From assembly GCA_963792785.1 (NCBI GenBank), contig CAWBXO010000001.1, positions 1,082,215-1,146,214 of the forward strand: a DNA stretch of 64,000 bases, given 5' to 3'. Below the pieces are notes generated by a model. It saw only the letters and a program-made list of their open reading frames with translations. It searched no databases and was not told the origin of the DNA. Below are positions 1 to 64,000 of this stretch, in pieces. This stretch comes from an uncultured Acidobacteriota bacterium (GTDB lineage Bacteria; Acidobacteriota; Vicinamibacteria; Vicinamibacterales; CAVVIG01). Position 1 is the first letter of the stretch; the number at the start of each line of letters is the position of its first letter. The translations under genes were made by a program, and so were the position numbers.

Positions 1-96
1 CAACGCACCACGCGCCCGACATCTCGCCGTACGAACGGCCGCTCCAGGCTCGCGAACTGCGGCGCTTCGGCGCGTCGCTATCCAGCGGCTCTTCGA

Positions 97-591
97 CTAG
101 AGTTCCCGCGGCAGGACTTCGCGCAAGCCGCTCCAGGTCTCGGGATCCTGGCTGAGCAGCGTTCGCAGATACAGCCCGACGTCATCGGCCGGGAACTGCC
201 CCTCGAGCGCGGCGACGGCCGCCGGCAGCTTCGCCGGATCCGGCTGCACCTCGTCCTCCTCGATGAGCCCGTTCTCGTGCACGATGCCGAGGGCGTCGAG
301 AAACGCGCCCATGAGCGGCCGCTGCGCCGACAGGTGATAGAGGACGAGCGTCCGGGCGGCGATGGCGTCGGGGAGCGACGGCAGGCTCGCGAGGTGCTTG
401 GCCTTGCGCTCGTCGTCGAGCGCGAGCACCGACTTGGGCCGGAACTTCTTCTGCTGCGCGATCATCAGCGCGGCCTGCACCTGATCGTCGATCGCCTGGT
501 CGTCCTGCCAGAACGCCAGTGCCGCCTGGTGCCGCTGCGCCGCACTCATCTGCTTCCAGAGCCGTGAAGGGGTCAAGGGCGTCTCGTCCAT
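97..591 (-). CDS. conserved hypothetical protein (164 aa)
   Basis: Last 164 codons of the 97..2142 minus ORF, starting at ATG 591..589 (MDETPLTPSRLWKQ...). The upstream part of that ORF is Arg/Gly-rich antisense of the MBOAT gene. No family recognised. Confidence 0.6.
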   Translation of the reverse strand: MDETPLTPSRLWKQMSAAQRHQAALAFWQDDQAIDDQVQAALMIAQQKKFRPKSVLALDDERKAKHLASLPSLPDAIAARTLVLYHLSAQRPLMGAFLDALGIVHENGLIEEDEVQPDPAKLPAAVAALEGQFPADDVGLYLRTLLSQDPETWSGLREVLPREL

Positions 592-627
592 TGCTGCTAT
601 TCTAGTCGGGCCGGGTTCCGCGCCAAC

Positions 628-2109
628 GTGCTGTTCAGCGAGCCGACGTTCCTCTTTCTGTTCCTGCCGGTCCTGCTGGCGTTGTACTTCGCGCCCGCCC
701 TGGCGATCAACCGGGCGACGGCCGGCGACCACGACCGGCCCGCGTACCGCAACACGCTGCTCCTCGGCGCGAGCGTGATCTTCTACGCGGCCGGCGGCGG
801 CTGGTTCACCTGGGTCATTCTCGCGTCGATCGCGTTCAACTACGGCCTGGCGCTGGCCGTCGAGGCCGCCCGCACGGCCGCCGCCAGAAAGACGCGCCTC
901 GCCGTGGCCGTCGCCGGCAACCTGATCCTGCTCGGCGTGTTCAAGTACGCCGACTTCGCCACCGCCAACGCCAACGCCATGCTGGCGGCGGCCGGCCGCC
1001 ACGCGATGCCGCTGCCGCACGTGCTGCTTCCGATCGGCATCTCGTTCTTCACGTTCCAGGCGATGTCGTACGTGATCGACGTCTACCGGCGCGACGCCAC
1101 GGCCCAGCGGAACCCGATCGACGCCGCGCTCTACCTGCTGCTCTTCCCGCAGCTCATCGCCGGCCCGATCGTCCGCTATCGCGATCTCGCGGCCGAACTC
1201 ACCCGCCGGCAGGTGTCGCTCGACGACTTCGCCGTCGGGGCGCGCCGATTCGTCGCCGGCCTCGCCAAGAAGGTCCTGGTCGCGAACGTCGTGGCCGGCC
1301 CGGCCGACCGCATTTTCGCCATGGCGCCCGGCCAGTGGACCGCGCCGCTGACGTGGCTGGGCCTGGTCTGCTACACGCTGCAGATCTATTTCGACTTCTC
1401 CGGCTACTCCGACATGGCGATCGGACTGGGCCGGATGTTCGGGTTTCATTTCCTCGAGAACTTCCGCTGGCCATACGTCTCCGCCACGGTGCAGGAGTTC
1501 TGGCGCCGCTGGCACATCTCGCTCTCGACCTGGTTCCGCGACTACCTCTACATCCCGCTCGGCGGCAACCGCGCCGGACGCGGCCGCGCCTACCTGAACC
1601 TCGTGATCGTCTTCACGCTGTGCGGACTGTGGCACGGCGCCGCCTGGAACTTCGTCGTATGGGGCCTGTTCCACGGCACGTTTCTCGTCCTCGAGCGCGC
1701 CGGGCTGGCGCGCGCGATCAAGACGCAATGGGCCCTGGTGGGCCGCGCGTACACGCTCGCCGTCGTGATGGTCGGGTGGGTCTTCTTCCGGGCCGACACG
1801 CTCGGCGCCGCGGTCGGGTTCCTGCGGGCGATGGCGGGCCTCGGCGCCGGCGCGCCCACGCCCTACCCCGCCGCCTGGTTCCTGACGCCGCACGTGATCG
1901 TCACGATCGCGGCCGGCATCCTCCTGTCCGCGCCCCTCGCGCCCTGGCTGGCCGGCTGGCGCGACCGGCTGCTCGCCGATCGGGCGCGCCCGGGCCGCGC
2001 GTGGGCCGCGGCCGCGATCGCCTCGGCCGGGTTCGTGGCGCTGCTCGCCGCCTCCGCGCTGCAGGTGGCCGCGGGCACGTACAATCCCTTCATCTACTTC
2101 AGGTTCTGA
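628..2109 (+). CDS. MBOAT family O-acyltransferase (AlgI/DltB-like)
   Basis: 493-aa multi-TM ORF with a GTG start. Carries the MBOAT hallmarks FQAMSYVIDVYRR and FWRRWHISLSTWFRDYLYIPLGGNR. Confidence 0.9.
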   Translation: MLFSEPTFLFLFLPVLLALYFAPALAINRATAGDHDRPAYRNTLLLGASVIFYAAGGGWFTWVILASIAFNYGLALAVEAARTAAARKTRLAVAVAGNLILLGVFKYADFATANANAMLAAAGRHAMPLPHVLLPIGISFFTFQAMSYVIDVYRRDATAQRNPIDAALYLLLFPQLIAGPIVRYRDLAAELTRRQVSLDDFAVGARRFVAGLAKKVLVANVVAGPADRIFAMAPGQWTAPLTWLGLVCYTLQIYFDFSGYSDMAIGLGRMFGFHFLENFRWPYVSATVQEFWRRWHISLSTWFRDYLYIPLGGNRAGRGRAYLNLVIVFTLCGLWHGAAWNFVVWGLFHGTFLVLERAGLARAIKTQWALVGRAYTLAVVMVGWVFFRADTLGAAVGFLRAMAGLGAGAPTPYPAAWFLTPHVIVTIAAGILLSAPLAPWLAGWRDRLLADRARPGRAWAAAAIASAGFVALLAASALQVAAGTYNPFIYFRF

Positions 2110-3272
2110 TGTCCTCCACAGGCACGGCCACGGCTCCCTCACGCGTCGCGCGAGCGGCGATCGTGGCCGCGTTCATCGTCGCGATCGGCGCACCGGGCCT
2201 CGGGCTCGTCGCCGGCGGCGATCGGAACACGATCTCCGAGGCGGAGATGCGGGAACTCGCCCCGGCGCCGGCGTGGCCCGGCACGCTGGCCGCGGCGGGC
2301 GCATGGCCGGCGGCATTCAAGGCCTACTTCGTCGACCACTTCGCCTTCCGCCCGGCGATGCTGCACCTCCAGGCGGTGGCGCTCTGGAACTGGCTCGGCA
2401 CGTCGGCCTCCGACACCGTCATCGCCGGCAAGGATGGCTGGCTCTTCTACGCGGACGATGGCGGCATGGACGACTACGTGCAGGCGCAGCCGATCTCGCA
2501 ACCGGAGCTCGAGGCCTGGCGGGAGACCCTCGACCGGACCCAGCGATGGCTCGCGGCACGGGGCATCCGCTATCTCGTGGTCTTCGTGCCCGACAAGCAG
2601 ATGATCTATCCCGAATTCATGCCGGACTCGCTCGGCCGGCTCAGCCCCGACTACCGCGTCGATCGCCTCCTCCCGTACCTGCGCGAGCATTCGACCGTCG
2701 ATCCGCTCGACCTGCGCCCGGCGCTGCGCGCCGCGAAGGGCGGCGAGCTCCTCTACGATCGCTACGACACGCACTGGAACGACCGCGGCGCACTGGCCGG
2801 CTATCAGGCCATCCTCGCGCGGCTGCGGCCGTGGTTTCCCTCGATGACGCCGCTGCCCCGCGAGGACTTCGTCACGTCGCCCGACGCCTCATCGGGCGAC
2901 AAGACGACGATGCTGGGGCTGGTGGATCGTGGAAAGCTGGCGATGCCGGGGCTGGTCCGGCGCGGTGGATGGCGCGCGACGGTCGTCGAGCCGGCGCACC
3001 CGGATCCGTACGGCGAGGAGGGCCGGCTCGTGACCGAGATCGCGGGCTCCTCGCTGCCCCGCGCCGTGGTGTTTCGCGACTCGTTCGCGGGCCGGCTGAT
3101 TCCCTATCTCTCCGAACACTTCAGCCGCGCGGTCTACCTCTGGGAGAACGACTTCGACCCGAACGTCGTCGAGCGGGAGCATCCCGACGTCGTGATTCAG
3201 GAGTACGTCGACCGCCACCTCGTGACGTTCGAGCCGTATCCGGGTCTCGTGCCGGCGCCCGACCGCCCCTGA
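2109..3272 (+). CDS. AlgX/AlgJ-like (DHHW-type) SGNH acetyltransferase/esterase partner of the MBOAT
   Basis: ATG 2109 overlaps the MBOAT stop (TGATG). Has an N-terminal membrane anchor and the motif YDRYDTHWNDRGA. This is the C-terminal 387 codons of ORF 1335..3272. Confidence 0.85.
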   Translation: MSSTGTATAPSRVARAAIVAAFIVAIGAPGLGLVAGGDRNTISEAEMRELAPAPAWPGTLAAAGAWPAAFKAYFVDHFAFRPAMLHLQAVALWNWLGTSASDTVIAGKDGWLFYADDGGMDDYVQAQPISQPELEAWRETLDRTQRWLAARGIRYLVVFVPDKQMIYPEFMPDSLGRLSPDYRVDRLLPYLREHSTVDPLDLRPALRAAKGGELLYDRYDTHWNDRGALAGYQAILARLRPWFPSMTPLPREDFVTSPDASSGDKTTMLGLVDRGKLAMPGLVRRGGWRATVVEPAHPDPYGEEGRLVTEIAGSSLPRAVVFRDSFAGRLIPYLSEHFSRAVYLWENDFDPNVVEREHPDVVIQEYVDRHLVTFEPYPGLVPAPDRP

Positions 3273-3283
3273 CGGCCTGCCCC

Positions 3284-3574
3284 TCAGACCTCGATATCGA
3301 CGGCGACGATGTGCTCGGCGAGGCCGACGCCGTGCTGCGCGACGGGCACGTGGTTCGGATCCTTCTGGTACGCGTCGAGCGCGGCGCGGTTCGGGAACGT
3401 GACAATCAACCCGGTGTCGTAGGACCGCGCGGATCGGACGACGTCGGCGCCGACCTGGAGATCCAGGACGCCGCCCAGGGCGCGCAGGCCCGCGAGGCGG
3501 GCTCGATGATCGGCGCGCGCGGCCTCGTCGACGTCGGCTTTGTACTTGAAGCACACCAGGTGCACCAGGGGCAT
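3284..3574 (-). CDS. Dabb (stress-responsive alpha/beta-barrel) domain protein
   Basis: 96-aa ORF with the typical Dabb pattern: VHLVCFKYK ... RSYDTGLIVTF ... AEHIVAVD. Confidence 0.85.
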   Translation of the reverse strand: MPLVHLVCFKYKADVDEAARADHRARLAGLRALGGVLDLQVGADVVRSARSYDTGLIVTFPNRAALDAYQKDPNHVPVAQHGVGLAEHIVAVDIEV

Positions 3575-3925
3575 CTACAGCTCCTCTCCGTCGATGTCAT
3601 CGTCGCCGACATCGACGACGGCGGAGTGGATCTCGATCGCGAACCACTCGCGGAACGTCTTGAGGTCGCGCACGGCGGGCCAGAGCGCCTCGTCCTCGGT
3701 CCAGGTCGACAACTGGAACTCGAAGATCCAGTCGGCGTTCTCCTCGACCCACTCCTGCACGTCCTCTTCCAGCTCGAACTCCGGCAGCAGGAAGGCGGTG
3801 CCGTAGGGCCGCGCGGGCGCGACGGTGACCGCGCCCTTGGCAGCGTCGGCGTCGCACGTGCGCATCCACTCGAGGAAGGGACCGGCGCCGGTGATCGAAA
3901 CGGCGGTGCGATTCACGACACGCAT
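3575..3925 (-). CDS. hypothetical protein (116 aa, acidic C-terminus)
   Basis: The ORF abuts the Dabb gene start, with no gap. Composition looks coding. No family recognised. Confidence 0.6.
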   Translation of the reverse strand: MRVVNRTAVSITGAGPFLEWMRTCDADAAKGAVTVAPARPYGTAFLLPEFELEEDVQEWVEENADWIFEFQLSTWTEDEALWPAVRDLKTFREWFAIEIHSAVVDVGDDDIDGEEL

Positions 3926-3928
3926 GGA

Positions 3929-4531
3929 TTAATTGTAGGCCAGGCGCTCGGGATGCCCGGCGTGGCGCCGGAGCCACGCGCGCGCTTCCCTGAACTCGGG
4001 ACACGCGTCGGCCACGAGCTTCCAGAAGCGCGGGGAATGATCCAGCCGGCGCAGGTGCATGAGTTCGTGCAGGATCACGTAGTCGCGGACCCAGTCGGGC
4101 ATCAGCACCAGCCGCCAGTTCAGGCAGATGTGGCCGGCCCGCGAGCACGAGCCCCAGCGCCAGCGCTGGTTCCGGACGCTCACGCGGGCCACGGTGAGGC
4201 CGTGCGCGCCCGCCAGCTCGGCGACGCGTGCCGGCAGCACGCGGCCCGCCTTCGCCCGGAGGGCGCGCTCGACGTCGGGCGGCGGCGCCTGGCGGCGCGC
4301 CAGGGCCTGCTCCTCGGCGACGCGCCGCCGCTCCTTCTCGATCCAGTCATGCTCGCGCTCCGCGAACGCGAGGGCCTCCCGGCGCGAGCCTCCGCGCGGC
4401 ACCGACACGCGCACCGAGCCGTCCGGGCGGACCCGGATCACGTAGCGCCGGGCGCGCGCGTGCCGCACGACGTCGACGTCACTCACGGCACGGCTCCTCG
4501 GCAGTTCGCCGCCAGACGGCGTGGCCATCAT
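3929..4531 (-). CDS. YgjP-like (DUF45/M48-type) metal-dependent hydrolase
   Basis: 200-aa ORF with the zinc motif HELMHL and the WGSC...ICLNWRL pattern of the family. Confidence 0.85.
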   Translation of the reverse strand: MMATPSGGELPRSRAVSDVDVVRHARARRYVIRVRPDGSVRVSVPRGGSRREALAFAEREHDWIEKERRRVAEEQALARRQAPPPDVERALRAKAGRVLPARVAELAGAHGLTVARVSVRNQRWRWGSCSRAGHICLNWRLVLMPDWVRDYVILHELMHLRRLDHSPRFWKLVADACPEFREARAWLRRHAGHPERLAYN

Positions 4532-4540
4532 CCCTCGCGA

Positions 4541-5674
4541 TCAGAGCGAGTCCAGCACCTCGCGCGTGTGCTCCCCGAGCGCCGGCGGCGGCCGCTTCGG
4601 CTCGGCGGGCGTGCGCGACAGCTTCACCGGGTTACCGAGCATCCGCACATCGCCCAGCGTCTCGTGCGCCTGGACGAGCATCATATCCCGCGCCGCCACC
4701 TGCGGATCCGCGACGGCCTCGCCGACGGTGCGCACGCGCCCGCACGGCACGTGGCGCGCCTCCAGCTTCGCCGTGAGCTCGTCGACGCGCATCGTCGAGA
4801 ACACGCGCTCCAGCTCGGCCTTGAGCGCGGACCGGTTCGAGAGCCGATCGGTGTTCGTCGCGAAGCGGGGATCGCCGGCCAGATCCAGGCGCCCGATGGC
4901 CTCGAGGAAATCCCGCCAGAGGCGGGGGTTCGCCACGGCCACGATGATGCGGCCGTCCTGGGCGTGCAGCGTCTCGTATGGCGCGATCGACGGGTGGTCG
5001 TTGCCGCGGCGGCCGGGCGGCACGCCGGTGGCGAGCAGGATCCCGACGGGCAGGTGCATCACCGACAGCATCGAGTCGAACAGCGCGATGTCGACGTGCT
5101 GCCCCTGCCCGCTCTTCTCGCGATCGAGCAGGGCCAGGAGGATGCCCTGCATCGCATAGTGGCCGGCGAGGTAGTCCGTGATCGCGATGCCGACGCGCGT
5201 CGGCTCGCCGTCGGGGAACCCGGTCACGTCCATCAGCCCGGCCTCGCCCTGAATGACCACGTCGTAGCCGGTCAGCCTCGCGCGCGGGCCCGTGTGTCCG
5301 TAGCCGCTGATCGAGCAGTAAACCAGGCGCGGGTTGGCCGCGAGGACGTCGGCGGGGCCGAAGCCCAGCGCCTCCAGGCTGCCCGGCCGGAAGTTCTCGA
5401 TGAGCACGTCGGCGGTGCGGACGAGGGCGCGCAGCGCGTCGGCGCCCGCGGGACTCTTGAGATCGAGGGCCACGCTCTTCTTGGAACGGTTGACGCCGAG
5501 GAAGTAGCTGCTCCAGCCCTCGACGAACGGCGCCCAGGCGCGCGTCTCGTCGCCGCGCTCGGGCTCCTCGATCTTGAGCACCTCGGCGCCCATGTCGCCG
5601 AGCATCATCGTGCAGAACGGGCCCGCCAGCACGCGGGTGAGGTCGATCACGCGGAGTCCGTCGAGCGGCGCCAT
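4541..5674 (-). CDS. class III CoA-transferase (CaiB/BaiF family)
   Basis: 377-aa ORF. The N-terminus LDGLRVIDLTRVLAGPFCTMMLGDMGAEVLKIE is typical of the family. Confidence 0.9.
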   Translation of the reverse strand: MAPLDGLRVIDLTRVLAGPFCTMMLGDMGAEVLKIEEPERGDETRAWAPFVEGWSSYFLGVNRSKKSVALDLKSPAGADALRALVRTADVLIENFRPGSLEALGFGPADVLAANPRLVYCSISGYGHTGPRARLTGYDVVIQGEAGLMDVTGFPDGEPTRVGIAITDYLAGHYAMQGILLALLDREKSGQGQHVDIALFDSMLSVMHLPVGILLATGVPPGRRGNDHPSIAPYETLHAQDGRIIVAVANPRLWRDFLEAIGRLDLAGDPRFATNTDRLSNRSALKAELERVFSTMRVDELTAKLEARHVPCGRVRTVGEAVADPQVAARDMMLVQAHETLGDVRMLGNPVKLSRTPAEPKRPPPALGEHTREVLDSL

Positions 5675-5721
5675 GGTCGCAGTCTAGCAAATTGACGGCG
5701 GCGCGCCCGGCGGGCCGTGGA

Positions 5722-5727
5722 TATAAT
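5722..5727 (+). promoter_or_regulatory. candidate -10 box (TATAAT) for the cytochrome c / PQQ dehydrogenase operon
   Basis: Perfect TATAAT in the 76-bp divergent intergenic region, 23 nt upstream of ATG 5751. An SD (GGAGG) sits at 5741..5745. No good -35 box at 17-bp spacing. Confidence 0.35.
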
Positions 5728-5750
5728 GGCGCGTCACTCAGGAGGCGAGC

Positions 5751-6596
5751 ATGCACGGGAGCCGAGCCGCGTCCGCCGTCGCTCTCACGGCCGTCCTCGT
5801 CGTCGTCCTCTGGGGCGGTGCCGGCGCCGCGTTGATCGCGCAGGCGCCCGCGCGCGAGAACCCGCTCGCCGGCCAGGCCGACGCCATCCGCAACGGCCAG
5901 GGCCTCTTTCGCGCGCGCTGCGCGAACTGCCACGGGATGGACGCCGCCGGCGTGCGCGGCCCCGACCTGACCGCGGTCTGGGCGAGCGGCCGCACCGACG
6001 AAGGCCTGTTCCACACGATCCGCACCGGCATTCCCGGCACCGAGATGCCCGCGATCAACGCGCGCTCGGGCGACGACGACGTCTGGCGCATCCTCGCGTA
6101 CCTGCGGACGCTCAACGTCGCGCCCGCGCCCGCGCCGGTGGGCAATGCCGCCAACGGTGAGCGCGTCTTCCGCGCCCAGTGCGCCAGTTGCCACAAGGTG
6201 AACGGCCGCGGCGGCCGCCTCGGCCCCGACCTCTCGCGCATCGGCGCGGCGCGGGCCCGCGCCGCCCTCGTGCGCCAGATTCGCGGCGCCAACGAGGACC
6301 ACCGCCCCGGCTATGCGCCGGTCACGCTCACCCTGCCGGACGGCCGCACGCTGCGCGGCGTGAAGAAGAACGAGGACCTGTTCTCCGTGCAGATCATGGA
6401 CACGGGCGAGCGGATCCAGGGCTACCTGAAGGACACGCTGCGCGGCGTCGACAGCACCGCGCGGTCGGCCATGCCGGTCTACGGGCCCGACCGCCTCAGC
6501 GAGAGCGACCTCAACGACCTGCTGCAGTATCTGGGCACGTTGCGCCCTTCGACGAGCTCAGGGCGGGGTGAGCCTGTCGAACCCCGCGGAAGATAG
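5751..6596 (+). CDS. dihaem c-type cytochrome
   Basis: 281-aa ORF with a signal peptide and two CxxCH motifs (CANCH, CASCH). Lies directly upstream of the PQQ dehydrogenase. Confidence 0.8.
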   Translation: MHGSRAASAVALTAVLVVVLWGGAGAALIAQAPARENPLAGQADAIRNGQGLFRARCANCHGMDAAGVRGPDLTAVWASGRTDEGLFHTIRTGIPGTEMPAINARSGDDDVWRILAYLRTLNVAPAPAPVGNAANGERVFRAQCASCHKVNGRGGRLGPDLSRIGAARARAALVRQIRGANEDHRPGYAPVTLTLPDGRTLRGVKKNEDLFSVQIMDTGERIQGYLKDTLRGVDSTARSAMPVYGPDRLSESDLNDLLQYLGTLRPSTSSGRGEPVEPRGR

Positions 6597-6606
6597 AGGA
6601 GATCCC

Positions 6607-8229
6607 ATGCCGTCCACGATTCGCCGCCTGGCTGTCGCTGCCAGCCTCGCCCTCGTCGCCGCGGCCCCGCTCGTCGCCCAGCGCGGGCCCACCGTCACCG
6701 CCGACGACCTGCGGCAGGGCCTCGCCGATCCCGGCAAGTGGCTGATGTTCGGCGGCACGTACGACGGCCAACGCCACAGTCCGCTCACGCAGATCACGCC
6801 GGAGAACGTCGGCCAGCTGGTGCCGCAGTGGACGTTCCAGACCGACACGCTCGGCCGCTTCGAGACGACGACGCTGCTCCTCGACAACGTCCTCTATGTC
6901 ACCGGCCCGCAGAACGTGGCCTTCGCCCTCGACGCCCGCACGGGCCGCCAGATCTGGCGCTACCGGCGCGAACTGCCGTCCCAGGGCCTCACGGCCTGCT
7001 GCGGCCTCGTGAACAAGGGCTTCGGCGTGCTTGGCGACAAGCTGTTCATGACCACGCTCGACGCCCACGTCCTGGCCCTCGACATGCGCACCGGCGACAT
7101 CGTCTGGGACGCGACGATGGAGGACTACCGGAAGGGGTACGCCTCGACGATCGCGCCGCTCGTCGTGAACGGCAAGGTGATCGTCGGCGTGGCCGGTGGC
7201 GAGTACGGGATCCGCGGCTTCATCGACGCGTACGACGCCGAGACCGGCGCGCGCGCCTGGCGCTTCTACACCGTGCCGGCGCCGGGCGAGGCCGGCAGCG
7301 AGACGTGGGCCGGCGACGCGTGGGAGCGCGGCGGCGCCTCGGTGTGGACCACGGGGACCTACGACCCCGAGCAGAACCTCGTGTTCTTCGGCACCGGCAA
7401 CCCGAGCCCCGATTACCACTCGGCCAGCCGGGAAGGCGACAACCTCTACGCCACGTCGCTCGTGGCGCTCGACGCCGACACGGGCGCGCTGCGCTGGCAC
7501 TACCAGTTCACGCCGCACGACACGCACGACTGGGACTCGACCAACGTGCCCGTGCTGGCGGATCTGACGATCGACGGGCGGCCCCGCAAGGTCGTGATGA
7601 TCGCCAACCGCAACGGCTTCTTCTACACGCTCGATCGCACGAATGGCCGGCTCATCGTCGGGCGGCCGTTCGTCGAGACGAACTGGGCCAAGGAGATCGG
7701 CCCCGACGGCCGGCCCGTGGAGCTGCCCGGCCACCTGCCGGACGAAAAGGGATCGATCACGTGCCCCGACCTGGTCGGCGGGACGAACTTCATGCCGCCG
7801 TCCTACGATCCGGACCTGCAGCTTTTCTTCGTGACGGCGCGCGAGACGTGCGCGACGTTCTTCGCCTGGGAGCCCCAGTACAGCGCGGGCGACAGCTTCA
7901 CGGGCGGCGCGACGTCGCGCGCCCCCGGCAGCGACGAGCCCTGGGGCGCCCTGCGCGCGATCGACCCGCGCACGGGCGAGCGCCGCTGGGAATTCAAGTA
8001 CCCATCGCCGTCGTGGGCCGGCGCGCTCTCGACGGCCTCGGGCCTGGTCTTCACGGGCGACGCGCAGGGCAACTTCTACGCGCTCGACTCGCGTTCGGGC
8101 CGGATGGTCTATCACTACCAGCTCGGCTCGAACCTCCACGGCACGTCGCCGGTGACCTACATGCTCGACGGCAAGCAGATCGTGCTCGTGCCGGCCGGCA
8201 CGAACCTGACGGCGTTCGCGATCCCGTGA
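6607..8229 (+). CDS. PQQ-dependent dehydrogenase, methanol/ethanol family
   Basis: Internal ATG 6607 is preceded by GAGGAG. Has a signal peptide (MPSTIRRLAVAASLALVAAAPLVAQ), beta-propeller W-repeats and the vicinal Cys pair LTACCGLVNKG typical of quinoprotein ADH/MDH. Confidence 0.9.
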   Translation: MPSTIRRLAVAASLALVAAAPLVAQRGPTVTADDLRQGLADPGKWLMFGGTYDGQRHSPLTQITPENVGQLVPQWTFQTDTLGRFETTTLLLDNVLYVTGPQNVAFALDARTGRQIWRYRRELPSQGLTACCGLVNKGFGVLGDKLFMTTLDAHVLALDMRTGDIVWDATMEDYRKGYASTIAPLVVNGKVIVGVAGGEYGIRGFIDAYDAETGARAWRFYTVPAPGEAGSETWAGDAWERGGASVWTTGTYDPEQNLVFFGTGNPSPDYHSASREGDNLYATSLVALDADTGALRWHYQFTPHDTHDWDSTNVPVLADLTIDGRPRKVVMIANRNGFFYTLDRTNGRLIVGRPFVETNWAKEIGPDGRPVELPGHLPDEKGSITCPDLVGGTNFMPPSYDPDLQLFFVTARETCATFFAWEPQYSAGDSFTGGATSRAPGSDEPWGALRAIDPRTGERRWEFKYPSPSWAGALSTASGLVFTGDAQGNFYALDSRSGRMVYHYQLGSNLHGTSPVTYMLDGKQIVLVPAGTNLTAFAIP

Positions 8230-8284
8230 CGCCGGCCGGCGATCACCCGGCGGGCGGCTGATATACTAGCGGTTTCAGGCATCC

Positions 8285-9340
8285 ATGCTGAGACCGACCG
8301 ACGACCTCCGCATTCGCGACGTCCGCCCGCTGATCCCGCCCTCGATCCTGCTCGAGGAGATCCCGATCTCCGAGGCGGCGTCGAACGTCGTGGCCGACGC
8401 GCGCCAGGCCGTGGCGGAAAGCCTCGCCGGACGCGACCGCCGTCTCGTGGTCATCGCCGGCCCATGCTCGATCCACGACACCCGGGCCGCGCTCGAGTAC
8501 GCCGCGCGGCTCCACGTCCTGGCCCGCCGCTACGCCGGCGCGCTCATCATCGTCATGCGGGCCTACTTCGAGAAGCCGCGCACCTCCGTCGGCTGGAAGG
8601 GCCTCATCAACGACCCCGACCTGGACGAGAGCTTCCACATCAACAAGGGCCTGCGGCTCGCGCGGCAGCTGCTCGTCGACGTGAACGCCATGGGCCTCCC
8701 GACGGCGTCCGAGTTTCTCGACACGCAGATCCCGCAGCACATCGCGGATCTGACGTCGTGGGTGGCGATCGGCGCGCGCACGACCGAGAGCCAGGTGCAC
8801 CGAGAGCTGGCGTCCGGGCTGTCGATGCCGGTCGGCTTCAAGAACACGACGGACGGCGGCGTGGAGGTGGCGATCGACGCCGTCCTCGCCGCGCGGTCGT
8901 GCCACTGGTTCCCGTCAGTGACCAAGCAGGGCGTGTCGGCCATCTTCCAGACGACCGGGAACGAGGCGTGCCACGTGATCCTGCGGGGCGGCTCGCGGAC
9001 GGGGCCGAACTACGACGCCGAGCACATCGCCAAGGTGGCCGAGCGGCTCGCCCACCGCGGCCTCGGCGAGGCGGTGATGGTGGACTGCTCGCACGGCAAC
9101 AGCCGGAAGGATCACCTGCGGCAGATCGAGGTGGCCGCGGACCTGAGCGCGCAGATTGCGGGGGGATCGCGCCGGATCTTCGGCGTGATGCTCGAGAGCC
9201 ACCTCGTGGAGGGCCGCCAGGACTACGTGCCCGGCCAGCCCGCCGTCTACGGCCAGAGCATCACCGACGCCTGCCTGTCGCTCGAGCAGACCGAGCCGAT
9301 CCTCGAGCAGCTCGCGAACGCGCAGCAGACGCGCGGCTAG
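8285..9340 (+). CDS. 3-deoxy-7-phosphoheptulonate (DAHP) synthase, class I
   Basis: 351-aa ORF with class-I AroF/G/H-type blocks: LVVIAGPCSIHD, RAYFEKPRTSVGWKGLINDP, MVDCSHGNS. Confidence 0.95.
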   Translation: MLRPTDDLRIRDVRPLIPPSILLEEIPISEAASNVVADARQAVAESLAGRDRRLVVIAGPCSIHDTRAALEYAARLHVLARRYAGALIIVMRAYFEKPRTSVGWKGLINDPDLDESFHINKGLRLARQLLVDVNAMGLPTASEFLDTQIPQHIADLTSWVAIGARTTESQVHRELASGLSMPVGFKNTTDGGVEVAIDAVLAARSCHWFPSVTKQGVSAIFQTTGNEACHVILRGGSRTGPNYDAEHIAKVAERLAHRGLGEAVMVDCSHGNSRKDHLRQIEVAADLSAQIAGGSRRIFGVMLESHLVEGRQDYVPGQPAVYGQSITDACLSLEQTEPILEQLANAQQTRG

Positions 9341-9347
9341 GAAGGTC

Positions 9348-9364
9348 GGGCAGGGCGGGTCGGG
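9348..9364 (+). other. G-quadruplex-forming motif (GGG-ca-GGG-c-GGG-tc-GGG)
   Basis: Four GGG tracts with 1-2-nt loops, 8 nt after the DAHP synthase stop codon. Confidence 0.5.
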
Positions 9365-9382
9365 CAGGTAGGCCGGGTCGGC

Positions 9383-9417
9383 AAAGAAAAAGGCGGGACG
9401 CCTTTCGGCCTCCCGCC
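9383..9417 (-). terminator. rho-independent terminator of cassette A (minus strand)
   Basis: Read on the minus strand: GGCGGGA-GGCCGAAAGGCG-TCCCGCC followed by TTTTTCTTT. Lies 58 nt downstream of the stop at 9475. Confidence 0.7.
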
Positions 9418-9422
9418 CCTTC

Positions 9423-9478
9423 GTTCCTCAGTTCTGAGTTCCTGAATTCCTCAGTTCCTCAGCTTCTCAGCTTCTCAC
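9423..9478. repeat. degenerate octamer tandem repeat (GTTCCTCA / GCTTCTCA family, about 7 units)
   Basis: The run reads gttcctca gttctga gttcctgaa ttcctca gttcctca gcttctca gcttctca. It lies between the stop of 9475..10455 and its terminator. Confidence 0.75.
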
Positions 9479-10455
9479 TTCACCGTCACCTTGACGTGCG
9501 TCGTCGACCAGCAGCACTGGTCACCGCCGCCGCGCGTGCTGGAGTCGTCCTTGGCCTGGGCCATCAGCCAGTACTCGCCGGGCGCGTCAAACCACGCCTC
9601 GGTCTTGGCCTGCATGACCTCGCTCTCGTCGACGACCTTGCCATCCTCGCGCTTCTTGCTGAGGCTCAGCGAGGGATCGTCGATCGAGACCCAGCCCGGG
9701 CCGCGGTACTTCGACCACTCGAGGGTGACGTCCGTCGGCGCGCCACGGCCGCGGCCGAGCAGGCCCGCCGCACCACCGCGGCCCCCACGGCCGCCGCGCC
9801 CGCGCCCGGCATTGGCGTTGGCCACCGCCGCGCCGCCCAGGCCCTCGTACGGGTCGTACGTGTTGCCGAGGTCGGTCACGAACACCGTCAGATCGAGGGC
9901 CTTGTTGACCCCGACCTCGTAGGTCTGGGCGACAGGCTCCAGCACCGGCCCCCAGTGCCCCTTGTCGCTCGACGAGAAGCTGATGTGGGGCGGCGTGTTG
10001 CCGGTGGCCGCGAACTTGAAGAAATCGACCCAGTACGGCGGGTTGTTCCAAAAGCTGACCGTGCTCGTCTGCCCGTTGGCGACCAGCGTCCACGTGAGCC
10101 GGTTGGTGGTGCTCACGTTCGCTGGGAACCGCGCCGCGAAGACACCCCACTGCCGGCCGGTGAGGAAATGCGTCGGTTGCCCCAGATCGGCGGTGGCGCC
10201 GTCGAAATGGTTGCTCGGGCCGATGGGAATATCCAGCTCCTGATCCTTGTTCCGGTTGTAGTAGCCAATCAGGGCGGCGTTGGCGCCATCCTCGAGTGGC
10301 CCCCAGCCTTCGAACGCCGGATAGATGGCATCGCCGCTGGCCAGGTACGGACCCGGCAGGATGCCGGTCGGGATGCCCTGCCCGGAGCCGACGGCAATCC
10401 AGCCGGCGACAGCAACTCCGGCGAGGGCCGCAACCAAGGACCGCTTGACATGCAT
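9475..10455 (-). CDS. secreted partner protein of cassette A (unknown family, 326 aa)
   Basis: ATG 10455 (MHVKRSLVAALAGVAVAG...) lies within ORF 9475..11217. Shares the block EGW..DG...GY.NRN..E.D.P.G..N.F...GQPTHF with 17304..18305, 57058..58077 and 58081..59094. Has an RGG-rich insert. Confidence 0.8.
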   Translation of the reverse strand: MHVKRSLVAALAGVAVAGWIAVGSGQGIPTGILPGPYLASGDAIYPAFEGWGPLEDGANAALIGYYNRNKDQELDIPIGPSNHFDGATADLGQPTHFLTGRQWGVFAARFPANVSTTNRLTWTLVANGQTSTVSFWNNPPYWVDFFKFAATGNTPPHISFSSSDKGHWGPVLEPVAQTYEVGVNKALDLTVFVTDLGNTYDPYEGLGGAAVANANAGRGRGGRGGRGGAAGLLGRGRGAPTDVTLEWSKYRGPGWVSIDDPSLSLSKKREDGKVVDESEVMQAKTEAWFDAPGEYWLMAQAKDDSSTRGGGDQCCWSTTHVKVTVK

Positions 10456-10473
10456 GTTGTGAGTTCGCTCCTG

Positions 10474-10516
10474 ATAGGAAAGAAAGGCGCCATCGGGGAA
10501 TGCCCGATGGCGCCTT
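10474..10516 (-). terminator. intra-cassette hairpin/attenuator between the cassette A genes
   Basis: Perfect 14-bp stem aaggcgccatcggg/cccgatggcgcctt (10484..10516) with a 5-nt loop. On the minus strand it is followed by TTTCTTTCC, then the partner RBS AGGAG. Confidence 0.6.
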
Positions 10517-10556
10517 GGGTCGTTACCGATACGAATTGCGACGAACGCCCGAGACG

Positions 10557-11918
10557 CTACTGCTGTTGCTGCTGCTGGCTGTCCTGCGACAGACGAGCCT
10601 TGCGCGCGGCCACTTCCGTCTTGTAGTCCTCGTCGTTCATGTAGGTGACGTTCACCCACGCGTGCGCCATTTCGTCGACGGTGCGATCGCCGTAGCCCAC
10701 CCAGACGCTCGGGTCGGGGTTGTTCTTGTTGGCGCTCGTGTTGTCGTGCCAGCCCGTGATCCGGAGGATCGTGCCCTTCGGGAACATCGGGGCGGCATCG
10801 TCGGCGTAGAAGTAGCTGGTCATCCAGTTGAAGTTGAACTTGTCGACGTAGCTCAGCACCTGGATCTGGCCGCTCGGCAGAATGGCGTCCATCTCCATGG
10901 CCTTGCCGCGCAAGTGCATGTGCGGCTGGAAGCTCTCGACGCGCGCGTTCTCCTTCAGCACGAAGAAGCCCTGGGTGGCCTTGATGGTGTTCGGCGGGAT
11001 GTCGACGCCGCCGGCGTTGGTCGCGCCCATCAGGTGCAGCACCTGGCGGTACTTCGGCTCCTGGCCCTTCGGGTAGAAGTAGATGCCGAGTTCCACGTAG
11101 TCGGTGATGTCTTCCTCGACGCCGTGGTAGTGGATGTCCCAGTGGAGGCGCGAGCCGGGGAGCATCAGCTTGCCGCTGTCCGGCCGCATGAGCTCGCCCT
11201 GCTTGCCGACGGCCCATTCCATGAACGTGCCGCCCTGCGCGGCCAGATCCGGGTCATCGCTGACGGCGTAGAGCGGGTTGTCTTCCTGCTGCTCGAGGCG
11301 CGCGATCGCGTGGTGCGTGATCTTGCGGCCCGCGACGGTGTGCGGACGGATCTCGATGGCGCGGACCCAGCGCGGCTCCGTGATGCCGGTCTCGACGACC
11401 GGACGCCACCAGGTGTCGTTCGCACCGGCCTTCTGCGTCCACGGCGTGGACTGGATGATCAGGTCCGGCTCTTTCTGGCCGAACATCGACGCGTAGTACC
11501 AACCCTGACCCGTCGGCCACTGAATCGCGGCCGGCATGTCCTTCGGATCGCCCTTCGGCGCGCCGCCGTCGATCCACGCGAGAATCGTCGCGAGCTGCGT
11601 GTCGCTCAGCGAACGGTCGTTCTTGAACTCCTGGATGCCCACCTCTTTGTTGATGGACCAGGGCGGCATCTGCCGATCCGCCACGCGCGCGCGAATCGAG
11701 CGAATCCACGGTCGGGTCGACTCATACGTCTGGAGCGACATCGGCGCGATGGAATCCGGACGGTGGCAGGCTTCGCACTTCTCCTGGAAGATCGGTGCGA
11801 TGTCCTTGGTGAAGGTTGGCGTGGTGGCTGCGTCTGCGGCTGACGCCACGGCCGGTGCCGCTGCGCCCACCGCGAAGACCAGAGCCAGCACACCGAAGGA
11901 TTTCCACGTCGTGCTCAT
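10557..11918 (-). CDS. haem-c (PSCyt1-like) / PHM-DBH-like copper monooxygenase fusion protein, poly-Gln C-terminus (cassette A)
   Basis: 453 aa with a signal peptide and RBS AAGGAG. Haem-c domain motifs: CEACH, MPPW, LSDTQLATILAWIDGGAP. Copper-ligand-like motifs: ITHHAI, DIHYHG, QPHMHLRG, TVDEMAHAW. Ends in QQQQQQ. Confidence 0.85.
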   Translation of the reverse strand: MSTTWKSFGVLALVFAVGAAAPAVASAADAATTPTFTKDIAPIFQEKCEACHRPDSIAPMSLQTYESTRPWIRSIRARVADRQMPPWSINKEVGIQEFKNDRSLSDTQLATILAWIDGGAPKGDPKDMPAAIQWPTGQGWYYASMFGQKEPDLIIQSTPWTQKAGANDTWWRPVVETGITEPRWVRAIEIRPHTVAGRKITHHAIARLEQQEDNPLYAVSDDPDLAAQGGTFMEWAVGKQGELMRPDSGKLMLPGSRLHWDIHYHGVEEDITDYVELGIYFYPKGQEPKYRQVLHLMGATNAGGVDIPPNTIKATQGFFVLKENARVESFQPHMHLRGKAMEMDAILPSGQIQVLSYVDKFNFNWMTSYFYADDAAPMFPKGTILRITGWHDNTSANKNNPDPSVWVGYGDRTVDEMAHAWVNVTYMNDEDYKTEVAARKARLSQDSQQQQQQ

Positions 11919-12127
11919 TCTCGGCGCTCCTTAGTAGTAAGGTTGCTCCCGCCCGCCGGCGATCGCCCCGGACCAACAGGCCTGTCAGTCCTGCTGGCGC
12001 GAGATCGACCCCGTTGGCTTGTCGAAACCGTAACACGGCCTAAGTCATACTGTCCAGAGAACTTTTCGCCTTTCGGTGTACACAAACGGAGACCAATTCC
12101 TGGACTCGCGCGCGACCGAAACCGGCC

Positions 12128-12167
12128 CAAAAACAACGATCCTGGCGCTTTCCCGTCTCGGGGCGCC
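12128..12167 (-). terminator. possible terminator after the DapA-family gene
   Basis: On the minus strand, GGCGC-CCCG-aga-CGGG-aaa-GCGCC starts right after the stop codon. A GTTGTTTTT run follows 7 nt later. The spacing is non-canonical. Confidence 0.35.
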
Positions 12168-13250
12168 TCAGAGCCCCGGAACCAGGTAAGGCCGGAGCGC
12201 CTCGAAGCGGTAGTCCGCCTCCTGGATCTCTTCGGCCGAGAGCCCCCCCGCCCGCACCTTCGCCGACGATGCCACGCCCGTCCCCGCGGGCCGGCCGGCC
12301 CGGACGGCGGTGGTCTTGAAGAGGCCCCGCTTCTGCATCACGTAGAGTTCGACCCCCGGCACGGCGCGGCTCAGATTGCGCATCAGCAGAAACGCGGCGT
12401 ACGCATCCCGCAGTTCCTCGGCGCGGCCGACCTCGTGCAGCGCCCACAGCCGCGCCATCAAATCGGCGTACATCGCGTTGCCGGTGATCACGCCGTCCAC
12501 GCCCTGACGCATCTGATAGAGCCACCACTCGCCGAGGTTCGCGCCGAAGATGGCGCGCAGCGGCGGCCGCGCGGCGACCTCCGCGCGCACGCGCTCGGCC
12601 AGCGGATCCGATTCCTCCTTCACGTAGCCGAGGTGCGGGAACTCGCGCGCCAGGTCGATGATGAGATCCACGGGCGGTGGCAGGTTCGGCGCGCCGCCCG
12701 AGGTCTGGACGATCACGGGGCGCTTGGTTGCGCCGCCCAGCGCGCGGAAGTACTCGCGGTACTCCGCGACCGACGAGGCGGCCTTCGGCGGCATCGCGAT
12801 CATCGCGTCGGTGCCGAGCGTCTCGCCGAGCGCGGCGTACTCGAGCATCTCGGCCGTGTGCTCGCCCTGCACGCCGAGCGTCAGCACCGCGCGGCGTCCG
12901 CGCAGGGCCCCGGCCAGCACCTCCATGCCCTTGCGACGCTCGCCGTCGGTCAGCGTCGCCAGGCCGCTCGATCCCTGGGGCCACACCACGCCGTGCGCGC
13001 CGGCGCGATCCACGAACTCGGCCTCGCGGGCCAGGTCATCCCAGTCCACGGCGCCCGCGGCGGTGAACGGCGTGTGGAGGATCATGAATGCGCCGCGCAT
13101 CGGCTTGCCGGAGAGCGTGGTCGGGACAGGCCCTGGGACGGCGGCGGGCGCGGCGGCGCGCGCCGCCGCCGGCGCGGCAGCCAGGGCGGCAAAGGCGGCC
13201 AGGCACTCGCGGCGGGAGAGGCGATTGAGGCGATGAGGGTCGCTCGGCAT
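12168..13250 (-). CDS. dihydrodipicolinate synthase/N-acetylneuraminate lyase family protein with Tat signal
   Basis: 360 aa with a twin-arginine leader (LSRRECLAAFAALAAAPAAARA). DHDPS-family body with GYVKEES (Schiff-base Lys region). Confidence 0.85.
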   Translation of the reverse strand: MPSDPHRLNRLSRRECLAAFAALAAAPAAARAAAPAAVPGPVPTTLSGKPMRGAFMILHTPFTAAGAVDWDDLAREAEFVDRAGAHGVVWPQGSSGLATLTDGERRKGMEVLAGALRGRRAVLTLGVQGEHTAEMLEYAALGETLGTDAMIAMPPKAASSVAEYREYFRALGGATKRPVIVQTSGGAPNLPPPVDLIIDLAREFPHLGYVKEESDPLAERVRAEVAARPPLRAIFGANLGEWWLYQMRQGVDGVITGNAMYADLMARLWALHEVGRAEELRDAYAAFLLMRNLSRAVPGVELYVMQKRGLFKTTAVRAGRPAGTGVASSAKVRAGGLSAEEIQEADYRFEALRPYLVPGL

Positions 13251-13271
13251 GCCGGCATCCTAACGCAGGTC

Positions 13272-13303
13272 GGGGTGGGTCGGGGTGGGTCGGGTGGGTT
13301 GGG
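13272..13303 (+). other. G-quadruplex-forming tandem repeat (7 G-tracts, GGGGTGGGTC units)
   Basis: The sequence cggggtgggtcggggtgggtcgggtgggttggg lies in the 72-bp divergent region between starts 13250 (-) and 13323 (+). Confidence 0.6.
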
Positions 13304-13322
13304 ACCGTGTTACGGTGCACCG

Positions 13323-13935
13323 GTGCGACGATTCCCTGGGCCGGCCGCCGTGGTGCTCGCGGCGCTCACGTGCGGCGCCGGCGTCGCCCGCGCGCACGAC
13401 CTCGCGCGGAGCGAGTCCCGGGTGACCCTCGCGGGGCCGCGCGAACTGCAGGCCGGCCTCATCCTCAACCTGCTCGACTTCGGCGCCCTGGCGGATTCTG
13501 GATCGCAACCGCGACCAGGTGTTCACGTACGACGAGGTGGACCGCGGCATCGATCGGCTCTACGCGCTCGTGAAGGATCACTTCTCCGTCGGCGGCCCGC
13601 AGGCGGCGGCGTCGACATCGCTCGATCGCTACGAGCTGCTCGACACGACGGCGGTCCGCCTCGACCTCACGTACCGCTTCGACGCCGACGTCACGGCGAT
13701 TCGCGTCACCTCTACGCTCGGCGAGGTCTCGCAGCCCGAGCACGTCCACGTGACGGGGGTCGAGGGCGCCGATGGCGCGCGCGAGCAGGCGGTGCTGGCG
13801 GGCGCCACGCGCGAGGCGACGTTCGCGCTCCCGGGCGGCCTCTCGTTCGCGCGCCTCGGGCGCGTCGTGCTCGTCGCGCTCGCGCTCATGAGCCTCGTCG
13901 CCTACGCGCTGGTACGGCGCTTCGTCCTGTCGTAG
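13323..13935 (+). pseudogene. small membrane-anchored EF-hand-like protein, +1 frameshift near 13496
   Basis: GTG 13323 gives a signal-like N-terminus (VRRFPGPAAVVLAALTCGAGVARA). The reading frame switches at ggaTTctg into ORF 13519..13935. The join restores DLDRNRDQVFTYDE, which fits the EF-hand loop pattern D-x-N-x-D-x6-E. Has a C-terminal TM helix. Confidence 0.65.
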
Positions 13936-13948
13936 GATCGATCCGCCC

Positions 13949-15343
13949 ATGCATCGTTCCCGCGCCCTGCTGGCGGCGGCCGCCGCGCTCATCCTTGCTG
14001 CCCTCGTCGTGGCTGGCCTCGTGCTGTGGCTGCGCGTCGCGCCGGCGGCGCCGGGCAGCGGCGACGCGCCGGTGCGGATTCCCGCGACCGGCCCGATCAC
14101 CGTCGCGCTGGCCGGCGACACGCTGCTCGTCGGGTCGCCGGACGATCCCGCCGCGACGCCGGTGTTCGACCTCGTGCGCGGCGCCACGCTCGGCCTGGCG
14201 AATCTCGAGATGAACCTGCTCGACGACGACACGCCGGCGGATCCGGCGCGATGGCCGTTCGCGCCGCCACGCGGCGCCGCCACGCTGCGCGCGCTCGGCT
14301 TCGACGCCGTCTCGCTGGCCAACAACCATGCCACCGACTACGACGAGGCCGGGCTGCGCGCCACCGCGCGCGTCCTCGACGCGCACGGCCTGCTGCACGC
14401 CGGCACGGGCGCCGACCTCGCGGCCGCGCGCGCCGCGGCGGTCGTGGGCGCCGGCGCCCGCGGCGCCGCGCTCATCTCGATCACCACCTCGTCGTCGGAA
14501 CGATCGCGCGCCACGCTGACGCGCGGCGACATCACCGGCCGCCCCGGCGTGAACCCGCTCCGGTACCGCGCGGAAGTGACCGCCGACCCGCAGACGTTCG
14601 CCAGCCTCAAGTCCACCGTCGAGATGCTCCAGGCTGGCGACGCCTCCGAGGACGCGCTCACGATGTTCGGCACGACGGTCCGCCGCGGCGCGGCCACGTC
14701 GGTCGACTTCCTCGTGGACGAGGACGACGTGCGGGAGGCGCTGGACGCCGTCCGGGCGGCGCGGCGGGCGGCCGGGCTCGTGATCGTGGCCGTGCACAGC
14801 CACGAACCGAACAACCGGAGCGACGCGCCCGCGGGCTTCGTGCGCGAGTTCGCGCACCAGGCGATCGACGCGGGCGCGAGCCTCGTCGTCGGCCACGGGC
14901 CGCACCGGCTGCGCGGCATCGAGCGCTACAAGAACGGCGTGATCCTCTACAGCCTCGGCAACTTCCTGTATCCCGTGGCGGCGCTCGATCCGCGGGCGGC
15001 CGACGAGTTCGACGCCGGCGCGGATCTCTTCGCGCGCGCCGTCGGCATGCTCGGCGGCGTCGCGGGCGCGGGGAGCTTCGCCGAGGACCTTCGGGATCCG
15101 TCGTGGTGGACGAGCGTCGTGGCGGTGGCGACGTTCGAGGACGGCGCGCTGACCGGCCTGGCGCTGCACCCGATCGACCTGGGCGTCGACCGGCCGCTCG
15201 ACGAACGCGGCGTGCCCCACCCCGCCGAAGGCGCGCGCGCCACGGCGATCCTCGAGACGCTCACGCGGCTCTCCGAGCCGTTCCAGACGCGCATTGAAAC
15301 TGAGAAGCTGGGGAACTGGGAAACTGGGGAAGTCGCTCCCTAG
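13949..15343 (+). CDS. CapA family (PGA_cap metallophosphatase-like) protein
   Basis: 464 aa with an N-terminal TM helix. Motifs: GDTLL, ANLE, SLANNHATDYDEAGL, VHSHEPN, GHGPH. Confidence 0.85.
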   Translation: MHRSRALLAAAAALILAALVVAGLVLWLRVAPAAPGSGDAPVRIPATGPITVALAGDTLLVGSPDDPAATPVFDLVRGATLGLANLEMNLLDDDTPADPARWPFAPPRGAATLRALGFDAVSLANNHATDYDEAGLRATARVLDAHGLLHAGTGADLAAARAAAVVGAGARGAALISITTSSSERSRATLTRGDITGRPGVNPLRYRAEVTADPQTFASLKSTVEMLQAGDASEDALTMFGTTVRRGAATSVDFLVDEDDVREALDAVRAARRAAGLVIVAVHSHEPNNRSDAPAGFVREFAHQAIDAGASLVVGHGPHRLRGIERYKNGVILYSLGNFLYPVAALDPRAADEFDAGADLFARAVGMLGGVAGAGSFAEDLRDPSWWTSVVAVATFEDGALTGLALHPIDLGVDRPLDERGVPHPAEGARATAILETLTRLSEPFQTRIETEKLGNWETGEVAP

Positions 15344-15380
15344 CTCCTCAGCTCCTCAGTTCCTCAGTTTCCTCAGCCCC
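15300..15380. repeat. inverted octamer-repeat block at the convergent CapA/RmuC 3' ends
   Basis: ctgagaag ctggggaa ctgggaaa ctggggaa (15300..15331) faces ctcctcag ctcctcag ttcctcag tttcctcag (15344..15376). The arms are imperfect reverse complements and encode both C-terminal tails. Confidence 0.7.
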
Positions 15381-16568
15381 AAACGGAAGCCCCTCGGTCA
15401 GCTCGGGCGCCTGGAGCGCGCGGGGCACGCGGTCGATCACGTCGATGGCGGGAATGTCCTCGCTCACGCCGGCGGACTGCAGCTCCTTGAACTTGCGCGC
15501 CTTGATGAGGACGTTGCCCTCGAGAGAGCCGACGGCGTTGTTATAGGCATCGAGGCTCGCCTTGAGCTTGCCGCCGAGATTCTCGAAATGCCCGCCGAGC
15601 ACGCGCACGGCGTCGTAAAGCTGGCGCCCCAGCTCGCTGATGCGGCGCGCGTTCTCTTCCACCGCCTGCTGCTGCCAGCCGTACGCCACCGCGCGCAGCA
15701 GCGCGATGAGCGTCGTCGGGCTGGCCGGGATCACGTGCCGCTCGACGCCGAACTCGATGAGGGTGGGATCCTGCTCGAGGGCCGCGCTGAAAAACACCTC
15801 GCCCGGCAGGAACATCACGACGAACTCGGGGCTCGGCTGCACGTGCGCCGCATAGCTCTTGCCCGCGAGCTGCAGGAGGTGGGTCCTCACCTGGCGCGCG
15901 TGATCCGCGAGCAGCCGCTGGCGCGACTCCTCGTCGGTGGCCTCGAGGGCTTTCAGGTACGCGTCGAGCGGCACCTTGGCGTCGATGACCACGCGCTTAC
16001 CGCCGGGGAGGCTGACGATCACGTCGGGGCGCAGCCGCGCGCCGTCCGCCCCCTCGATGGTCTGCTGCTCGGTGAAGTCGCAGTGCTCCATCATGCCCGC
16101 GAGCTCCACGACGCGCTTGAGCTGGATCTCACCCCAGCGCCCGCGCACGCCGGGCCGCTTCAAGGCGTCGACGAGCCGGTGCGTCTCGGCGCGCAGGCCC
16201 TGACCGGCCGTGTCGAGCGCGGCGATCTTCTCGAGGAGCATGGCGCCGGTCTCGGAGCGGCGCCGCTCGGCGTCCTTGATCTCGCGGTCGACCGACTCGA
16301 GCGCCTTTGCCATCGGCGAGAGCAGATCTTCGATGGCCTTCTTCCGCGCGTCGATGTCGGCGGTCGTCTGGGCGCGGGTCTCGCGCAGACGGCTCTCCGC
16401 CAGGTCGAGAAACGCCTGATTGTTCTGCCGCAGCGCCTCGGCGCTCAACGACTGGATCGTGTCGCGCAGCGCCCGGTCGGCCTTCGGGCGCGCCACGAGC
16501 CAGCCGACGAGGACACCCGCGGCCAGCGCCGCGACGAGCAGGATGGCGGAGAGTGGTTCTATGGACAC
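15348..16568 (-). CDS. rmuC: DNA recombination protein RmuC
   Basis: 406 aa with an N-terminal TM helix, a coiled-coil and the conserved RmuC C-terminal core (RPDVIVSLPGGKRVVIDAKVPL ... FVVMFLPGE). Confidence 0.9.
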   Translation of the reverse strand: MSIEPLSAILLVAALAAGVLVGWLVARPKADRALRDTIQSLSAEALRQNNQAFLDLAESRLRETRAQTTADIDARKKAIEDLLSPMAKALESVDREIKDAERRRSETGAMLLEKIAALDTAGQGLRAETHRLVDALKRPGVRGRWGEIQLKRVVELAGMMEHCDFTEQQTIEGADGARLRPDVIVSLPGGKRVVIDAKVPLDAYLKALEATDEESRQRLLADHARQVRTHLLQLAGKSYAAHVQPSPEFVVMFLPGEVFFSAALEQDPTLIEFGVERHVIPASPTTLIALLRAVAYGWQQQAVEENARRISELGRQLYDAVRVLGGHFENLGGKLKASLDAYNNAVGSLEGNVLIKARKFKELQSAGVSEDIPAIDVIDRVPRALQAPELTEGLPFGAEETEELRS

Positions 16569-16573
16569 AGTAT

Positions 16574-16745
16574 AGTCGTCAGTCGTCAGTCGCTAGTCGT
16601 CAGTCCGACAGTCGCTAGTCGTCAGTCCGTCAGTCGCTAGTCGCTAGTCGTCAGTCGTCAGTCGCTAGTCGTCAGTCCGACAGTCGCTAGTCGTCAGTCC
16701 GTCAGTCGCTAGTCGCTAGTCAGTCGCTAGTCGGCTAGTCGTCAG
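16574..16745. repeat. heptamer microsatellite (AGTCGTC/AGTCGCT/AGTCCGWC, about 24 units) with a 72-bp higher-order unit x2.3
   Basis: Read directly from the sequence. It fills the whole space between the RmuC GTG start (16568) and the stop of 16742..17227. Confidence 0.9.
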
Positions 16746-17227
16746 CGGTTGACGACGAACGGTAGCCACGAGGGCGGCAGGGGCAGCTCGCGCGCCCGCA
16801 GCCCGCGCGCCACGGCGGCCAGTGCGCGCCGTGCCTCGAGCTGTGCATGGCGACGCTCGTCCGCGAACCGCTCCGGCCCGCGCGGCGCGATCCCGCGCGC
16901 CGCCGCGCGATCCGCCTGGAGCCGCGACAGCCGCGCGCGGTTCACTGGTTCGAACGGCTGACCGGTCTCGAGCCGCTCGGGGCTGCCCGTGAACACGCGG
17001 CCCGCGTCCTCGAGCGCGCGCTGGCGCCGCGCCTCCGCTCGGTGGCAGGCGAAGCACAGCGTGCGCGCGCGCCTGACGTCGATGCCGCGCCGCTCGGCTT
17101 CGGCCAGCGCGGCCCGGCAGGCCGGGCACAGGGCCCGATGGGCCAGCGCCTGCAGTTCGCCGCCAGGTAGCGTAACCCACTCATCTGCAACAGTTTCCAC
17201 GGAGTCGTGACCGGTCTCGATCTTCAT
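16742..17227 (-). CDS. hypothetical zinc-ribbon-like protein (161 aa)
   Basis: ORF with CPAC...CFAC cysteine pairs and an Arg/Ala-rich helical remainder. No signal peptide. No family recognised. Confidence 0.5.
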   Translation of the reverse strand: MKIETGHDSVETVADEWVTLPGGELQALAHRALCPACRAALAEAERRGIDVRRARTLCFACHRAEARRQRALEDAGRVFTGSPERLETGQPFEPVNRARLSRLQADRAAARGIAPRGPERFADERRHAQLEARRALAAVARGLRARELPLPPSWLPFVVNR

Positions 17228-17303
17228 GAGCCCAGTCTACGGCGGGGGTATGACAGGACGGGTCACACCGGGGAGAGCCTTTGGGGTTTCGTCGACGAGC
17301 AAC

Positions 17304-18305
17304 TCAGGGGGTGACCGTGACCGAGACGTTCTCGTCTGCCGTTGCGGGGCCATCATCGGCGCGCGCCCGCAGGACGTACGTGCCCGGCACGTCGAATGTG
17401 GCCGTCGTCGTCACCCTACCGTCGCTCGGCAACGGCGGAGCGAACCACACCGACGCCCAAGGCGAGTTGGCGCCGACGCGCAAGTCTTCCCACGTCTTGA
17501 TCTGCGGTGGGTCGAAATGCACGGCCGCCGGGCCGCGGTACTGAATCCACGAAAGGTGCAGCCCGTTGTTCTTGTGGACGCTGCCTTGACTCGGGGGCAC
17601 GCGCCAGATGTCCACGTCAGGCGTGTCGCTGACGTCCGACGATCCTGCGGCCGGCCCCTGACCGTTTGCGGCGGTCGTCTGTGCCCGCCGCGCCCGATTA
17701 ATGGCCTCTTCTTCGGTGGTCGCCTTGGGCATGCCGTCGTCGGTCACGTTCGCCACGAGCACCAAGGGCTGACCGACCTTGACGGTTCTGGTCCTGCTGC
17801 CTTCAACCTCGAGCGTCGGCGGCTTGTTCGCGCGCAGTTCCGGACTGCTCGCCATGCCGGGCAACGCGCCGGTGTCCGACGCCTCCGCCAGGGCGTCGAG
17901 CCTGTAGTCGGCGTTGAGCGAGGCATAGGCTTTGGACGTGCGGCCATGCGTCGTCAACGTCCACACCAACTCGTCTCGCTCGCCGAACTGACTGGGAACG
18001 GGGACCCTGAACACGTACCGGTTTCGCCGCGGGAAGAAATGCGTCGGCTGGCCCCGATCAACCGGTCCTGGCGCGAATCCATTGTCGAGGCCGACCGGCA
18101 CGTCGATCTCCTCTTCCCAGTTCTTGTTCATGTAGCCGAACACGAAGTACTTGGCCCCATCGGCGTTCTGTTCCCAGCCTTCGTATGCGGCCGAAATCGG
18201 TTGCCCCTTGGTATAGGTCAGCACCTGCGCGTGAACGCCGACGCCCGCCGAGCCGCTGGCCACGGCCAGACCGGCAGCGATGATGAACGGGGTTCTCGAC
18301 CACAC
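17304..18305 (-). CDS. secreted partner protein of cassette B (333 aa)
   Basis: GTG 18305 has GGGGA 8 nt upstream and lies 11 nt after the cassette B gene-1 stop. Motifs: AAYEGWEQNADGAKYFVFGYMNKNWEEEIDVPVG...DRGQPTHFFPRRNRYVFRVPVP. The C-terminus looks Ig/PKD-like (VPGTYVLRARADDG). Confidence 0.8.
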   Translation of the reverse strand: MWSRTPFIIAAGLAVASGSAGVGVHAQVLTYTKGQPISAAYEGWEQNADGAKYFVFGYMNKNWEEEIDVPVGLDNGFAPGPVDRGQPTHFFPRRNRYVFRVPVPSQFGERDELVWTLTTHGRTSKAYASLNADYRLDALAEASDTGALPGMASSPELRANKPPTLEVEGSRTRTVKVGQPLVLVANVTDDGMPKATTEEEAINRARRAQTTAANGQGPAAGSSDVSDTPDVDIWRVPPSQGSVHKNNGLHLSWIQYRGPAAVHFDPPQIKTWEDLRVGANSPWASVWFAPPLPSDGRVTTTATFDVPGTYVLRARADDGPATADENVSVTVTP

Positions 18306-18316
18306 GTGGGTGTCCC

Positions 18317-19792
<1,476 letters not shown>

Positions 19793-19863
19793 AGCGCACG
19801 CTCCTTCAAAGACCGGAAACTGGCGAGGTTGGCCTACTTGTAACGCCGATGGGCGCCGGGAAT

Positions 19864-19880
19864 TGTCGCGCTTTGTCGCA
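19864..19880. promoter_or_regulatory. TGTCGCG-N3-TGTCGCA direct-repeat operator candidate upstream of cassette B
   Basis: tgtcgcgctttgtcgca lies 72-88 bp upstream of ATG 19792. The same 10-bp-phased repeat occurs at 33971, 41488 and, in degenerate form, at 60774. Confidence 0.55.
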
Positions 19881-19884
19881 ATCC

Positions 19885-19946
19885 CTTCCCCAACTCCCCA
19901 ACTCCCCAGCTCCCCAGTTCCCCAGCTCCTCAGCTCCTCAGCTTCT
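19885..19946. repeat. octamer tandem repeat (TCCCCAAC/TCCCCAGC/TCCTCAGC, about 7 units)
   Basis: The run reads tccccaac tccccaac tccccagc tccccagt tccccagc tcctcagc tcctcagc. It overlaps the stop codon of the nitrilase-like gene. Confidence 0.8.
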
Positions 19947-20960
19947 TCGGTGTCCCCTGGCGCCCTTCGCCGATTCGATGCGCCTCACGTTCTCCTCGTA
20001 GGACAGCGGCTCGCCCGGCGACACGCGCGGCGGATAACCGCCCTCGCCGCGGTACACGGCGTACGCGCCGGTGCGCAGGTGCGCCAGCATGTCGTGCCCC
20101 ACGCGGACCTGCCGCTCGTGCCGCAGCGCGGAGATGTCCACCGGCGCCACGACGATGCGCTCGCCCGGGCCCGGCGAGGCTTCGGCGAGCAGCCGGCCGT
20201 CGAAGTCCACCACCTGGGACCCGCCGGGCCACGAATACGGCGGGTAGTGCCGCAGGCTCGCCCCCTGATTGGCGGCCACCACGTACGCCATGTTCTCGAG
20301 GGCGCGGACACGGTTGACGAGCGTCCACCAGTTCATCGGCTCGGTCGCGCCCCACGGATCCATGTACGCGGACACGCGCACGAGCACCTCGGCGCCGTTG
20401 GCGGCCAGTTGGCGGATCGCCTCGGGGAACAGCCAGTCGTAGCAGATGGCGCAGCCGATGCGCCCGATGGGCGTGTCGACGACTGGAAACAGCGGTTCGT
20501 CGTAGCCGGGGAGATCGTGGGGGCTGCTGTGCACCTCGAACGGGATCCAGGGGTTGACCTTGCGGTACTTCGCCAGCACGCCGTCGGCGCCGATGAAGCA
20601 CGTCGTGTTGAACACGACGCCGGGCCACCGGGGATCCTCCTCGAGCATCGTGCCGCTCTGGATGTAGATGCCGTGCTCGCGCGCCTTGTCGGCGAGGCGC
20701 GCCGTGTGCTCGTTCGGAATGGGGACGGTCAGCTTCTGAAGCAGCTCCTGCACGGTCGGGAACACTGGAGCCGCGTGGGCGAACTCCGGGAAGACGACGA
20801 GCCGCACCGGCAGGAACGGCGCGCTGCCGGCCACGGCCGAGTCGATCATGCTCAGCATGCGGTCGGTGTTGGCGCGCATCTGACGGCGATCCAGCGGGTT
20901 CGCCATGTCGGTCTGGCAGGCCGCGGCGGCGTACCGGATGTGCTCGCGCTCGAGGCTCAC
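19938..20960 (-). CDS. carbon-nitrogen hydrolase (nitrilase superfamily, amidase-like)
   Basis: GTG 20960 overlaps the upstream stop (GTGA). The Glu-Lys-Cys triad context is present: VVFPEF, KYRKVNPW, CAICYDWLFPE. This is the 340-aa tail of the 1909-aa composite ORF. Confidence 0.85.
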   Translation of the reverse strand: MSLEREHIRYAAAACQTDMANPLDRRQMRANTDRMLSMIDSAVAGSAPFLPVRLVVFPEFAHAAPVFPTVQELLQKLTVPIPNEHTARLADKAREHGIYIQSGTMLEEDPRWPGVVFNTTCFIGADGVLAKYRKVNPWIPFEVHSSPHDLPGYDEPLFPVVDTPIGRIGCAICYDWLFPEAIRQLAANGAEVLVRVSAYMDPWGATEPMNWWTLVNRVRALENMAYVVAANQGASLRHYPPYSWPGGSQVVDFDGRLLAEASPGPGERIVVAPVDISALRHERQVRVGHDMLAHLRTGAYAVYRGEGGYPPRVSPGEPLSYEENVRRIESAKGARGHRRS

Positions 20961-23900
20961 GGCTGGCTGTTCCGACTGGACATCTCGGCGGCCATCGACG
21001 GCACCGACCTGGTGACTACGCGCGTGTTGTACTCGGCCTGGTACCGCTGGTGCGCGGGCGTGTCGGGATAGTGCTCGGGCGCGGCGTACGGATACGCGGT
21101 CATGCCGTGGAACGGCAGCGGCTCCACCCGGTCGGGGCTGGCCGAGTGGATGTCCATCTCCTTGCTGAAGCCGTCTGCGTACAGGAGCCACGTGACGGAC
21201 CAGCCGGCGGGCGGGGGCGGGGCCGCCGCCGCGTCGAAGGCCAGCGCGATTTCGTCGCCCGATTTGGCGATCACGAACATGTCGTCGCTCGCGGTCAGGA
21301 GCTCCCGCACGTCGCCCGGGCGGGTGTAACGGCCGGGCATGGCCTTCCACGGCGACGCGTCCGTGACGCGCGTGTAGTCGTACCGCGGCGGCTCGGCGCC
21401 GTCGGGCCGGACTTCCGCCGAGAACCCGCGCGCCCCGAGGGTCGCCGTCAGCGGGTCGAGCCGCTGGACCCGCAGGTCGGCGTCCGGCACGGCCGTGGCG
21501 ACCAGCGCGCGATCCCAGTAGATCCGCATGTTCGTCAGGATGCGCACCTCGTGCTCGCCTGGGCGGAGCCGTCCGGTGAGGTCCACGGTCACCGTCTGCG
21601 GCCGGCCGACCGGAATGCCGATGTCGTCGACGACCGTTCGCCAGTGCCCGCGGGCGTCCCGCGCCTGCAGCCGCGGCGGCGTCAGGGACAGGCCGCTCTG
21701 GCTGGCGGCCAGGTTGTCGCTCGAGAACGCGTAGTCGGTCCAGGCCGTCAGCAGGAGCACGGGCCGGGCGCCCGGCGATCCCAGATCCAGGGTGAGCGTG
21801 TGCGGCGCGGCATAGCCGCGAATCCGCCCGAGGGCAAAGCCGTCGGGATACCGCCGATCGACGGCCGCGATCCGTTCGGTCACGTCGTCTCCCGCATCGT
21901 CGGTCGCGCGAGGGACGCGCTCGCCGGTCACGGCGAGCAGGCGGAACGGCTTGGCCGACTCGGTCATGCCTTCGTCCGGGTAGACGTTGACGCCGGGCGG
22001 ATGCGCGACCTGCAGGAGCTGAAAGCGATCGGCGAACAGCACTTCCTCCAGCTCGTTGGTCACGCGGATCTCGTATCGCCCGTCCTTCTCGCGCAGCCCC
22101 CCGTCGGGGATGCGCACGTATTCGATCGGGTCGGGGGTGTTGCGGACGCCCGGTTCCTCCAGGTAGCCCATTTCGCCGCCGCCCATGAAGTCGGTGATGA
22201 ACTCGAAGCGGTCGCCGTTCCACGTGAACAGGAACGGGCACGAGGACGGCTTGCGGTCGAGCTCCTCGACAGCGAGCGTCGGCGGCAGGGCCGTGTCGCG
22301 CACCTCGGCCTGGAGAATGCCCGAGGGCCAGAGCACCTGGACCGCCTCGGCGCCCGGCCGGGCCCCCAGGCCGAAGACGAGATCGGCCGGCGCCACGGGC
22401 GGCGTCGCCGAGGAAGTTTCCAGGCGGCTGCTGAGACTCCCGGCGCGGACCTGAATCTTCGCACCGATGCCGAGGCGGTTGCTCACGCGGCCGGCGAGCG
22501 CGACGCGAAGCGAATGCGCGTCGTCGCCGCCGCGCCCGTGCCACACGGTGAGCGAGCCGCCGGCGCCCGTCACGAGATCCGTTCGCCCGTCGGCGTTGAG
22601 GTCCGCGAGCGCCAGGCTCCGCGCCGAGGCTGGCCGCGCGCCGCGTGACGCCTGCGGCAAGGCCGTCTCCGAGACGTCGATCCAGCGGTCGCCGAGGTTG
22701 CGCGCCAGGCGGGGGCCGTCGGCGGACCAGGCGAGGAGGTCCAGCAGCCCGTCGAGGTCGTAGTCGACGAACTGCGCGGCGATGTCGCCGCGGAGGGCGC
22801 CCGGCGCGTCGGCGACCTGGAACCGCCCGTGCCCGTTGCTCAGCGCGAGCACGCCGCCATCGGCGCCGCCAAAGAAGAAATCGGGGAAGCCGTCCTTGTT
22901 CACGTCGGCGACGGTCGCCGACGTGACCTCGCGGGCGCCCAGCGCCGCCGTCAGGCGGACGTCGGCGGCGACATCGCGAAACGTGCCGTCGCGAAGGTTC
23001 TGGAACAGGAGCGGCGCCGCGCCGTCGTTGACCACCAGGAGATCGACGTCGCGGCGGTTGTCGAAATCGGTGGGAACGATCGCGACCGCGCGCGTCGCGG
23101 CGCCCAGGCCGGCCTCGTCCGTCGTGTCGGTGAACGTGCCGTCGCCGTTGTTGCGCAGCAACTGCAACCGCGCCGGCGCGAAGTCCACCGGGAACACGAG
23201 CGGGCGGTCCGCGGCCAGCGCCCGGCTGGCGACCAGGTCGGCCAGGCCCGCGATCACGAGGTCGAGGTCGCCGTCGTGATCCACGTCGGAGAGCGCCGCC
23301 GCGCCCGGCAGGAATGGATACGCGGGGATGCCGGCCGCCGCCGTCACGTCCGTGAAGCGGCCATGATCGTTGTGATAGAGCGAGCTCCGGCCGTAGCGCA
23401 GCACGAACAGATCGACCGCGCCGTCGTTGTCGTAGTCGCCGGCGACGCACCCGATCGGCTCGCCCTCCGGGGCCCCGGCCAGCCCGGACGCGCCGGTGAC
23501 GTCGCGTCCAGGCGTCCTGGCCGTCGTTCTGAAAGATCCGCTGGCCCGCCTGCGAGGCTTCCACGAGATCGAGGTCGCCGTCGCCGTCCACGTCCGCCAG
23601 CACGACGCAACCGCCGAGCCCGGCGGCGATCTGCCGCGCGCCGTCGGCCGTGAGATCCCCCGCGCCGAAGCTGCGTCCGAAGGGGGACGCCACGGCCGGG
23701 CCCTTGTCCCCGGGCGCCACGACCGGCCCGGCCACGAAGCTCGCCGACGGCACCGCCGGGTCCACCAGGTCGGGCTCGGCGCCGGTGGAGGCCATAGCCT
23801 CGGCGTAGTGTCCCTGCTCGAGATATCCGGTGCCGTAGGTGACGGCGTAGCCGGTCGCGCGCAGCTGCTGCGCGCGGTCGAGCACGGCGCGGCCCTCGTC

Positions 23901-24473
23901 GGCTTCCCCGCCCCGCGTCAATGCGAGTCCGAGGTTGTAGAGCGCCGTCACGTTGAACGGCTCGCGCTCGACCGCTGGGCGCAGCGCCGCGATGGCGTCG
24001 GGATATTGCCGCCGTTCCAGGAGGATCTGCCCGAGGTTGATGCTGGTGCCCGCGTCGTCGGGATCGATCTCGTGCACCCGCTGAAACTCGCGCAGGGCAT
24101 CGTCGGTCCTGTTCTGCGCGCGGGCCACGAGGCCGAGCACGTAGTGCGGCTCAGGCGCCGACGGCAGCAGGCGGGCCGCCTCGGCGGCTTCCCGCTCCGC
24201 CCCGTCGAGGTCCTGCACGTAGAGCAGCGCGAGGCTCAGGTTGACGTGCGCCATCGCGAGGGACGCGTCGATCCGCAGCGCGTCGCGGAAGTCGTCGGCG
24301 GCATCCTCGTAGTTGAACTGCTCGAGTTGGGCCACGCCACGGTTGTTCGCGCGATAGGCCTGTTCGCGCGCGTCGTCGACCGAGCGCCCGCGCCCGCACG
24401 CGCTCACGCCCGCCGCGAGCAGACACACCCCCAGCAGGAGCGGCGACCGTGCGGCGATCCATCTTGTGTGCAT
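20957..24473 (-). pseudogene. TPR + FG-GAP/VCBS + ASPIC-UnbV + C-terminal-domain lipoprotein (about 1170 aa), +1 frameshift near 23501-23506
   Basis: ATG 24473 with a lipobox (LLAAGVSAC). TPR region, then FG-GAP repeats. The frame changes between ...RIFQNDGQDAW and DVTGASGLAG..., continuing in ORF 20957..23404. Confidence 0.8.
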
Positions 24474-24493
24474 GGCGCCTCGCGGGTGAGAGG

Positions 24494-26179
24494 TCAGCGG
24501 CCTTCGATCGGCGTCCGGCCCGCGATCCCCTTGCCTTCCTCGACGGTGATCGTCTGGTTCGCGTCGAGGGCGCCCGAGGTGTCCGTCTGTCCGCTCGGCC
24601 AGGTGACGCGCAGCGCGTCCACGCCGGCCGCCGAGCCGAGACCGAAGGTCAGCGGCAGCTCGCTCTGCGAGGCGAAGCTCGATCCCGTCTTCACGATCTG
24701 CCAGTGCCGGCCGCCGCCGCGCAGCGACACCTCCACGCGAGCGCCGATGCCGTCGCGATTGGAGGCGGTGCCGACCGTGCGCACGCGCAGCACGTGGTTC
24801 GTGTTGCCGCCGTCGTTGCGCAACAGGCGCGCCGGTCCGTTGTTCGCCGTCACCACCACGTCCAGGTCGCCGTCGTGGTCGTAATCGGCGTAGGCGGCGC
24901 CTCGGCCGACCATCGCGCGCTGCAGGCCGGGGCCGGAGGCGGCGCTGACGTCCTCGAACTGCTTGCCGCCGAGGTTCCGGAACAGCTGCGGGGTCTGCGC
25001 GTACTTGACGCGCGACTGCACGTGCTCGATGTCGTCGCTCACGTGGCCGTTGGCGGCGAAGATGTCCGGCAATCCGTCGAGGTCGTAGTCGAAAAAGAAC
25101 AGGCCGAACGTCAGGGTCAGCAGCGACGAGCGTCCGACGGCCGACCGTGGCGCGTCGTCGATGAACAGCCCGTGGCCCTCGTTGTGATACAGCGCCATCA
25201 TCTGGTTCGAGAAGTTGCCGATGATGAGACCCGGCAGGCCCGTGCCGTCGTAATCGGATGCGTCGACGCCCATGCCCGCCCGCGCGACGCCCGACTCGCT
25301 GAAGGCCACGCCGGCTTCCACGGCCACGTCCTCGAACGTCCCGTCGCCCTTGTTGCGGTACAGGCGGTTCGGCTCCGTGTCGTTCGACACGAAGACGTCC
25401 ATGTGGCCGTCGGCGTCGAAGTCGAGCATCGCGACGCCCAGGCCTTTGGAGGAGGCGTCGTCCAGCCCGGCCTTCGCGGTGACGTTCTCGAACGTGCCGT
25501 CGCCGCGGTTTCTGAAGAGGGTCGGGCTCTGGCCCGTGTACGACTCGGGCGTGCAGTAGGACTTGTTCGTGCCGTCGAGCGTGCAGAACAGATCCGTCGC
25601 GATCGACCACGCGACGTAATGCGCCACGAACAGATCCAGGCGGCCGTCGTTGTCGTAGTCGAACCACAGCGCGCTCGTCGAAAAGCCGTGATCGGCCACC
25701 CCGGCCTTCGCCGTCACGTCGACGAACCGCCCCGAGCCCAGGTTATGGAACAGGTGGTTGCCGTCGAGCGCGGTGACGTAGAGATCGACCTTTCCGTCGT
25801 TGTCGAAGTCGCCGGCGGCGGCGCCGATGCCGTAGAGCGAGACGTCGAGCCCCGACCCGTGGGTCACGTCGGCGAACTTGCCGTCGTGCGTGTTGCGATA
25901 GAGCGCCGGCAGCGACGCGGCGCCCGGGCGTCCCGGCCACGGCTTCGAGTTGACGAAGAAGAGGTCCTGCCAGCCGTCGCCGTCCTCGTCGAACCACACG
26001 GCGCCGGACCCGATCGTCTCCGGCAGGTACTTGCGGCCGAACGCGCCGCTGTTGTGAACGAAATGGATGCCCGCCGCCGCGGTGACGTCGGTGAACGTCA
26101 CGGGCGGCGCGGCCGCCGACACGACGATGCCGGTCGCCACCGCCGCCAGGGCCAGACACATGCGCGTACACCAGGTCAT
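24494..26179 (-). CDS. CRTAC1 family (FG-GAP/VCBS + ASPIC-UnbV) protein
   Basis: ATG 26179 overlaps the upstream stop (ATGA). 561 aa with repeated DxDxDGxxD...N.GDGTF.DVT units and the C-terminal UnbV-ASPIC pattern (RDGIGARVEV ... GSSFASQSE ... FGLG ... V.WPSG). Confidence 0.9.
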   Translation of the reverse strand: MTWCTRMCLALAAVATGIVVSAAAPPVTFTDVTAAAGIHFVHNSGAFGRKYLPETIGSGAVWFDEDGDGWQDLFFVNSKPWPGRPGAASLPALYRNTHDGKFADVTHGSGLDVSLYGIGAAAGDFDNDGKVDLYVTALDGNHLFHNLGSGRFVDVTAKAGVADHGFSTSALWFDYDNDGRLDLFVAHYVAWSIATDLFCTLDGTNKSYCTPESYTGQSPTLFRNRGDGTFENVTAKAGLDDASSKGLGVAMLDFDADGHMDVFVSNDTEPNRLYRNKGDGTFEDVAVEAGVAFSESGVARAGMGVDASDYDGTGLPGLIIGNFSNQMMALYHNEGHGLFIDDAPRSAVGRSSLLTLTFGLFFFDYDLDGLPDIFAANGHVSDDIEHVQSRVKYAQTPQLFRNLGGKQFEDVSAASGPGLQRAMVGRGAAYADYDHDGDLDVVVTANNGPARLLRNDGGNTNHVLRVRTVGTASNRDGIGARVEVSLRGGGRHWQIVKTGSSFASQSELPLTFGLGSAAGVDALRVTWPSGQTDTSGALDANQTITVEEGKGIAGRTPIEGR

Positions 26180-28947
26180 GAGTGCTCGTGAATCGCTTGC
26201 CGTTCGTTGTTGTCCTCGGGCGAGCGCAGGCGATACGGTCCGGTGATCGCCTGCGACGCCTCGTCCGCCTTGAACCGCAGGTAGAGCGCGCGCTCGTGCT
26301 CGGCGAGATCGGCGTTGCCGCTGCCCTGGTAGCACAGCATCAGATTGTAGTGGGCCTCGAGGTCTTCGGGGTCCACGGCCAGCGCCAGCTTGAACGCGGC
26401 GATCGCCTCGTCGAAGCGGCGCTCGAGAAAGTGAATCCGGCCAATCTGGTTGAGCACGACGCGATCCCTGGGGTACTGGTCGGCGGCCACCTTCAGGTGC
26501 TCGAGCGCCTCATCGTAGCGGCCCAGCTCCTTGAGCGCCGTCGCCAGGAAGAAGTGCGCCTTCGCGAGATGCGGGGCAATCTCGAGCGCCCGCTGGAGCA
26601 TCGCCATGGCCCCGTCGATGTCGCCCTCCTGGAGTTCGGCTCGCGCGACGTTCACCGGGCCGTCCGCGTAGCCCGGATCCATGGTCATGACGTTGCGGAA
26701 CGCCACCTGCGCGCCGAGCAGGTCGCCCTGCAGCAGCAGGCCGATCCCGTAGTCGTTCCACCGTTCGCGCACCGACGGGTCGAGCAACGACGCCACCTTC
26801 GGGAGATCCGCTGCGGCGTCCACCACGGACAGGGACGCCTCGGACTCCGCCATCACGGTCGTCGGAATGTCGGGAATCGCCTTGATCTGTCCCGACACGT
26901 GTGAGGTGTCGCCGGTGAATTGCCACGCGCCATCGTCGTACGACGAGGCGACGGCCGGCGCCGGGACGGCCGGATCGCGAACTCCGGCGAAGGCCCACTG
27001 CGTGTTCCACCACGCGAACTTCCGGTAGTTCACCTTCGCCCGCAGGAAGATCTTGTCGCCGGCGTCCTTGGGGATCTGCAGGCGATAGTGCACGGTGTCG
27101 GCGGCGCCGGGGGGAATCAGCCGGACGTACGCCACGGAACGGGTCATCCAGGCGTTGCGCTTGTTGATCGGGTTGCCGTGGGCATCGAGCTGCAGGCTGC
27201 GGTAGAAATGCGCGCCCGGATCCACCGGCCCGTTCCCATCGTCGGCCACCGCGCCGCTGTGCAGCAGGACGTGGCCCTTGTCGTCCACGGCCTCGAATTC
27301 CACCCACACGTCGAACGCGTCCACCGTGCCGCCCGGAAAGAAGTGCCCGACTTTTCGCGTCCGCACCACCACGTCGACGCGCACCGATTCCCCGCGCCGC
27401 ACGACGGCGGACACCTTGTCGAGGGGCGCGACCACGTCGGCCGGCGGCGCGAGGACCGAGGGCGCGGCGCCGAACGCGCCGGACTCCTCGCCCACCGCGA
27501 ACGTGCTCGAGAGCGTCGGCGCCGCCGCCGGGGCCGCCCCCGCGGCGGGCGCCGGCTGGCGATTCCCCGCCAGCCGCGCGATCCCGAACACGTCCACCGA
27601 GATCTCGCCGTCCCGCAGGAAGTCCTGCACGACCTTGAGCTGCACCGGATCCTTGTTGACGAAGGGCAGCGCGGTATTCGCGCCCGGGAACCGGTGCGAG
27701 TGCACCTGGCCGTTCATGGCCGCCGGATCGGTCGAGTCGACGAGCGGCATGTGGCAGTCGGCGCACTTCTGCGGGGTGGCCGGATAGTAGAACGAGCGCG
27801 CGCCCTGCCCGGACACACCCGACCCCTGCCAGTTGTCGTACTCGTCGAAGCCGCGGATCCAGCGGTAGTCGTTCACCGGCACGTCCAGGTGCACCTTGTG
27901 GCACGACGAGCAGAACTCGGCCGTCTGCTCGCGATGGAAGGGCTTGAGGAACGTGCGCCGGTGCGGCTCCGGCGCCAGGTACAGCAGCGCGTCGTGCGCC
28001 TTCTGCAGCACGGGATTCTCGCTCGCGGCAAGGTCGTGCAGCGGCGGGTACTCGATCTCGAAGTGGCCCTGCCCCATCGTGCTGTGCACGCTCGTGATTG
28101 AGTGGCACGACGTGCACGTGAGACCCGCCTGCGCCTCCGGCGTGTCGATCTGTTCCTTCATGGGCGTGTCGAAGCGCCCGTTGAAGAAGACCGCGTGATC
28201 GTGGCAGCCCGCGCACCACTTCGACGGCCGCGTGCCGACGACGTCCTGCATGTACTCGATCGACTTGCGGTACCACTGGTTGTTGAACGATGAGAAGTGG
28301 TGCGCCGACGAGTTCCACTGCTGATAGATGTCCTGGTGGCAGCGGCCGCAGCTCGCGGCGGTCATGAAAAACGTCGACGGGATCGGGCCGTTGATGTTCG
28401 TGTTGGCCGACGACGGAAAGAACGGACTGGACGGGCCGGCGCCCTCGCCGTCCATCGTGGCGGGCGGCGTCGCCGGGTTCTCGATGCGGTGAGCGGCCTG
28501 CCACCGGGCGTCCCGTCCACTTCGCGCGACGCCGGCGGCGGCCGCGAGCAGCACCACGGCCGCCAGCGCCGCGCGCACGACGGGCGGGCGGCCCAGGCGG
28601 GGCGCGGCGGCCCAGAACGCCGCCACGAGCAGTGCCGCGCCGCCGGCCGCGACGCCCACATGCGCGGCGAGCAGCAGGCGGTGCGAGGTCGTCGCGCCCA
28701 GCACGAGCACGGCCATCCCGGGCAGGAGGCCGACGGCCGAGATCGCCAGCCCGGCGCCGGCCAGCCGGCCCGGCCTGAAGCGGCGGGTCCACACCAGCCA
28801 GACCGCCGCCGCAGCCAGCCCCAATCCCAGCAGCGGATGGATCGCCACCTGCGCGTAGTACCAGAGCGTCGGGTCGGCGAACGCGAAGATGTACGCGGCG
28901 TTCAGCAGCAGCGCGAGGAATCCCGCCAGGAGCACCCAGACGCCCAT
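26176..28947 (-). CDS. membrane-anchored pentahaem c-type cytochrome with C-terminal TPR domain
   Basis: 923 aa with 4-5 N-terminal TM helices. Five CxxCH motifs: CGRCH, CAGCH, CTSCH, CSSCH, CADCH. TPR repeats at the C-terminus. The start overlaps the AhpD-like stop (TAATG). Confidence 0.85.
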   Translation of the reverse strand: MGVWVLLAGFLALLLNAAYIFAFADPTLWYYAQVAIHPLLGLGLAAAAVWLVWTRRFRPGRLAGAGLAISAVGLLPGMAVLVLGATTSHRLLLAAHVGVAAGGAALLVAAFWAAAPRLGRPPVVRAALAAVVLLAAAAGVARSGRDARWQAAHRIENPATPPATMDGEGAGPSSPFFPSSANTNINGPIPSTFFMTAASCGRCHQDIYQQWNSSAHHFSSFNNQWYRKSIEYMQDVVGTRPSKWCAGCHDHAVFFNGRFDTPMKEQIDTPEAQAGLTCTSCHSITSVHSTMGQGHFEIEYPPLHDLAASENPVLQKAHDALLYLAPEPHRRTFLKPFHREQTAEFCSSCHKVHLDVPVNDYRWIRGFDEYDNWQGSGVSGQGARSFYYPATPQKCADCHMPLVDSTDPAAMNGQVHSHRFPGANTALPFVNKDPVQLKVVQDFLRDGEISVDVFGIARLAGNRQPAPAAGAAPAAAPTLSSTFAVGEESGAFGAAPSVLAPPADVVAPLDKVSAVVRRGESVRVDVVVRTRKVGHFFPGGTVDAFDVWVEFEAVDDKGHVLLHSGAVADDGNGPVDPGAHFYRSLQLDAHGNPINKRNAWMTRSVAYVRLIPPGAADTVHYRLQIPKDAGDKIFLRAKVNYRKFAWWNTQWAFAGVRDPAVPAPAVASSYDDGAWQFTGDTSHVSGQIKAIPDIPTTVMAESEASLSVVDAAADLPKVASLLDPSVRERWNDYGIGLLLQGDLLGAQVAFRNVMTMDPGYADGPVNVARAELQEGDIDGAMAMLQRALEIAPHLAKAHFFLATALKELGRYDEALEHLKVAADQYPRDRVVLNQIGRIHFLERRFDEAIAAFKLALAVDPEDLEAHYNLMLCYQGSGNADLAEHERALYLRFKADEASQAITGPYRLRSPEDNNERQAIHEHS

Positions 28948-30206
28948 TACTGCCAGTCCCCTCCGTACACCTCACGGTAGGTCCTGACGGCCTCGTCCTC
29001 CGACGGCAGGCCGAGGTTGTCTGTGAAGCGGTTCATGAACGCAAAGTTGCACGTCTGCAGCACGACCTCGAGAGCGCCGCGCTCGCCGAACTCGTCGCGC
29101 AGCGCGTCGTAGCCGGCATCGGTCAGCCCGGCGGGGTTCCCGGTGAGCTGACGCGCGAAGCTCACGGCCACCAGCTCCCGCGGCGTCAGCGCGCCGTCGT
29201 CCTTGCGCATCTGCAGCAGCTTGTCGGGGCTGACGCCGAGCCGGCGGAGGCCCAGCACCTGATGCAGCGTGCAGTAGCGGCATCCGTTGGCCATCGACAC
29301 GGCGAAGGACACCTGCAGCTCAATCTCGCGCGTCACCGCCGCGTCGCGGCCGGTCGATCCCGTGTAGGCCCGCCAGGCCGAGGTGACGTCGGGCACCAGG
29401 TTCATCGCGCGCTGCGAGTTCACCAGGCCCAGGCCGCTTCCCGTCCCTGGCCTCGCGTTCCGCGATCCGGCGACGCCCGCGGCCCATTCCAGTTCCGCAT
29501 CCGAAATAAGGCCGACGCGCGCCGGGTAGGGCTGGTGGTCGACCGCGGGCACGGACGCGGGGGCATCGACGGCCCACGGCTCGACCGGCACGTTCACGGC
29601 CTGGACGAAGCGCGTGAAGTAGTTGAAGAAGCTGACGGTCATCGTCAGCTCCACGATCTGCGCGTCGTTGTAATACCCGCGCACTTGCCGGAATCGCTCG
29701 TCGTCCACGCCGTGGACGTCCGTGGTCAGCCAGCCGGCGTAGCGCAGCGCCGCGTCCTGCTCTGGACGAGCCTTGGCGCCGGTCTCGATGTGGCGCACGA
29801 GCGCCTGCCCCGCCTCGGTCGCCTCGAGGATCCGCCGCAGGTGGGCCGCCGCGTACGGGCTGTCGAGCATCTGCCCGATCCGCAGGCCCATCGCCATCTT
29901 CGTCTCTGGCTCGACGGTGCCGCCGTACAGGATGGTCTGGAACGCCCTGGCGTAGCGCACGGGCGACTCCGGAATCAGCGCGAGCGCGCGGATGTAGTTG
30001 GGCACGTGGCCGTCCCGGTACAACTCCAGGGCCTCGAGGCCGGCGAAGCGATCCGATGTCTCGGGCGCCAGGGGGATCCGAGCGACCGCCGAGGTTCCCC
30101 GCTGGATCAGGTCATCGAGGCGAACAGGCGTCGCCGCCGCCGCCGCAGGGGCGCGGTCCGCCGGCGCGGCCTCGGCTCTGGGAGGCGTGCGGGAGCATGC
30201 CGACAC
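28947..30206 (-). CDS. AhpD-like / carboxymuconolactone decarboxylase family protein (two CMD domains)
   Basis: 419 aa from GTG 30206, with the motif CRYCTLHQ in the second domain. The upstream in-frame sequence RILVTLRAFPAVVLAGALAVSAC looks like a lipoprotein signal but has no ATG/GTG/TTG start, so the true start is uncertain. Confidence 0.75.
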   Translation of the reverse strand: MSACSRTPPRAEAAPADRAPAAAAATPVRLDDLIQRGTSAVARIPLAPETSDRFAGLEALELYRDGHVPNYIRALALIPESPVRYARAFQTILYGGTVEPETKMAMGLRIGQMLDSPYAAAHLRRILEATEAGQALVRHIETGAKARPEQDAALRYAGWLTTDVHGVDDERFRQVRGYYNDAQIVELTMTVSFFNYFTRFVQAVNVPVEPWAVDAPASVPAVDHQPYPARVGLISDAELEWAAGVAGSRNARPGTGSGLGLVNSQRAMNLVPDVTSAWRAYTGSTGRDAAVTREIELQVSFAVSMANGCRYCTLHQVLGLRRLGVSPDKLLQMRKDDGALTPRELVAVSFARQLTGNPAGLTDAGYDALRDEFGERGALEVVLQTCNFAFMNRFTDNLGLPSEDEAVRTYREVYGGDWQ

Positions 30207-30350
30207 CGCCAGGGCGCCAGCCAGAACAACGGCGGGGAACGCTCGCAGGGTGACCAGGATGCGTCACTCTAATCTGGCGGATCCGCGGCCGGCAATAATG
30301 CAGAACCACTATCGCGGTGAGAGGGAGGAAGTGAGGCGGGACAACGACAT

Positions 30351-30380
30351 CCGGCGCCGGGAAGGGTTCCCCGGCGCCGG
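30351..30380 (-). terminator. strong GC hairpin downstream of the small-protein gene (copy 2 module)
   Basis: ccggcgccggg-aagggttc-cccggcgccgg has an 11-bp perfect stem. It lies 33 nt after the stop at 30413. The trailing T-tract on the minus strand is weak (ATGTCGTTGT). Confidence 0.45.
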
Positions 30381-30412
30381 ACCACACTGGACAGAGAGGG
30401 CGAACGCCGCCC

Positions 30413-30748
30413 CTACTTGCCCCCGTTCAAGTCGATGCGCAAGCCGTGGCTGGACGGGGTGTTGTCCTCGACCCGGTGATCGATCGTCCACATCGCCCCC
30501 GCGACCGCCACGCCGGTCACGATCGCGATGATCGCTTTGCGCGCGCCGCTCATCCCGCTCGCCTCGAGCCCTGGTGCCGCCTGGGCCAACACCGGCGTGC
30601 CATTCTGGGCGGCAGGCGCCGCCGCGGCGGCCGTTCGCGCGGCCTCGCGGGCGTGACGAGTCGCCGACTGCATCAAGGTCTCCCCGGCGAACGCCGCCGA
30701 GACATTGACCACGGACATGACCAGAGCCAGCACTACTAACCGCTTCAT
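30413..30748 (-). CDS. small exported protein with C-terminal TM segment (111 aa), paralogue of 37827..38225
   Basis: RBS GAGGAGG. Signal peptide MKRLVVLALVMSVVNVSAAFAGE. Conserved tail: GLEASGMSGARKAIIAIVTGVAVAGAMWTIDHRVEDNTPSSHGLRIDLN. Confidence 0.75.
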   Translation of the reverse strand: MKRLVVLALVMSVVNVSAAFAGETLMQSATRHAREAARTAAAAAPAAQNGTPVLAQAAPGLEASGMSGARKAIIAIVTGVAVAGAMWTIDHRVEDNTPSSHGLRIDLNGGK

Positions 30749-30806
30749 CCTGCCTCCTCAACGATGCGCCAGAGACCCGGTGCCGGGCTACCGGCGTTCC
30801 AACGGA

Positions 30807-33800
30807 TTAAAACTCGAGCGTTCCGGTCAGGCGTGCGATCCGCGCGTTCAGGAAACCCGTCGGATACAAGAACCGCGCCCCATACGTGCTGCTCGTGCTC
30901 TGGATGGAGCTGCCGTTCAGCACGTTGTAGACGTCGAGCGCTCCGCGCAGGCGCGCCCAGCCCCCGACCCTGAACGACTTGTTCACCGACAGGTCGAGCT
31001 GCTGGAAGCGATCGCCGAAGACCGAGTTCGGCGTGTACAGGTAGATCGACTGCGCGGTGTTCAACGTCGTGCGCGACGGATCCTTGAACCGCACATGCGC
31101 GGACGACGACCGTCATGACCGCGTTGTTCGTGGAGCCCGGCGTGTTGCGGTAAATGAGGCTGGCCGTCACACCGCCTCTGATGGGCACGCTGCCGCGCAC
31201 GCGGAAGTCGGCCAGGTTCCCCCATGACGTCACGTTCCGGCAGAACGGCCCGCCGGGAAGCGGCGTACCGTTGATGTCCGCGGGCTGGTTCGGGACGTCC
31301 ACCGTGTAGCAGTGGTCGTCCACCTGCCGCCCGATGTCCAGACCGCCGCCGATGTTGACCCCGTGCGGCAGCCGCCCTTCGGCCCCGAACGTGAAGCCGT
31401 CCCAGTAGCGCTTCTGCTTCCCGAACTCCTTCGCGTTGGTGACCCGGGTCTGCCCTTTCCCGAAGAACTGCGGCTTGAGGTCGTAGTAGCCGCACTGCTC
31501 CTGCCCCGCGTTGGGCAGCCGCGAGTCGTTCGGCACCGTGATGCAGAACTCGTCGAACGCCTCGGGCCCGTACAGCGTGTTCTCCGAAACGATGAAGCTG
31601 CCGTCCGCGTTGTGGTTGTAGGCCACGTTCACGGCCAGCCCGTGGAGGATCTCGTGGTCCACCTCGAGGTTGTAGTCCCAGAGGAAGTCGCGATTGTCCT
31701 TGATCACCGAGTCGTCGAAAATCGTGGCCGACGGGATGAACTGCCCGAAGAACTGGTTCGAGATGGCCCCGCACTCGCCGTTCGCGCTGAAGTTCGCGAG
31801 GTCGCAGTCCGGGATGTAGTCGCCGTTCGTGTCGGTCCAGTTCCGGTACGCCGAGCTCACCGACGAGGTGAACGGATGGAACCGGCGCGTCATGTCGCTG
31901 CGGCTGAGCTGATTGAACCGGCCCATCGAGAACTTGATCGCCGTCCGCCCATTGCCGAACACGTCGTACGCCACGCCAAGCCGCGGGTTGACGTCCTTCC
32001 AGATCGGCACGCCCGACAGCTTGTCCACGTGCCGCGCCGGCACGTACGGGCCCGCCGGCAGGTCGGCCGCCGGGAAGCCCATCGTGATGTAGTCGTACCG
32101 GAGACCCAGGTTGAGCGTCATCCGCTGGATCGTCCACGCGTCCTGCCCGTAGAGCCCGATCTCGTGGTTCTGCCGCTCCTGCTGGAGGAACGGCAGCGCG
32201 CGGTACTGGATCCGGGCCGGCTTCCCGTTCAGGAAGTCGTAGCTCAGGCCGTCCTTGTCGTTGTTGTCGCGGCCCTCGTCGTTGAACGCCTGCTCGTCCG
32301 AGATGCCCGACCTTGATGTTGTGGGTGCCCGTCACGTAGGACGCCGAGAACCGCTCGGCGCTCCGGCCCGTGCGGGCAATCGGCGCCGTCAGCGACGCGG
32401 GCGCCCCGTAGCGGTAGCCGGTGGCCAGTTCGAGGATCGACCGGTCGTCACGCGTGACGCCCGTCTGCGGGAAGTTCACCCAGTTCGCCGTCTGCCACGA
32501 GAGGCCGGCCTCGAGGAGCAGCCGGTTCGTCACCGGCATCGTCCACGTGCCCTGCACCACGCCCGACGGATACCAGTCCCACCCCGTGATCGCTTCGATG
32601 GCCGCGGCCCCGGCGTTCGCCGTTGTGCAGCGGCACGACTTCTGGATGTCCGCGTAGAAGTTAATCCGCTGCTTGCCGGTCGCCTGCCACGTCAGGCGCC
32701 CCGAGTGGTTCCGATACCAGTCGAAGCTCGCCGCCGGCTTGCCCGTGGCGTAGAGCGCCGCCTGGTCCGCGAACGGCGTGCCCGGCTGCCCCGGATAGAA
32801 CAGCGTCGCCGTGTTCGAGTTGCCAGATTTTTCTTGCAGCGGATTGTAATAGGCGCCCGGCTGGTTCGTGCGCTCGCCCCAGCGCGCGATCGCCGCGAAG
32901 TACCACAGCCGGTCGTGCACGATCGGCCCGCCCGACTGCCCGCCGAGGCGGAAGATCTTCTGCACCTCGCCGGCCGTGTCGATCCCGAACGCCCGCAGCG
33001 TGTCGTTGATGTTCGAGCCCTGCATCGCGCCGTTCGAGAAGTAGCCGTCCACGCTGCCGTGGAACGTGTTGCTGCCGCTCTTGGGAATCGCGTTGAGCGA
33101 CGTGCTGCCCGAGCCGGACTCGGCGCCCATGCCCGTCGTCTCGAGCTGCAGCTCCTGAATGTTGCCGCTGTCGGTGATGTACCCCACGCCCGACGCCGCG
33201 CCGATGAAATACTGGTTCCGGAAGCCGTCGAACGAGGCGCGCGTCCCCGTCTTGCCGTGATAGAAGGTGTAGGCGCCCTGCGCCGACCAGGTGTCGCGCG
33301 TGCCGCCGACATCGGCCTGCGTCGCGGCGAAGCCCGGCGTCACGTACGCCAGCGTCTGCAGCCCGACGTTGCCGCTCGGCAGGTCTTCGAGCTGCGACGT
33401 GCTGAGCGTGGACTGCTGGCGAACCGTCTGCGTGTCCACGACCGGCGACGCACCCGTGACCGTGATGGTCTCCGAGATGGCGCCCACCGTCATGGTGATG
33501 TTGACCGAAGCCGTGAACCCCGACCCGAGCACAATGCCCTCGCGCCGGACCGTCGAGAACCCGGGGAGCGTGAAGGTGACCGTGTAGTTGCCCGGCCGCA
33601 GGTCGACGATGTTGTAGCGGCCCTGCGCATCCGTGACCGCGGTCCGCACCTTCTCAATCAAGGCCGGACTGGCCGCTTCGACCGTGACGCCTGGCATGGC
33701 CAGGTTGTCGTTGTCGCGGACGATGCCGGCGATGCCGGCCGCCTGCTGGGCCGCAACCGGCCCCGCCCACAATGACGCGCAGATGAGCGCCCCCAAGATG

Positions 33801-33841
33801 ACGATCCCGGCTCGGCGCTGCTTCTGGTGACTCCCCGTCAC
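30807..33841 (-). pseudogene. Oar-like TonB-dependent receptor (CarboxypepD_reg + plug + barrel), copy 2, two +1 frameshifts (about 32305 and about 31095-31099)
   Basis: GTG 33841 follows AAGGAGG. Three consecutive frames (31061..33892, 30745..32121, 30807..31094) are collinear with intact copy 38340..41375. The extra base is visible by direct alignment: GTCGGGCATCTCGG here against GTCGGGATCTCGG in copy 1. Confidence 0.85.
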
Positions 33842-33898
33842 AATGGCCTCCTTAGCGATCGTTGCCCGTAAACGTAAGCAACTTATAGTCATGCTAAA

Positions 33899-33918
33899 GA
33901 TAGTATAAATATACTATC
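33899..33918. promoter_or_regulatory. perfect AT-rich palindrome GATAGTATA-AA-TATACTATC upstream of OMP copy 2
   Basis: 20-bp inverted repeat in an AT-rich island, 58-77 bp upstream of GTG 33841. A sequence this AT-rich stands out in a 70% GC genome. Confidence 0.5.
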
Positions 33919-33970
33919 CGCATAGCCGGGACACCTTACCACCCCCGAGATCCCTGTCAACAGGAACTGA

Positions 33971-33987
33971 TGTCGCGAAGTGTCGCA
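33971..33987. promoter_or_regulatory. TGTCGCG-N3-TGTCGCA direct-repeat operator candidate (OMP copy 2)
   Basis: tgtcgcgaagtgtcgca lies 130-146 bp upstream of GTG 33841. Confidence 0.5.
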
Positions 33988-34045
33988 ACGGAGTCACGAC
34001 AACGGTTCTTTGAATGGAAACTTGCTGCGGCGCCAGCGGGCAGGA

Positions 34046-35739
<1,694 letters not shown>

Positions 35740-35743
<4 letters not shown>

Positions 35744-36381
35744 GGTAGCGTCACCAGGCCGTGGCGAATGGCGTAGGCCACGAGCTCGGCGGTCTTGTGA
35801 AGACCGAGCGCGCTCATGATGTTGGCGCGGTGAACGGCGACCGTGTTCGCGCTCAGATCCAGATCGACGGCGATTTCACGGTTGGATCGGCCGTCGCAAA
35901 TCAGCTGCAGGACCTCCAGCTCGCGGGCCGTCAGGGCGGAGTTGCGGTCGCCCTTGAGCGCGTCGGCCTTCAGGTCCGCGAGGGCCGGGTCGAACACGGT
36001 TTCACCGGCGGCGGCCCGCTTCACCGCGTCCGCCAGATCGAGATCGAGGGCGCTTTTCAGCACGTAGCCCCGCGCGCCCGCCTCGATCGCCTGGCGGACC
36101 AGCGTCTCCTCGGCGTGCATACTCAGCATCAGCACCGCCGCGTCGGGCAGATCGCGCAGGATCTGCCGCATCGCCACGAGTCCGCTCATGCCCGGCATCG
36201 CGCAGTCCATCACGATCACGGCCGGCCGCAGGCTCCGCGCCAGCTCGACGGCCTCGCCGCCGTCGCTCGCCTCGCCCACGACGATGATCGACGGATCGTC
36301 CTCGAGCATGCGCCGGACGCCGCGCCGCACCAGGTTGTGGTCGTCGACCAGGAGCACGGTGATGCGAACCTCAGCCGGCAC
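35740..36381 (-). CDS. NarL/FixJ (LuxR-type HTH) response regulator
   Basis: 213 aa. Receiver domain (VLLVDDH...VIVMDCAMPGMSG) plus LuxR HTH (LTARELEVLQLICDGRSNREIAVDLDLSANTVAVHRANIM). Confidence 0.9.
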
Positions 36382-37801
36382 GAATGGTCAGCTCCCTCCG
36401 CTCCGCCCACGGCTCGAGCGGCACGCGCAGCCGAACCCGCGTGCCGCCGGATTCAGGTGTCTCGAACACCACGGTCCCGCCGACGAGCGCGGCCCGCTCC
36501 CGCATGCCGACCAGGCCCAGGCCGCGCCGCGGCGTGTCGGGGGCGATCCCGTGCCCGTGGTCCTCCACCTCCAGCTCGACGGCCGTCTCGGCCAACCGCA
36601 AGCGCACCCACACCCGGCCCGTCGCCGCGTGGCGCACGACGTTGCTGAGCGCCTCCTGCAGGACGCGATACACCTGAATGGCGACGCCGCCCGCCACCGG
36701 CCGCGGCGGACCGCTGCGTTCGTAGGTGATCTCCAGACCGGTCTGGCGCCGCATGGTCGACACGTACTCGTCGATCGTCGCGGCCAGCCCGATCTGTTCG
36801 AGGGCCGACGGATGCAGGCTCTGCGAGAGACCGCGCACGCTGTCGAGCGCGGTCTGGGCAATCTCGCAGACCTCTCGAAGGTCCGCCTGCACGGGCGACC
36901 CGACGGACATCTGTCGCGCCGCGCGGCCCACCATCGACCCGATCGCCGTCAGGACCTGGCCGAGCTCGTCGTGCAGCTCGCGCGCGATGTCGCGCAGCGT
37001 CGACTCGCGCGCCGCGATGAGCTGCTGGGCGAGCTCGTGGCGATCGTCGGACAGGCGCGCCAGCTCGACGAACAGCCGCCGGTTCGAGCGGATCACGTAC
37101 AAGCTGGTCAGGATGATCGCGCCCAGCATCGCGGCGACGAACCAGATCACCTGGCTCCGGACGTCGCGATAGATGCCCTGCACGCGCGCCGCCGTCTCCT
37201 CTTCGGACGCGTTGTTCTGCACGAGCAGACGCGCCACGGCGGTGCCGAGCGCCGACTGCCGCGCCTGCAGCGAGAGTCGCACCTCGGTGCGCGCCTCGTC
37301 CTCCCGCCCGTCCCGGGCCGTCGCGAAGATCCGATCGGCCGCGTTCCAGAAGCGTACGACCGAGTCGCTCAGGTACTGCTGCTGCTCCGGCGTGCGACTC
37401 GCCGTCGCGACCGTTGCTTCGAGCCGCAGGGCATCGTCGAGATCCGTTCGGATGCGGGCGAACTGTGCCGACCAGGCCGTGAGCGGATACGGCTCTTCGT
37501 TGTCGAGGATGTCGCGCATGGCGAGGCCCAGCACGTTGAGGTCGTTCTGGATGCGCAGGAGCTGCAGCGAGTCCTTGCGGTTGCGGTCGGTGAGCCCGGT
37601 CTGGAGGGCCTGCAGTCCGGAAATCTGGCGGCTGACGTACCACCCGTCAGCCACGACCGCCACGAGCGTGACGAGCAGCCCGATCAGGAGGCCGGCGCTC
37701 GGAGACGAACGTGGAGATCGCGTCCAGTGCACCACAGTCGGATTGGGCGGACAGCCTATTGTCCGCCACGCTGCGGTCAAGAGTATAGGACGTGGCGGCA
37801 T
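36371..37801 (-). CDS. sensor histidine kinase (HisKA_3 / NarX-DesK type)
   Basis: 476-aa ORF with a TM region and H-box (ARELHDELGQVLTAI). HATPase_c motifs are present at the C-terminus. Overlaps the regulator gene by 11 nt. The start codon is uncertain. Confidence 0.85.
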   Translation of the reverse strand: MPPRPILLTAAWRTIGCPPNPTVVHWTRSPRSSPSAGLLIGLLVTLVAVVADGWYVSRQISGLQALQTGLTDRNRKDSLQLLRIQNDLNVLGLAMRDILDNEEPYPLTAWSAQFARIRTDLDDALRLEATVATASRTPEQQQYLSDSVVRFWNAADRIFATARDGREDEARTEVRLSLQARQSALGTAVARLLVQNNASEEETAARVQGIYRDVRSQVIWFVAAMLGAIILTSLYVIRSNRRLFVELARLSDDRHELAQQLIAARESTLRDIARELHDELGQVLTAIGSMVGRAARQMSVGSPVQADLREVCEIAQTALDSVRGLSQSLHPSALEQIGLAATIDEYVSTMRRQTGLEITYERSGPPRPVAGGVAIQVYRVLQEALSNVVRHAATGRVWVRLRLAETAVELEVEDHGHGIAPDTPRRGLGLVGMRERAALVGGTVVFETPESGGTRVRLRVPLEPWAERRELTIRAG

Positions 37802-37826
37802 GCCGCCGCCACGTCCAGGTGTCCCC

Positions 37827-38225
37827 TTAGTTGTTTAGATCGACGCGCAGGCCGTGGCTGGACGGGGTGTTGTCCTCCACCTTGTGATCGATCGTCCACA
37901 TCGCGCCCGCCACCACCACGCCGGTCACGATCGCGATGAGCGCCTTGCGCGCGCCGCTCATCCCGCTGGCCTCGAGGCCCGGCGCCTGCTGGGCCAAGAC
38001 CGCCGGGCCGCTCTGGGCCACGGGCAGCGCCGCGGCGAAGCTGGGAACCGTCGCGAGCCGCTCGGCCCGGGTCGTGACCGGATCGACGACCGCGTCTTTC
38101 ACCGCCAGGGTCCGCGCGGTTTCGCGAGCCACGCGGCCGGCCGACTCCAACAAGGTTTCTCCCGCGAACGCAGCCGACACATTGGCCATGGACACGGCCA
38201 AGGTCAACATCAACAACCGCTTCAT
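37827..38225 (-). CDS. small exported protein with C-terminal TM segment (132 aa), paralogue of 30413..30748
   Basis: Internal ATG 38225 is preceded by GGAGGCGGG. Signal peptide MKRLLMLTLAVSMANVSAAFAGE. The conserved tail matches copy 2. Confidence 0.75.
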   Translation of the reverse strand: MKRLLMLTLAVSMANVSAAFAGETLLESAGRVARETARTLAVKDAVVDPVTTRAERLATVPSFAAALPVAQSGPAVLAQQAPGLEASGMSGARKALIAIVTGVVVAGAMWTIDHKVEDNTPSSHGLRVDLNN

Positions 38226-38294
38226 CCCGCCTCCTCGACTCTTGACTCGGACCCGAGAACAGGTCCTCACTTTTACCAATCGACGCGGAGAAGA

Positions 38295-38324
38295 CCTCAG
38301 GGGTCCACGCGGGAACCCCTGAGG
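38295..38324 (-). promoter_or_regulatory. 10-bp-stem hairpin between OMP copy 1 and its small-protein gene
   Basis: cctcaggggt-ccacgcggga-acccctgagg lies 16 nt after the OMP stop. Possible attenuator or processing site. Confidence 0.45.
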
Positions 38325-38339
38325 CTCAGCCGTTCTGTC

Positions 38340-41300
38340 CTAGAACTCGAGACTCGCCGTGATGCGCGCGAGCCGCGCCGCCAGGAACGAGGAGGGGTAC
38401 AGGAACCTGGACCCATACGAGCTGCTCGTGCTCTGGATGGAATTGCTGTTCAGCGCGTTGTAGACGTCGAACGCCACACGCATCCGCGCCCAGCCGGAGA
38501 TATTGAGCGACTTGTTCACCGACAGGTCGAGCTGCTGGAAGCGCGCCCCGAAAATCGAGTTCGGTGCGTAGAGGTACACCGACTGCGCCGTGTTCAACGT
38601 CGTGCGTGACGGATCCTTGAACCGGACATCCGACGACCGCACGGTCATGATCGCATCGTTCGTGGAGCCCGGCGTGTTGCGGTAGATGAAGCTGGCGGTG
38701 ACGCCGCCCTTGACCGGCACGCTGCCGCGCACGCGGAAGTCGGCCAGGTTCGCCCACGACGTCACCACCCGGCAGAACGGCCCGCCGGGCAGCTGCGAGC
38801 CGGTGATGCCCGCCGGCTGGTTCGGGATGTCCACCGTGTAGCAGTGGTCGTCCACCTGCCGCCCGATGTCCAGCCCGCCGCCGAGCGAAATCCCGCGCGG
38901 CAGCCGGCCTTCGGCCCCGAACGTGAAGCCGTCCCAGTAGCGCTTCTGCTTCCCGAACTCCTTCGCGTTGGTCACGCGAGACTGGCCCTTCCCGTAGAGC
39001 GCGGGCTTGATGTCGTAGTAGCCGCACTGTTCCTGGCCGGCGTTGGGCAGCCGCGAGTCGTTCGGCACCGTGATGCAGAACTCGTCGAACGCCTCGGGTC
39101 CGTACAGCGTGTTCTCCGTGACGATGAAGCTGCCGTCCGCGTTGTGGTTGTACGCCACGTTCACGGCCAGCCCGTGGACGACCTCGTGGTCCACCTCGAG
39201 GTTGTAGTCCCAGAGGAAGTCACGATTGCCGTCCGTCACCGACGGGTCGAAGATCGTGGCTGACGGGATGAACTGCCCGAAGAACGCGCTCGACATGGCC
39301 CCGCACTCGCCGTTCGCGCTGAAGTTCGCGAGGTCGCAGTCCGGGATGTAGTCGCCGTTCGCGTCGTTCCAGTTCCGGTTCGCCGAGCTCACCGACGAGC
39401 TGAACGGATGGAACCGGCGCGTCAAGTCGCTGCGGCTGAGCTGGTTGAACCGGCCCATCGAGAACTTGATCGCCGTCCGCCCGTTGCCGAACACGTCGTA
39501 CGCCACGCCGAGCCGCGGGTTGACGTCCTTCCAGTCGGGAACCCCCGACAGCGCGTCCACGTGCCGCGCCGGCACGTACGGACCCGCCGGCAGGTCGGCT
39601 GACGGGAAGCCCATCGTGACGTAATCGAACCGCAGGCCCAGGTTGAGCGTCATCCGCTGGATCGTCCACGCGTCCTGCCCGAAGATCCCGATCTCGTGGT
39701 TCTGCCGCTCCTGCTGGAAGAACGGCAGCGCCTTGTACTGGATGCGGGCCGGCTTCCCGTTGAGGAAGTCGTAGCTCAACCCGTCCTTGTTGTTGTTGTC
39801 GCGGCCCTCGTCGTTGAACCCCTGCTCGTCCGAGATCCCGACCTTGATGTTGTGGGTGCCCGTCACGTAGGACAGCGAGAACCGCTGGGCGCTCCGGCCC
39901 GTGCGGGCAATCGGCGCCGTCAGCGTCGAGGCCGCGCCGTAGCGGTAGCCCGTGGCCAGCTCGAGAATCGACCGGTCGTCGCGCGTGACGCCCGTCTCCG
40001 CGAAGTTCACCCAGTTCGCCGTCTGCCACGAGAGGCCGGCCTCGAGGAGCAGCCGGTTCGTCACCGGCATCGTCCACGTGCCCTGCACCACCCCCGACGG
40101 ATACCAGTCCCAGCCGCGCTCCGACTCGATGGCGTTGGCCCCGGTGAACGGCCCCGTCGTGCAGCGGCACGACTTCTGGATGTCCGCGTAGAAGTTGATC
40201 CGCTGGCTGTTCGTGGCCTGCCACGTCAACCGCCCCGAGTGGTTCCGATACCAGTCGAAGCTCGCCGCCGGCTTCCCCGTGGCGTAGAGCGCCGCCTGGT
40301 CCGCGAACGGCGTGCCCGGCTGCCCCGGATAGAACAGCGTCGCCGTGTTCGGGTTCCCCGATTTGCCCTGCAGCGGATTGAAATAGGCGCCCGGCTGGTT
40401 GACGCGGGAGCCCCAACGGGCGACCGCCGCGAAATACCACAGCCGGTCGTGCACGATCGGCCCGCCCGACTGGCCACCGAGCCGGAAGATGTTCTTCACC
40501 GTGCCGGCCGTATCGATCCCGAACGCCCGCAGGGCGTCGTCGATGTTCGAGCCCTGCATCGCGCCGTTCGAGAAGTAGCCGTCCACGCTGCCGTGGAACG
40601 TGTTGCTGCCGCTCTTGGGAATCGCGTTGAGCGACGTGCTCCCCGATCCCGACTCGGCGCCCATGCCCGTCGTCTCGAGCTGCAGCTCCTGAATGTTGCC
40701 GCTGTCGGTGATGTACCCCACGCCCGACGCCGCGCCGATGAAATACTGGTTCCGGAAGCCGTCGAACGAGGCGCGCGTCCCCGTCTTGCCGTGATAGAAG
40801 GTGTAGGCGCCCTGCGCCGACCACGTATCCCGGCTGCCGCCGACGTCGGACTGGGTCGTCGCGAAGCCCGGCGTCACGTACGCCAGCGTCTGCAGCCCGA
40901 CGCTGCCGCTCGGCAGGTCTTCGAGCTGCGAGGTGCTGAGCGTGGACTGCTGGCGGACCGTCTGCGTGTCCACGACCGGCGCCGCACCCGTGACCGTGAT
41001 GGTCTCTTCGAGAGCCCCTACCGTCATGGTGACGTTGACCGAGGCCGTGAACCCCGACCCGAGCACAATGCCCTCGCGCCGGACCGTCGAGAACCCGGGG
41101 AGCGTGAAGGTGACCGTGTAACTGCCCGGCCGCAGGTCGACGATGTTGTACCGGCCCTGCGGACCTGTGACCGCGGTCCGCACCTTCTCGATCAAAGCCG
41201 GGCTCGCCGCTTCGACCGTGACACCTGGAATCGCCAGGTTGTCGTTGTCGCGGACGACGCCGGCAATGGCGGACGCCTGCTGGGCCGCGGCCGACCCTGT

Positions 41301-41375
41301 CCAGACGGACGCGCACATGAATGCCGCCAGAATGACGCCGAATGCCCTTCGACCTTTCAGCCGACTGCCGTTCAC
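38340..41375 (-). CDS. Oar-like TonB-dependent receptor (CarboxypepD_reg + plug + beta-barrel), copy 1, intact
   Basis: 1011 aa. GTG 41375 follows GAGGAGG. Signal peptide, then GVVRDNDNLAIPGVTVEA...GRYNIVDLRPGSYTVTFTLPGF (carboxypeptidase-regulatory-like fold). Terminal ...ASLEF aromatic beta-signal. Confidence 0.9.
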   Translation of the reverse strand: MNGSRLKGRRAFGVILAAFMCASVWTGSAAAQQASAIAGVVRDNDNLAIPGVTVEAASPALIEKVRTAVTGPQGRYNIVDLRPGSYTVTFTLPGFSTVRREGIVLGSGFTASVNVTMTVGALEETITVTGAAPVVDTQTVRQQSTLSTSQLEDLPSGSVGLQTLAYVTPGFATTQSDVGGSRDTWSAQGAYTFYHGKTGTRASFDGFRNQYFIGAASGVGYITDSGNIQELQLETTGMGAESGSGSTSLNAIPKSGSNTFHGSVDGYFSNGAMQGSNIDDALRAFGIDTAGTVKNIFRLGGQSGGPIVHDRLWYFAAVARWGSRVNQPGAYFNPLQGKSGNPNTATLFYPGQPGTPFADQAALYATGKPAASFDWYRNHSGRLTWQATNSQRINFYADIQKSCRCTTGPFTGANAIESERGWDWYPSGVVQGTWTMPVTNRLLLEAGLSWQTANWVNFAETGVTRDDRSILELATGYRYGAASTLTAPIARTGRSAQRFSLSYVTGTHNIKVGISDEQGFNDEGRDNNNKDGLSYDFLNGKPARIQYKALPFFQQERQNHEIGIFGQDAWTIQRMTLNLGLRFDYVTMGFPSADLPAGPYVPARHVDALSGVPDWKDVNPRLGVAYDVFGNGRTAIKFSMGRFNQLSRSDLTRRFHPFSSSVSSANRNWNDANGDYIPDCDLANFSANGECGAMSSAFFGQFIPSATIFDPSVTDGNRDFLWDYNLEVDHEVVHGLAVNVAYNHNADGSFIVTENTLYGPEAFDEFCITVPNDSRLPNAGQEQCGYYDIKPALYGKGQSRVTNAKEFGKQKRYWDGFTFGAEGRLPRGISLGGGLDIGRQVDDHCYTVDIPNQPAGITGSQLPGGPFCRVVTSWANLADFRVRGSVPVKGGVTASFIYRNTPGSTNDAIMTVRSSDVRFKDPSRTTLNTAQSVYLYAPNSIFGARFQQLDLSVNKSLNISGWARMRVAFDVYNALNSNSIQSTSSSYGSRFLYPSSFLAARLARITASLEF

Positions 41376-41487
41376 AGGCTCCTCCTCAAATGTAGAACTT
41401 CACGCCCGTGCAAAGTTTGCAATGCGCTCCGTTTTCAAATGTTTCCGCACTGTAAGTAATTCATTACGATTAGGTCAAGGAGTGGTC

Positions 41488-41504
41488 TGTCGCGAGATGT
41501 CGCA
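41488..41504. promoter_or_regulatory. TGTCGCG-N3-TGTCGCA direct-repeat operator candidate (OMP copy 1 / CRTAC1 divergent region)
   Basis: tgtcgcgagatgtcgca lies 113-129 bp upstream of GTG 41375 (-) and 53-69 bp upstream of ATG 41557 (+). Confidence 0.5.
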
Positions 41505-41556
41505 CGTGCCGGCAACCCGGCCGGGAAGTGGGTAATCCTGGATCCAGACCCATGCC

Positions 41557-43302
41557 ATGGATTCCAGGCCGCCAATCGTGCCAGTATGCGGCGTGGCGAC
41601 CGGGTCCCCGCTCCGCGCCCTGGTATTGACGGCCTGCCTGGCTGGCGTGGCGACTCTGATGGCCGAGCCGGGGCCAGCGGCCCCGACGTTCACCCAAGTC
41701 GGTCGCCAGGCCGGTATCCGCTACGAACAGCACAACGGGGCGGCGGGCCGCTACTGGTACCCGGAGCTCTTCGGGGGCGGCGTCGCCGTCCTCGACATTG
41801 ACGGCGACCGGCGGCCGGACCTGCTCTTCGTCGATGGCCGGGACTGGGAGCCAGGGGGACGCCCCGCCAGGCACACCCTCTACCGGAACAACGGCGACGG
41901 GACGTTCTCGGACGTCTCGAAGGGCAGCGGCTTCGACACCGCCAACGTCTACGGCCTCGGCGCGACCGTGGCCGATTACGACAACGACGGGAGGGATGAC
42001 GTCTTCATGACCACGGTGGACGGCGGCCGCCTGTTCCACAACGAAGGCGGCGGCCGGTTTGCCGACGTGACCGGCCCCGCCGGCATCCACAACACCGGGT
42101 TTGCCGTGAGCGCGGCGTGGCTCGACTACGACCGCGACGGCCTGGCCGACCTCTTCGTCGGCAACTACGTCCAGTGGTCGCCCGACGCCGAGGTCCGCTG
42201 CGCCCTCGGCGGCGTGCAGGGGTACTGTGGGCCCGACTCCTACAAGCCGGTGGCGCCCAAACTCTACCGGAACCTGGGGGCGGGCCACTTCGCGGACGCC
42301 ACCGCGGCGGCCGGCCTCGACTCACCCACCGATAAAGCCATGGGCGTGGCCGTCTTCGACTACAACGGCGACGGGTGGCCTGACCTCTTCATCGGCAGCG
42401 ATCGCGTCCCGGCGAAGCTGTACCGCAACGACACGCGGGGCCATTTCGTCGAGGAGGGCGTGCGGGCCGGCGTCGCCCTGAGCGAAAACGGCGCGGCGCG
42501 AGCCAACATGGGCGTCGATGCCGCCGACTACGATCGGTCGGGGCGTCCGCACCTGCTGGTCGGGAACTTCATCAACGAGATGCTCGGCCTCTACCACAAC
42601 GAGAACGGCCGGACGTTCGTCGACGTCGCGCCGCGATCGACAGTCGGCCGGTCCAGCCTCCTGTCGGTGACATGGGCCGCGTTCTTCCTCGACTACGACC
42701 TGGACGGCTGGCCCGACATCTTCGCGGCCAACGGCGGCACCGACGAGTCTCAGGTGCGCGACGCGAGGGCCCGGGTCGCCATGCCCCCGCTCCTGCTCCG
42801 CAACCGTCAGGACGGCACGTTCGAGGACGTGACCCGGACGCTCGGGGCGGCCTTCAACACGCCGATCATGGGGCGCGGCGCCGCCTACCTCGACTTCGAC
42901 GGCGACGGCGACCTGGACATCGCGATCACGACGCTGGGAGGCCCGGCGTACCTCTTCCGCAACGACGGCGGCAACCGCCGCCACTGGCTGCGGGTCGCAG
43001 CCGTCGGGGCCCGCTCCAACCGGAGCGCGCTCGGCGCCGTCGTGCGCGTGACGAGCGCGTCGGGGACGCAGTGGCAGGCGGTGCACAGCGGGTCGAGTTA
43101 TGCGTCGCAGAGCGAGCTCGCGCTCACCTTCGGGCTCGGAGACGACGCGCGCGTGACGAAGCTCGAGGTCGCCTGGCCGTCGGGCGCGGCCCAGACGTTC
43201 ACGGACCTCGCCGCCGATCGGACGCTCACGATCGACGAGACCCGCGGCCTCGTCAGCGGCCGCTCGCCGTCCGCGACTGGTGCAGGAGCTCCTCCTCGAT
43301 GA
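41557..43302 (+). CDS. CRTAC1 family (FG-GAP + ASPIC-UnbV) protein
   Basis: 581-aa ORF with repeated FG-GAP/VCBS units and a UnbV-ASPIC tail (NRSALGAVVRV ... GSSYASQSE ... FGLG ... VAWPSG). The start may be slightly downstream. Confidence 0.9.
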   Translation: MDSRPPIVPVCGVATGSPLRALVLTACLAGVATLMAEPGPAAPTFTQVGRQAGIRYEQHNGAAGRYWYPELFGGGVAVLDIDGDRRPDLLFVDGRDWEPGGRPARHTLYRNNGDGTFSDVSKGSGFDTANVYGLGATVADYDNDGRDDVFMTTVDGGRLFHNEGGGRFADVTGPAGIHNTGFAVSAAWLDYDRDGLADLFVGNYVQWSPDAEVRCALGGVQGYCGPDSYKPVAPKLYRNLGAGHFADATAAAGLDSPTDKAMGVAVFDYNGDGWPDLFIGSDRVPAKLYRNDTRGHFVEEGVRAGVALSENGAARANMGVDAADYDRSGRPHLLVGNFINEMLGLYHNENGRTFVDVAPRSTVGRSSLLSVTWAAFFLDYDLDGWPDIFAANGGTDESQVRDARARVAMPPLLLRNRQDGTFEDVTRTLGAAFNTPIMGRGAAYLDFDGDGDLDIAITTLGGPAYLFRNDGGNRRHWLRVAAVGARSNRSALGAVVRVTSASGTQWQAVHSGSSYASQSELALTFGLGDDARVTKLEVAWPSGAAQTFTDLAADRTLTIDETRGLVSGRSPSATGAGAPPR

Positions 43303-44644
43303 GGCGCGTGAAGAACTCGAACGGGGGCAGGAACGGCGGCGCGTCAGGCGCGAGTACGCCGTTCACGAGGAAGCTCGGGCTGGATCTGACGGCGTATCGC
43401 TTGGCTTCCTCCAGCGCCTGACGGGCGAGATCCCGATACGTGCCGCCGTCGAGGCACGCGTCGAACGCCGCCTGATCGAGGCCCACGGCGCCGGCCACGT
43501 GTTTCAGCTGGGTCGACCCGAACGGGCCCGGTTCACCGAGCAACTTGTCGTGATACTCCCAGAAGCGCCCCTGGGCCTGCGCGCAGGCGGCGGCCTGAGC
43601 GGCCGTGGCCGAATCGGGGCCCAGGACGGGCAGCGGCTTGAACACGATGCGCACGCGGTCGCCATAGTTTTCGCGCACGCGCGGGAACGCCTCCGCGAAC
43701 CGCGCGTACTCGGCGCTCTGGAAGTCGCCGAACGCGACGATCTGCACCGCCGCCGTGGCCGGCCCGAGCGTGGCGTCGCGAGGCGAGGCCTCCACGGTCA
43801 CGCGCGGCGCCGACAGCAGCACGTCGGCGCGCGTCGAGACCTTCATCAGTTCCTCGACGTAGTTCATCCTCGCCAGTTCGGGCTCCGTCCGCGTCGACAG
43901 CCAGGCGCGCAGCGCCGGGCGCATCTGCTCGAGGCTGGCGCCGCGCGTCAAATCGCCGAGGCTCTGGTACAGCGACAGGGCCGCCTGGTCCGGCAGCGGG
44001 ATCACCCGCTTGGGGATCTCCTCGGCGAGCAGCGCCTCCTTCGTCGTCTTTCGCGCGGCCGCTTCCCGCGCGATCAGCTCGTCGGCCACCATCTGATCGA
44101 GTACCCGCCGCCGGCTGTCGTAGAGATCGCGCGTGAGGCCGACATAGCCGCCCGGATCGGTGCGACGCCACTCGGCATCGACCTCCCCCACGGTAATCAC
44201 CCGGTCGCCGACCTTGGCCGCCGGATCCGACGCGGACGGCGGGCCGACGGTGGTCCCGGACGCCGCCGCCGACGCGGCGGGAGCGGCCGGCGCCGCGGGG
44301 CCGATCCGGAACGCCAGCGAAGCGCTCTCGCCGGCGCCGAGGCCGAAGCTGACCGTGAGGAGGTACTCGTCGGGAGGCATCTCGCCAATCGGCGCGACCG
44401 CGACAATGCGCGCGTCGGTCGCCGCCTGCACGTTGAGCGGGATCAGGTTCAGCGTCACGAAGGGACGCGACGCCCTGAAGTGCTCGCCCGAGATCGTCAG
44501 CGTGCCCGCGTCGGCGTCGGGCACAGCCGACGCCACGGTCACCGGATTCACGGGCTGCTGTCCGGCCGCGCTCGACGCGCCGCCGACCGCCACGCCCAGG
44601 GCAACCGCCGTCCACACCGCGCGCGACACCGTCCGCCTCGTCAT
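43253..44644 (-). CDS. DsbA-fold thioredoxin-like protein lacking the CxxC motif, with N-terminal IPT/TIG-like and SurA-N-like regions
   Basis: ATG 44644 follows GGGAGGAGGG. 463 aa. The DsbA-family block reads VAFGDFQSAEYARF where FxDFxCPxCxxF is expected. Its 3' end overlaps 41557..43302 by 50 nt. Confidence 0.8.
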   Translation of the reverse strand: MTRRTVSRAVWTAVALGVAVGGASSAAGQQPVNPVTVASAVPDADAGTLTISGEHFRASRPFVTLNLIPLNVQAATDARIVAVAPIGEMPPDEYLLTVSFGLGAGESASLAFRIGPAAPAAPAASAAASGTTVGPPSASDPAAKVGDRVITVGEVDAEWRRTDPGGYVGLTRDLYDSRRRVLDQMVADELIAREAAARKTTKEALLAEEIPKRVIPLPDQAALSLYQSLGDLTRGASLEQMRPALRAWLSTRTEPELARMNYVEELMKVSTRADVLLSAPRVTVEASPRDATLGPATAAVQIVAFGDFQSAEYARFAEAFPRVRENYGDRVRIVFKPLPVLGPDSATAAQAAACAQAQGRFWEYHDKLLGEPGPFGSTQLKHVAGAVGLDQAAFDACLDGGTYRDLARQALEEAKRYAVRSSPSFLVNGVLAPDAPPFLPPFEFFTRLIEEELLHQSRTASGR

Positions 44645-44664
44645 CCCGCCCTCCTCCCGAGCCC

Positions 44665-46308
44665 TCATGGAATCTCGCCTGCCGGCCACGGCGTCCGGCA
44701 GGGCCGCCCCTGCTCGTACAACGCCAGGTTGGCGGACAGCCGCGGCAGGACCGCGGTGAGGCCGGCGGCCCGGGCGCCCTGGATCAGGTCCTGCTGGACG
44801 CCGACGGCTTCGTCGTAGCGGCCCGACGCCGCCAACGCCATGGCCAGGGTCTCGCCCAGATCGGCCGTCCTCGACTCGGTCTTGAGCAGCTGGTTCATGA
44901 GCGCCAGCGCCGCCGGGCCGTCCCGCACACTGTCGTCGGGCGACGCGGCCAGCACGCGCGCCAAACCGTGCGTGAACATCGCCTGGTCGGGGTGCGCCTT
45001 CACGGCCGCGCGCAGCCGGTCGCGCGCCTCCGCGAAGCGCCCGAGCTGGACGTACGTCATGGCCTGGCCGAACAGCGCCTCGGCCTGGTTCCCGTCTCCG
45101 CGGAGCACCTCGGCGTACTGTGGCAGCGCGTCGGCCGGCCGGCCCACGTGCCGCAGGCTGACGGCCAGCCGCAGGCGGGCTTCCACGTAGCTCGGCCGGC
45201 TGGCGAGCGCCGCGGTGAACCGTGCGATCGCTTCGGCGTCGCGCCCCTGCTCCTGCAGCAGCACGCCCAGGCTGTACTGCGCCGGGAAATACGTGGAGTC
45301 GCTCCGGATCGCCGCGTCGAACTCCGCCTTCGCGGCCTCCTTGTCGTCCTTCATGTAAAGGGCGGTCGCGAGCCGGTGGTGCAGCGCCGCGCTGTCGGGC
45401 GCGAGTTGGAGCCCCTTGCGGAACAGCGCCGCGGCGTCGTCCCACTGGCGGTCGTCGAGCGCGCGAATGCCGCGCGACTCGTAGCTCTGCGGGCTCTCGA
45501 GCAGCTCGTCGAGATCGACCATCAGCGGATCGGCCGGCAGGATCTCGCGATTCTCGCGCAGCCGCAGGTGCGCCTCCGCCTTCTTCACGTCCCCGAGCCC
45601 GCGATACGCGAGCGCCAGCGGGTAGTGCGCGCCCGCCGCGGTCGGGTCGCGCGCGAGCACGTCCTCGAGGTCGGTCACGGCCTGCTGGTAGTCCTGCTTC
45701 GCCAGCGCGGTCCGCCCCAGGCCGAAGCGCGCCGAGAGCGAGGTGGGCTGCAGCGCCAGGGCCCGCTCGAAGCGGGGCCGGGCGGCGTCGGGCTGGCCGA
45801 GCGCGAGGTTCACGTCGCCGAGCCACACGAGCGTGGAGACGTCGTCGGGCTTCAGCCGCAGCGCCGTTTCGAACGAGGCTTCGGCCTGCGGGAGCTGCCC
45901 GCGATCACGGTACAGGTGCGCGAGGTAGTACGGCCACCGGTAATCGTCGGCCGCCAGCGACGCGGCGTTCAGGAAGCAGGGCTCCGCGGCGTCGGGATAA
46001 TCGGCGGCCATGAGCAGCTTCCCGAGCTCGCCGTACGCGTCGGCGAGGTCGCCGGCCGGCGCGGCGCGATCGGACGTCTTCCGTTCCAGCGCCGCCTGGC
46101 TGTCGCGGATCTGGGCCTGGACCGACGGCGTCATTTTGGAGAGGTCCGGCAGCGTGACCGCCTGGAGCCCGCGCGCGTCGGCCGCCGCGGCAGCAGGCCG
46201 ATCCGAGGCCGCGGGCGAGGACGACGGAGACGAGGATCCGCACCCGGCCACCGCCAGCGCGCAGGCGGCGAGCAGCGCGACGCCGGTCTGCGAGCGCGCC
46301 CGGCTCAT
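44665..46308 (-). CDS. TPR-repeat lipoprotein
   Basis: ATG 46308 overlaps the CRTAC1 stop (ATGA). Lipobox LAVAGC. 547 aa of TPR repeats. Confidence 0.85.
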   Translation of the reverse strand: MSRARSQTGVALLAACALAVAGCGSSSPSSSPAASDRPAAAAADARGLQAVTLPDLSKMTPSVQAQIRDSQAALERKTSDRAAPAGDLADAYGELGKLLMAADYPDAAEPCFLNAASLAADDYRWPYYLAHLYRDRGQLPQAEASFETALRLKPDDVSTLVWLGDVNLALGQPDAARPRFERALALQPTSLSARFGLGRTALAKQDYQQAVTDLEDVLARDPTAAGAHYPLALAYRGLGDVKKAEAHLRLRENREILPADPLMVDLDELLESPQSYESRGIRALDDRQWDDAAALFRKGLQLAPDSAALHHRLATALYMKDDKEAAKAEFDAAIRSDSTYFPAQYSLGVLLQEQGRDAEAIARFTAALASRPSYVEARLRLAVSLRHVGRPADALPQYAEVLRGDGNQAEALFGQAMTYVQLGRFAEARDRLRAAVKAHPDQAMFTHGLARVLAASPDDSVRDGPAALALMNQLLKTESRTADLGETLAMALAASGRYDEAVGVQQDLIQGARAAGLTAVLPRLSANLALYEQGRPCRTPWPAGEIP

Positions 46309-48089
46309 TGCCCGCTGCCCTGCGTCATCGTCGTCCACCGATCGACGGCGACGTTGGACCACTGCTCCGATCGTCCATCGGGCCATCGTACCTCGACCCC
46401 GACGGCCCCGGCCGACACGCCGAGCCCGACCAGCACGCGCGGATCGTTGGCCGACCCGTAGCTGCCGTCGGATCGCGCCCGCCTCAGGAGCCGCGACCCG
46501 TCAGCCCGCGTCACGCGGACCTCCGCGCCGAGCATGTCGCGCCCGGAAACCGCCGCCCCGCCAACAAGGCGGAGGCCGAGCCAGTGTTTCTCGCTGCCGA
46601 TCGTATTCAGCAGGAGCCGGACGTGACCGTTATCGTTGCCGACGACGACGTCGATGTCGCCGTCGTTGTCGATGTCGCCGAAGGCGGCGCCCCGCCCAGC
46701 CTCGGTCAGCCCGAAGACGGCGCCCGCCCGCTCGGTCACGTTTTCGAACGTCCCGTCGCCCCGGTTCCGCAGCAGCAGCTTCTTCTGGCCGTAGGGAAAC
46801 GGGTCGTGCTCGCCTTCGTTCTCGACGATCGGCCCGTTCACGGCCAGCAGGTCCAGCCAGCCGTCGTTGTCGTAGTCGAACCAGGTCGTGCCCCACCCGG
46901 TGTACGGCAGGCTCAGCGGGCCGAGGCCCGACGCGGCGCTGCCGTCCTGGAAGTTCCCGGTTCCGTCGTTCACGTAGAGGTTGAACCCCTGGCCCGTCAG
47001 CTCGGTCACCACGAGGTCGTCGTCGCCGTCGTTGTCGAAGTCGCCGGCGTCGGCGCCCATGCTGGCCTCGGCGTTCCCCTCGGCGGTGAGCGCGACACCC
47101 GCCAGCAGCCCCGTGTCCCGGAACGTGCCGTCGTGCTGGTTGATCCACAGCAGATCCGGCTCACCGTCGTTCGCCACGTAGATGTCGGGCCAGCCGTCGC
47201 GGTTGAAGTCGGCCGTCGCGACGCCCAGCGCGGGCCCGAACTTGCCTCCGACCAGCGCCGTGGCGCTCACGTCGACGAAACGCCCGTGTCCCACGTTCCG
47301 ATAGAGGCGATCGGGCCGGCCGCCGTAGATCTGCGGCGGGCAATAGTCGGGTACCCCGGCGCTGTTAGGGCACACCTGCTCGCGCTCCAGCCGGTAATTG
47401 ACGTTGTAGCCCACGTACAGATCGAGCCAGCCGTCGCGGTCGTAGTCCAGCAACGCCGCCGACACGGCGACGTCCGGATCGCTGCGCACGCCGCTCGCCG
47501 CCGACACGTCGGTGAAGGTCCCGTCGCCGTTGTTGTGAAACAGCTGGTTGGTGCCGTAGTTGGTGAGGAACAGATCGACGTACCCGTCGTTGTCCACGTC
47601 CCCGGTCGCGACTCCCAGGCCGAACTGCGTCGTCCGGATGCCGCTCGCCTCGGTCACGTCGGTGAAGTGCAGCGTGCGCGTCCCGTCGGGCGCGACGCTG
47701 AGGTCGTTGCGGAACAACCGGCCCGTGAGCCGCGCGGGGTCGCGTGGCGGGACGAGCGCCGACCCCGGGTCCTGGCCCGGTCCGATCATCTTCCCCTGCA
47801 CGAGGAAGACGTCGAGGTCGCCGTCGTTGTCGTAGTCGAAGAGCGCGACACCGGGCGGCAGGATCTCCGGATAGTAGAACTTGCCCGACGCGCCGTTGAA
47901 ATGGACGAAGTCGAGACCGGTGTCGGCGGCGCGATCCACGAACCAGTCGCCGGCGGCCGCCGCCTGAGCGTGGGCCGGCGGCGTCGCGGCCGCGCCGGCT
48001 CCGCCGGGCGCACCGCGCTCGCCCGTGCAGCTCGCGCAGAGCACGCATCCGATCCACACGGCCGCTCGCGCGAACCGCCCCGCCGTCAT
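46305..48089 (-). CDS. CRTAC1 family (FG-GAP + ASPIC-UnbV) protein
   Basis: 594-aa ORF with a signal peptide, FG-GAP repeats and a UnbV-ASPIC tail (GRDMLGAEVRV ... DGSYGSANDPRVLVGLG ... VRWPDG). Confidence 0.9.
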   Translation of the reverse strand: MTAGRFARAAVWIGCVLCASCTGERGAPGGAGAAATPPAHAQAAAAGDWFVDRAADTGLDFVHFNGASGKFYYPEILPPGVALFDYDNDGDLDVFLVQGKMIGPGQDPGSALVPPRDPARLTGRLFRNDLSVAPDGTRTLHFTDVTEASGIRTTQFGLGVATGDVDNDGYVDLFLTNYGTNQLFHNNGDGTFTDVSAASGVRSDPDVAVSAALLDYDRDGWLDLYVGYNVNYRLEREQVCPNSAGVPDYCPPQIYGGRPDRLYRNVGHGRFVDVSATALVGGKFGPALGVATADFNRDGWPDIYVANDGEPDLLWINQHDGTFRDTGLLAGVALTAEGNAEASMGADAGDFDNDGDDDLVVTELTGQGFNLYVNDGTGNFQDGSAASGLGPLSLPYTGWGTTWFDYDNDGWLDLLAVNGPIVENEGEHDPFPYGQKKLLLRNRGDGTFENVTERAGAVFGLTEAGRGAAFGDIDNDGDIDVVVGNDNGHVRLLLNTIGSEKHWLGLRLVGGAAVSGRDMLGAEVRVTRADGSRLLRRARSDGSYGSANDPRVLVGLGVSAGAVGVEVRWPDGRSEQWSNVAVDRWTTMTQGSGQ

Positions 48090-48200
48090 GATGGCTGCTG
48101 CCTCCCGCCTCGAGAACCATCATCGCCCTTTGGTCCCCGCGTGGGAACCCCCGGCGACGCCGGCGCGCCCGGGCGGCGCGGCGCGCGAAACTGTGCGATC

Positions 48201-49984
48201 ATGCCGGCATCCACCATGCGGTCCCTCGTCGGCCTGTGTCTGCTGGCCGTTCTCGCGGCGACCGGCGCCTGCGTTTCTGAACCGGGAGCTCCGGCCTCAC
48301 AGCAGGCATCCTCCCCTGGCGATCTCGCCGGCCCCCCGCCCGCCGCGAACGGCGAGTGGTTCACCGACCAGGCGGCCGCGGCCGGCCTCGACTTCACGCA
48401 CTTCAACGGCATGTCCGGGGAATTCTATCAACCGGAGATCATGGCGCCGGGCGTGGCCCTGTTCGACTACGACAACGACGGCGACCTCGACGTGTACCTC
48501 GTCCAGAGCGACATGCTCGGCGCCGGCACGCCGCTGCTGCCCCGGCCGCCGGGCCCGCCCGGAGCCCGGCTGTACCGGAACGACCTCAGCGTCGCGCCCG
48601 ACGGGACGCGGACGCTGCACTTCACCGACGTGACCGCGGGAAGCGGCCTCGAGGCGCCGGGGTACGGCATGGGCGTCGCGGCCGGCGACATCGACAACGA
48701 CGGCTGGGTCGATCTGTACGTGACCGGGTTCGGCCGCAACGCGATGTTCCACAACAACGGCGACGGCACGTTCACCGACGTGTCGGCGCGCAGCGGAACG
48801 GGCGACCGCGACTCGTGGGGCGTGCCCGCGACCTTCCTGGATTTCGATCGTGACGGCCGGCTCGATCTGTTCGTCGGTAATTACCTGAACTACAGCCTCC
48901 GCACCCACACGCCCTGCTTCGGCGCCTCGGGCGCGCCGGACTACTGCCGGCCCAGCGTGTACCGGCCGCAGCCGAACCGGCTGTACCACAACCTGGGCGA
49001 CGGGCGCTTCGCCGACGTTACCCTCGCGGCCGGCATGGGATTCCCCCTTCGGCCCCGCGCTCGGCGCGACCGCGGCCGACTTCAACGGCGACGGATGGGT
49101 CGACCTGTTCGTCGCCAACGACGAGCAGGAAAACCAGCTCTGGATCAACCAGCGCGACGGCACCTTCATCAACACCGCGCTGCTGGCGGGCGTCGCCCTC
49201 GGGCCCAACGGCGAGCGGAAAGCGGACATGGGCGTGGACGCCGGCGACTTCGACGACGACGGCGACGAGGATTCTGATCGTGACCGAGCTGGTCAACCAG
49301 GGCACCTCGCTGTACGTGAACGACGGCTCGGGCACATTCGAGGACCAGAGCGCGCGGCGCGGAATCCGCCGCCCGACGCTCGCCTACACGGGCTTCGGAA
49401 CCGCGTGGATCGACGTCGACAACGACGGCTGGCTGGACGTGCTCTCGGTCAACGGCGCGGTCAACCAGGACGTCAAGGACCTCCACCGCCAGGACGATCC
49501 CTTTCCGCTGGGACAGCGCAACGTGCTGCTGCGCAACCTGGGCGGGCGCTTCGACGACGTCACCGACCGGGCGGGCGCCGCGTTCATCCCGGTGGAAGCC
49601 AGCCGGGGCGCGGCGTTCGGCGACATCGACAACGACGGCGACACCGACGTCGTGGTGGCGAACGGCGCGGGACCGGTGCGCCTGCTCATCAATGAGGTCG
49701 GCAACCGCCACCACTGGATCGGGCTGCGATTCGTGAACGGCGCGGGCCACCTGATCGTCGGCGCGCGCGTGGAAGTCATCCAGCCGAACGGGACCGTGCG
49801 CTGGCGGCGCTCGCGAGCCGACGGCAGCTACGCCTCGGCGAACGATCCGCGCGTCCTCGTCGGTCTCGGTTCCTCGGAGGAGAGACCGCGCGTCCGCGTG
49901 ATCTGGCCGAACGGCCGCACCGAGGAGTGGGCCGACGTCGCCATCGACCGGTACACCACGCTGACTGAGGGCACCGGCCGATGA
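48201..49984 (+). pseudogene. CRTAC1 family protein, two +1 frameshifts (C5 run 49043-49047; ggaTTctg at 49272-49273)
   Basis: ATG 48201 (MPASTMRSLVGLCLLAVLAATGAC). Three successive frames are collinear with the paralogue 46305..48089: the tail of ORF 46308..49277, the frame of 49228.., and 49280..49984. Confidence 0.85.
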
Positions 49985-51292
49985 GACACGCCGGGCTCGC
50001 GGTGTTGATCGCGGCATCGGCTGTCGTCGCCGGCTGCCGCGCGAACACGCGAGACGCCCCCTCGCCCGCGGCCACGTCCTCGCCGGACGTCGCGAGCCTG
50101 CCGCCCGTCACGCTGCCGGACGTGTCGGCGCTGGCGCAGTCGGTCCAACGCCAGGTGCGCGGGCAGGACGACCGCCTGAAGGAGGCCCTCGGCGACCCGA
50201 GCGCATCGAGCGCCCGGCGAGCCGCCGCCTACGCCGACCTCGGACGCGTGCTGCTGGCGGCCGCATTCAGCGACGAAGCCGTCACCTGCTTCCGGCACGC
50301 GGCCGACCTCGAGCCCGGCGACATGCGCTGGCCGTACTACCTCGGCCACGCCTACCTCCGGTCGGGAGACCGCGCCCGCGCGGCGGAGGCGTTCGAGCGC
50401 GCGCGGACGCTGGCGCCCGGCGACGTCCCCACGCTGGTCTGGCTCGGCGAGACGTATCTCGACGACGGGCGGCCCGACGCCGCCAAGGCGGCCTTCCAGG
50501 CGGCCGTGGCGCTGCAGCCCAGGTCGGCCGCCGCCCTGTTCGGCGCCGGACGCGCCGCCCTGGCGCAGCAGGCCTACGCCGAGGCCGTCGACGACTTCGA
50601 GCGCGCGCTGGCCGCGGACCACGCGGCGTCGGCCATCCACTATCCCCTCGCGATGGCGTACCGCGCGCTGGGAGACCGGCAGAAGGCGGAGGCGCAGTTG
50701 AAGCTGCGGGGCGGTACGTTCCCCGATCTTCCCGATCCGCTCCTGCCGCAGGACGACGAGATCCTCGACAGCGCGGTCGCCTATGAGGATCGCGGACGCC
50801 AGGCCCTCGGACGGTCCGACTGGACGGGGGCGGAAGCCGCATTTCGGCAGGGCCTCGCGCTCGCGCCCGACGATGCCACGCTGCGGGTACTGGCTCGGCG
50901 TCACGTTATACGCGTCGGGCGACACCGCCGGCGCCGAACGGGAGTTCGTCGCCGTCATCCGGCAGTCGCCCGGTTTCGCGAACGCCCATTTCAGCCTCGG
51001 GGCCCTCTACGAGGCGCGCGGCCGGCGCTCCGAGGCGATCGACCAGTACCGTGCCGCCGTGGCCGGCGATGCGGCCCTTCCGGACGCGCGACTGCGCCTC
51101 GCCGATCTGCTGAGCGTCGAGAACCGCTGGGAGGACGCGCTGGCGCAGTACGACGCCGCGGTCAAGCTCGACCCTGGCTCCGTCCCCGGGTGGACGGGCG
51201 GCGCGCGGGCGCTGCGCGCACTCGGACGCGCCGCCGAGGCGGACACCTGGACGGCCCAGGCGAGCCGCCTTCGCCAGGGCCAGGGCCGCTGA
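49981..51292 (+). pseudogene. TPR-repeat lipoprotein, +1 frameshift in the GGG run at 50885-50887
   Basis: ATG 49981 overlaps the CRTAC1 stop (ATGA). Lipobox VVAGC. ORF 49981.. reads well up to ...LALAPDDATLR, and ORF 50783..51292 reads well from YWLGVTLYASGD... . Paralogue of 44665..46308. Confidence 0.8.
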
Positions 51293-51328
51293 GCCGGCCC
51301 TCCGTGAGCCGGCCGCGAAGGCGGGCGT

Positions 51329-52192
51329 CTACTCGAGCGCGCTCCTGGTCAAATCGGCGAGCTGGTCGGCGGTGAACGTGTTGCCTTCGATGTTGGCGAG
51401 GAGACGGCCCCGGCGGTCGATCAGCACGGTGTGCAGCGAGTGGGACATCAGTCCTTCGTCGGCGAACGCGTGCACGCCGAACAGCCCGCAGACCCGCCGG
51501 ATCTCGGGTTCCGGCCCGGTCAGGAAGTGCCAGGTGGCGGCGTCCGCCTTCCACTGCCGCGCGTACGCGGCCAGCACGTCCGGCGTGTCGTGCACCGGAT
51601 CGAACGTGATCGTCAGCAGCACCAGATCGCGCCCGAGCCGGTCCGCGAACCGCTGCTGAAGCACGCCGAAGTCGTTGGCGAGCCGCAGGCAGTAGTTCGG
51701 CAGGACGCAGCTCGTATAGATGAAGTTGACGGCCACGACCTTCCCGCGCAGATCGGAGAGGGCCAGCGGGCGGCCGCGCTGATCGGTCAACCGAAAGCCG
51801 GGCACGGCGGCCCCCACGGCCAGCGGCTCGGCGGACCTCCCGGCCACGAGGTCGCCGAGCAGCGCCAGGCGGCTGGCGGCGAACGGGTCCTGCTCCACAT
51901 TCTCGTACCGCACCACGTGGATCCGCTCCGCCCGGGAGGCCCGCGGCTCGACGACGAGCGTGAACGCCACCAGGGCGCCTGGGGCGAGCGCGTCGAGCTC
52001 CGTGGCGTCGCGCACCTCGAACGGCATGGTCATCGCGCGCATGTAGCCGGGAATCGCGTCCACCGAGGCCGTGAAGGTTCGCGCCGCGCGATCCAGGCGC
52101 ACGACCATCCCCGTGACGGCGTATTCCTGCGCCGCCGCCGACGGCGCGATCGCCAGCACCGCCAGCAGGATCCCCGCCGAGACGCGGCTCAT
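51329..52192 (-). CDS. SCO1/SenC-family protein with N-terminal CusF-like Met-rich copper-binding domain
   Basis: ATG 52192 overlaps the upstream stop (ATGA). 287 aa. Motifs: IPGYMRAMTMPFEV, the thioredoxin-fold segment VNFIYTSCVLPNYC, and HSLHTVLIDRRG. Confidence 0.85.
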   Translation of the reverse strand: MSRVSAGILLAVLAIAPSAAAQEYAVTGMVVRLDRAARTFTASVDAIPGYMRAMTMPFEVRDATELDALAPGALVAFTLVVEPRASRAERIHVVRYENVEQDPFAASRLALLGDLVAGRSAEPLAVGAAVPGFRLTDQRGRPLALSDLRGKVVAVNFIYTSCVLPNYCLRLANDFGVLQQRFADRLGRDLVLLTITFDPVHDTPDVLAAYARQWKADAATWHFLTGPEPEIRRVCGLFGVHAFADEGLMSHSLHTVLIDRRGRLLANIEGNTFTADQLADLTRSALE

Positions 52193-54759
52193 CGGGCCCT
52201 CCGCGCGCCGCCGAGGCGAATCGGCCGGCGCTCGATCGGCCGGTACTCCGTTCCGAGCTCGGCGATCTCCACGACCTGGTTCTTCCCGATGCCGTCGAAG
52301 TGCTGGCGCGTGTTCGACGCGGGCCACCAGATGTCGACCGCGATGATGCGAGCCGATTTTCCCAGGCCGATGTGCTGTTCGAGCGGCGACGCCCCGAAGG
52401 ATCCGCCGCTCCCGACGGACCGGAACACCGACCGCCGGCCGCGGCCCTCGTTCTCGACGGTCACCGTGATCCGCGCGCCGATGGCGCTCCGGTTGCTCTT
52501 CGACCCGACCAGCTTCAGCGTGATCCAATCGTTGCCCTGTCCCGGGTTCTCGAACAGCCGCATCGCGTGGCTGTCGCCGGGCGTCGCGCCGCCGATTTCG
52601 GCCACGATGTCCTCGTCGCCGTCGTTGTCGAGATCGGCGAACGCGATGCCGTGGCCCTTGTGGAGTTCGCCCGTGCCCGACGAGGCCGTGATGTCGGCGA
52701 ACCGCCGGCCTGCCTGGTTGCGCAGCAGCACGTGGGGCGCCATCGAGGCGTAGGACGGCGTGCCCATCCCGAGGTAGATGTCGAGAAACCCGTCGTTGTC
52801 GACGTCGCCGAAGTTGGCCCCCATCGGCATGAAGACCTTGTCCAGCCCCACCGCGGCGGTCACGTCGCGGAACGTGCCGTCGCCGAGGTTCCGATAGAGC
52901 TTCAACGTGCCGGCCTGGTGCGGCAGCCCGAGGTAGGTCCTCGCGGTCTCGTCGACGGACATGAAGTAGCTCGTCGTAAACAGATCGAGCCAGCCGTCGT
53001 TGTCGTAGTCGAAGAACCACGTCGCGAACCCGCGGCCCGAGCCGGACACGCCCGCGTGTGCGGTGACGTCGGTGAACGTGTTGTCGTGATTGTTGCGATA
53101 GAGGATGCCCGGGCCGTCGAAGTTCGAGACGTACAGGTCCTCGAAGCCGTCGTTGTCGTAGTCCGCCGCGGCGACGCCCTTGATGTACGACAGCCGACCG
53201 AGGCCGGCGGCCTCGGCGATGTCCTCGAACCGATCGCCGCGGTTCAGGAACAGCTGCGGCGCCGTGTCCTCGTTGCCGACGAAGAGATCGAGCCGGCCGT
53301 CGTTGTTGACGTCGGCCCACGCCGCCGTCTGCGTGCTGGTGGCCTTCGCGAGACCGACCGCCGCCGTGACGTCCGTGAACGTCCCGTCGCAGTTGTTCTT
53401 CAGCAGGGAGTTGCGCTGCGGCGCTTCCCACCCGCCGCGCAGGACCAGCAGGTCCGTGCAGCCGTCGTTGTTGTAGTCGGCCTGCACGAGATTCAGCCCG
53501 CCCACCTGATCCGACAGCCCGGCGGCCGCGCTCCGCTCGGTGAACGTGCCGTCGCCGTTGTTCCCGAAGTAGTGCAGGGGGCCGCAGGTGTCGAAGTTCG
53601 AGGTCACGATGTCGAACCGGCCGGAGCCGGCCAGGTCGTCGACAATCACGCCGCCCGCGGTCGCGAACACGTTCACGCCCGCCTGCGGCGCCACGTCCAC
53701 GAAGCGGCCGACGTCGTCAGTCGAGGCGAACGCCGAGGGCGGGATCAACTGCCGGGGCGGCACGCGCTCCGGGTACTGTCCCCGCATCATGTACGCGAGA
53801 TTGAGCAGCCACCGGACTTCGAGATCGTCGGGCTTCTCCTGCAGGTAGCTCGAGAAGTGCTCGAGGGCCGTGTCGAGGTCGCCGGTCCGCGGGAACGCCC
53901 GGCCGGCCGCCACCGGAATCAGGCAAAGCTCGCCCGGCTCGCGGTACGCGCCGTTGTCCATTTCCGCCCGGTGGAGGTACGCCGTGCCCAGCATTTCCTG
54001 CGTCGTCAGCACGGCTCCGGGGACGCCGTCGCGCGCCAGGCGCTGCGCCTCTTCGTAGTGCGGGATCGCGCCATCCATGTCGCCGTCGTACGCCAGGAGC
54101 TGCGCCAGGCCCAGGTGCGCCTGCATCAGCTCGAACGCGGGCCGCGTCTCCCGGACCGCCGCCATCCGCGGCGAAAAGAAGTCTTCGAACACGCGTCGCG
54201 ACTCGGCCAGCGAGCTGCGCCGCACCTGGCACATCACGCGCGGACTCTGGTCCCAGCCCGCGGGTTTCGCGAAGTCGCGCAGCACCGCCTCGGCTTCGGG
54301 CAGGCCTCCGACGTCGAGCACGTACTTCACGGCGCCGGTGGCCACCAGGCCCGGAATGCCGGCGGGGTTCGTGGTTCCCGCCGCCGCGGCCTGCGTGTCG
54401 GCCTCCACCCTCATGAACGCGAAGCCGGTCGGCACCGCGACGACGCGCGTCAGCTGGCCCGGGCGCACGCCGCTCAACGCATTTCGCAGCTCGGGACGCA
54501 GCGTCGACACCTCGACCCGGCCGATGAGGCCCCCGGCGCCCGCGCTCGGATCGATCGAAGCCTCACGCGCGACAGCGGCGAAATCCTCGCCTCCGCGGAC
54601 GCGCGCCGCCAGGCGTGCGGCGTCGTCGGCCGAGGCGGCGACGATGATGCGGAGCGACAGCGCCTGGGGCGGGACGTCGACCTGCGCGGCTCGCGCGACG
54701 AGCCACACGCCGGGAAGAGCGGCCACGAGCAGCGCGCAGGCCAGCCGGCGGAAGCGCAC
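52189..54759 (-). CDS. PpiC/parvulin-like domain + FG-GAP + ASPIC-UnbV (CRTAC1-type) protein
   Basis: ORF 52189..54918. The likely start is GTG 54759 (VRFRRLACALLVAALPGVWLVARA), but this is uncertain. The N-terminal region is parvulin-like (GEDFAAVAREASIDPSAGAGGLIG...). It is followed by FG-GAP repeats and a UnbV-ASPIC tail. Confidence 0.8.
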   Translation of the reverse strand: MRFRRLACALLVAALPGVWLVARAAQVDVPPQALSLRIIVAASADDAARLAARVRGGEDFAAVAREASIDPSAGAGGLIGRVEVSTLRPELRNALSGVRPGQLTRVVAVPTGFAFMRVEADTQAAAAGTTNPAGIPGLVATGAVKYVLDVGGLPEAEAVLRDFAKPAGWDQSPRVMCQVRRSSLAESRRVFEDFFSPRMAAVRETRPAFELMQAHLGLAQLLAYDGDMDGAIPHYEEAQRLARDGVPGAVLTTQEMLGTAYLHRAEMDNGAYREPGELCLIPVAAGRAFPRTGDLDTALEHFSSYLQEKPDDLEVRWLLNLAYMMRGQYPERVPPRQLIPPSAFASTDDVGRFVDVAPQAGVNVFATAGGVIVDDLAGSGRFDIVTSNFDTCGPLHYFGNNGDGTFTERSAAAGLSDQVGGLNLVQADYNNDGCTDLLVLRGGWEAPQRNSLLKNNCDGTFTDVTAAVGLAKATSTQTAAWADVNNDGRLDLFVGNEDTAPQLFLNRGDRFEDIAEAAGLGRLSYIKGVAAADYDNDGFEDLYVSNFDGPGILYRNNHDNTFTDVTAHAGVSGSGRGFATWFFDYDNDGWLDLFTTSYFMSVDETARTYLGLPHQAGTLKLYRNLGDGTFRDVTAAVGLDKVFMPMGANFGDVDNDGFLDIYLGMGTPSYASMAPHVLLRNQAGRRFADITASSGTGELHKGHGIAFADLDNDGDEDIVAEIGGATPGDSHAMRLFENPGQGNDWITLKLVGSKSNRSAIGARITVTVENEGRGRRSVFRSVGSGGSFGASPLEQHIGLGKSARIIAVDIWWPASNTRQHFDGIGKNQVVEIAELGTEYRPIERRPIRLGGARRAR

Positions 54760-54788
54760 GCCACATGATAACCCGGAGGTCCCGCGCC

Positions 54789-57053
54789 TCAGAACCGGAG
54801 GAGGCGATTGACCTTGACGATGAAGGCGCGATTCTGGAGGGCCGGGAAACCCGGGGGCAAGGTGTCGCGCTGCTCGTTGAAGACGATGAACAACTCGCTG
54901 CCCGGCCGGTATTCCCACCGCAGCCGCGCGTTCGTGCTCACGCTCTGGCTGGCGGAGCTGTACTGCACGAGCGCGCTCACGAACATCAACGGCGTCATCG
55001 TGTAGGTCACGCGCGACCCGATGAGGTTGTTGCTGAAGGATCCCGCCGGCAGATCCAGCCAGTTGAGCGACACGGTCGGTTCGAGCGAAAAGCGCGGGGT
55101 CACGTTGACCCGCGTCCGCGAGAACGACAGTGTGGTGAGGGTGCCGTTGTAGAACTCACCGCGCGCGAAGCTGAGATTTCCGGATAGCGGCCGCTGCTGG
55201 CCGAAGTTGTAGCCGGCCGAAGCCGACGTGAACCCGTACTCCCCGACGGGAATCCTGGCGCCAGGCACGACGGTGAAGGGCGCCGTCAGCCGCTCGTAGT
55301 CGTCCGTCACGCTGACGCTGAACCGATCGCTGTTCTCCAGCTCGATCGCGAACTCGCCGTCGGCCGTGCGCGTTTCGAGCACCCCGGTCCCGTCTTCGAT
55401 GTAGGTGAGCGTACCGGTGCCCGACAGCTTGCGGATCGCCCTCACCGATCGCAGCCGGGGGCTGAACCGGAACTGCGCAAAGTTCTTCTGCATGTCGTCC
55501 CGGCGCACGAACCCGATTTCCGGGTTGAACGCGTCGCCCACGACCAGGCGCTCGACCTGCGCGCCGTAACGGTCGCCCGCGTATTCCATGTACGTGCGGT
55601 AGCTGGTGTCCTTGCCCTGCCGGTCGGTCGTCCAGGTCTTCGCCCAGTACAGATTGAAGGACAGGTTGTCGAAGAACGTGAAGCCGCCGTCGAACCCCAG
55701 CGCCTGGTTGGATCCGGTCCCGTCCTGGCTCACCGAGCGCGACGTCGCGAGCACGCCGATGCTGCTCCGCCGGAGAATGTCCCGCCGGAGGCGCAGCACC
55801 GAGAAGTTCGTCGACGGCGCGCCCGCCGCCGGATCGTCCTTCGTGTTGATGTCGATGGCCCCGATGCTGTAGCGGCCCGCGCGCCCCGTCAGACGCCCGC
55901 CCGCCAGGATGGGCACTTCCTGCCCCTGATTGAGGCCGATCCGCCGGCTATAGAACAGCAGCGGCGTGTCGCCGACCTGATTGGTCCCCGCCGACGACGT
56001 GCCGAACGAGAACGTCCCCTGGTTTTCCAGGAAGAACTCGCGCTTCTCGGGAAAGAACAGGCTGAAGCGCGTGAGGTTGACCTGCTGCTCGTCGGCTTCC
56101 ACCTGGGCGAAATCGGTGTTGACCGTCACGTCGGCCGTCAGGCTCTGCGTCACGCCGTACTTCAGATCCAGCCCGACGTTGCCGTCGGGCGAATTCGACA
56201 CCGCCGGGACCGCCTTGCGGTCGGTCGTGACGTCGCCCAGCACGTACGGCTTCAGCTCGAGGTTCTTGCCCGCCGCCGGAGCGTCGAGGCCGACGAGCGT
56301 CGGAAAGAGCGATGCCGCGAAGCTGCCGCGCGCGATCCCCATCGCCGGCGGCACGCGCGCGAGATACGCGATCTCATTCTTCCACTTGTTGTTGCGGCGC
56401 GCGTTGAAGCCCCAGACCTGGTCGGTGCCCGGGCGGTACCGCAGGGACTTGAAGGGCAGGGCCGCCTCGACCGTCCAGCCGCCGTCGAAGTGGCCCACGG
56501 CGAGGTCCCAGACGGGATTCCAGTCGCCGTTGTACTGGCGCTCGTTCGTGCTCTGGCCGTCGGTGCGCGCGCCGAGGGGATTGACCTCGAACTGATACGC
56601 GTTGCGGCCGTCGTGGAACGTGTCGAGGGCGAACCCGATGCAGTCGCCCATGCGGATGTTGTTGCTGTCGCGTCGCATCTCGTTCGCGACCATCAGGTCG
56701 GGCCGGCTCTCCCACGCGCGGACCGACACGTAGAAATTGCAATCGTCGAAGAAGATCCACACTTCGGTCTTCTCCGACGCCGGCTCACCGCCGGCGGGCT
56801 CCATCTGGATGAAATCGGAGACGGGCACGACGCCCGCGTACGCCGCGTCGTCGAGATTGCCGTCGATCCGGAGGGGCGTGTCGACGCGGATGGCGTGAAG
56901 GGTGAGTCGGCCGTCGGCGCCGCGGGGCGACGCCTGTTGGACGAGGGACACCGCCGACGGGGCCTGGGCGAGGCCCACGGCGGGCACAGCGCACAAGGCC
57001 GCCGTGAGCAGGACCGCGAGCGCCCCGCCGCGGCGCAGGACGCAGAGGCTCAC
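54789..57053 (-). CDS. DUF5916 / CBM9-like domain outer-membrane protein
   Basis: 754 aa from GTG 57053, with a signal peptide. The N-terminal block is typical of the family: IDG.LDD..Y......DFIQMEP..G.P.SE.TEVWI.FD..N.YV ... F.FALDTFHDGRNAYQFEVNPLG. The long C-terminal region looks like a beta-barrel. Confidence 0.85.
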   Translation of the reverse strand: MSLCVLRRGGALAVLLTAALCAVPAVGLAQAPSAVSLVQQASPRGADGRLTLHAIRVDTPLRIDGNLDDAAYAGVVPVSDFIQMEPAGGEPASEKTEVWIFFDDCNFYVSVRAWESRPDLMVANEMRRDSNNIRMGDCIGFALDTFHDGRNAYQFEVNPLGARTDGQSTNERQYNGDWNPVWDLAVGHFDGGWTVEAALPFKSLRYRPGTDQVWGFNARRNNKWKNEIAYLARVPPAMGIARGSFAASLFPTLVGLDAPAAGKNLELKPYVLGDVTTDRKAVPAVSNSPDGNVGLDLKYGVTQSLTADVTVNTDFAQVEADEQQVNLTRFSLFFPEKREFFLENQGTFSFGTSSAGTNQVGDTPLLFYSRRIGLNQGQEVPILAGGRLTGRAGRYSIGAIDINTKDDPAAGAPSTNFSVLRLRRDILRRSSIGVLATSRSVSQDGTGSNQALGFDGGFTFFDNLSFNLYWAKTWTTDRQGKDTSYRTYMEYAGDRYGAQVERLVVGDAFNPEIGFVRRDDMQKNFAQFRFSPRLRSVRAIRKLSGTGTLTYIEDGTGVLETRTADGEFAIELENSDRFSVSVTDDYERLTAPFTVVPGARIPVGEYGFTSASAGYNFGQQRPLSGNLSFARGEFYNGTLTTLSFSRTRVNVTPRFSLEPTVSLNWLDLPAGSFSNNLIGSRVTYTMTPLMFVSALVQYSSASQSVSTNARLRWEYRPGSELFIVFNEQRDTLPPGFPALQNRAFIVKVNRLLRF

Positions 57054-57057
57054 GGCA

Positions 57058-58077
57058 TCAGCGATCGGCGGTGACTGTGATCGTGACGTCTTCGCTGCTG
57101 GTCAGGCCCCCATCGTCGGCGAGCCCTCGCAGGACGTAGGTGCCGGGCTCGGCGAACGTCACGTGCGTCATCACGCGCCCATCGGTCGGCATGTCGGGCG
57201 CCGACCAGAGCGGCGCCCACGGCGAGTTCGTGCCCACCCGGGTGTCTTCCCACACCTTGGCCTGCGGGGTATCGAACGTCACCGAGTCTCCCGGGCCGCG
57301 ATAGACGAACCAGGACAAGTGCAGCCCGACGTTCTTTCCGACCGTGCTCCGCGAGGGCGGCTGCATGGCCCGGTTGACGCCGGGCGTGACGTCGGTCGCC
57401 GAACGCGAGCTGTCCCTCACCGTCGTGTCCTGGATCGACCCTTGATTCTCGACGACGGCGCCCACGCGTCCCGCGCCGCGCGACTTGGGCACGCCGTCGT
57501 CGGTGACGATGGCGACGAGCGACACCGGCTCGCCGACCTTGGCGGTCAGCGTTCGCTCGTTCTCGAGTTCCACGGCCGGCGCCTTGTTCGCGCGAATCTC
57601 CGGACTACTCGAGCCCGCGCCCAGGGCGCCCGTTTCCGACATCCGGATCATCGTGTCCATCTTGTAGTCGGGAGCGAGCGTGGCGTAGGCTTTCTCGGTC
57701 TTGCCCTTGGTGGTCAGGGTCCAGACGAGCTCGTCGGTGGCGGTGAAGCCGTCCGGCACCGGGACGTCGAACACAAAGCGGTTCCGGCGGGGCAGGAAAT
57801 GGGTCGGCTGGCCCCGATCGGCGGCGCCGACGTTGAAACCGTTGTCGGGACCGATCGGAACGTCGAGCTCTTCCTCCCAGTTCCGGTTCATGTAGCCGAA
57901 GACGAAGTACCGCGATCCGTCGGCGTGCTCTTCCCAGCCCTCGTAGGCGGGTGCGACGTTCTGACCGCGGGTGTACGACAGCGACTGCGCCGACGCCCGC
58001 AATGGCAAACCGACCAGGGCCGCCGCCGCCAGCAGCGCGCCCGAGGCCCCGATGACACCGTGCACCTTCGCCCTCAT
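57058..58077 (-). CDS. secreted partner protein of cassette C, copy 2 (339 aa)
   Basis: Signal peptide. Motifs: PAYEGWEEHADGSRYFVFGYMNRNWEEELDVPIG...DRGQPTHFLPRRNRFVFDVPVP and a ...EPGTYVLRGLADDGGLTSSEDVTITVT tail. Lies 3 nt after copy 1. Confidence 0.85.
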   Translation of the reverse strand: MRAKVHGVIGASGALLAAAALVGLPLRASAQSLSYTRGQNVAPAYEGWEEHADGSRYFVFGYMNRNWEEELDVPIGPDNGFNVGAADRGQPTHFLPRRNRFVFDVPVPDGFTATDELVWTLTTKGKTEKAYATLAPDYKMDTMIRMSETGALGAGSSSPEIRANKAPAVELENERTLTAKVGEPVSLVAIVTDDGVPKSRGAGRVGAVVENQGSIQDTTVRDSSRSATDVTPGVNRAMQPPSRSTVGKNVGLHLSWFVYRGPGDSVTFDTPQAKVWEDTRVGTNSPWAPLWSAPDMPTDGRVMTHVTFAEPGTYVLRGLADDGGLTSSEDVTITVTADR

Positions 58078-58080
58078 GCG

Positions 58081-59094
58081 CTACTCCTGACCTGACGGCC
58101 CGTTTCCAGCCGTGACGGTGACCGTCACGTCCTGGCTGCTCGTCAGCCCCCCGTCATCCGCGAGGCCGCGCAGCACGTACGTGCCGGGCTCGGCGAATGT
58201 CGCGTTGACCACGATGCGGCCATCGGTGGGCATCATGGGTGCCGACCAGACCGGCGCCCACGGTGAGTTCGTGCCGGTCCGGGTGTCTTCCCACACCTTG
58301 ATCTGCGAAGGGTCAAAGCTCACCTCCCCGGCGCCGCGGTAGACGAACCACGAGAGGTGCAGCCCGTTGTTCTTCCCCACGGTGACGCGAGACGGCGGCT
58401 GCATGGCCCGATTCCCGCGCCGCGCGGCGGCGCTGGCCGCCGACTCGTCCGAACGAGGGGCGTCACTCGGGACCGAGCCCGGGTTGTTCACCGCCGCGCC
58501 CGCCAGCCCCGCGCCGCGCGGCTTGGGCACGCCGTCGTCGGTCACGATCGCGATGAGCGCCACCGGCTCGCCTACCCGGACGGTGCGCGTGTCCGCGCCC
58601 TCGAGCTCCACGGACGGCGGCTGGTTGGCGCGAATCTCCGGGCTGCTCGTTCCGGCGCCCAGGGCGCCGGTTTCCGACATGCGCACCATCTTGTCGACCT
58701 CGTAGTCGGGCGCGAGCGTGGCGTACGCCTTCTCCGTCGTGCCGTGCGTGGTGAGCGTCCACACCATCTCGTCGGTGACGCTGAAGGTGTCCGGCACGCG
58801 CACGCGGAAGACGAACCGGTTGCGGCGTGGGAGAAAGTGCGTCGGCTGGCCCCGATCGGCGTTGCCGACGTTGAAGCCGTTGTCGGCGCCGACCGGCACG
58901 TCGATTTCTTCCTCCCAGTTCCGGTTCATGTACCCGAAGACGAAGTACCGGGCGCCGTCGGCGTCCTGTTCCCAGCCTTCGTACGCGGGCGCCACGTTCT
59001 GGCCGCTGTTGTAGCTCAACGACTGCGCGGGGACGCCGTGAGACACAAGCAGCAGCACGGCCGCGCCGAACAGTACGCGAAAGACGTTCCTCAT
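58081..59094 (-). CDS. secreted partner protein of cassette C, copy 1 (337 aa)
   Basis: Internal ATG 59094 (MRNVFRVLFGAAVLLLV). Close paralogue of 57058..58077 and 17304..18305. Confidence 0.85.
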   Translation of the reverse strand: MRNVFRVLFGAAVLLLVSHGVPAQSLSYNSGQNVAPAYEGWEQDADGARYFVFGYMNRNWEEEIDVPVGADNGFNVGNADRGQPTHFLPRRNRFVFRVRVPDTFSVTDEMVWTLTTHGTTEKAYATLAPDYEVDKMVRMSETGALGAGTSSPEIRANQPPSVELEGADTRTVRVGEPVALIAIVTDDGVPKPRGAGLAGAAVNNPGSVPSDAPRSDESAASAAARRGNRAMQPPSRVTVGKNNGLHLSWFVYRGAGEVSFDPSQIKVWEDTRTGTNSPWAPVWSAPMMPTDGRIVVNATFAEPGTYVLRGLADDGGLTSSQDVTVTVTAGNGPSGQE

Positions 59095-59154
59095 TATGTT
59101 CTGACCTTGGATGTGATGCCGGAGGGAGCCATGCCGTCCCTTCGGACGAAACGA

Positions 59155-59190
59155 TTCGGGCCGGGTCCCCCTGGAGGGACCCGGCCCGAA
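59155..59190 (-). promoter_or_regulatory. 15-bp-stem hairpin between the cassette C genes
   Basis: ttcgggccgggtccc-cctgga-gggacccggcccgaa lies 10 nt after the stop at 59200. A second, imperfect hairpin lies at 59119..59147. The position is the same as the cassette A hairpin. Confidence 0.55.
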
Positions 59191-59199
59191 CACCGGTGG

Positions 59200-60666
59200 T
59201 TACTGTTGTTGCTGCTGCTGTTGCTGATTCTGGCCCGTGCTCTGCTCGGCCTTCATCTCTTCTTTGGCGACCACGTTGCAGAGCGGGCACCCCAGGTAGA
59301 TGTCCTGGCCGGGATGCTCGGCGACGCGCTTCTCCATCTCGGCCTTGAAGTCCTCGTCGCTCATCGAGACACGGTTGCCGAGGTCGATGAACATGTTGGC
59401 GACCGACCGGTTGCCCGAACCCTGCCAGTTCCGGGGATCCGGAATCCGCCGATTCGACGGCGAGTTGTCCATGTACCCGACGATGTGGAGGATCGCGCCT
59501 TTCGGGATGAGCGGCGCCACGTCGTCGTCATAGTGATACGCGCGCACCCAGTCGTGGTCGTATCCGACGCAGTTCAGCGTCTGGATGTTGTAGCCCCAGA
59601 TCACTTCCTCGCACATCCGCATGCCCGGCGCGTGCAGATGCGGCTCGAACGACATGATCTTGGTGTTCTCCTTCACCACGGCGTACGCGTGCAGTTCCTG
59701 ACCGGACTTCATCGACGCGATGTCGATGTCCACGCCGTTGCCGAGCGAGTAACTGGAGCGCTTGTACTTCGGCACGAAGCCCTTCGGCGCGAACTTGAAG
59801 CCGATTTCGAGGTGCGCCGTCGTGTCGCGGCCGTTCGAGTGCAGGTGCGCCGAGTCGGACACAATCGACGAGTTCGCCTCGAGGAGGCGCGCGGCGTTCG
59901 GATCGAAGAAGTCGGCGTTGCGGCCGACCTCGTGCACCGGCCACCCGGTCGTCTCTTCGTCGGCCACCGGCTTGCCGTCCTTGTCGAACACCCGCGTGCT
60001 CCAGATCATGTGATGGAAGACGAAGCGGCCGCCGACGGTGTCGCGACCCGTGCCGCCCTTGGGCACGTCGTTGATCTCGCGCACCTGGAGCGCCACCACG
60101 TAGCGATCCTCGGTCAAGCCGGTCGGAATGCGCGGGATGTCGCCCCACCAATCGGGGGAGTTCGCCTTGACCACGACGTCGGTCGTCCGCACGATGAGGT
60201 CGGGCGTGCCGATGTGCCAGTCTTCGGCGTTGCTCCAGTCGCGATCGGGCGGCATGTCGGCCGGGTCGCCGCGCGGCGCACCGTTGTCGGCCCAGGTGGC
60301 GATCTTCTGGATTTCCTCATCGCTCAGCGAGGGGTCATCCTTGAAGCCCTGGATGCCGATGTTCTTCTCGACATACCACGGCGGCATGACGCCCGCGACC
60401 GGGCCGAGCCCCGTCTTGGTCTTGATCGCCCGCGCCCAGGGGCGCACGTCCTCGTACGTCTGGAGGGCCATCGGCGCGCCGCCGTCCGCCCGGTGGCAAT
60501 TTTCGCAGCTGCGCTGCAGAATGGGCGCGATGTCCCGGGTGTACGTCACCTGCTGGCTCGCAGCCCCTTGCGCTCGAACGGCATCAGACGTGGCCAACCC
60601 TACGCCCGCTGCTACGAAGGCGGTCGCGACGATGATCGCCCACATGCTGCGCTTCGATCGCTTCAT
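59200..60666 (-). CDS. haem-c (PSCyt1-like) / PHM-DBH-like copper monooxygenase fusion protein, poly-Gln C-terminus (cassette C)
   Basis: ORF 59200..60714. I prefer ATG 60666 (MKRSKRSMWAIIV), which has GAGGAG 7 nt upstream. Motifs: CENCH, MPPWY, LSDEEIQKIATWADNGAP, FVFHHMIWS, DSAHLHSNG, FEPHLHAPG, NRSVANMF. Ends in QNQQQQQQQQ. Confidence 0.85.
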   Translation of the reverse strand: MKRSKRSMWAIIVATAFVAAGVGLATSDAVRAQGAASQQVTYTRDIAPILQRSCENCHRADGGAPMALQTYEDVRPWARAIKTKTGLGPVAGVMPPWYVEKNIGIQGFKDDPSLSDEEIQKIATWADNGAPRGDPADMPPDRDWSNAEDWHIGTPDLIVRTTDVVVKANSPDWWGDIPRIPTGLTEDRYVVALQVREINDVPKGGTGRDTVGGRFVFHHMIWSTRVFDKDGKPVADEETTGWPVHEVGRNADFFDPNAARLLEANSSIVSDSAHLHSNGRDTTAHLEIGFKFAPKGFVPKYKRSSYSLGNGVDIDIASMKSGQELHAYAVVKENTKIMSFEPHLHAPGMRMCEEVIWGYNIQTLNCVGYDHDWVRAYHYDDDVAPLIPKGAILHIVGYMDNSPSNRRIPDPRNWQGSGNRSVANMFIDLGNRVSMSDEDFKAEMEKRVAEHPGQDIYLGCPLCNVVAKEEMKAEQSTGQNQQQQQQQQ

Positions 60667-60773
60667 GAACATGCTCCTCAAACTCAAGAGAGATCCATTA
60701 AATCCGGCCCCCAAAGTGCCTGGTTCGTCCAGCCGGTACTGCTCAATTTTTACATTAGTCGGCGCGGGCCCGT

Positions 60774-60790
60774 TGTCTTAACTTGTCGCA
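60774..60790. promoter_or_regulatory. degenerate TGTC-N6-TGTCGCA direct repeat upstream of cassette C
   Basis: tgtcttaacttgtcgca has the same 10-bp phasing as the repeats at 19864, 33971 and 41488. It lies 108-124 bp upstream of ATG 60666, in the region divergent from the TAXI/HK/RR operon. Confidence 0.4.
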
Positions 60791-60866
60791 CGCCGCCCGG
60801 GCGGAAACGTCTTCCGACCCGCACCGCTTGAACCCGGCAAGTGGTTCTGATACAAGCTCTTCGGTC

Positions 60867-61850
60867 ATGGCACGTAGTCGACGCCGCGTCGTCCGCGCGT
60901 GGACCGGGACCGCGGTCCTCGCTGGGGCCGTCGCGATCGGATGTGGCCCGACAGCCGCGGTCGAGCCCGGCCCGCGGCCAATCGTGCGCATCGCCACGGC
61001 TTTCGCCCCCTTCAGCCAGCCGCTCGCGGCCGAGTACCGTTCGAGCCTTCCGCAGTTCGACATCGAGTCGCAGCCGGCGGGCGATTCGGAGGCGGCGATC
61101 GCCGGCATCGAAGCGGGCACCGTGGACCTGGGCGTCGTGCTCGCCGACGCGAGCTACCTCGCCTACCGCCGGGACCTCGAGCGGACGCCGGGCGCCGACA
61201 GCCGGATCCGGGGGGTGGCCCTGCTGCAGCCGCTTCCGCAGTACGTGCTGGTCCGCGGGGGCTCGGGGATCCACGACGTGTCGGACCTGCGCAAGCCGAC
61301 GGTGGGCCCCGCCAGCATTGCACTGGGTCCGCTCGGCTCCTCCTCCGCCTTGATCGGCCAGCTCGTGCTCGAGGCCTTCGATGTGGATCCCGCAAAAATC
61401 GCGCACGTGACCACGCGCGACGAAGCCGCCGCGGGCCTGAAGGACGGCACATTCGAGGCGACCTTTCTGCCCGGTTACGTCTACCCCGACACGGTCATCC
61501 ATTCGGTCGTCGAGGCGGGCGCGTACCTCATTCCGATCGACGGCCCGGCGGTCGATCGGCTGCGCCAGGAACATCCGTTCGTGCAGATCGCACGGATTCC
61601 CAGGGAAGTCTACCCGGGGCAGGACCGGATCCTGCCGACCGTCGGCATCGATCTGGCGGTCGTCTGCCGCCGCGATCTCGATCCGTCGATCGTGTACGCG
61701 CTCACCTCCACGCTGATGAGCGCGTACCCCCGGCTGTCGAGCGTCGAGGCGACGCTCCGGTTCCTGAATCCAGAAGAGGCGCCCGCAACGCCGGTGCCGC
61801 TCCACCCCGGCGCCGCGCGGTATTTCCGCCAGCGAGAGTTGTTGCGATGA
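60867..61850 (+). CDS. TAXI-family TRAP-type solute-binding protein (orphan)
   Basis: Internal ATG 60867 (MARSRRRVVRAWTGTAVLAGAVAIGC). TAXI hallmarks include the C-terminal LHPGAARYFRQRE. No TRAP membrane subunit lies nearby. Confidence 0.8.
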   Translation: MARSRRRVVRAWTGTAVLAGAVAIGCGPTAAVEPGPRPIVRIATAFAPFSQPLAAEYRSSLPQFDIESQPAGDSEAAIAGIEAGTVDLGVVLADASYLAYRRDLERTPGADSRIRGVALLQPLPQYVLVRGGSGIHDVSDLRKPTVGPASIALGPLGSSSALIGQLVLEAFDVDPAKIAHVTTRDEAAAGLKDGTFEATFLPGYVYPDTVIHSVVEAGAYLIPIDGPAVDRLRQEHPFVQIARIPREVYPGQDRILPTVGIDLAVVCRRDLDPSIVYALTSTLMSAYPRLSSVEATLRFLNPEEAPATPVPLHPGAARYFRQRELLR

Positions 61851-63538
61851 CGCGTCTCCTGACGCTCTTCGGCCTGAGAGTCACGCGGCTCCTCGTCCCC
61901 GTCGTGGCCGTGTGCGCCGCCGTGCTGGTGCTGACGGGCTACCGGGCGGTCGGCGAGTGGCGCCACGAGGCGTCGCTCGTGGCTGCCCGCCGGGCCAAGT
62001 CGGCCGCCGATCTGCTCGTCGCCGCGCTCGCGAAGGACATGCGCGGCGCGCAGTTGCAGGCGCTGGCCTCGGCAGCCGCAGTGGAGCGCGAACAGAGTTC
62101 GGCGGGTGCGCAATCCGACCTGCTGCACGCGGTCGCCACCGCGTTCGCGCGCTATCCGTATCCCGAAGCGTTCTTCGCCTGGGGCAGCGATCCGACGCCA
62201 GACTCGGTCGTGTTCTATACGCGCGTGGAGCGGCACCCCTCGTGGCTGCCGCCCGCCGACCAGAAGCACCTGTTTCCGGTGGTCGTCGGCCGCGAACGCG
62301 CCGTGGCGGAGCGCCTGCTCGAGCGGGTGGCACAGGACTCCTGGCAGGCGCGGCGCTTCTCGATCTTCGAAGTGCTCATCGACGGCTCGCCCCACCAGGT
62401 CGTCGCGCTGCTCTCCTACGCCGACCCACTCAACGAGCACCCGTCGGGCGCCGTGGGTTTCGAGGTGAATCTCCTGTGGGCGCGGACGCACTACTTCTCC
62501 GAGATCGCGGAGCAGGTGGCGCCTCTGGTCGGCGGCGACGGCAGCGTGCAGTTCGCCGTCCTGGACGGGACGGGCGCGGACGTCGTGGAGCATGGCGTCA
62601 CGGCGGCGACGCTCCGCGACGCCCCGCAGGGCCGGCAGACGTTCCCCGTGGCCTTCTTCGACCCGCTCGGCGTCGCCCTCGATCCGCCGCCCGATCTCGA
62701 GATCCCGACATGGACGGTCGTGGCCACCGCGCTCGACGACCCGACGCTCGGCGTGGCCGAGAGCGGCGCGCGGCGCACGCTCGGCGTGGCGATGGTCATG
62801 GCGCTGGCGCTGACGATCGGCATCGCACTGAGCCTCCAGGCCGCGCGGGCGAACGCCCGGCTGGGCGAAATGCGCGCCGACTTCGTCTCGGCGGTCACCC
62901 ACGAGCTCAAGACACCCATCGCGAACCTGCGCGCGCTCAGCGAGACGATGGCGTCGGGGCGCAGTACGCTCGAGATGTCGCGCGAGTACGCCCAGATGGG
63001 CATCCGCGAGGCCGGGCGCCTGTCGCGCCTGGTGGACAACCTGCTGGCGTACTCACGGGTCACCGATGTGGCCGACGTCTACTCGTTCGAGGCCACGACG
63101 ATCGACGCGGTCGTGGATCGGACGCTGCAGGAGTTCTCGCTGAACCTGCGGGACGGCCATTTCCAGGTCTCGGTCGACATCCCGGAGGATCTCCCGGCCG
63201 TCCGCGCCGACCCGAAGGCTCTCGGCCTGATGCTGAACAACCTGGTCGACAACGCCATCCGGTACTCGAAGGACACACGTGAGCTCAAAATTTCGGCGCG
63301 CCCGGACGACGGCACGATCGTCTTGACGGTGGCCGATCGGGGCGTGGGCATTCCAGAAAGCGAGATCCAGCGGGTGCGGCGGAAATTCAGCCGCGGCCAC
63401 GGCGCCGACGGCGGCGGCAGCGGCCTCGGGCTGGCCATCGTCGAACGCATCGTGGCGGACCACCACGGCACGCTGCGCATCGAGAGCGCGCCCGGCGTCG
63501 GCACGACCATGGTCGTGACGCTCCCGGTGATCACATGA
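61847..63538 (+). CDS. sensor histidine kinase (HisKA/HATPase_c) with large periplasmic domain
   Basis: ATG 61847 overlaps the TAXI stop (ATGA). 563 aa with two TM segments, the H-box FVSAVTHELKTPI, and the N/G boxes DNAIRYS, DRGVGIP, GSGLGLAIV. Confidence 0.9.
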   Translation: MTRLLTLFGLRVTRLLVPVVAVCAAVLVLTGYRAVGEWRHEASLVAARRAKSAADLLVAALAKDMRGAQLQALASAAAVEREQSSAGAQSDLLHAVATAFARYPYPEAFFAWGSDPTPDSVVFYTRVERHPSWLPPADQKHLFPVVVGRERAVAERLLERVAQDSWQARRFSIFEVLIDGSPHQVVALLSYADPLNEHPSGAVGFEVNLLWARTHYFSEIAEQVAPLVGGDGSVQFAVLDGTGADVVEHGVTAATLRDAPQGRQTFPVAFFDPLGVALDPPPDLEIPTWTVVATALDDPTLGVAESGARRTLGVAMVMALALTIGIALSLQAARANARLGEMRADFVSAVTHELKTPIANLRALSETMASGRSTLEMSREYAQMGIREAGRLSRLVDNLLAYSRVTDVADVYSFEATTIDAVVDRTLQEFSLNLRDGHFQVSVDIPEDLPAVRADPKALGLMLNNLVDNAIRYSKDTRELKISARPDDGTIVLTVADRGVGIPESEIQRVRRKFSRGHGADGGGSGLGLAIVERIVADHHGTLRIESAPGVGTTMVVTLPVIT

Positions 63539-64000
63539 GCGCGAGACGCGTCCTGGTCGTCGAGGACGACCCGGTGCTTTCCCGCGTGCTGCACGACAAC
63601 CTCGTGTTCGAGGGCTTCCAGGTCCGGTGTATCGCCGACGGCCTGGTCGCGCTCGGCGCGGCCAAGGAATTCGCGCCCGACCTCGTCCTGCTGGACGTGA
63701 ACCTGCCGGGCAAGTCCGGCTTCGACCTGACGACGAGCTGGCGGCAAACCAACCGGACGCCCATCATCCTGCTCACCGCGAAGAGCCAGAAGAGCGACAA
63801 GCTGCGCGGCCTGGCGCTGGGGGCCGACGACTACGTCACGAAGCCCTTCGACCTCGAGGAGCTCCTCGCGCGCATCCACGCGGTACTGCGCCGGTCGCAG
63901 CCCCAGGTGCACCGGCTGACGCTCGGACGCGTGATCGTCGACTTCATGAAGCTGGAGGCGTCCCGCGGGACGCATCCCCTCGACCTGAGCCACCGCGAGT
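63535..64000 (+). CDS. OmpR-family response regulator (3' end truncated by the window edge)
   Basis: ATG 63535 overlaps the kinase stop (ATGA). Translation: MSARRVLVVEDDPVLSRVLHDNL...DLVLLDVNLPGKSGFDL...LTAKSQKSDKLRGLALGADDYVTKPFDLEELLARIHAVLRR. Not in the ORF track because no stop codon falls within the window. Confidence 0.9.
   Translation, partial: MSARRVLVVEDDPVLSRVLHDNLVFEGFQVRCIADGLVALGAAKEFAPDLVLLDVNLPGKSGFDLTTSWRQTNRTPIILLTAKSQKSDKLRGLALGADDYVTKPFDLEELLARIHAVLRRSQPQVHRLTLGRVIVDFMKLEASRGTHPLDLSHRE

Follow-up and report, generated by a model that had tools for sequence, protein, structure and literature searches.

A 17-bp direct repeat, TGTCGCG-N3-TGTCGCA (TGTCGCGNNNTGTCGCA), recurs upstream of two gene cassettes (B and C) and two outer-membrane protein (OMP) genes in the 64-kb stretch of DNA analysed here (the window). 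Comparative evidence supports the view that this repeat is a functional operator, and we think it probable, with some reserve, that it serves as the activator operator of the OmpR/PhoB-family response regulator (RR) encoded from position 63535 onward (P0121). The window has a G+C content of 69.6%, and its proteins find their best homologs in Vicinamibacterales, phylum Acidobacteriota. Vicinamibacterales are abundant, mostly uncultured soil bacteria. To our knowledge, next to nothing has been learned about how Acidobacteriota regulate transcription, and a literature search for the motif or the regulon found no description of either.

The original prediction held that the repeat occurs exactly at three positions and in a degenerate form at a fourth, always on the same strand and upstream of minus-strand start codons, and all of this was borne out. 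Exact matches were located at 19864-19880, 33971-33987 and 41488-41504 (n = 3), all on the plus strand, versus 0 matches in 100 dinucleotide-preserving shuffles. The copy at 60774, TGTCTTAactTGTCGCA, carries 3 mismatches relative to TGTCGCG-N3-TGTCGCA and is not significant by a search of the window allowing up to 3 mismatches alone, which returned 18 hits versus 21 expected. Counting both strands, the heptamer TGTCGCA is found only five times in the 64-kb window, four of them at the repeat sites; the pattern TGTC-N6-TGTCGCA occurs exactly 4 times in the window. An external PWM, built from 12 sites of other genomes only with the window sites left out, gave its highest score to the copy at 60774 (25.1 bits), followed by those at 19864 (25.0 bits), 41488 (24.4 bits) and 33971 (22.1 bits), and the next best window position reached 12.2 bits. 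The 17-bp matrix leaves more than 10 bits between true sites and background. When the window sites were included in the PWM, the top score across 30 Markov-simulated windows was 18.9. The position orthologous to 60774 in L206-L210 reads TGCGACAagtTG(A/C)GACA. By these sequence comparisons, the degenerate fourth site is real.

Each of the four sites lies in intergenic DNA upstream of a minus-strand gene, and they share one orientation relative to the downstream gene, on whose strand they read TGCGACA-N3-nGnGACA. With start codons picked by their Shine-Dalgarno sequence, the repeat lies 72 bp from the start of cassette B (ATG at 19792), 130 bp from OMP copy 2 (OMP2; GTG at 33841), 113 bp from OMP copy 1 (OMP1; GTG at 41375) and 102 bp from cassette C (ATG at 60672). 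We sought dyad or inverted symmetry in and around the element and found none. Rfam covariance models had no matches at gathering score in the whole window, and the reading of the element as a structured RNA was rejected on that ground.

We compared promoters from the window with those of nine other Vicinamibacterales contigs. Orthologs of the first gene of cassette B with 95, 83, 80 and 79% identity (L201-L204) carry the element at the same place in four of four cases, with the sense reading TGCGACA-N3-(T/A/C)G(A/G/C)(G/T)ACA. In the alignment of the five cassette-B promoters, the invariant islands are the repeat, the hexamer TACAAG located 21-22 nt downstream, and the RBS and start codon, while the rest has diverged. 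The same picture emerges from five cassette-C orthologous promoters (66-74% protein identity), in which the repeat, TACAA(A/G) and the Shine-Dalgarno sequence with the start codon stand out as islands from otherwise diverged DNA. The contig L201 also bears a second exact site, upstream of another paralog of cassette gene 1. Phylogenetic conservation and a fixed geometry thus support the original prediction, a shared operator with two half-sites in direct orientation that are separated by one turn of the helix. Across 16 sites, positions 2-7 are invariant (GCGACA), positions 12-17, at a 10-bp offset, stay close to GnGACA, and the spacer between the half-sites measures 3 bp in 16 of 16.

The position of the element relative to predicted promoter hexamers falls into two layouts; the -10 and -35 elements were assigned by their likeness to consensus and by their conservation. 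In the proximal layout (13/16 sites), a TAnAnn hexamer follows the repeat after 21-22 nt without a -35 hexamer. This hexamer is TACAA[AG] in 10 of the 13 sites and TAAAAA, TATAGT or TAGACT in the others, and several sites read TGnTACAAA, like an extended -10. If the hexamer is the -10 element, the proximal repeat would reach from about -50 to -34 and be centred near -42. In the distal layout, seen at the remaining three sites (OMP1, OMP2 and the second L201 site), TTGAC[AC] occurs at +9/+10 and a -10-like hexamer 16-18 nt later, which would place the centre of the repeat near -53/-54, about one helical turn further upstream. Because in the proximal layout the distance from operator to hexamer is fixed within 1 nt and no -35 hexamer is present, an activator contacting RNA polymerase is to be expected rather than a repressor, and activation is what we infer from these sequences.

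In the window, operator site B (19864..19880, minus strand; sense TGCGACAaagCGCGACA; exact match) has the proximal layout and is kept in the orthologs L201-L204. The predicted -10 of cassette B is TACAAG (19837..19842, minus strand), 21 nt after the operator and invariant in the five orthologous promoters. Operator site C (60774..60790, minus strand; sense TGCGACAagtTAAGACA), also of proximal layout, lies within the divergent region between cassette C and an operon that encodes a periplasmic binding protein (SBP), a sensor kinase (HK) and the RR. Its predicted -10, TAAAAA (60747..60752, minus strand), is likewise 21 nt after the operator and aligns with TACAAA of four orthologous promoters. 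The two OMP sites have the distal layout, and both are exact matches. Operator site OMP2 (33971..33987, minus strand; sense TGCGACActtCGCGACA) precedes a core promoter predicted by reading the sequence (33933..33960, minus strand), in which TTGACA (33960-33955) begins 10 nt past the operator and is separated by a 16-nt spacer from TAAGGT (33938-33933), a weak predicted -10 that a consensus promoter scan missed. Operator site OMP1 (41488..41504, minus strand; sense TGCGACAtctCGCGACA) is located within the divergent region common to OMP1 and a CRTAC1-like gene at 41557. The core promoter predicted there by the consensus promoter scan (41449..41478, minus strand) consists of TTGACC, which begins 9 nt past the operator, an 18-nt spacer and TACAGT.

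The genes behind the four sites are all on the minus strand. Cassette B (16742..19792) comprises gene 1 (18317-19792), a gene 2 ORF (17304-18398) and a 161-aa ORF (16742-17227). Cassette C and the genes that follow it (52189..60672) comprise gene 1 (59200-60672), two gene-2 paralogs (58081-59193 and 57058-58077), a DUF5916/CBM9 protein (54789-57053) and a PPIase-TPR-FG-GAP/ASPIC protein (52189-54918); the order of gene 1, gene 2 and DUF5916 is the same in L206. By Pfam, OMP1 and OMP2 (30810..33841) are CarboxypepD_reg/beta-barrel outer-membrane proteins. OMP2 is 88-89% identical to OMP1 but broken over three reading frames, with frame changes near 32310 and 31104 (tblastn). According to Pfam and ORF coordinates, OMP1 (38340-41375) heads a gene string (34046..41375) that continues with a 150-aa ORF (37827-38279), a HisKA_3 kinase (36371-37801), a NarL-type RR (35740-36381) and a CRTAC1-like gene (34046-35743). 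Intergenic gaps in this string are at most 60 nt, or the genes overlap, and going by gene spacing alone it is probably one operon.

The first genes of cassettes A, B and C are mutual paralogs, and in cassettes B and C each encodes a signal peptide, a CxxCH heme-c motif and a C-terminal poly-Gln tail. Comparison of cassette genes 1-3 by sequence with Pfam, NCBIfam and PDB found no family. An AlphaFold model of cassette B gene 1 (51 input sequences, mean pLDDT of 71) matched peptidylglycine alpha-hydroxylating monooxygenase and dopamine beta-hydroxylase in a Foldseek search (E of about 1e-6, probability 1.0), so that the family of the cassette genes was recognised by fold comparison only and not by sequence search. 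Invariant positions in the alignment of cassette gene 1 are HH 217/218, HxH 278/280, HxH 346/348, Met 354, Met 428 and the N-terminal CxxCH, a pattern that, on the modelled fold, fits a putative PHM-like enzyme with two coppers and a fused cytochrome c feeding it. At E ≤ 1e-20 the family counts more than 7,000 homologs, and sequence search found no solved or curated relative.

The presence in the window of two two-component systems, one NarL-type and one OmpR-type, had been part of the original prediction, and Pfam confirms both. The OmpR-type system is indeed divergent from cassette C and lies on the plus strand. Its operon begins with the SBP gene (60867..61850), whose product is NMT1/phosphonate-binding-like by Pfam and has an N-terminus of the twin-arginine/lipoprotein type. 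Next comes the HK gene (61853..63538), which encodes a HisKA/HATPase protein with a large N-terminal (periplasmic) part according to Pfam and the ORF translation. The last gene, for the RR proposed as cognate regulator (63535..64000), is cut by the window end and shows a receiver domain; the identical full-length protein, P0121, has a receiver plus Trans_reg_C (PF00072 + PF00486), which assigns this RR to the OmpR family. Its recognition helix, RAVDHAIARLRKK, is conserved among orthologs, and its closest solved relative by sequence is MtrA (2gwr, E = 2e-46). The window has no pst or pho genes.

We retrieved five loci by means of orthologs of the OmpR-type RR (71-79% identity), a sampling that shows co-occurrence, not exclusivity. 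In four of these five related genomes (L206/L207, L208, L209 and L210), the SBP-HK-RR operon and a cassette that carries the motif diverge from each other, as in the window; the RR orthologs P0137, P0124, P0130 and P0153 (71-77% identity) are all encoded in such operons, and SBP synteny is kept in L206-L210. The intergenic region between cassette and SBP contains a site of 26.3-26.8 bits in each of these four genomes, with TACAAA 21-22 nt further on. The locus L210 has a further site (21.6 bits) before an OMP gene adjoining the RR, followed by the same downstream TTACAAA. The fifth locus, L205, has the closest RR on record (79% identity) and no site; there, the kinase gene lacks its 5' part, and both the SBP gene and the cassette are absent. 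On the SBP-sense strand, a weaker repeat common to L206 and L209, TGCTA(C/A)AagcAGCGACA, was considered as a possible autoregulatory site of the SBP operon; it has no equivalent in the window.

A scan of a genome collection for the exact 17-mer gave at least 120 matches across all phyla, and those listed lie mostly inside genes. Two Vicinamibacterales loci among the matches listed, L094 and L101, have the full layout. The L094 site stands before a gene for a PSCyt/PSD cytochrome-c protein, and the exact site in L101 is located between a paralogous SBP-HK pair and a gene for an NHL-repeat protein followed by an OMP gene. The same gene families, B/C-type cassette gene 1 and CarboxypepD_reg OMPs, are found behind the repeat in other genomes. 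Cassette A behaves differently from B and C: as originally noted, it has only a TGTCGAA half-site, at 12020, and no PWM hit. The cassette-alignment metagenome scan returned almost only cassette-A-type orthologs, which made it useful as a negative control. In all 80 orthologous loci of the cassette-A type the motif is absent upstream, and no site of 16 bits or more turned up in the roughly 440 kb that related cassette-A loci span. The element is therefore a specific operator and not a general promoter feature of the lineage.

We propose the following mechanism. The SBP and the kinase would sense a periplasmic ligand, and the phosphorylated regulator, the product of the last gene of the operon (SBP 60867, HK 61853, RR 63535), would dimerise head-to-tail on the repeat and recruit RNA polymerase. 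The operator, TGCGACA-N3-(T/C)G(A/C/G)GACA on the sense strand, would offer this dimer two 7-bp head-to-tail half-sites spaced 10 bp centre to centre. At cassettes B and C, the end of the repeat would be held 21 nt before the -10-like hexamer (TACAAG and TAAAAA, respectively), a class-II-like position, and at the OMP promoters the regulator would bind one helical turn further up, 9-10 nt before TTGAC(A/C). The regulon in the window would then include cassettes B and C, OMP1 plus the genes behind it (including the NarL-type pair) and OMP2, and leave cassette A out.

The identity of the regulator deserves scrutiny, since proximity alone does not decide it: the NarL-type pair is also encoded behind a motif-bearing promoter. 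The repeat could in principle be the operator of the NarL/LuxR-type RR (35740-36381; kinase 36371-37801), which would autoregulate its own expression from the OMP1 site and control the cassettes. Two-component operons are often autoregulated, and the NarL pair does sit in the tightly packed gene string behind the OMP1 site. The sites of NarL/GerE-family proteins are, however, typically inverted repeats, such as heptamers in a 7-2-7 arrangement, whereas the element is strictly head-to-tail without dyad symmetry. Moreover, a NarL homolog is absent from the 10-20 kb loci L206 and L208-L210, which have conserved sites and always the OmpR-type operon, and conversely L205 has the NarL pair without any site, although the OMP1 promoter is deleted there. 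We therefore regard control by the NarL-type RR as improbable. Head-to-tail repeats are the usual geometry of OmpR/PhoB-family dimers and are unusual for NarL/LuxR-type proteins. We favour the OmpR-type RR because of this geometry, because the SBP-HK-RR operon stands beside sites in other genomes, because of the paralogous pair in L101, and because its recognition helix is conserved and MtrA, its closest solved relative, binds 7-bp direct repeats as well. Its link to the operator rests on cassette-C synteny, as the flanks covered in L201-L204 show no orthologous RR. The presence of the site in these cassette-B-type promoters, away from any cognate regulator nearby, would also suit another transcription factor encoded elsewhere, maybe a repressor occluding the -35 region, given that the proximal site abuts that region, where a repressor could act too. 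This reading fits less well with proximal promoters that have no -35 hexamer and whose operator-to-hexamer spacing is constant to 1 nt in 13 cases while the spacer sequence is unconserved, nor does it account for SBP-HK-RR synteny in four other genomes, or five if the paralogous SBP-HK of L101 is counted; we consider it rather unlikely.

Two further readings dispense with a dimeric regulator altogether. The motif and TACAA(A/G) occur at a fixed distance in 10 promoters, as they might if the repeat were the -35-type element of an alternative (e.g. ECF) sigma factor and TACAAG its -10. Such promoters have a single fixed spacing between -35 and -10, whereas two classes of spacing are found here: 21-22 nt and about 32 nt, the latter at three perfect repeats (OMP1, OMP2 and the second L201 site) that stand 9-10 nt before an ordinary TTGAC(A/C). 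Because these two spacings are 11-12 bp apart, a sigma-factor element is unlikely; in addition, the 21-nt gap exceeds the -35/-10 spacing of the sigma-70 family, and an internal repeat is typical of dimeric factors. Taken together, these observations leave the sigma-factor explanation with very little probability. Finally, OMP1 and OMP2 are recent paralogs and the cassettes are paralogs too, and the sites could be functionless, having arisen by chance or remained from a promoter duplication. Outside the 17 bp, the regions flanking the four sites fail to align, even between OMP1 and OMP2, and therefore the sites are not duplicated promoter DNA. No matches are expected by chance, and sites are conserved across genomes while their surroundings have diverged. 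Shuffles, external PWM and promoter alignments effectively refute this last explanation.

The proposed OmpR-type operator invites comparison with characterised ones. OmpR/PhoB-family operators include the Pho boxes of PhoB, the TT(A/T/C)ACA repeats of Bacillus subtilis PhoP, and the OmpR and TorR boxes. Like them, the element consists of two 6-7-bp direct half-sites with a TGT/ACA core, spaced by about one turn of the helix (10 bp between centres, within the 10-11 bp of this family). It is found in promoter DNA at a fixed position over or just upstream of the predicted -35 region, in promoters without a good -35 hexamer, and a regulator with a winged-helix Trans_reg_C domain is encoded beside one target, both in the window and in L206/L207, L208, L209 and L210. 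It differs from characterised OmpR/PhoB-family systems in its uncultured Vicinamibacterales host and in the SBP gene that precedes the kinase gene. We know of no characterised OmpR/PhoB-family box that matches the half-site TGCGACA/nGnGACA with its strict 10-bp period. The lineage, the sequence of the half-sites and the content of the regulon are new; the regulatory mechanism is a conventional one.

The E. coli Pho box bound by PhoB, CTGTCAT-N4-CTGTCAT, has an 11-bp period and ends about 10 bp from the -10. It resembles the element in being a direct repeat with a TGTC core, and it replaces the -35 element and activates transcription. Unlike the Pho box, the element has a 10-bp period, a TGTC strand antisense to the regulated gene and 21 nt to the predicted -10, and unlike PhoR, the kinase has a large periplasmic domain plus a partner SBP. 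Period, strand, distance to the -10, kinase type and target genes all differ, and assignment to a Pho box or the PhoB regulon was rejected. A parallel in gene content is TorT-TorS-TorR, in which a periplasmic binding protein partners a sensor kinase. Both systems have a triad of SBP, kinase and OmpR-family regulator and 10-bp direct repeats by a divergent target operon, but their sequences are related only at the level of shared domain families, and the SBP encoded here, a putative kinase partner, is NMT1/phosphonate-binding-like.

The MtrA box of Mycobacterium tuberculosis consists of a pair of degenerate 7-bp direct repeats, yGTnaCc, with a 4-bp spacer (PMC11215152). The antisense half-site of the element, TGTCGCr, likewise begins with yGT and has C as its sixth base, whereas the 3-bp spacer and 10-bp period contrast with 4 bp and 11 bp in the MtrA box. 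Protein sequence similarity between MtrA and the RR is at family level only, and the MtrA regulon is made of cell-wall and cell-division genes instead of periplasmic oxidase cassettes and OMPs. Identity with the MtrA box was rejected given the 3-bp spacer in all 16 sites and the partial resemblance of the half-sites. The 17-mer matches listed also include Erythrobacteraceae (L085, Altererythrobacter, and L042, Tsuneonella) with an exact TGCGACA-N3-CGCGACA, in the same sense orientation and heading an operon with genes for an OmpR-family RR and a kinase. These loci belong to a different phylum, and their first gene encodes an EF-hand protein. In its receiver domain the Erythrobacteraceae RR shares only about 40% identity with P0121, and it was judged by sequence not to be an ortholog; the shared 17-mer is probably convergent use of a similar half-site.

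Together with its likely cognate two-component system, the operator provides a testable regulon for Vicinamibacterales. The linked genes are unannotated and include PHM-like cassettes, CarboxypepD_reg/TonB-type OMPs, possibly CRTAC1-like proteins and a second two-component system, which suggests a single pathway that is turned on by one signal in the periplasm. More tentatively, as a proposal to which we give less than even confidence, the SBP-HK-RR triad and the operator may constitute a conserved ligand-inducible regulon of soil Vicinamibacterales with a core of PHM-like enzymes, co-expressed OMPs and a NarL-type cascade. If this is true, the core of the regulon would be a large, uncharacterised family of periplasmic enzymes with more than 7,000 homologs, cytochrome-c-fused copper monooxygenases resembling PHM and dopamine beta-hydroxylase and bearing poly-glutamine tails, and TonB-dependent-type OMPs and the second (NarL-type) two-component system would be co-expressed with the monooxygenases as a cascade. 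Such a regulon would amount to a pathway of uptake and oxidation so far overlooked in a phylum that ranks among the most abundant in soil, and the operator would be a handle for finding the members of this pathway and its inducer.

On the plus strand, a plausible promoter for the binding-protein/kinase/regulator operon (TTGAAC-17 nt-TACAAG, window 60828-60867) terminates just 10 nt ahead of the ATG of the operon, before which no Shine-Dalgarno sequence is present in this interval. Because the promoter is so close to the start codon and no Shine-Dalgarno sequence precedes it, the sequence suggests that the operon mRNA carries a very short leader or is leaderless. With this predicted promoter, the operator would be located near −81, in reverse orientation relative to the operon. 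In two loci fetched from other genomes via regulator orthologs, L206 (4602-4618) and L209 (equivalent position), we observed a conserved, weaker direct repeat, TGCTA(C/A)AagcAGCGACA, in the sense direction of the operon that begins with the binding protein. This repeat could be an autoregulatory site, and it has no counterpart within the window. The closest relative carrying the OmpR-type regulator is L205 (79% identity), in which a 5′-truncated kinase is directly abutted by a C-terminal fragment of OMP1 (L205 8141-10004). This junction resembles the outcome of a roughly 21-kb deletion that would have eliminated cassette C and the binding protein together with the 5′ portion of OMP1 and both operator sites.

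Within the interval from the OMP2 operator to the start of OMP2, an unusually AT-rich stretch contains a perfect palindrome with 9-bp arms, GATAGTATA-aa-TATACTATC (window 33899-33918). Its GATA...TATC ends recall Fur-family boxes, which suggests that a second regulator, of the metal type, may act on OMP2. In the predicted OMP1 promoter, the spacer reads AATCGTAATGAATTAC (window about 41457-41472, minus strand), an imperfect palindrome that overlaps the core promoter and resembles Zur-type boxes. The OMP1 and OMP2 proteins are 88-89% identical; the OMP2 coding sequence (window 30810-33841, minus strand) is broken across three reading frames by shifts near 32310 and 31104, reflecting either a recent pseudogene or assembly indels. 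At cassette B, operator site B is directly adjoined by an 8-bp tandem repeat, TCCCCAGC, in about seven copies (window 19887-19943). The repeat array overlaps the stop codon of the CN-hydrolase gene lying upstream, and it is absent from L201, the 95%-identical locus orthologous to cassette B.

In all three cassettes, gene 1 (window 18317-19792, 59200-60672 and 10557-11918, all on the minus strand) belongs to one uncharacterised family of more than 7,000 homologs that lacks a Pfam or NCBIfam model. Each product carries a signal peptide; an N-terminal CxxCH cytochrome-c domain precedes a two-domain body whose predicted fold matches that of PHM/dopamine beta-hydroxylase copper monooxygenases. HH, HxH, HxH and Met residues of this body are invariant, and every member of the family terminates in a C-terminal poly-glutamine tail. 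Separately, the protein encoded at L210 13925-16072, divergently from an operator-bearing OMP promoter, has an N-terminal region that resembles cassette gene 1, shows a weak Cu2_monoox_C match and is fused to TPR repeats.

Sphingomonadales are over-represented among the genome matches listed for the identical 17-mer (14 of a random sample of 120), with occurrences at L085 470-486 and L042 2799-2815 and in L013, L023, L028, L051, L052, L059, L060, L073, L077, L086, L092 and L115. In Altererythrobacter and Tsuneonella, the 17-mer heads, in the same sense orientation as in the window, an operon encoding an EF-hand periplasmic protein, an OmpR-family regulator and a kinase. This organization probably represents an independent OmpR-family regulon that shares an identical half-site.
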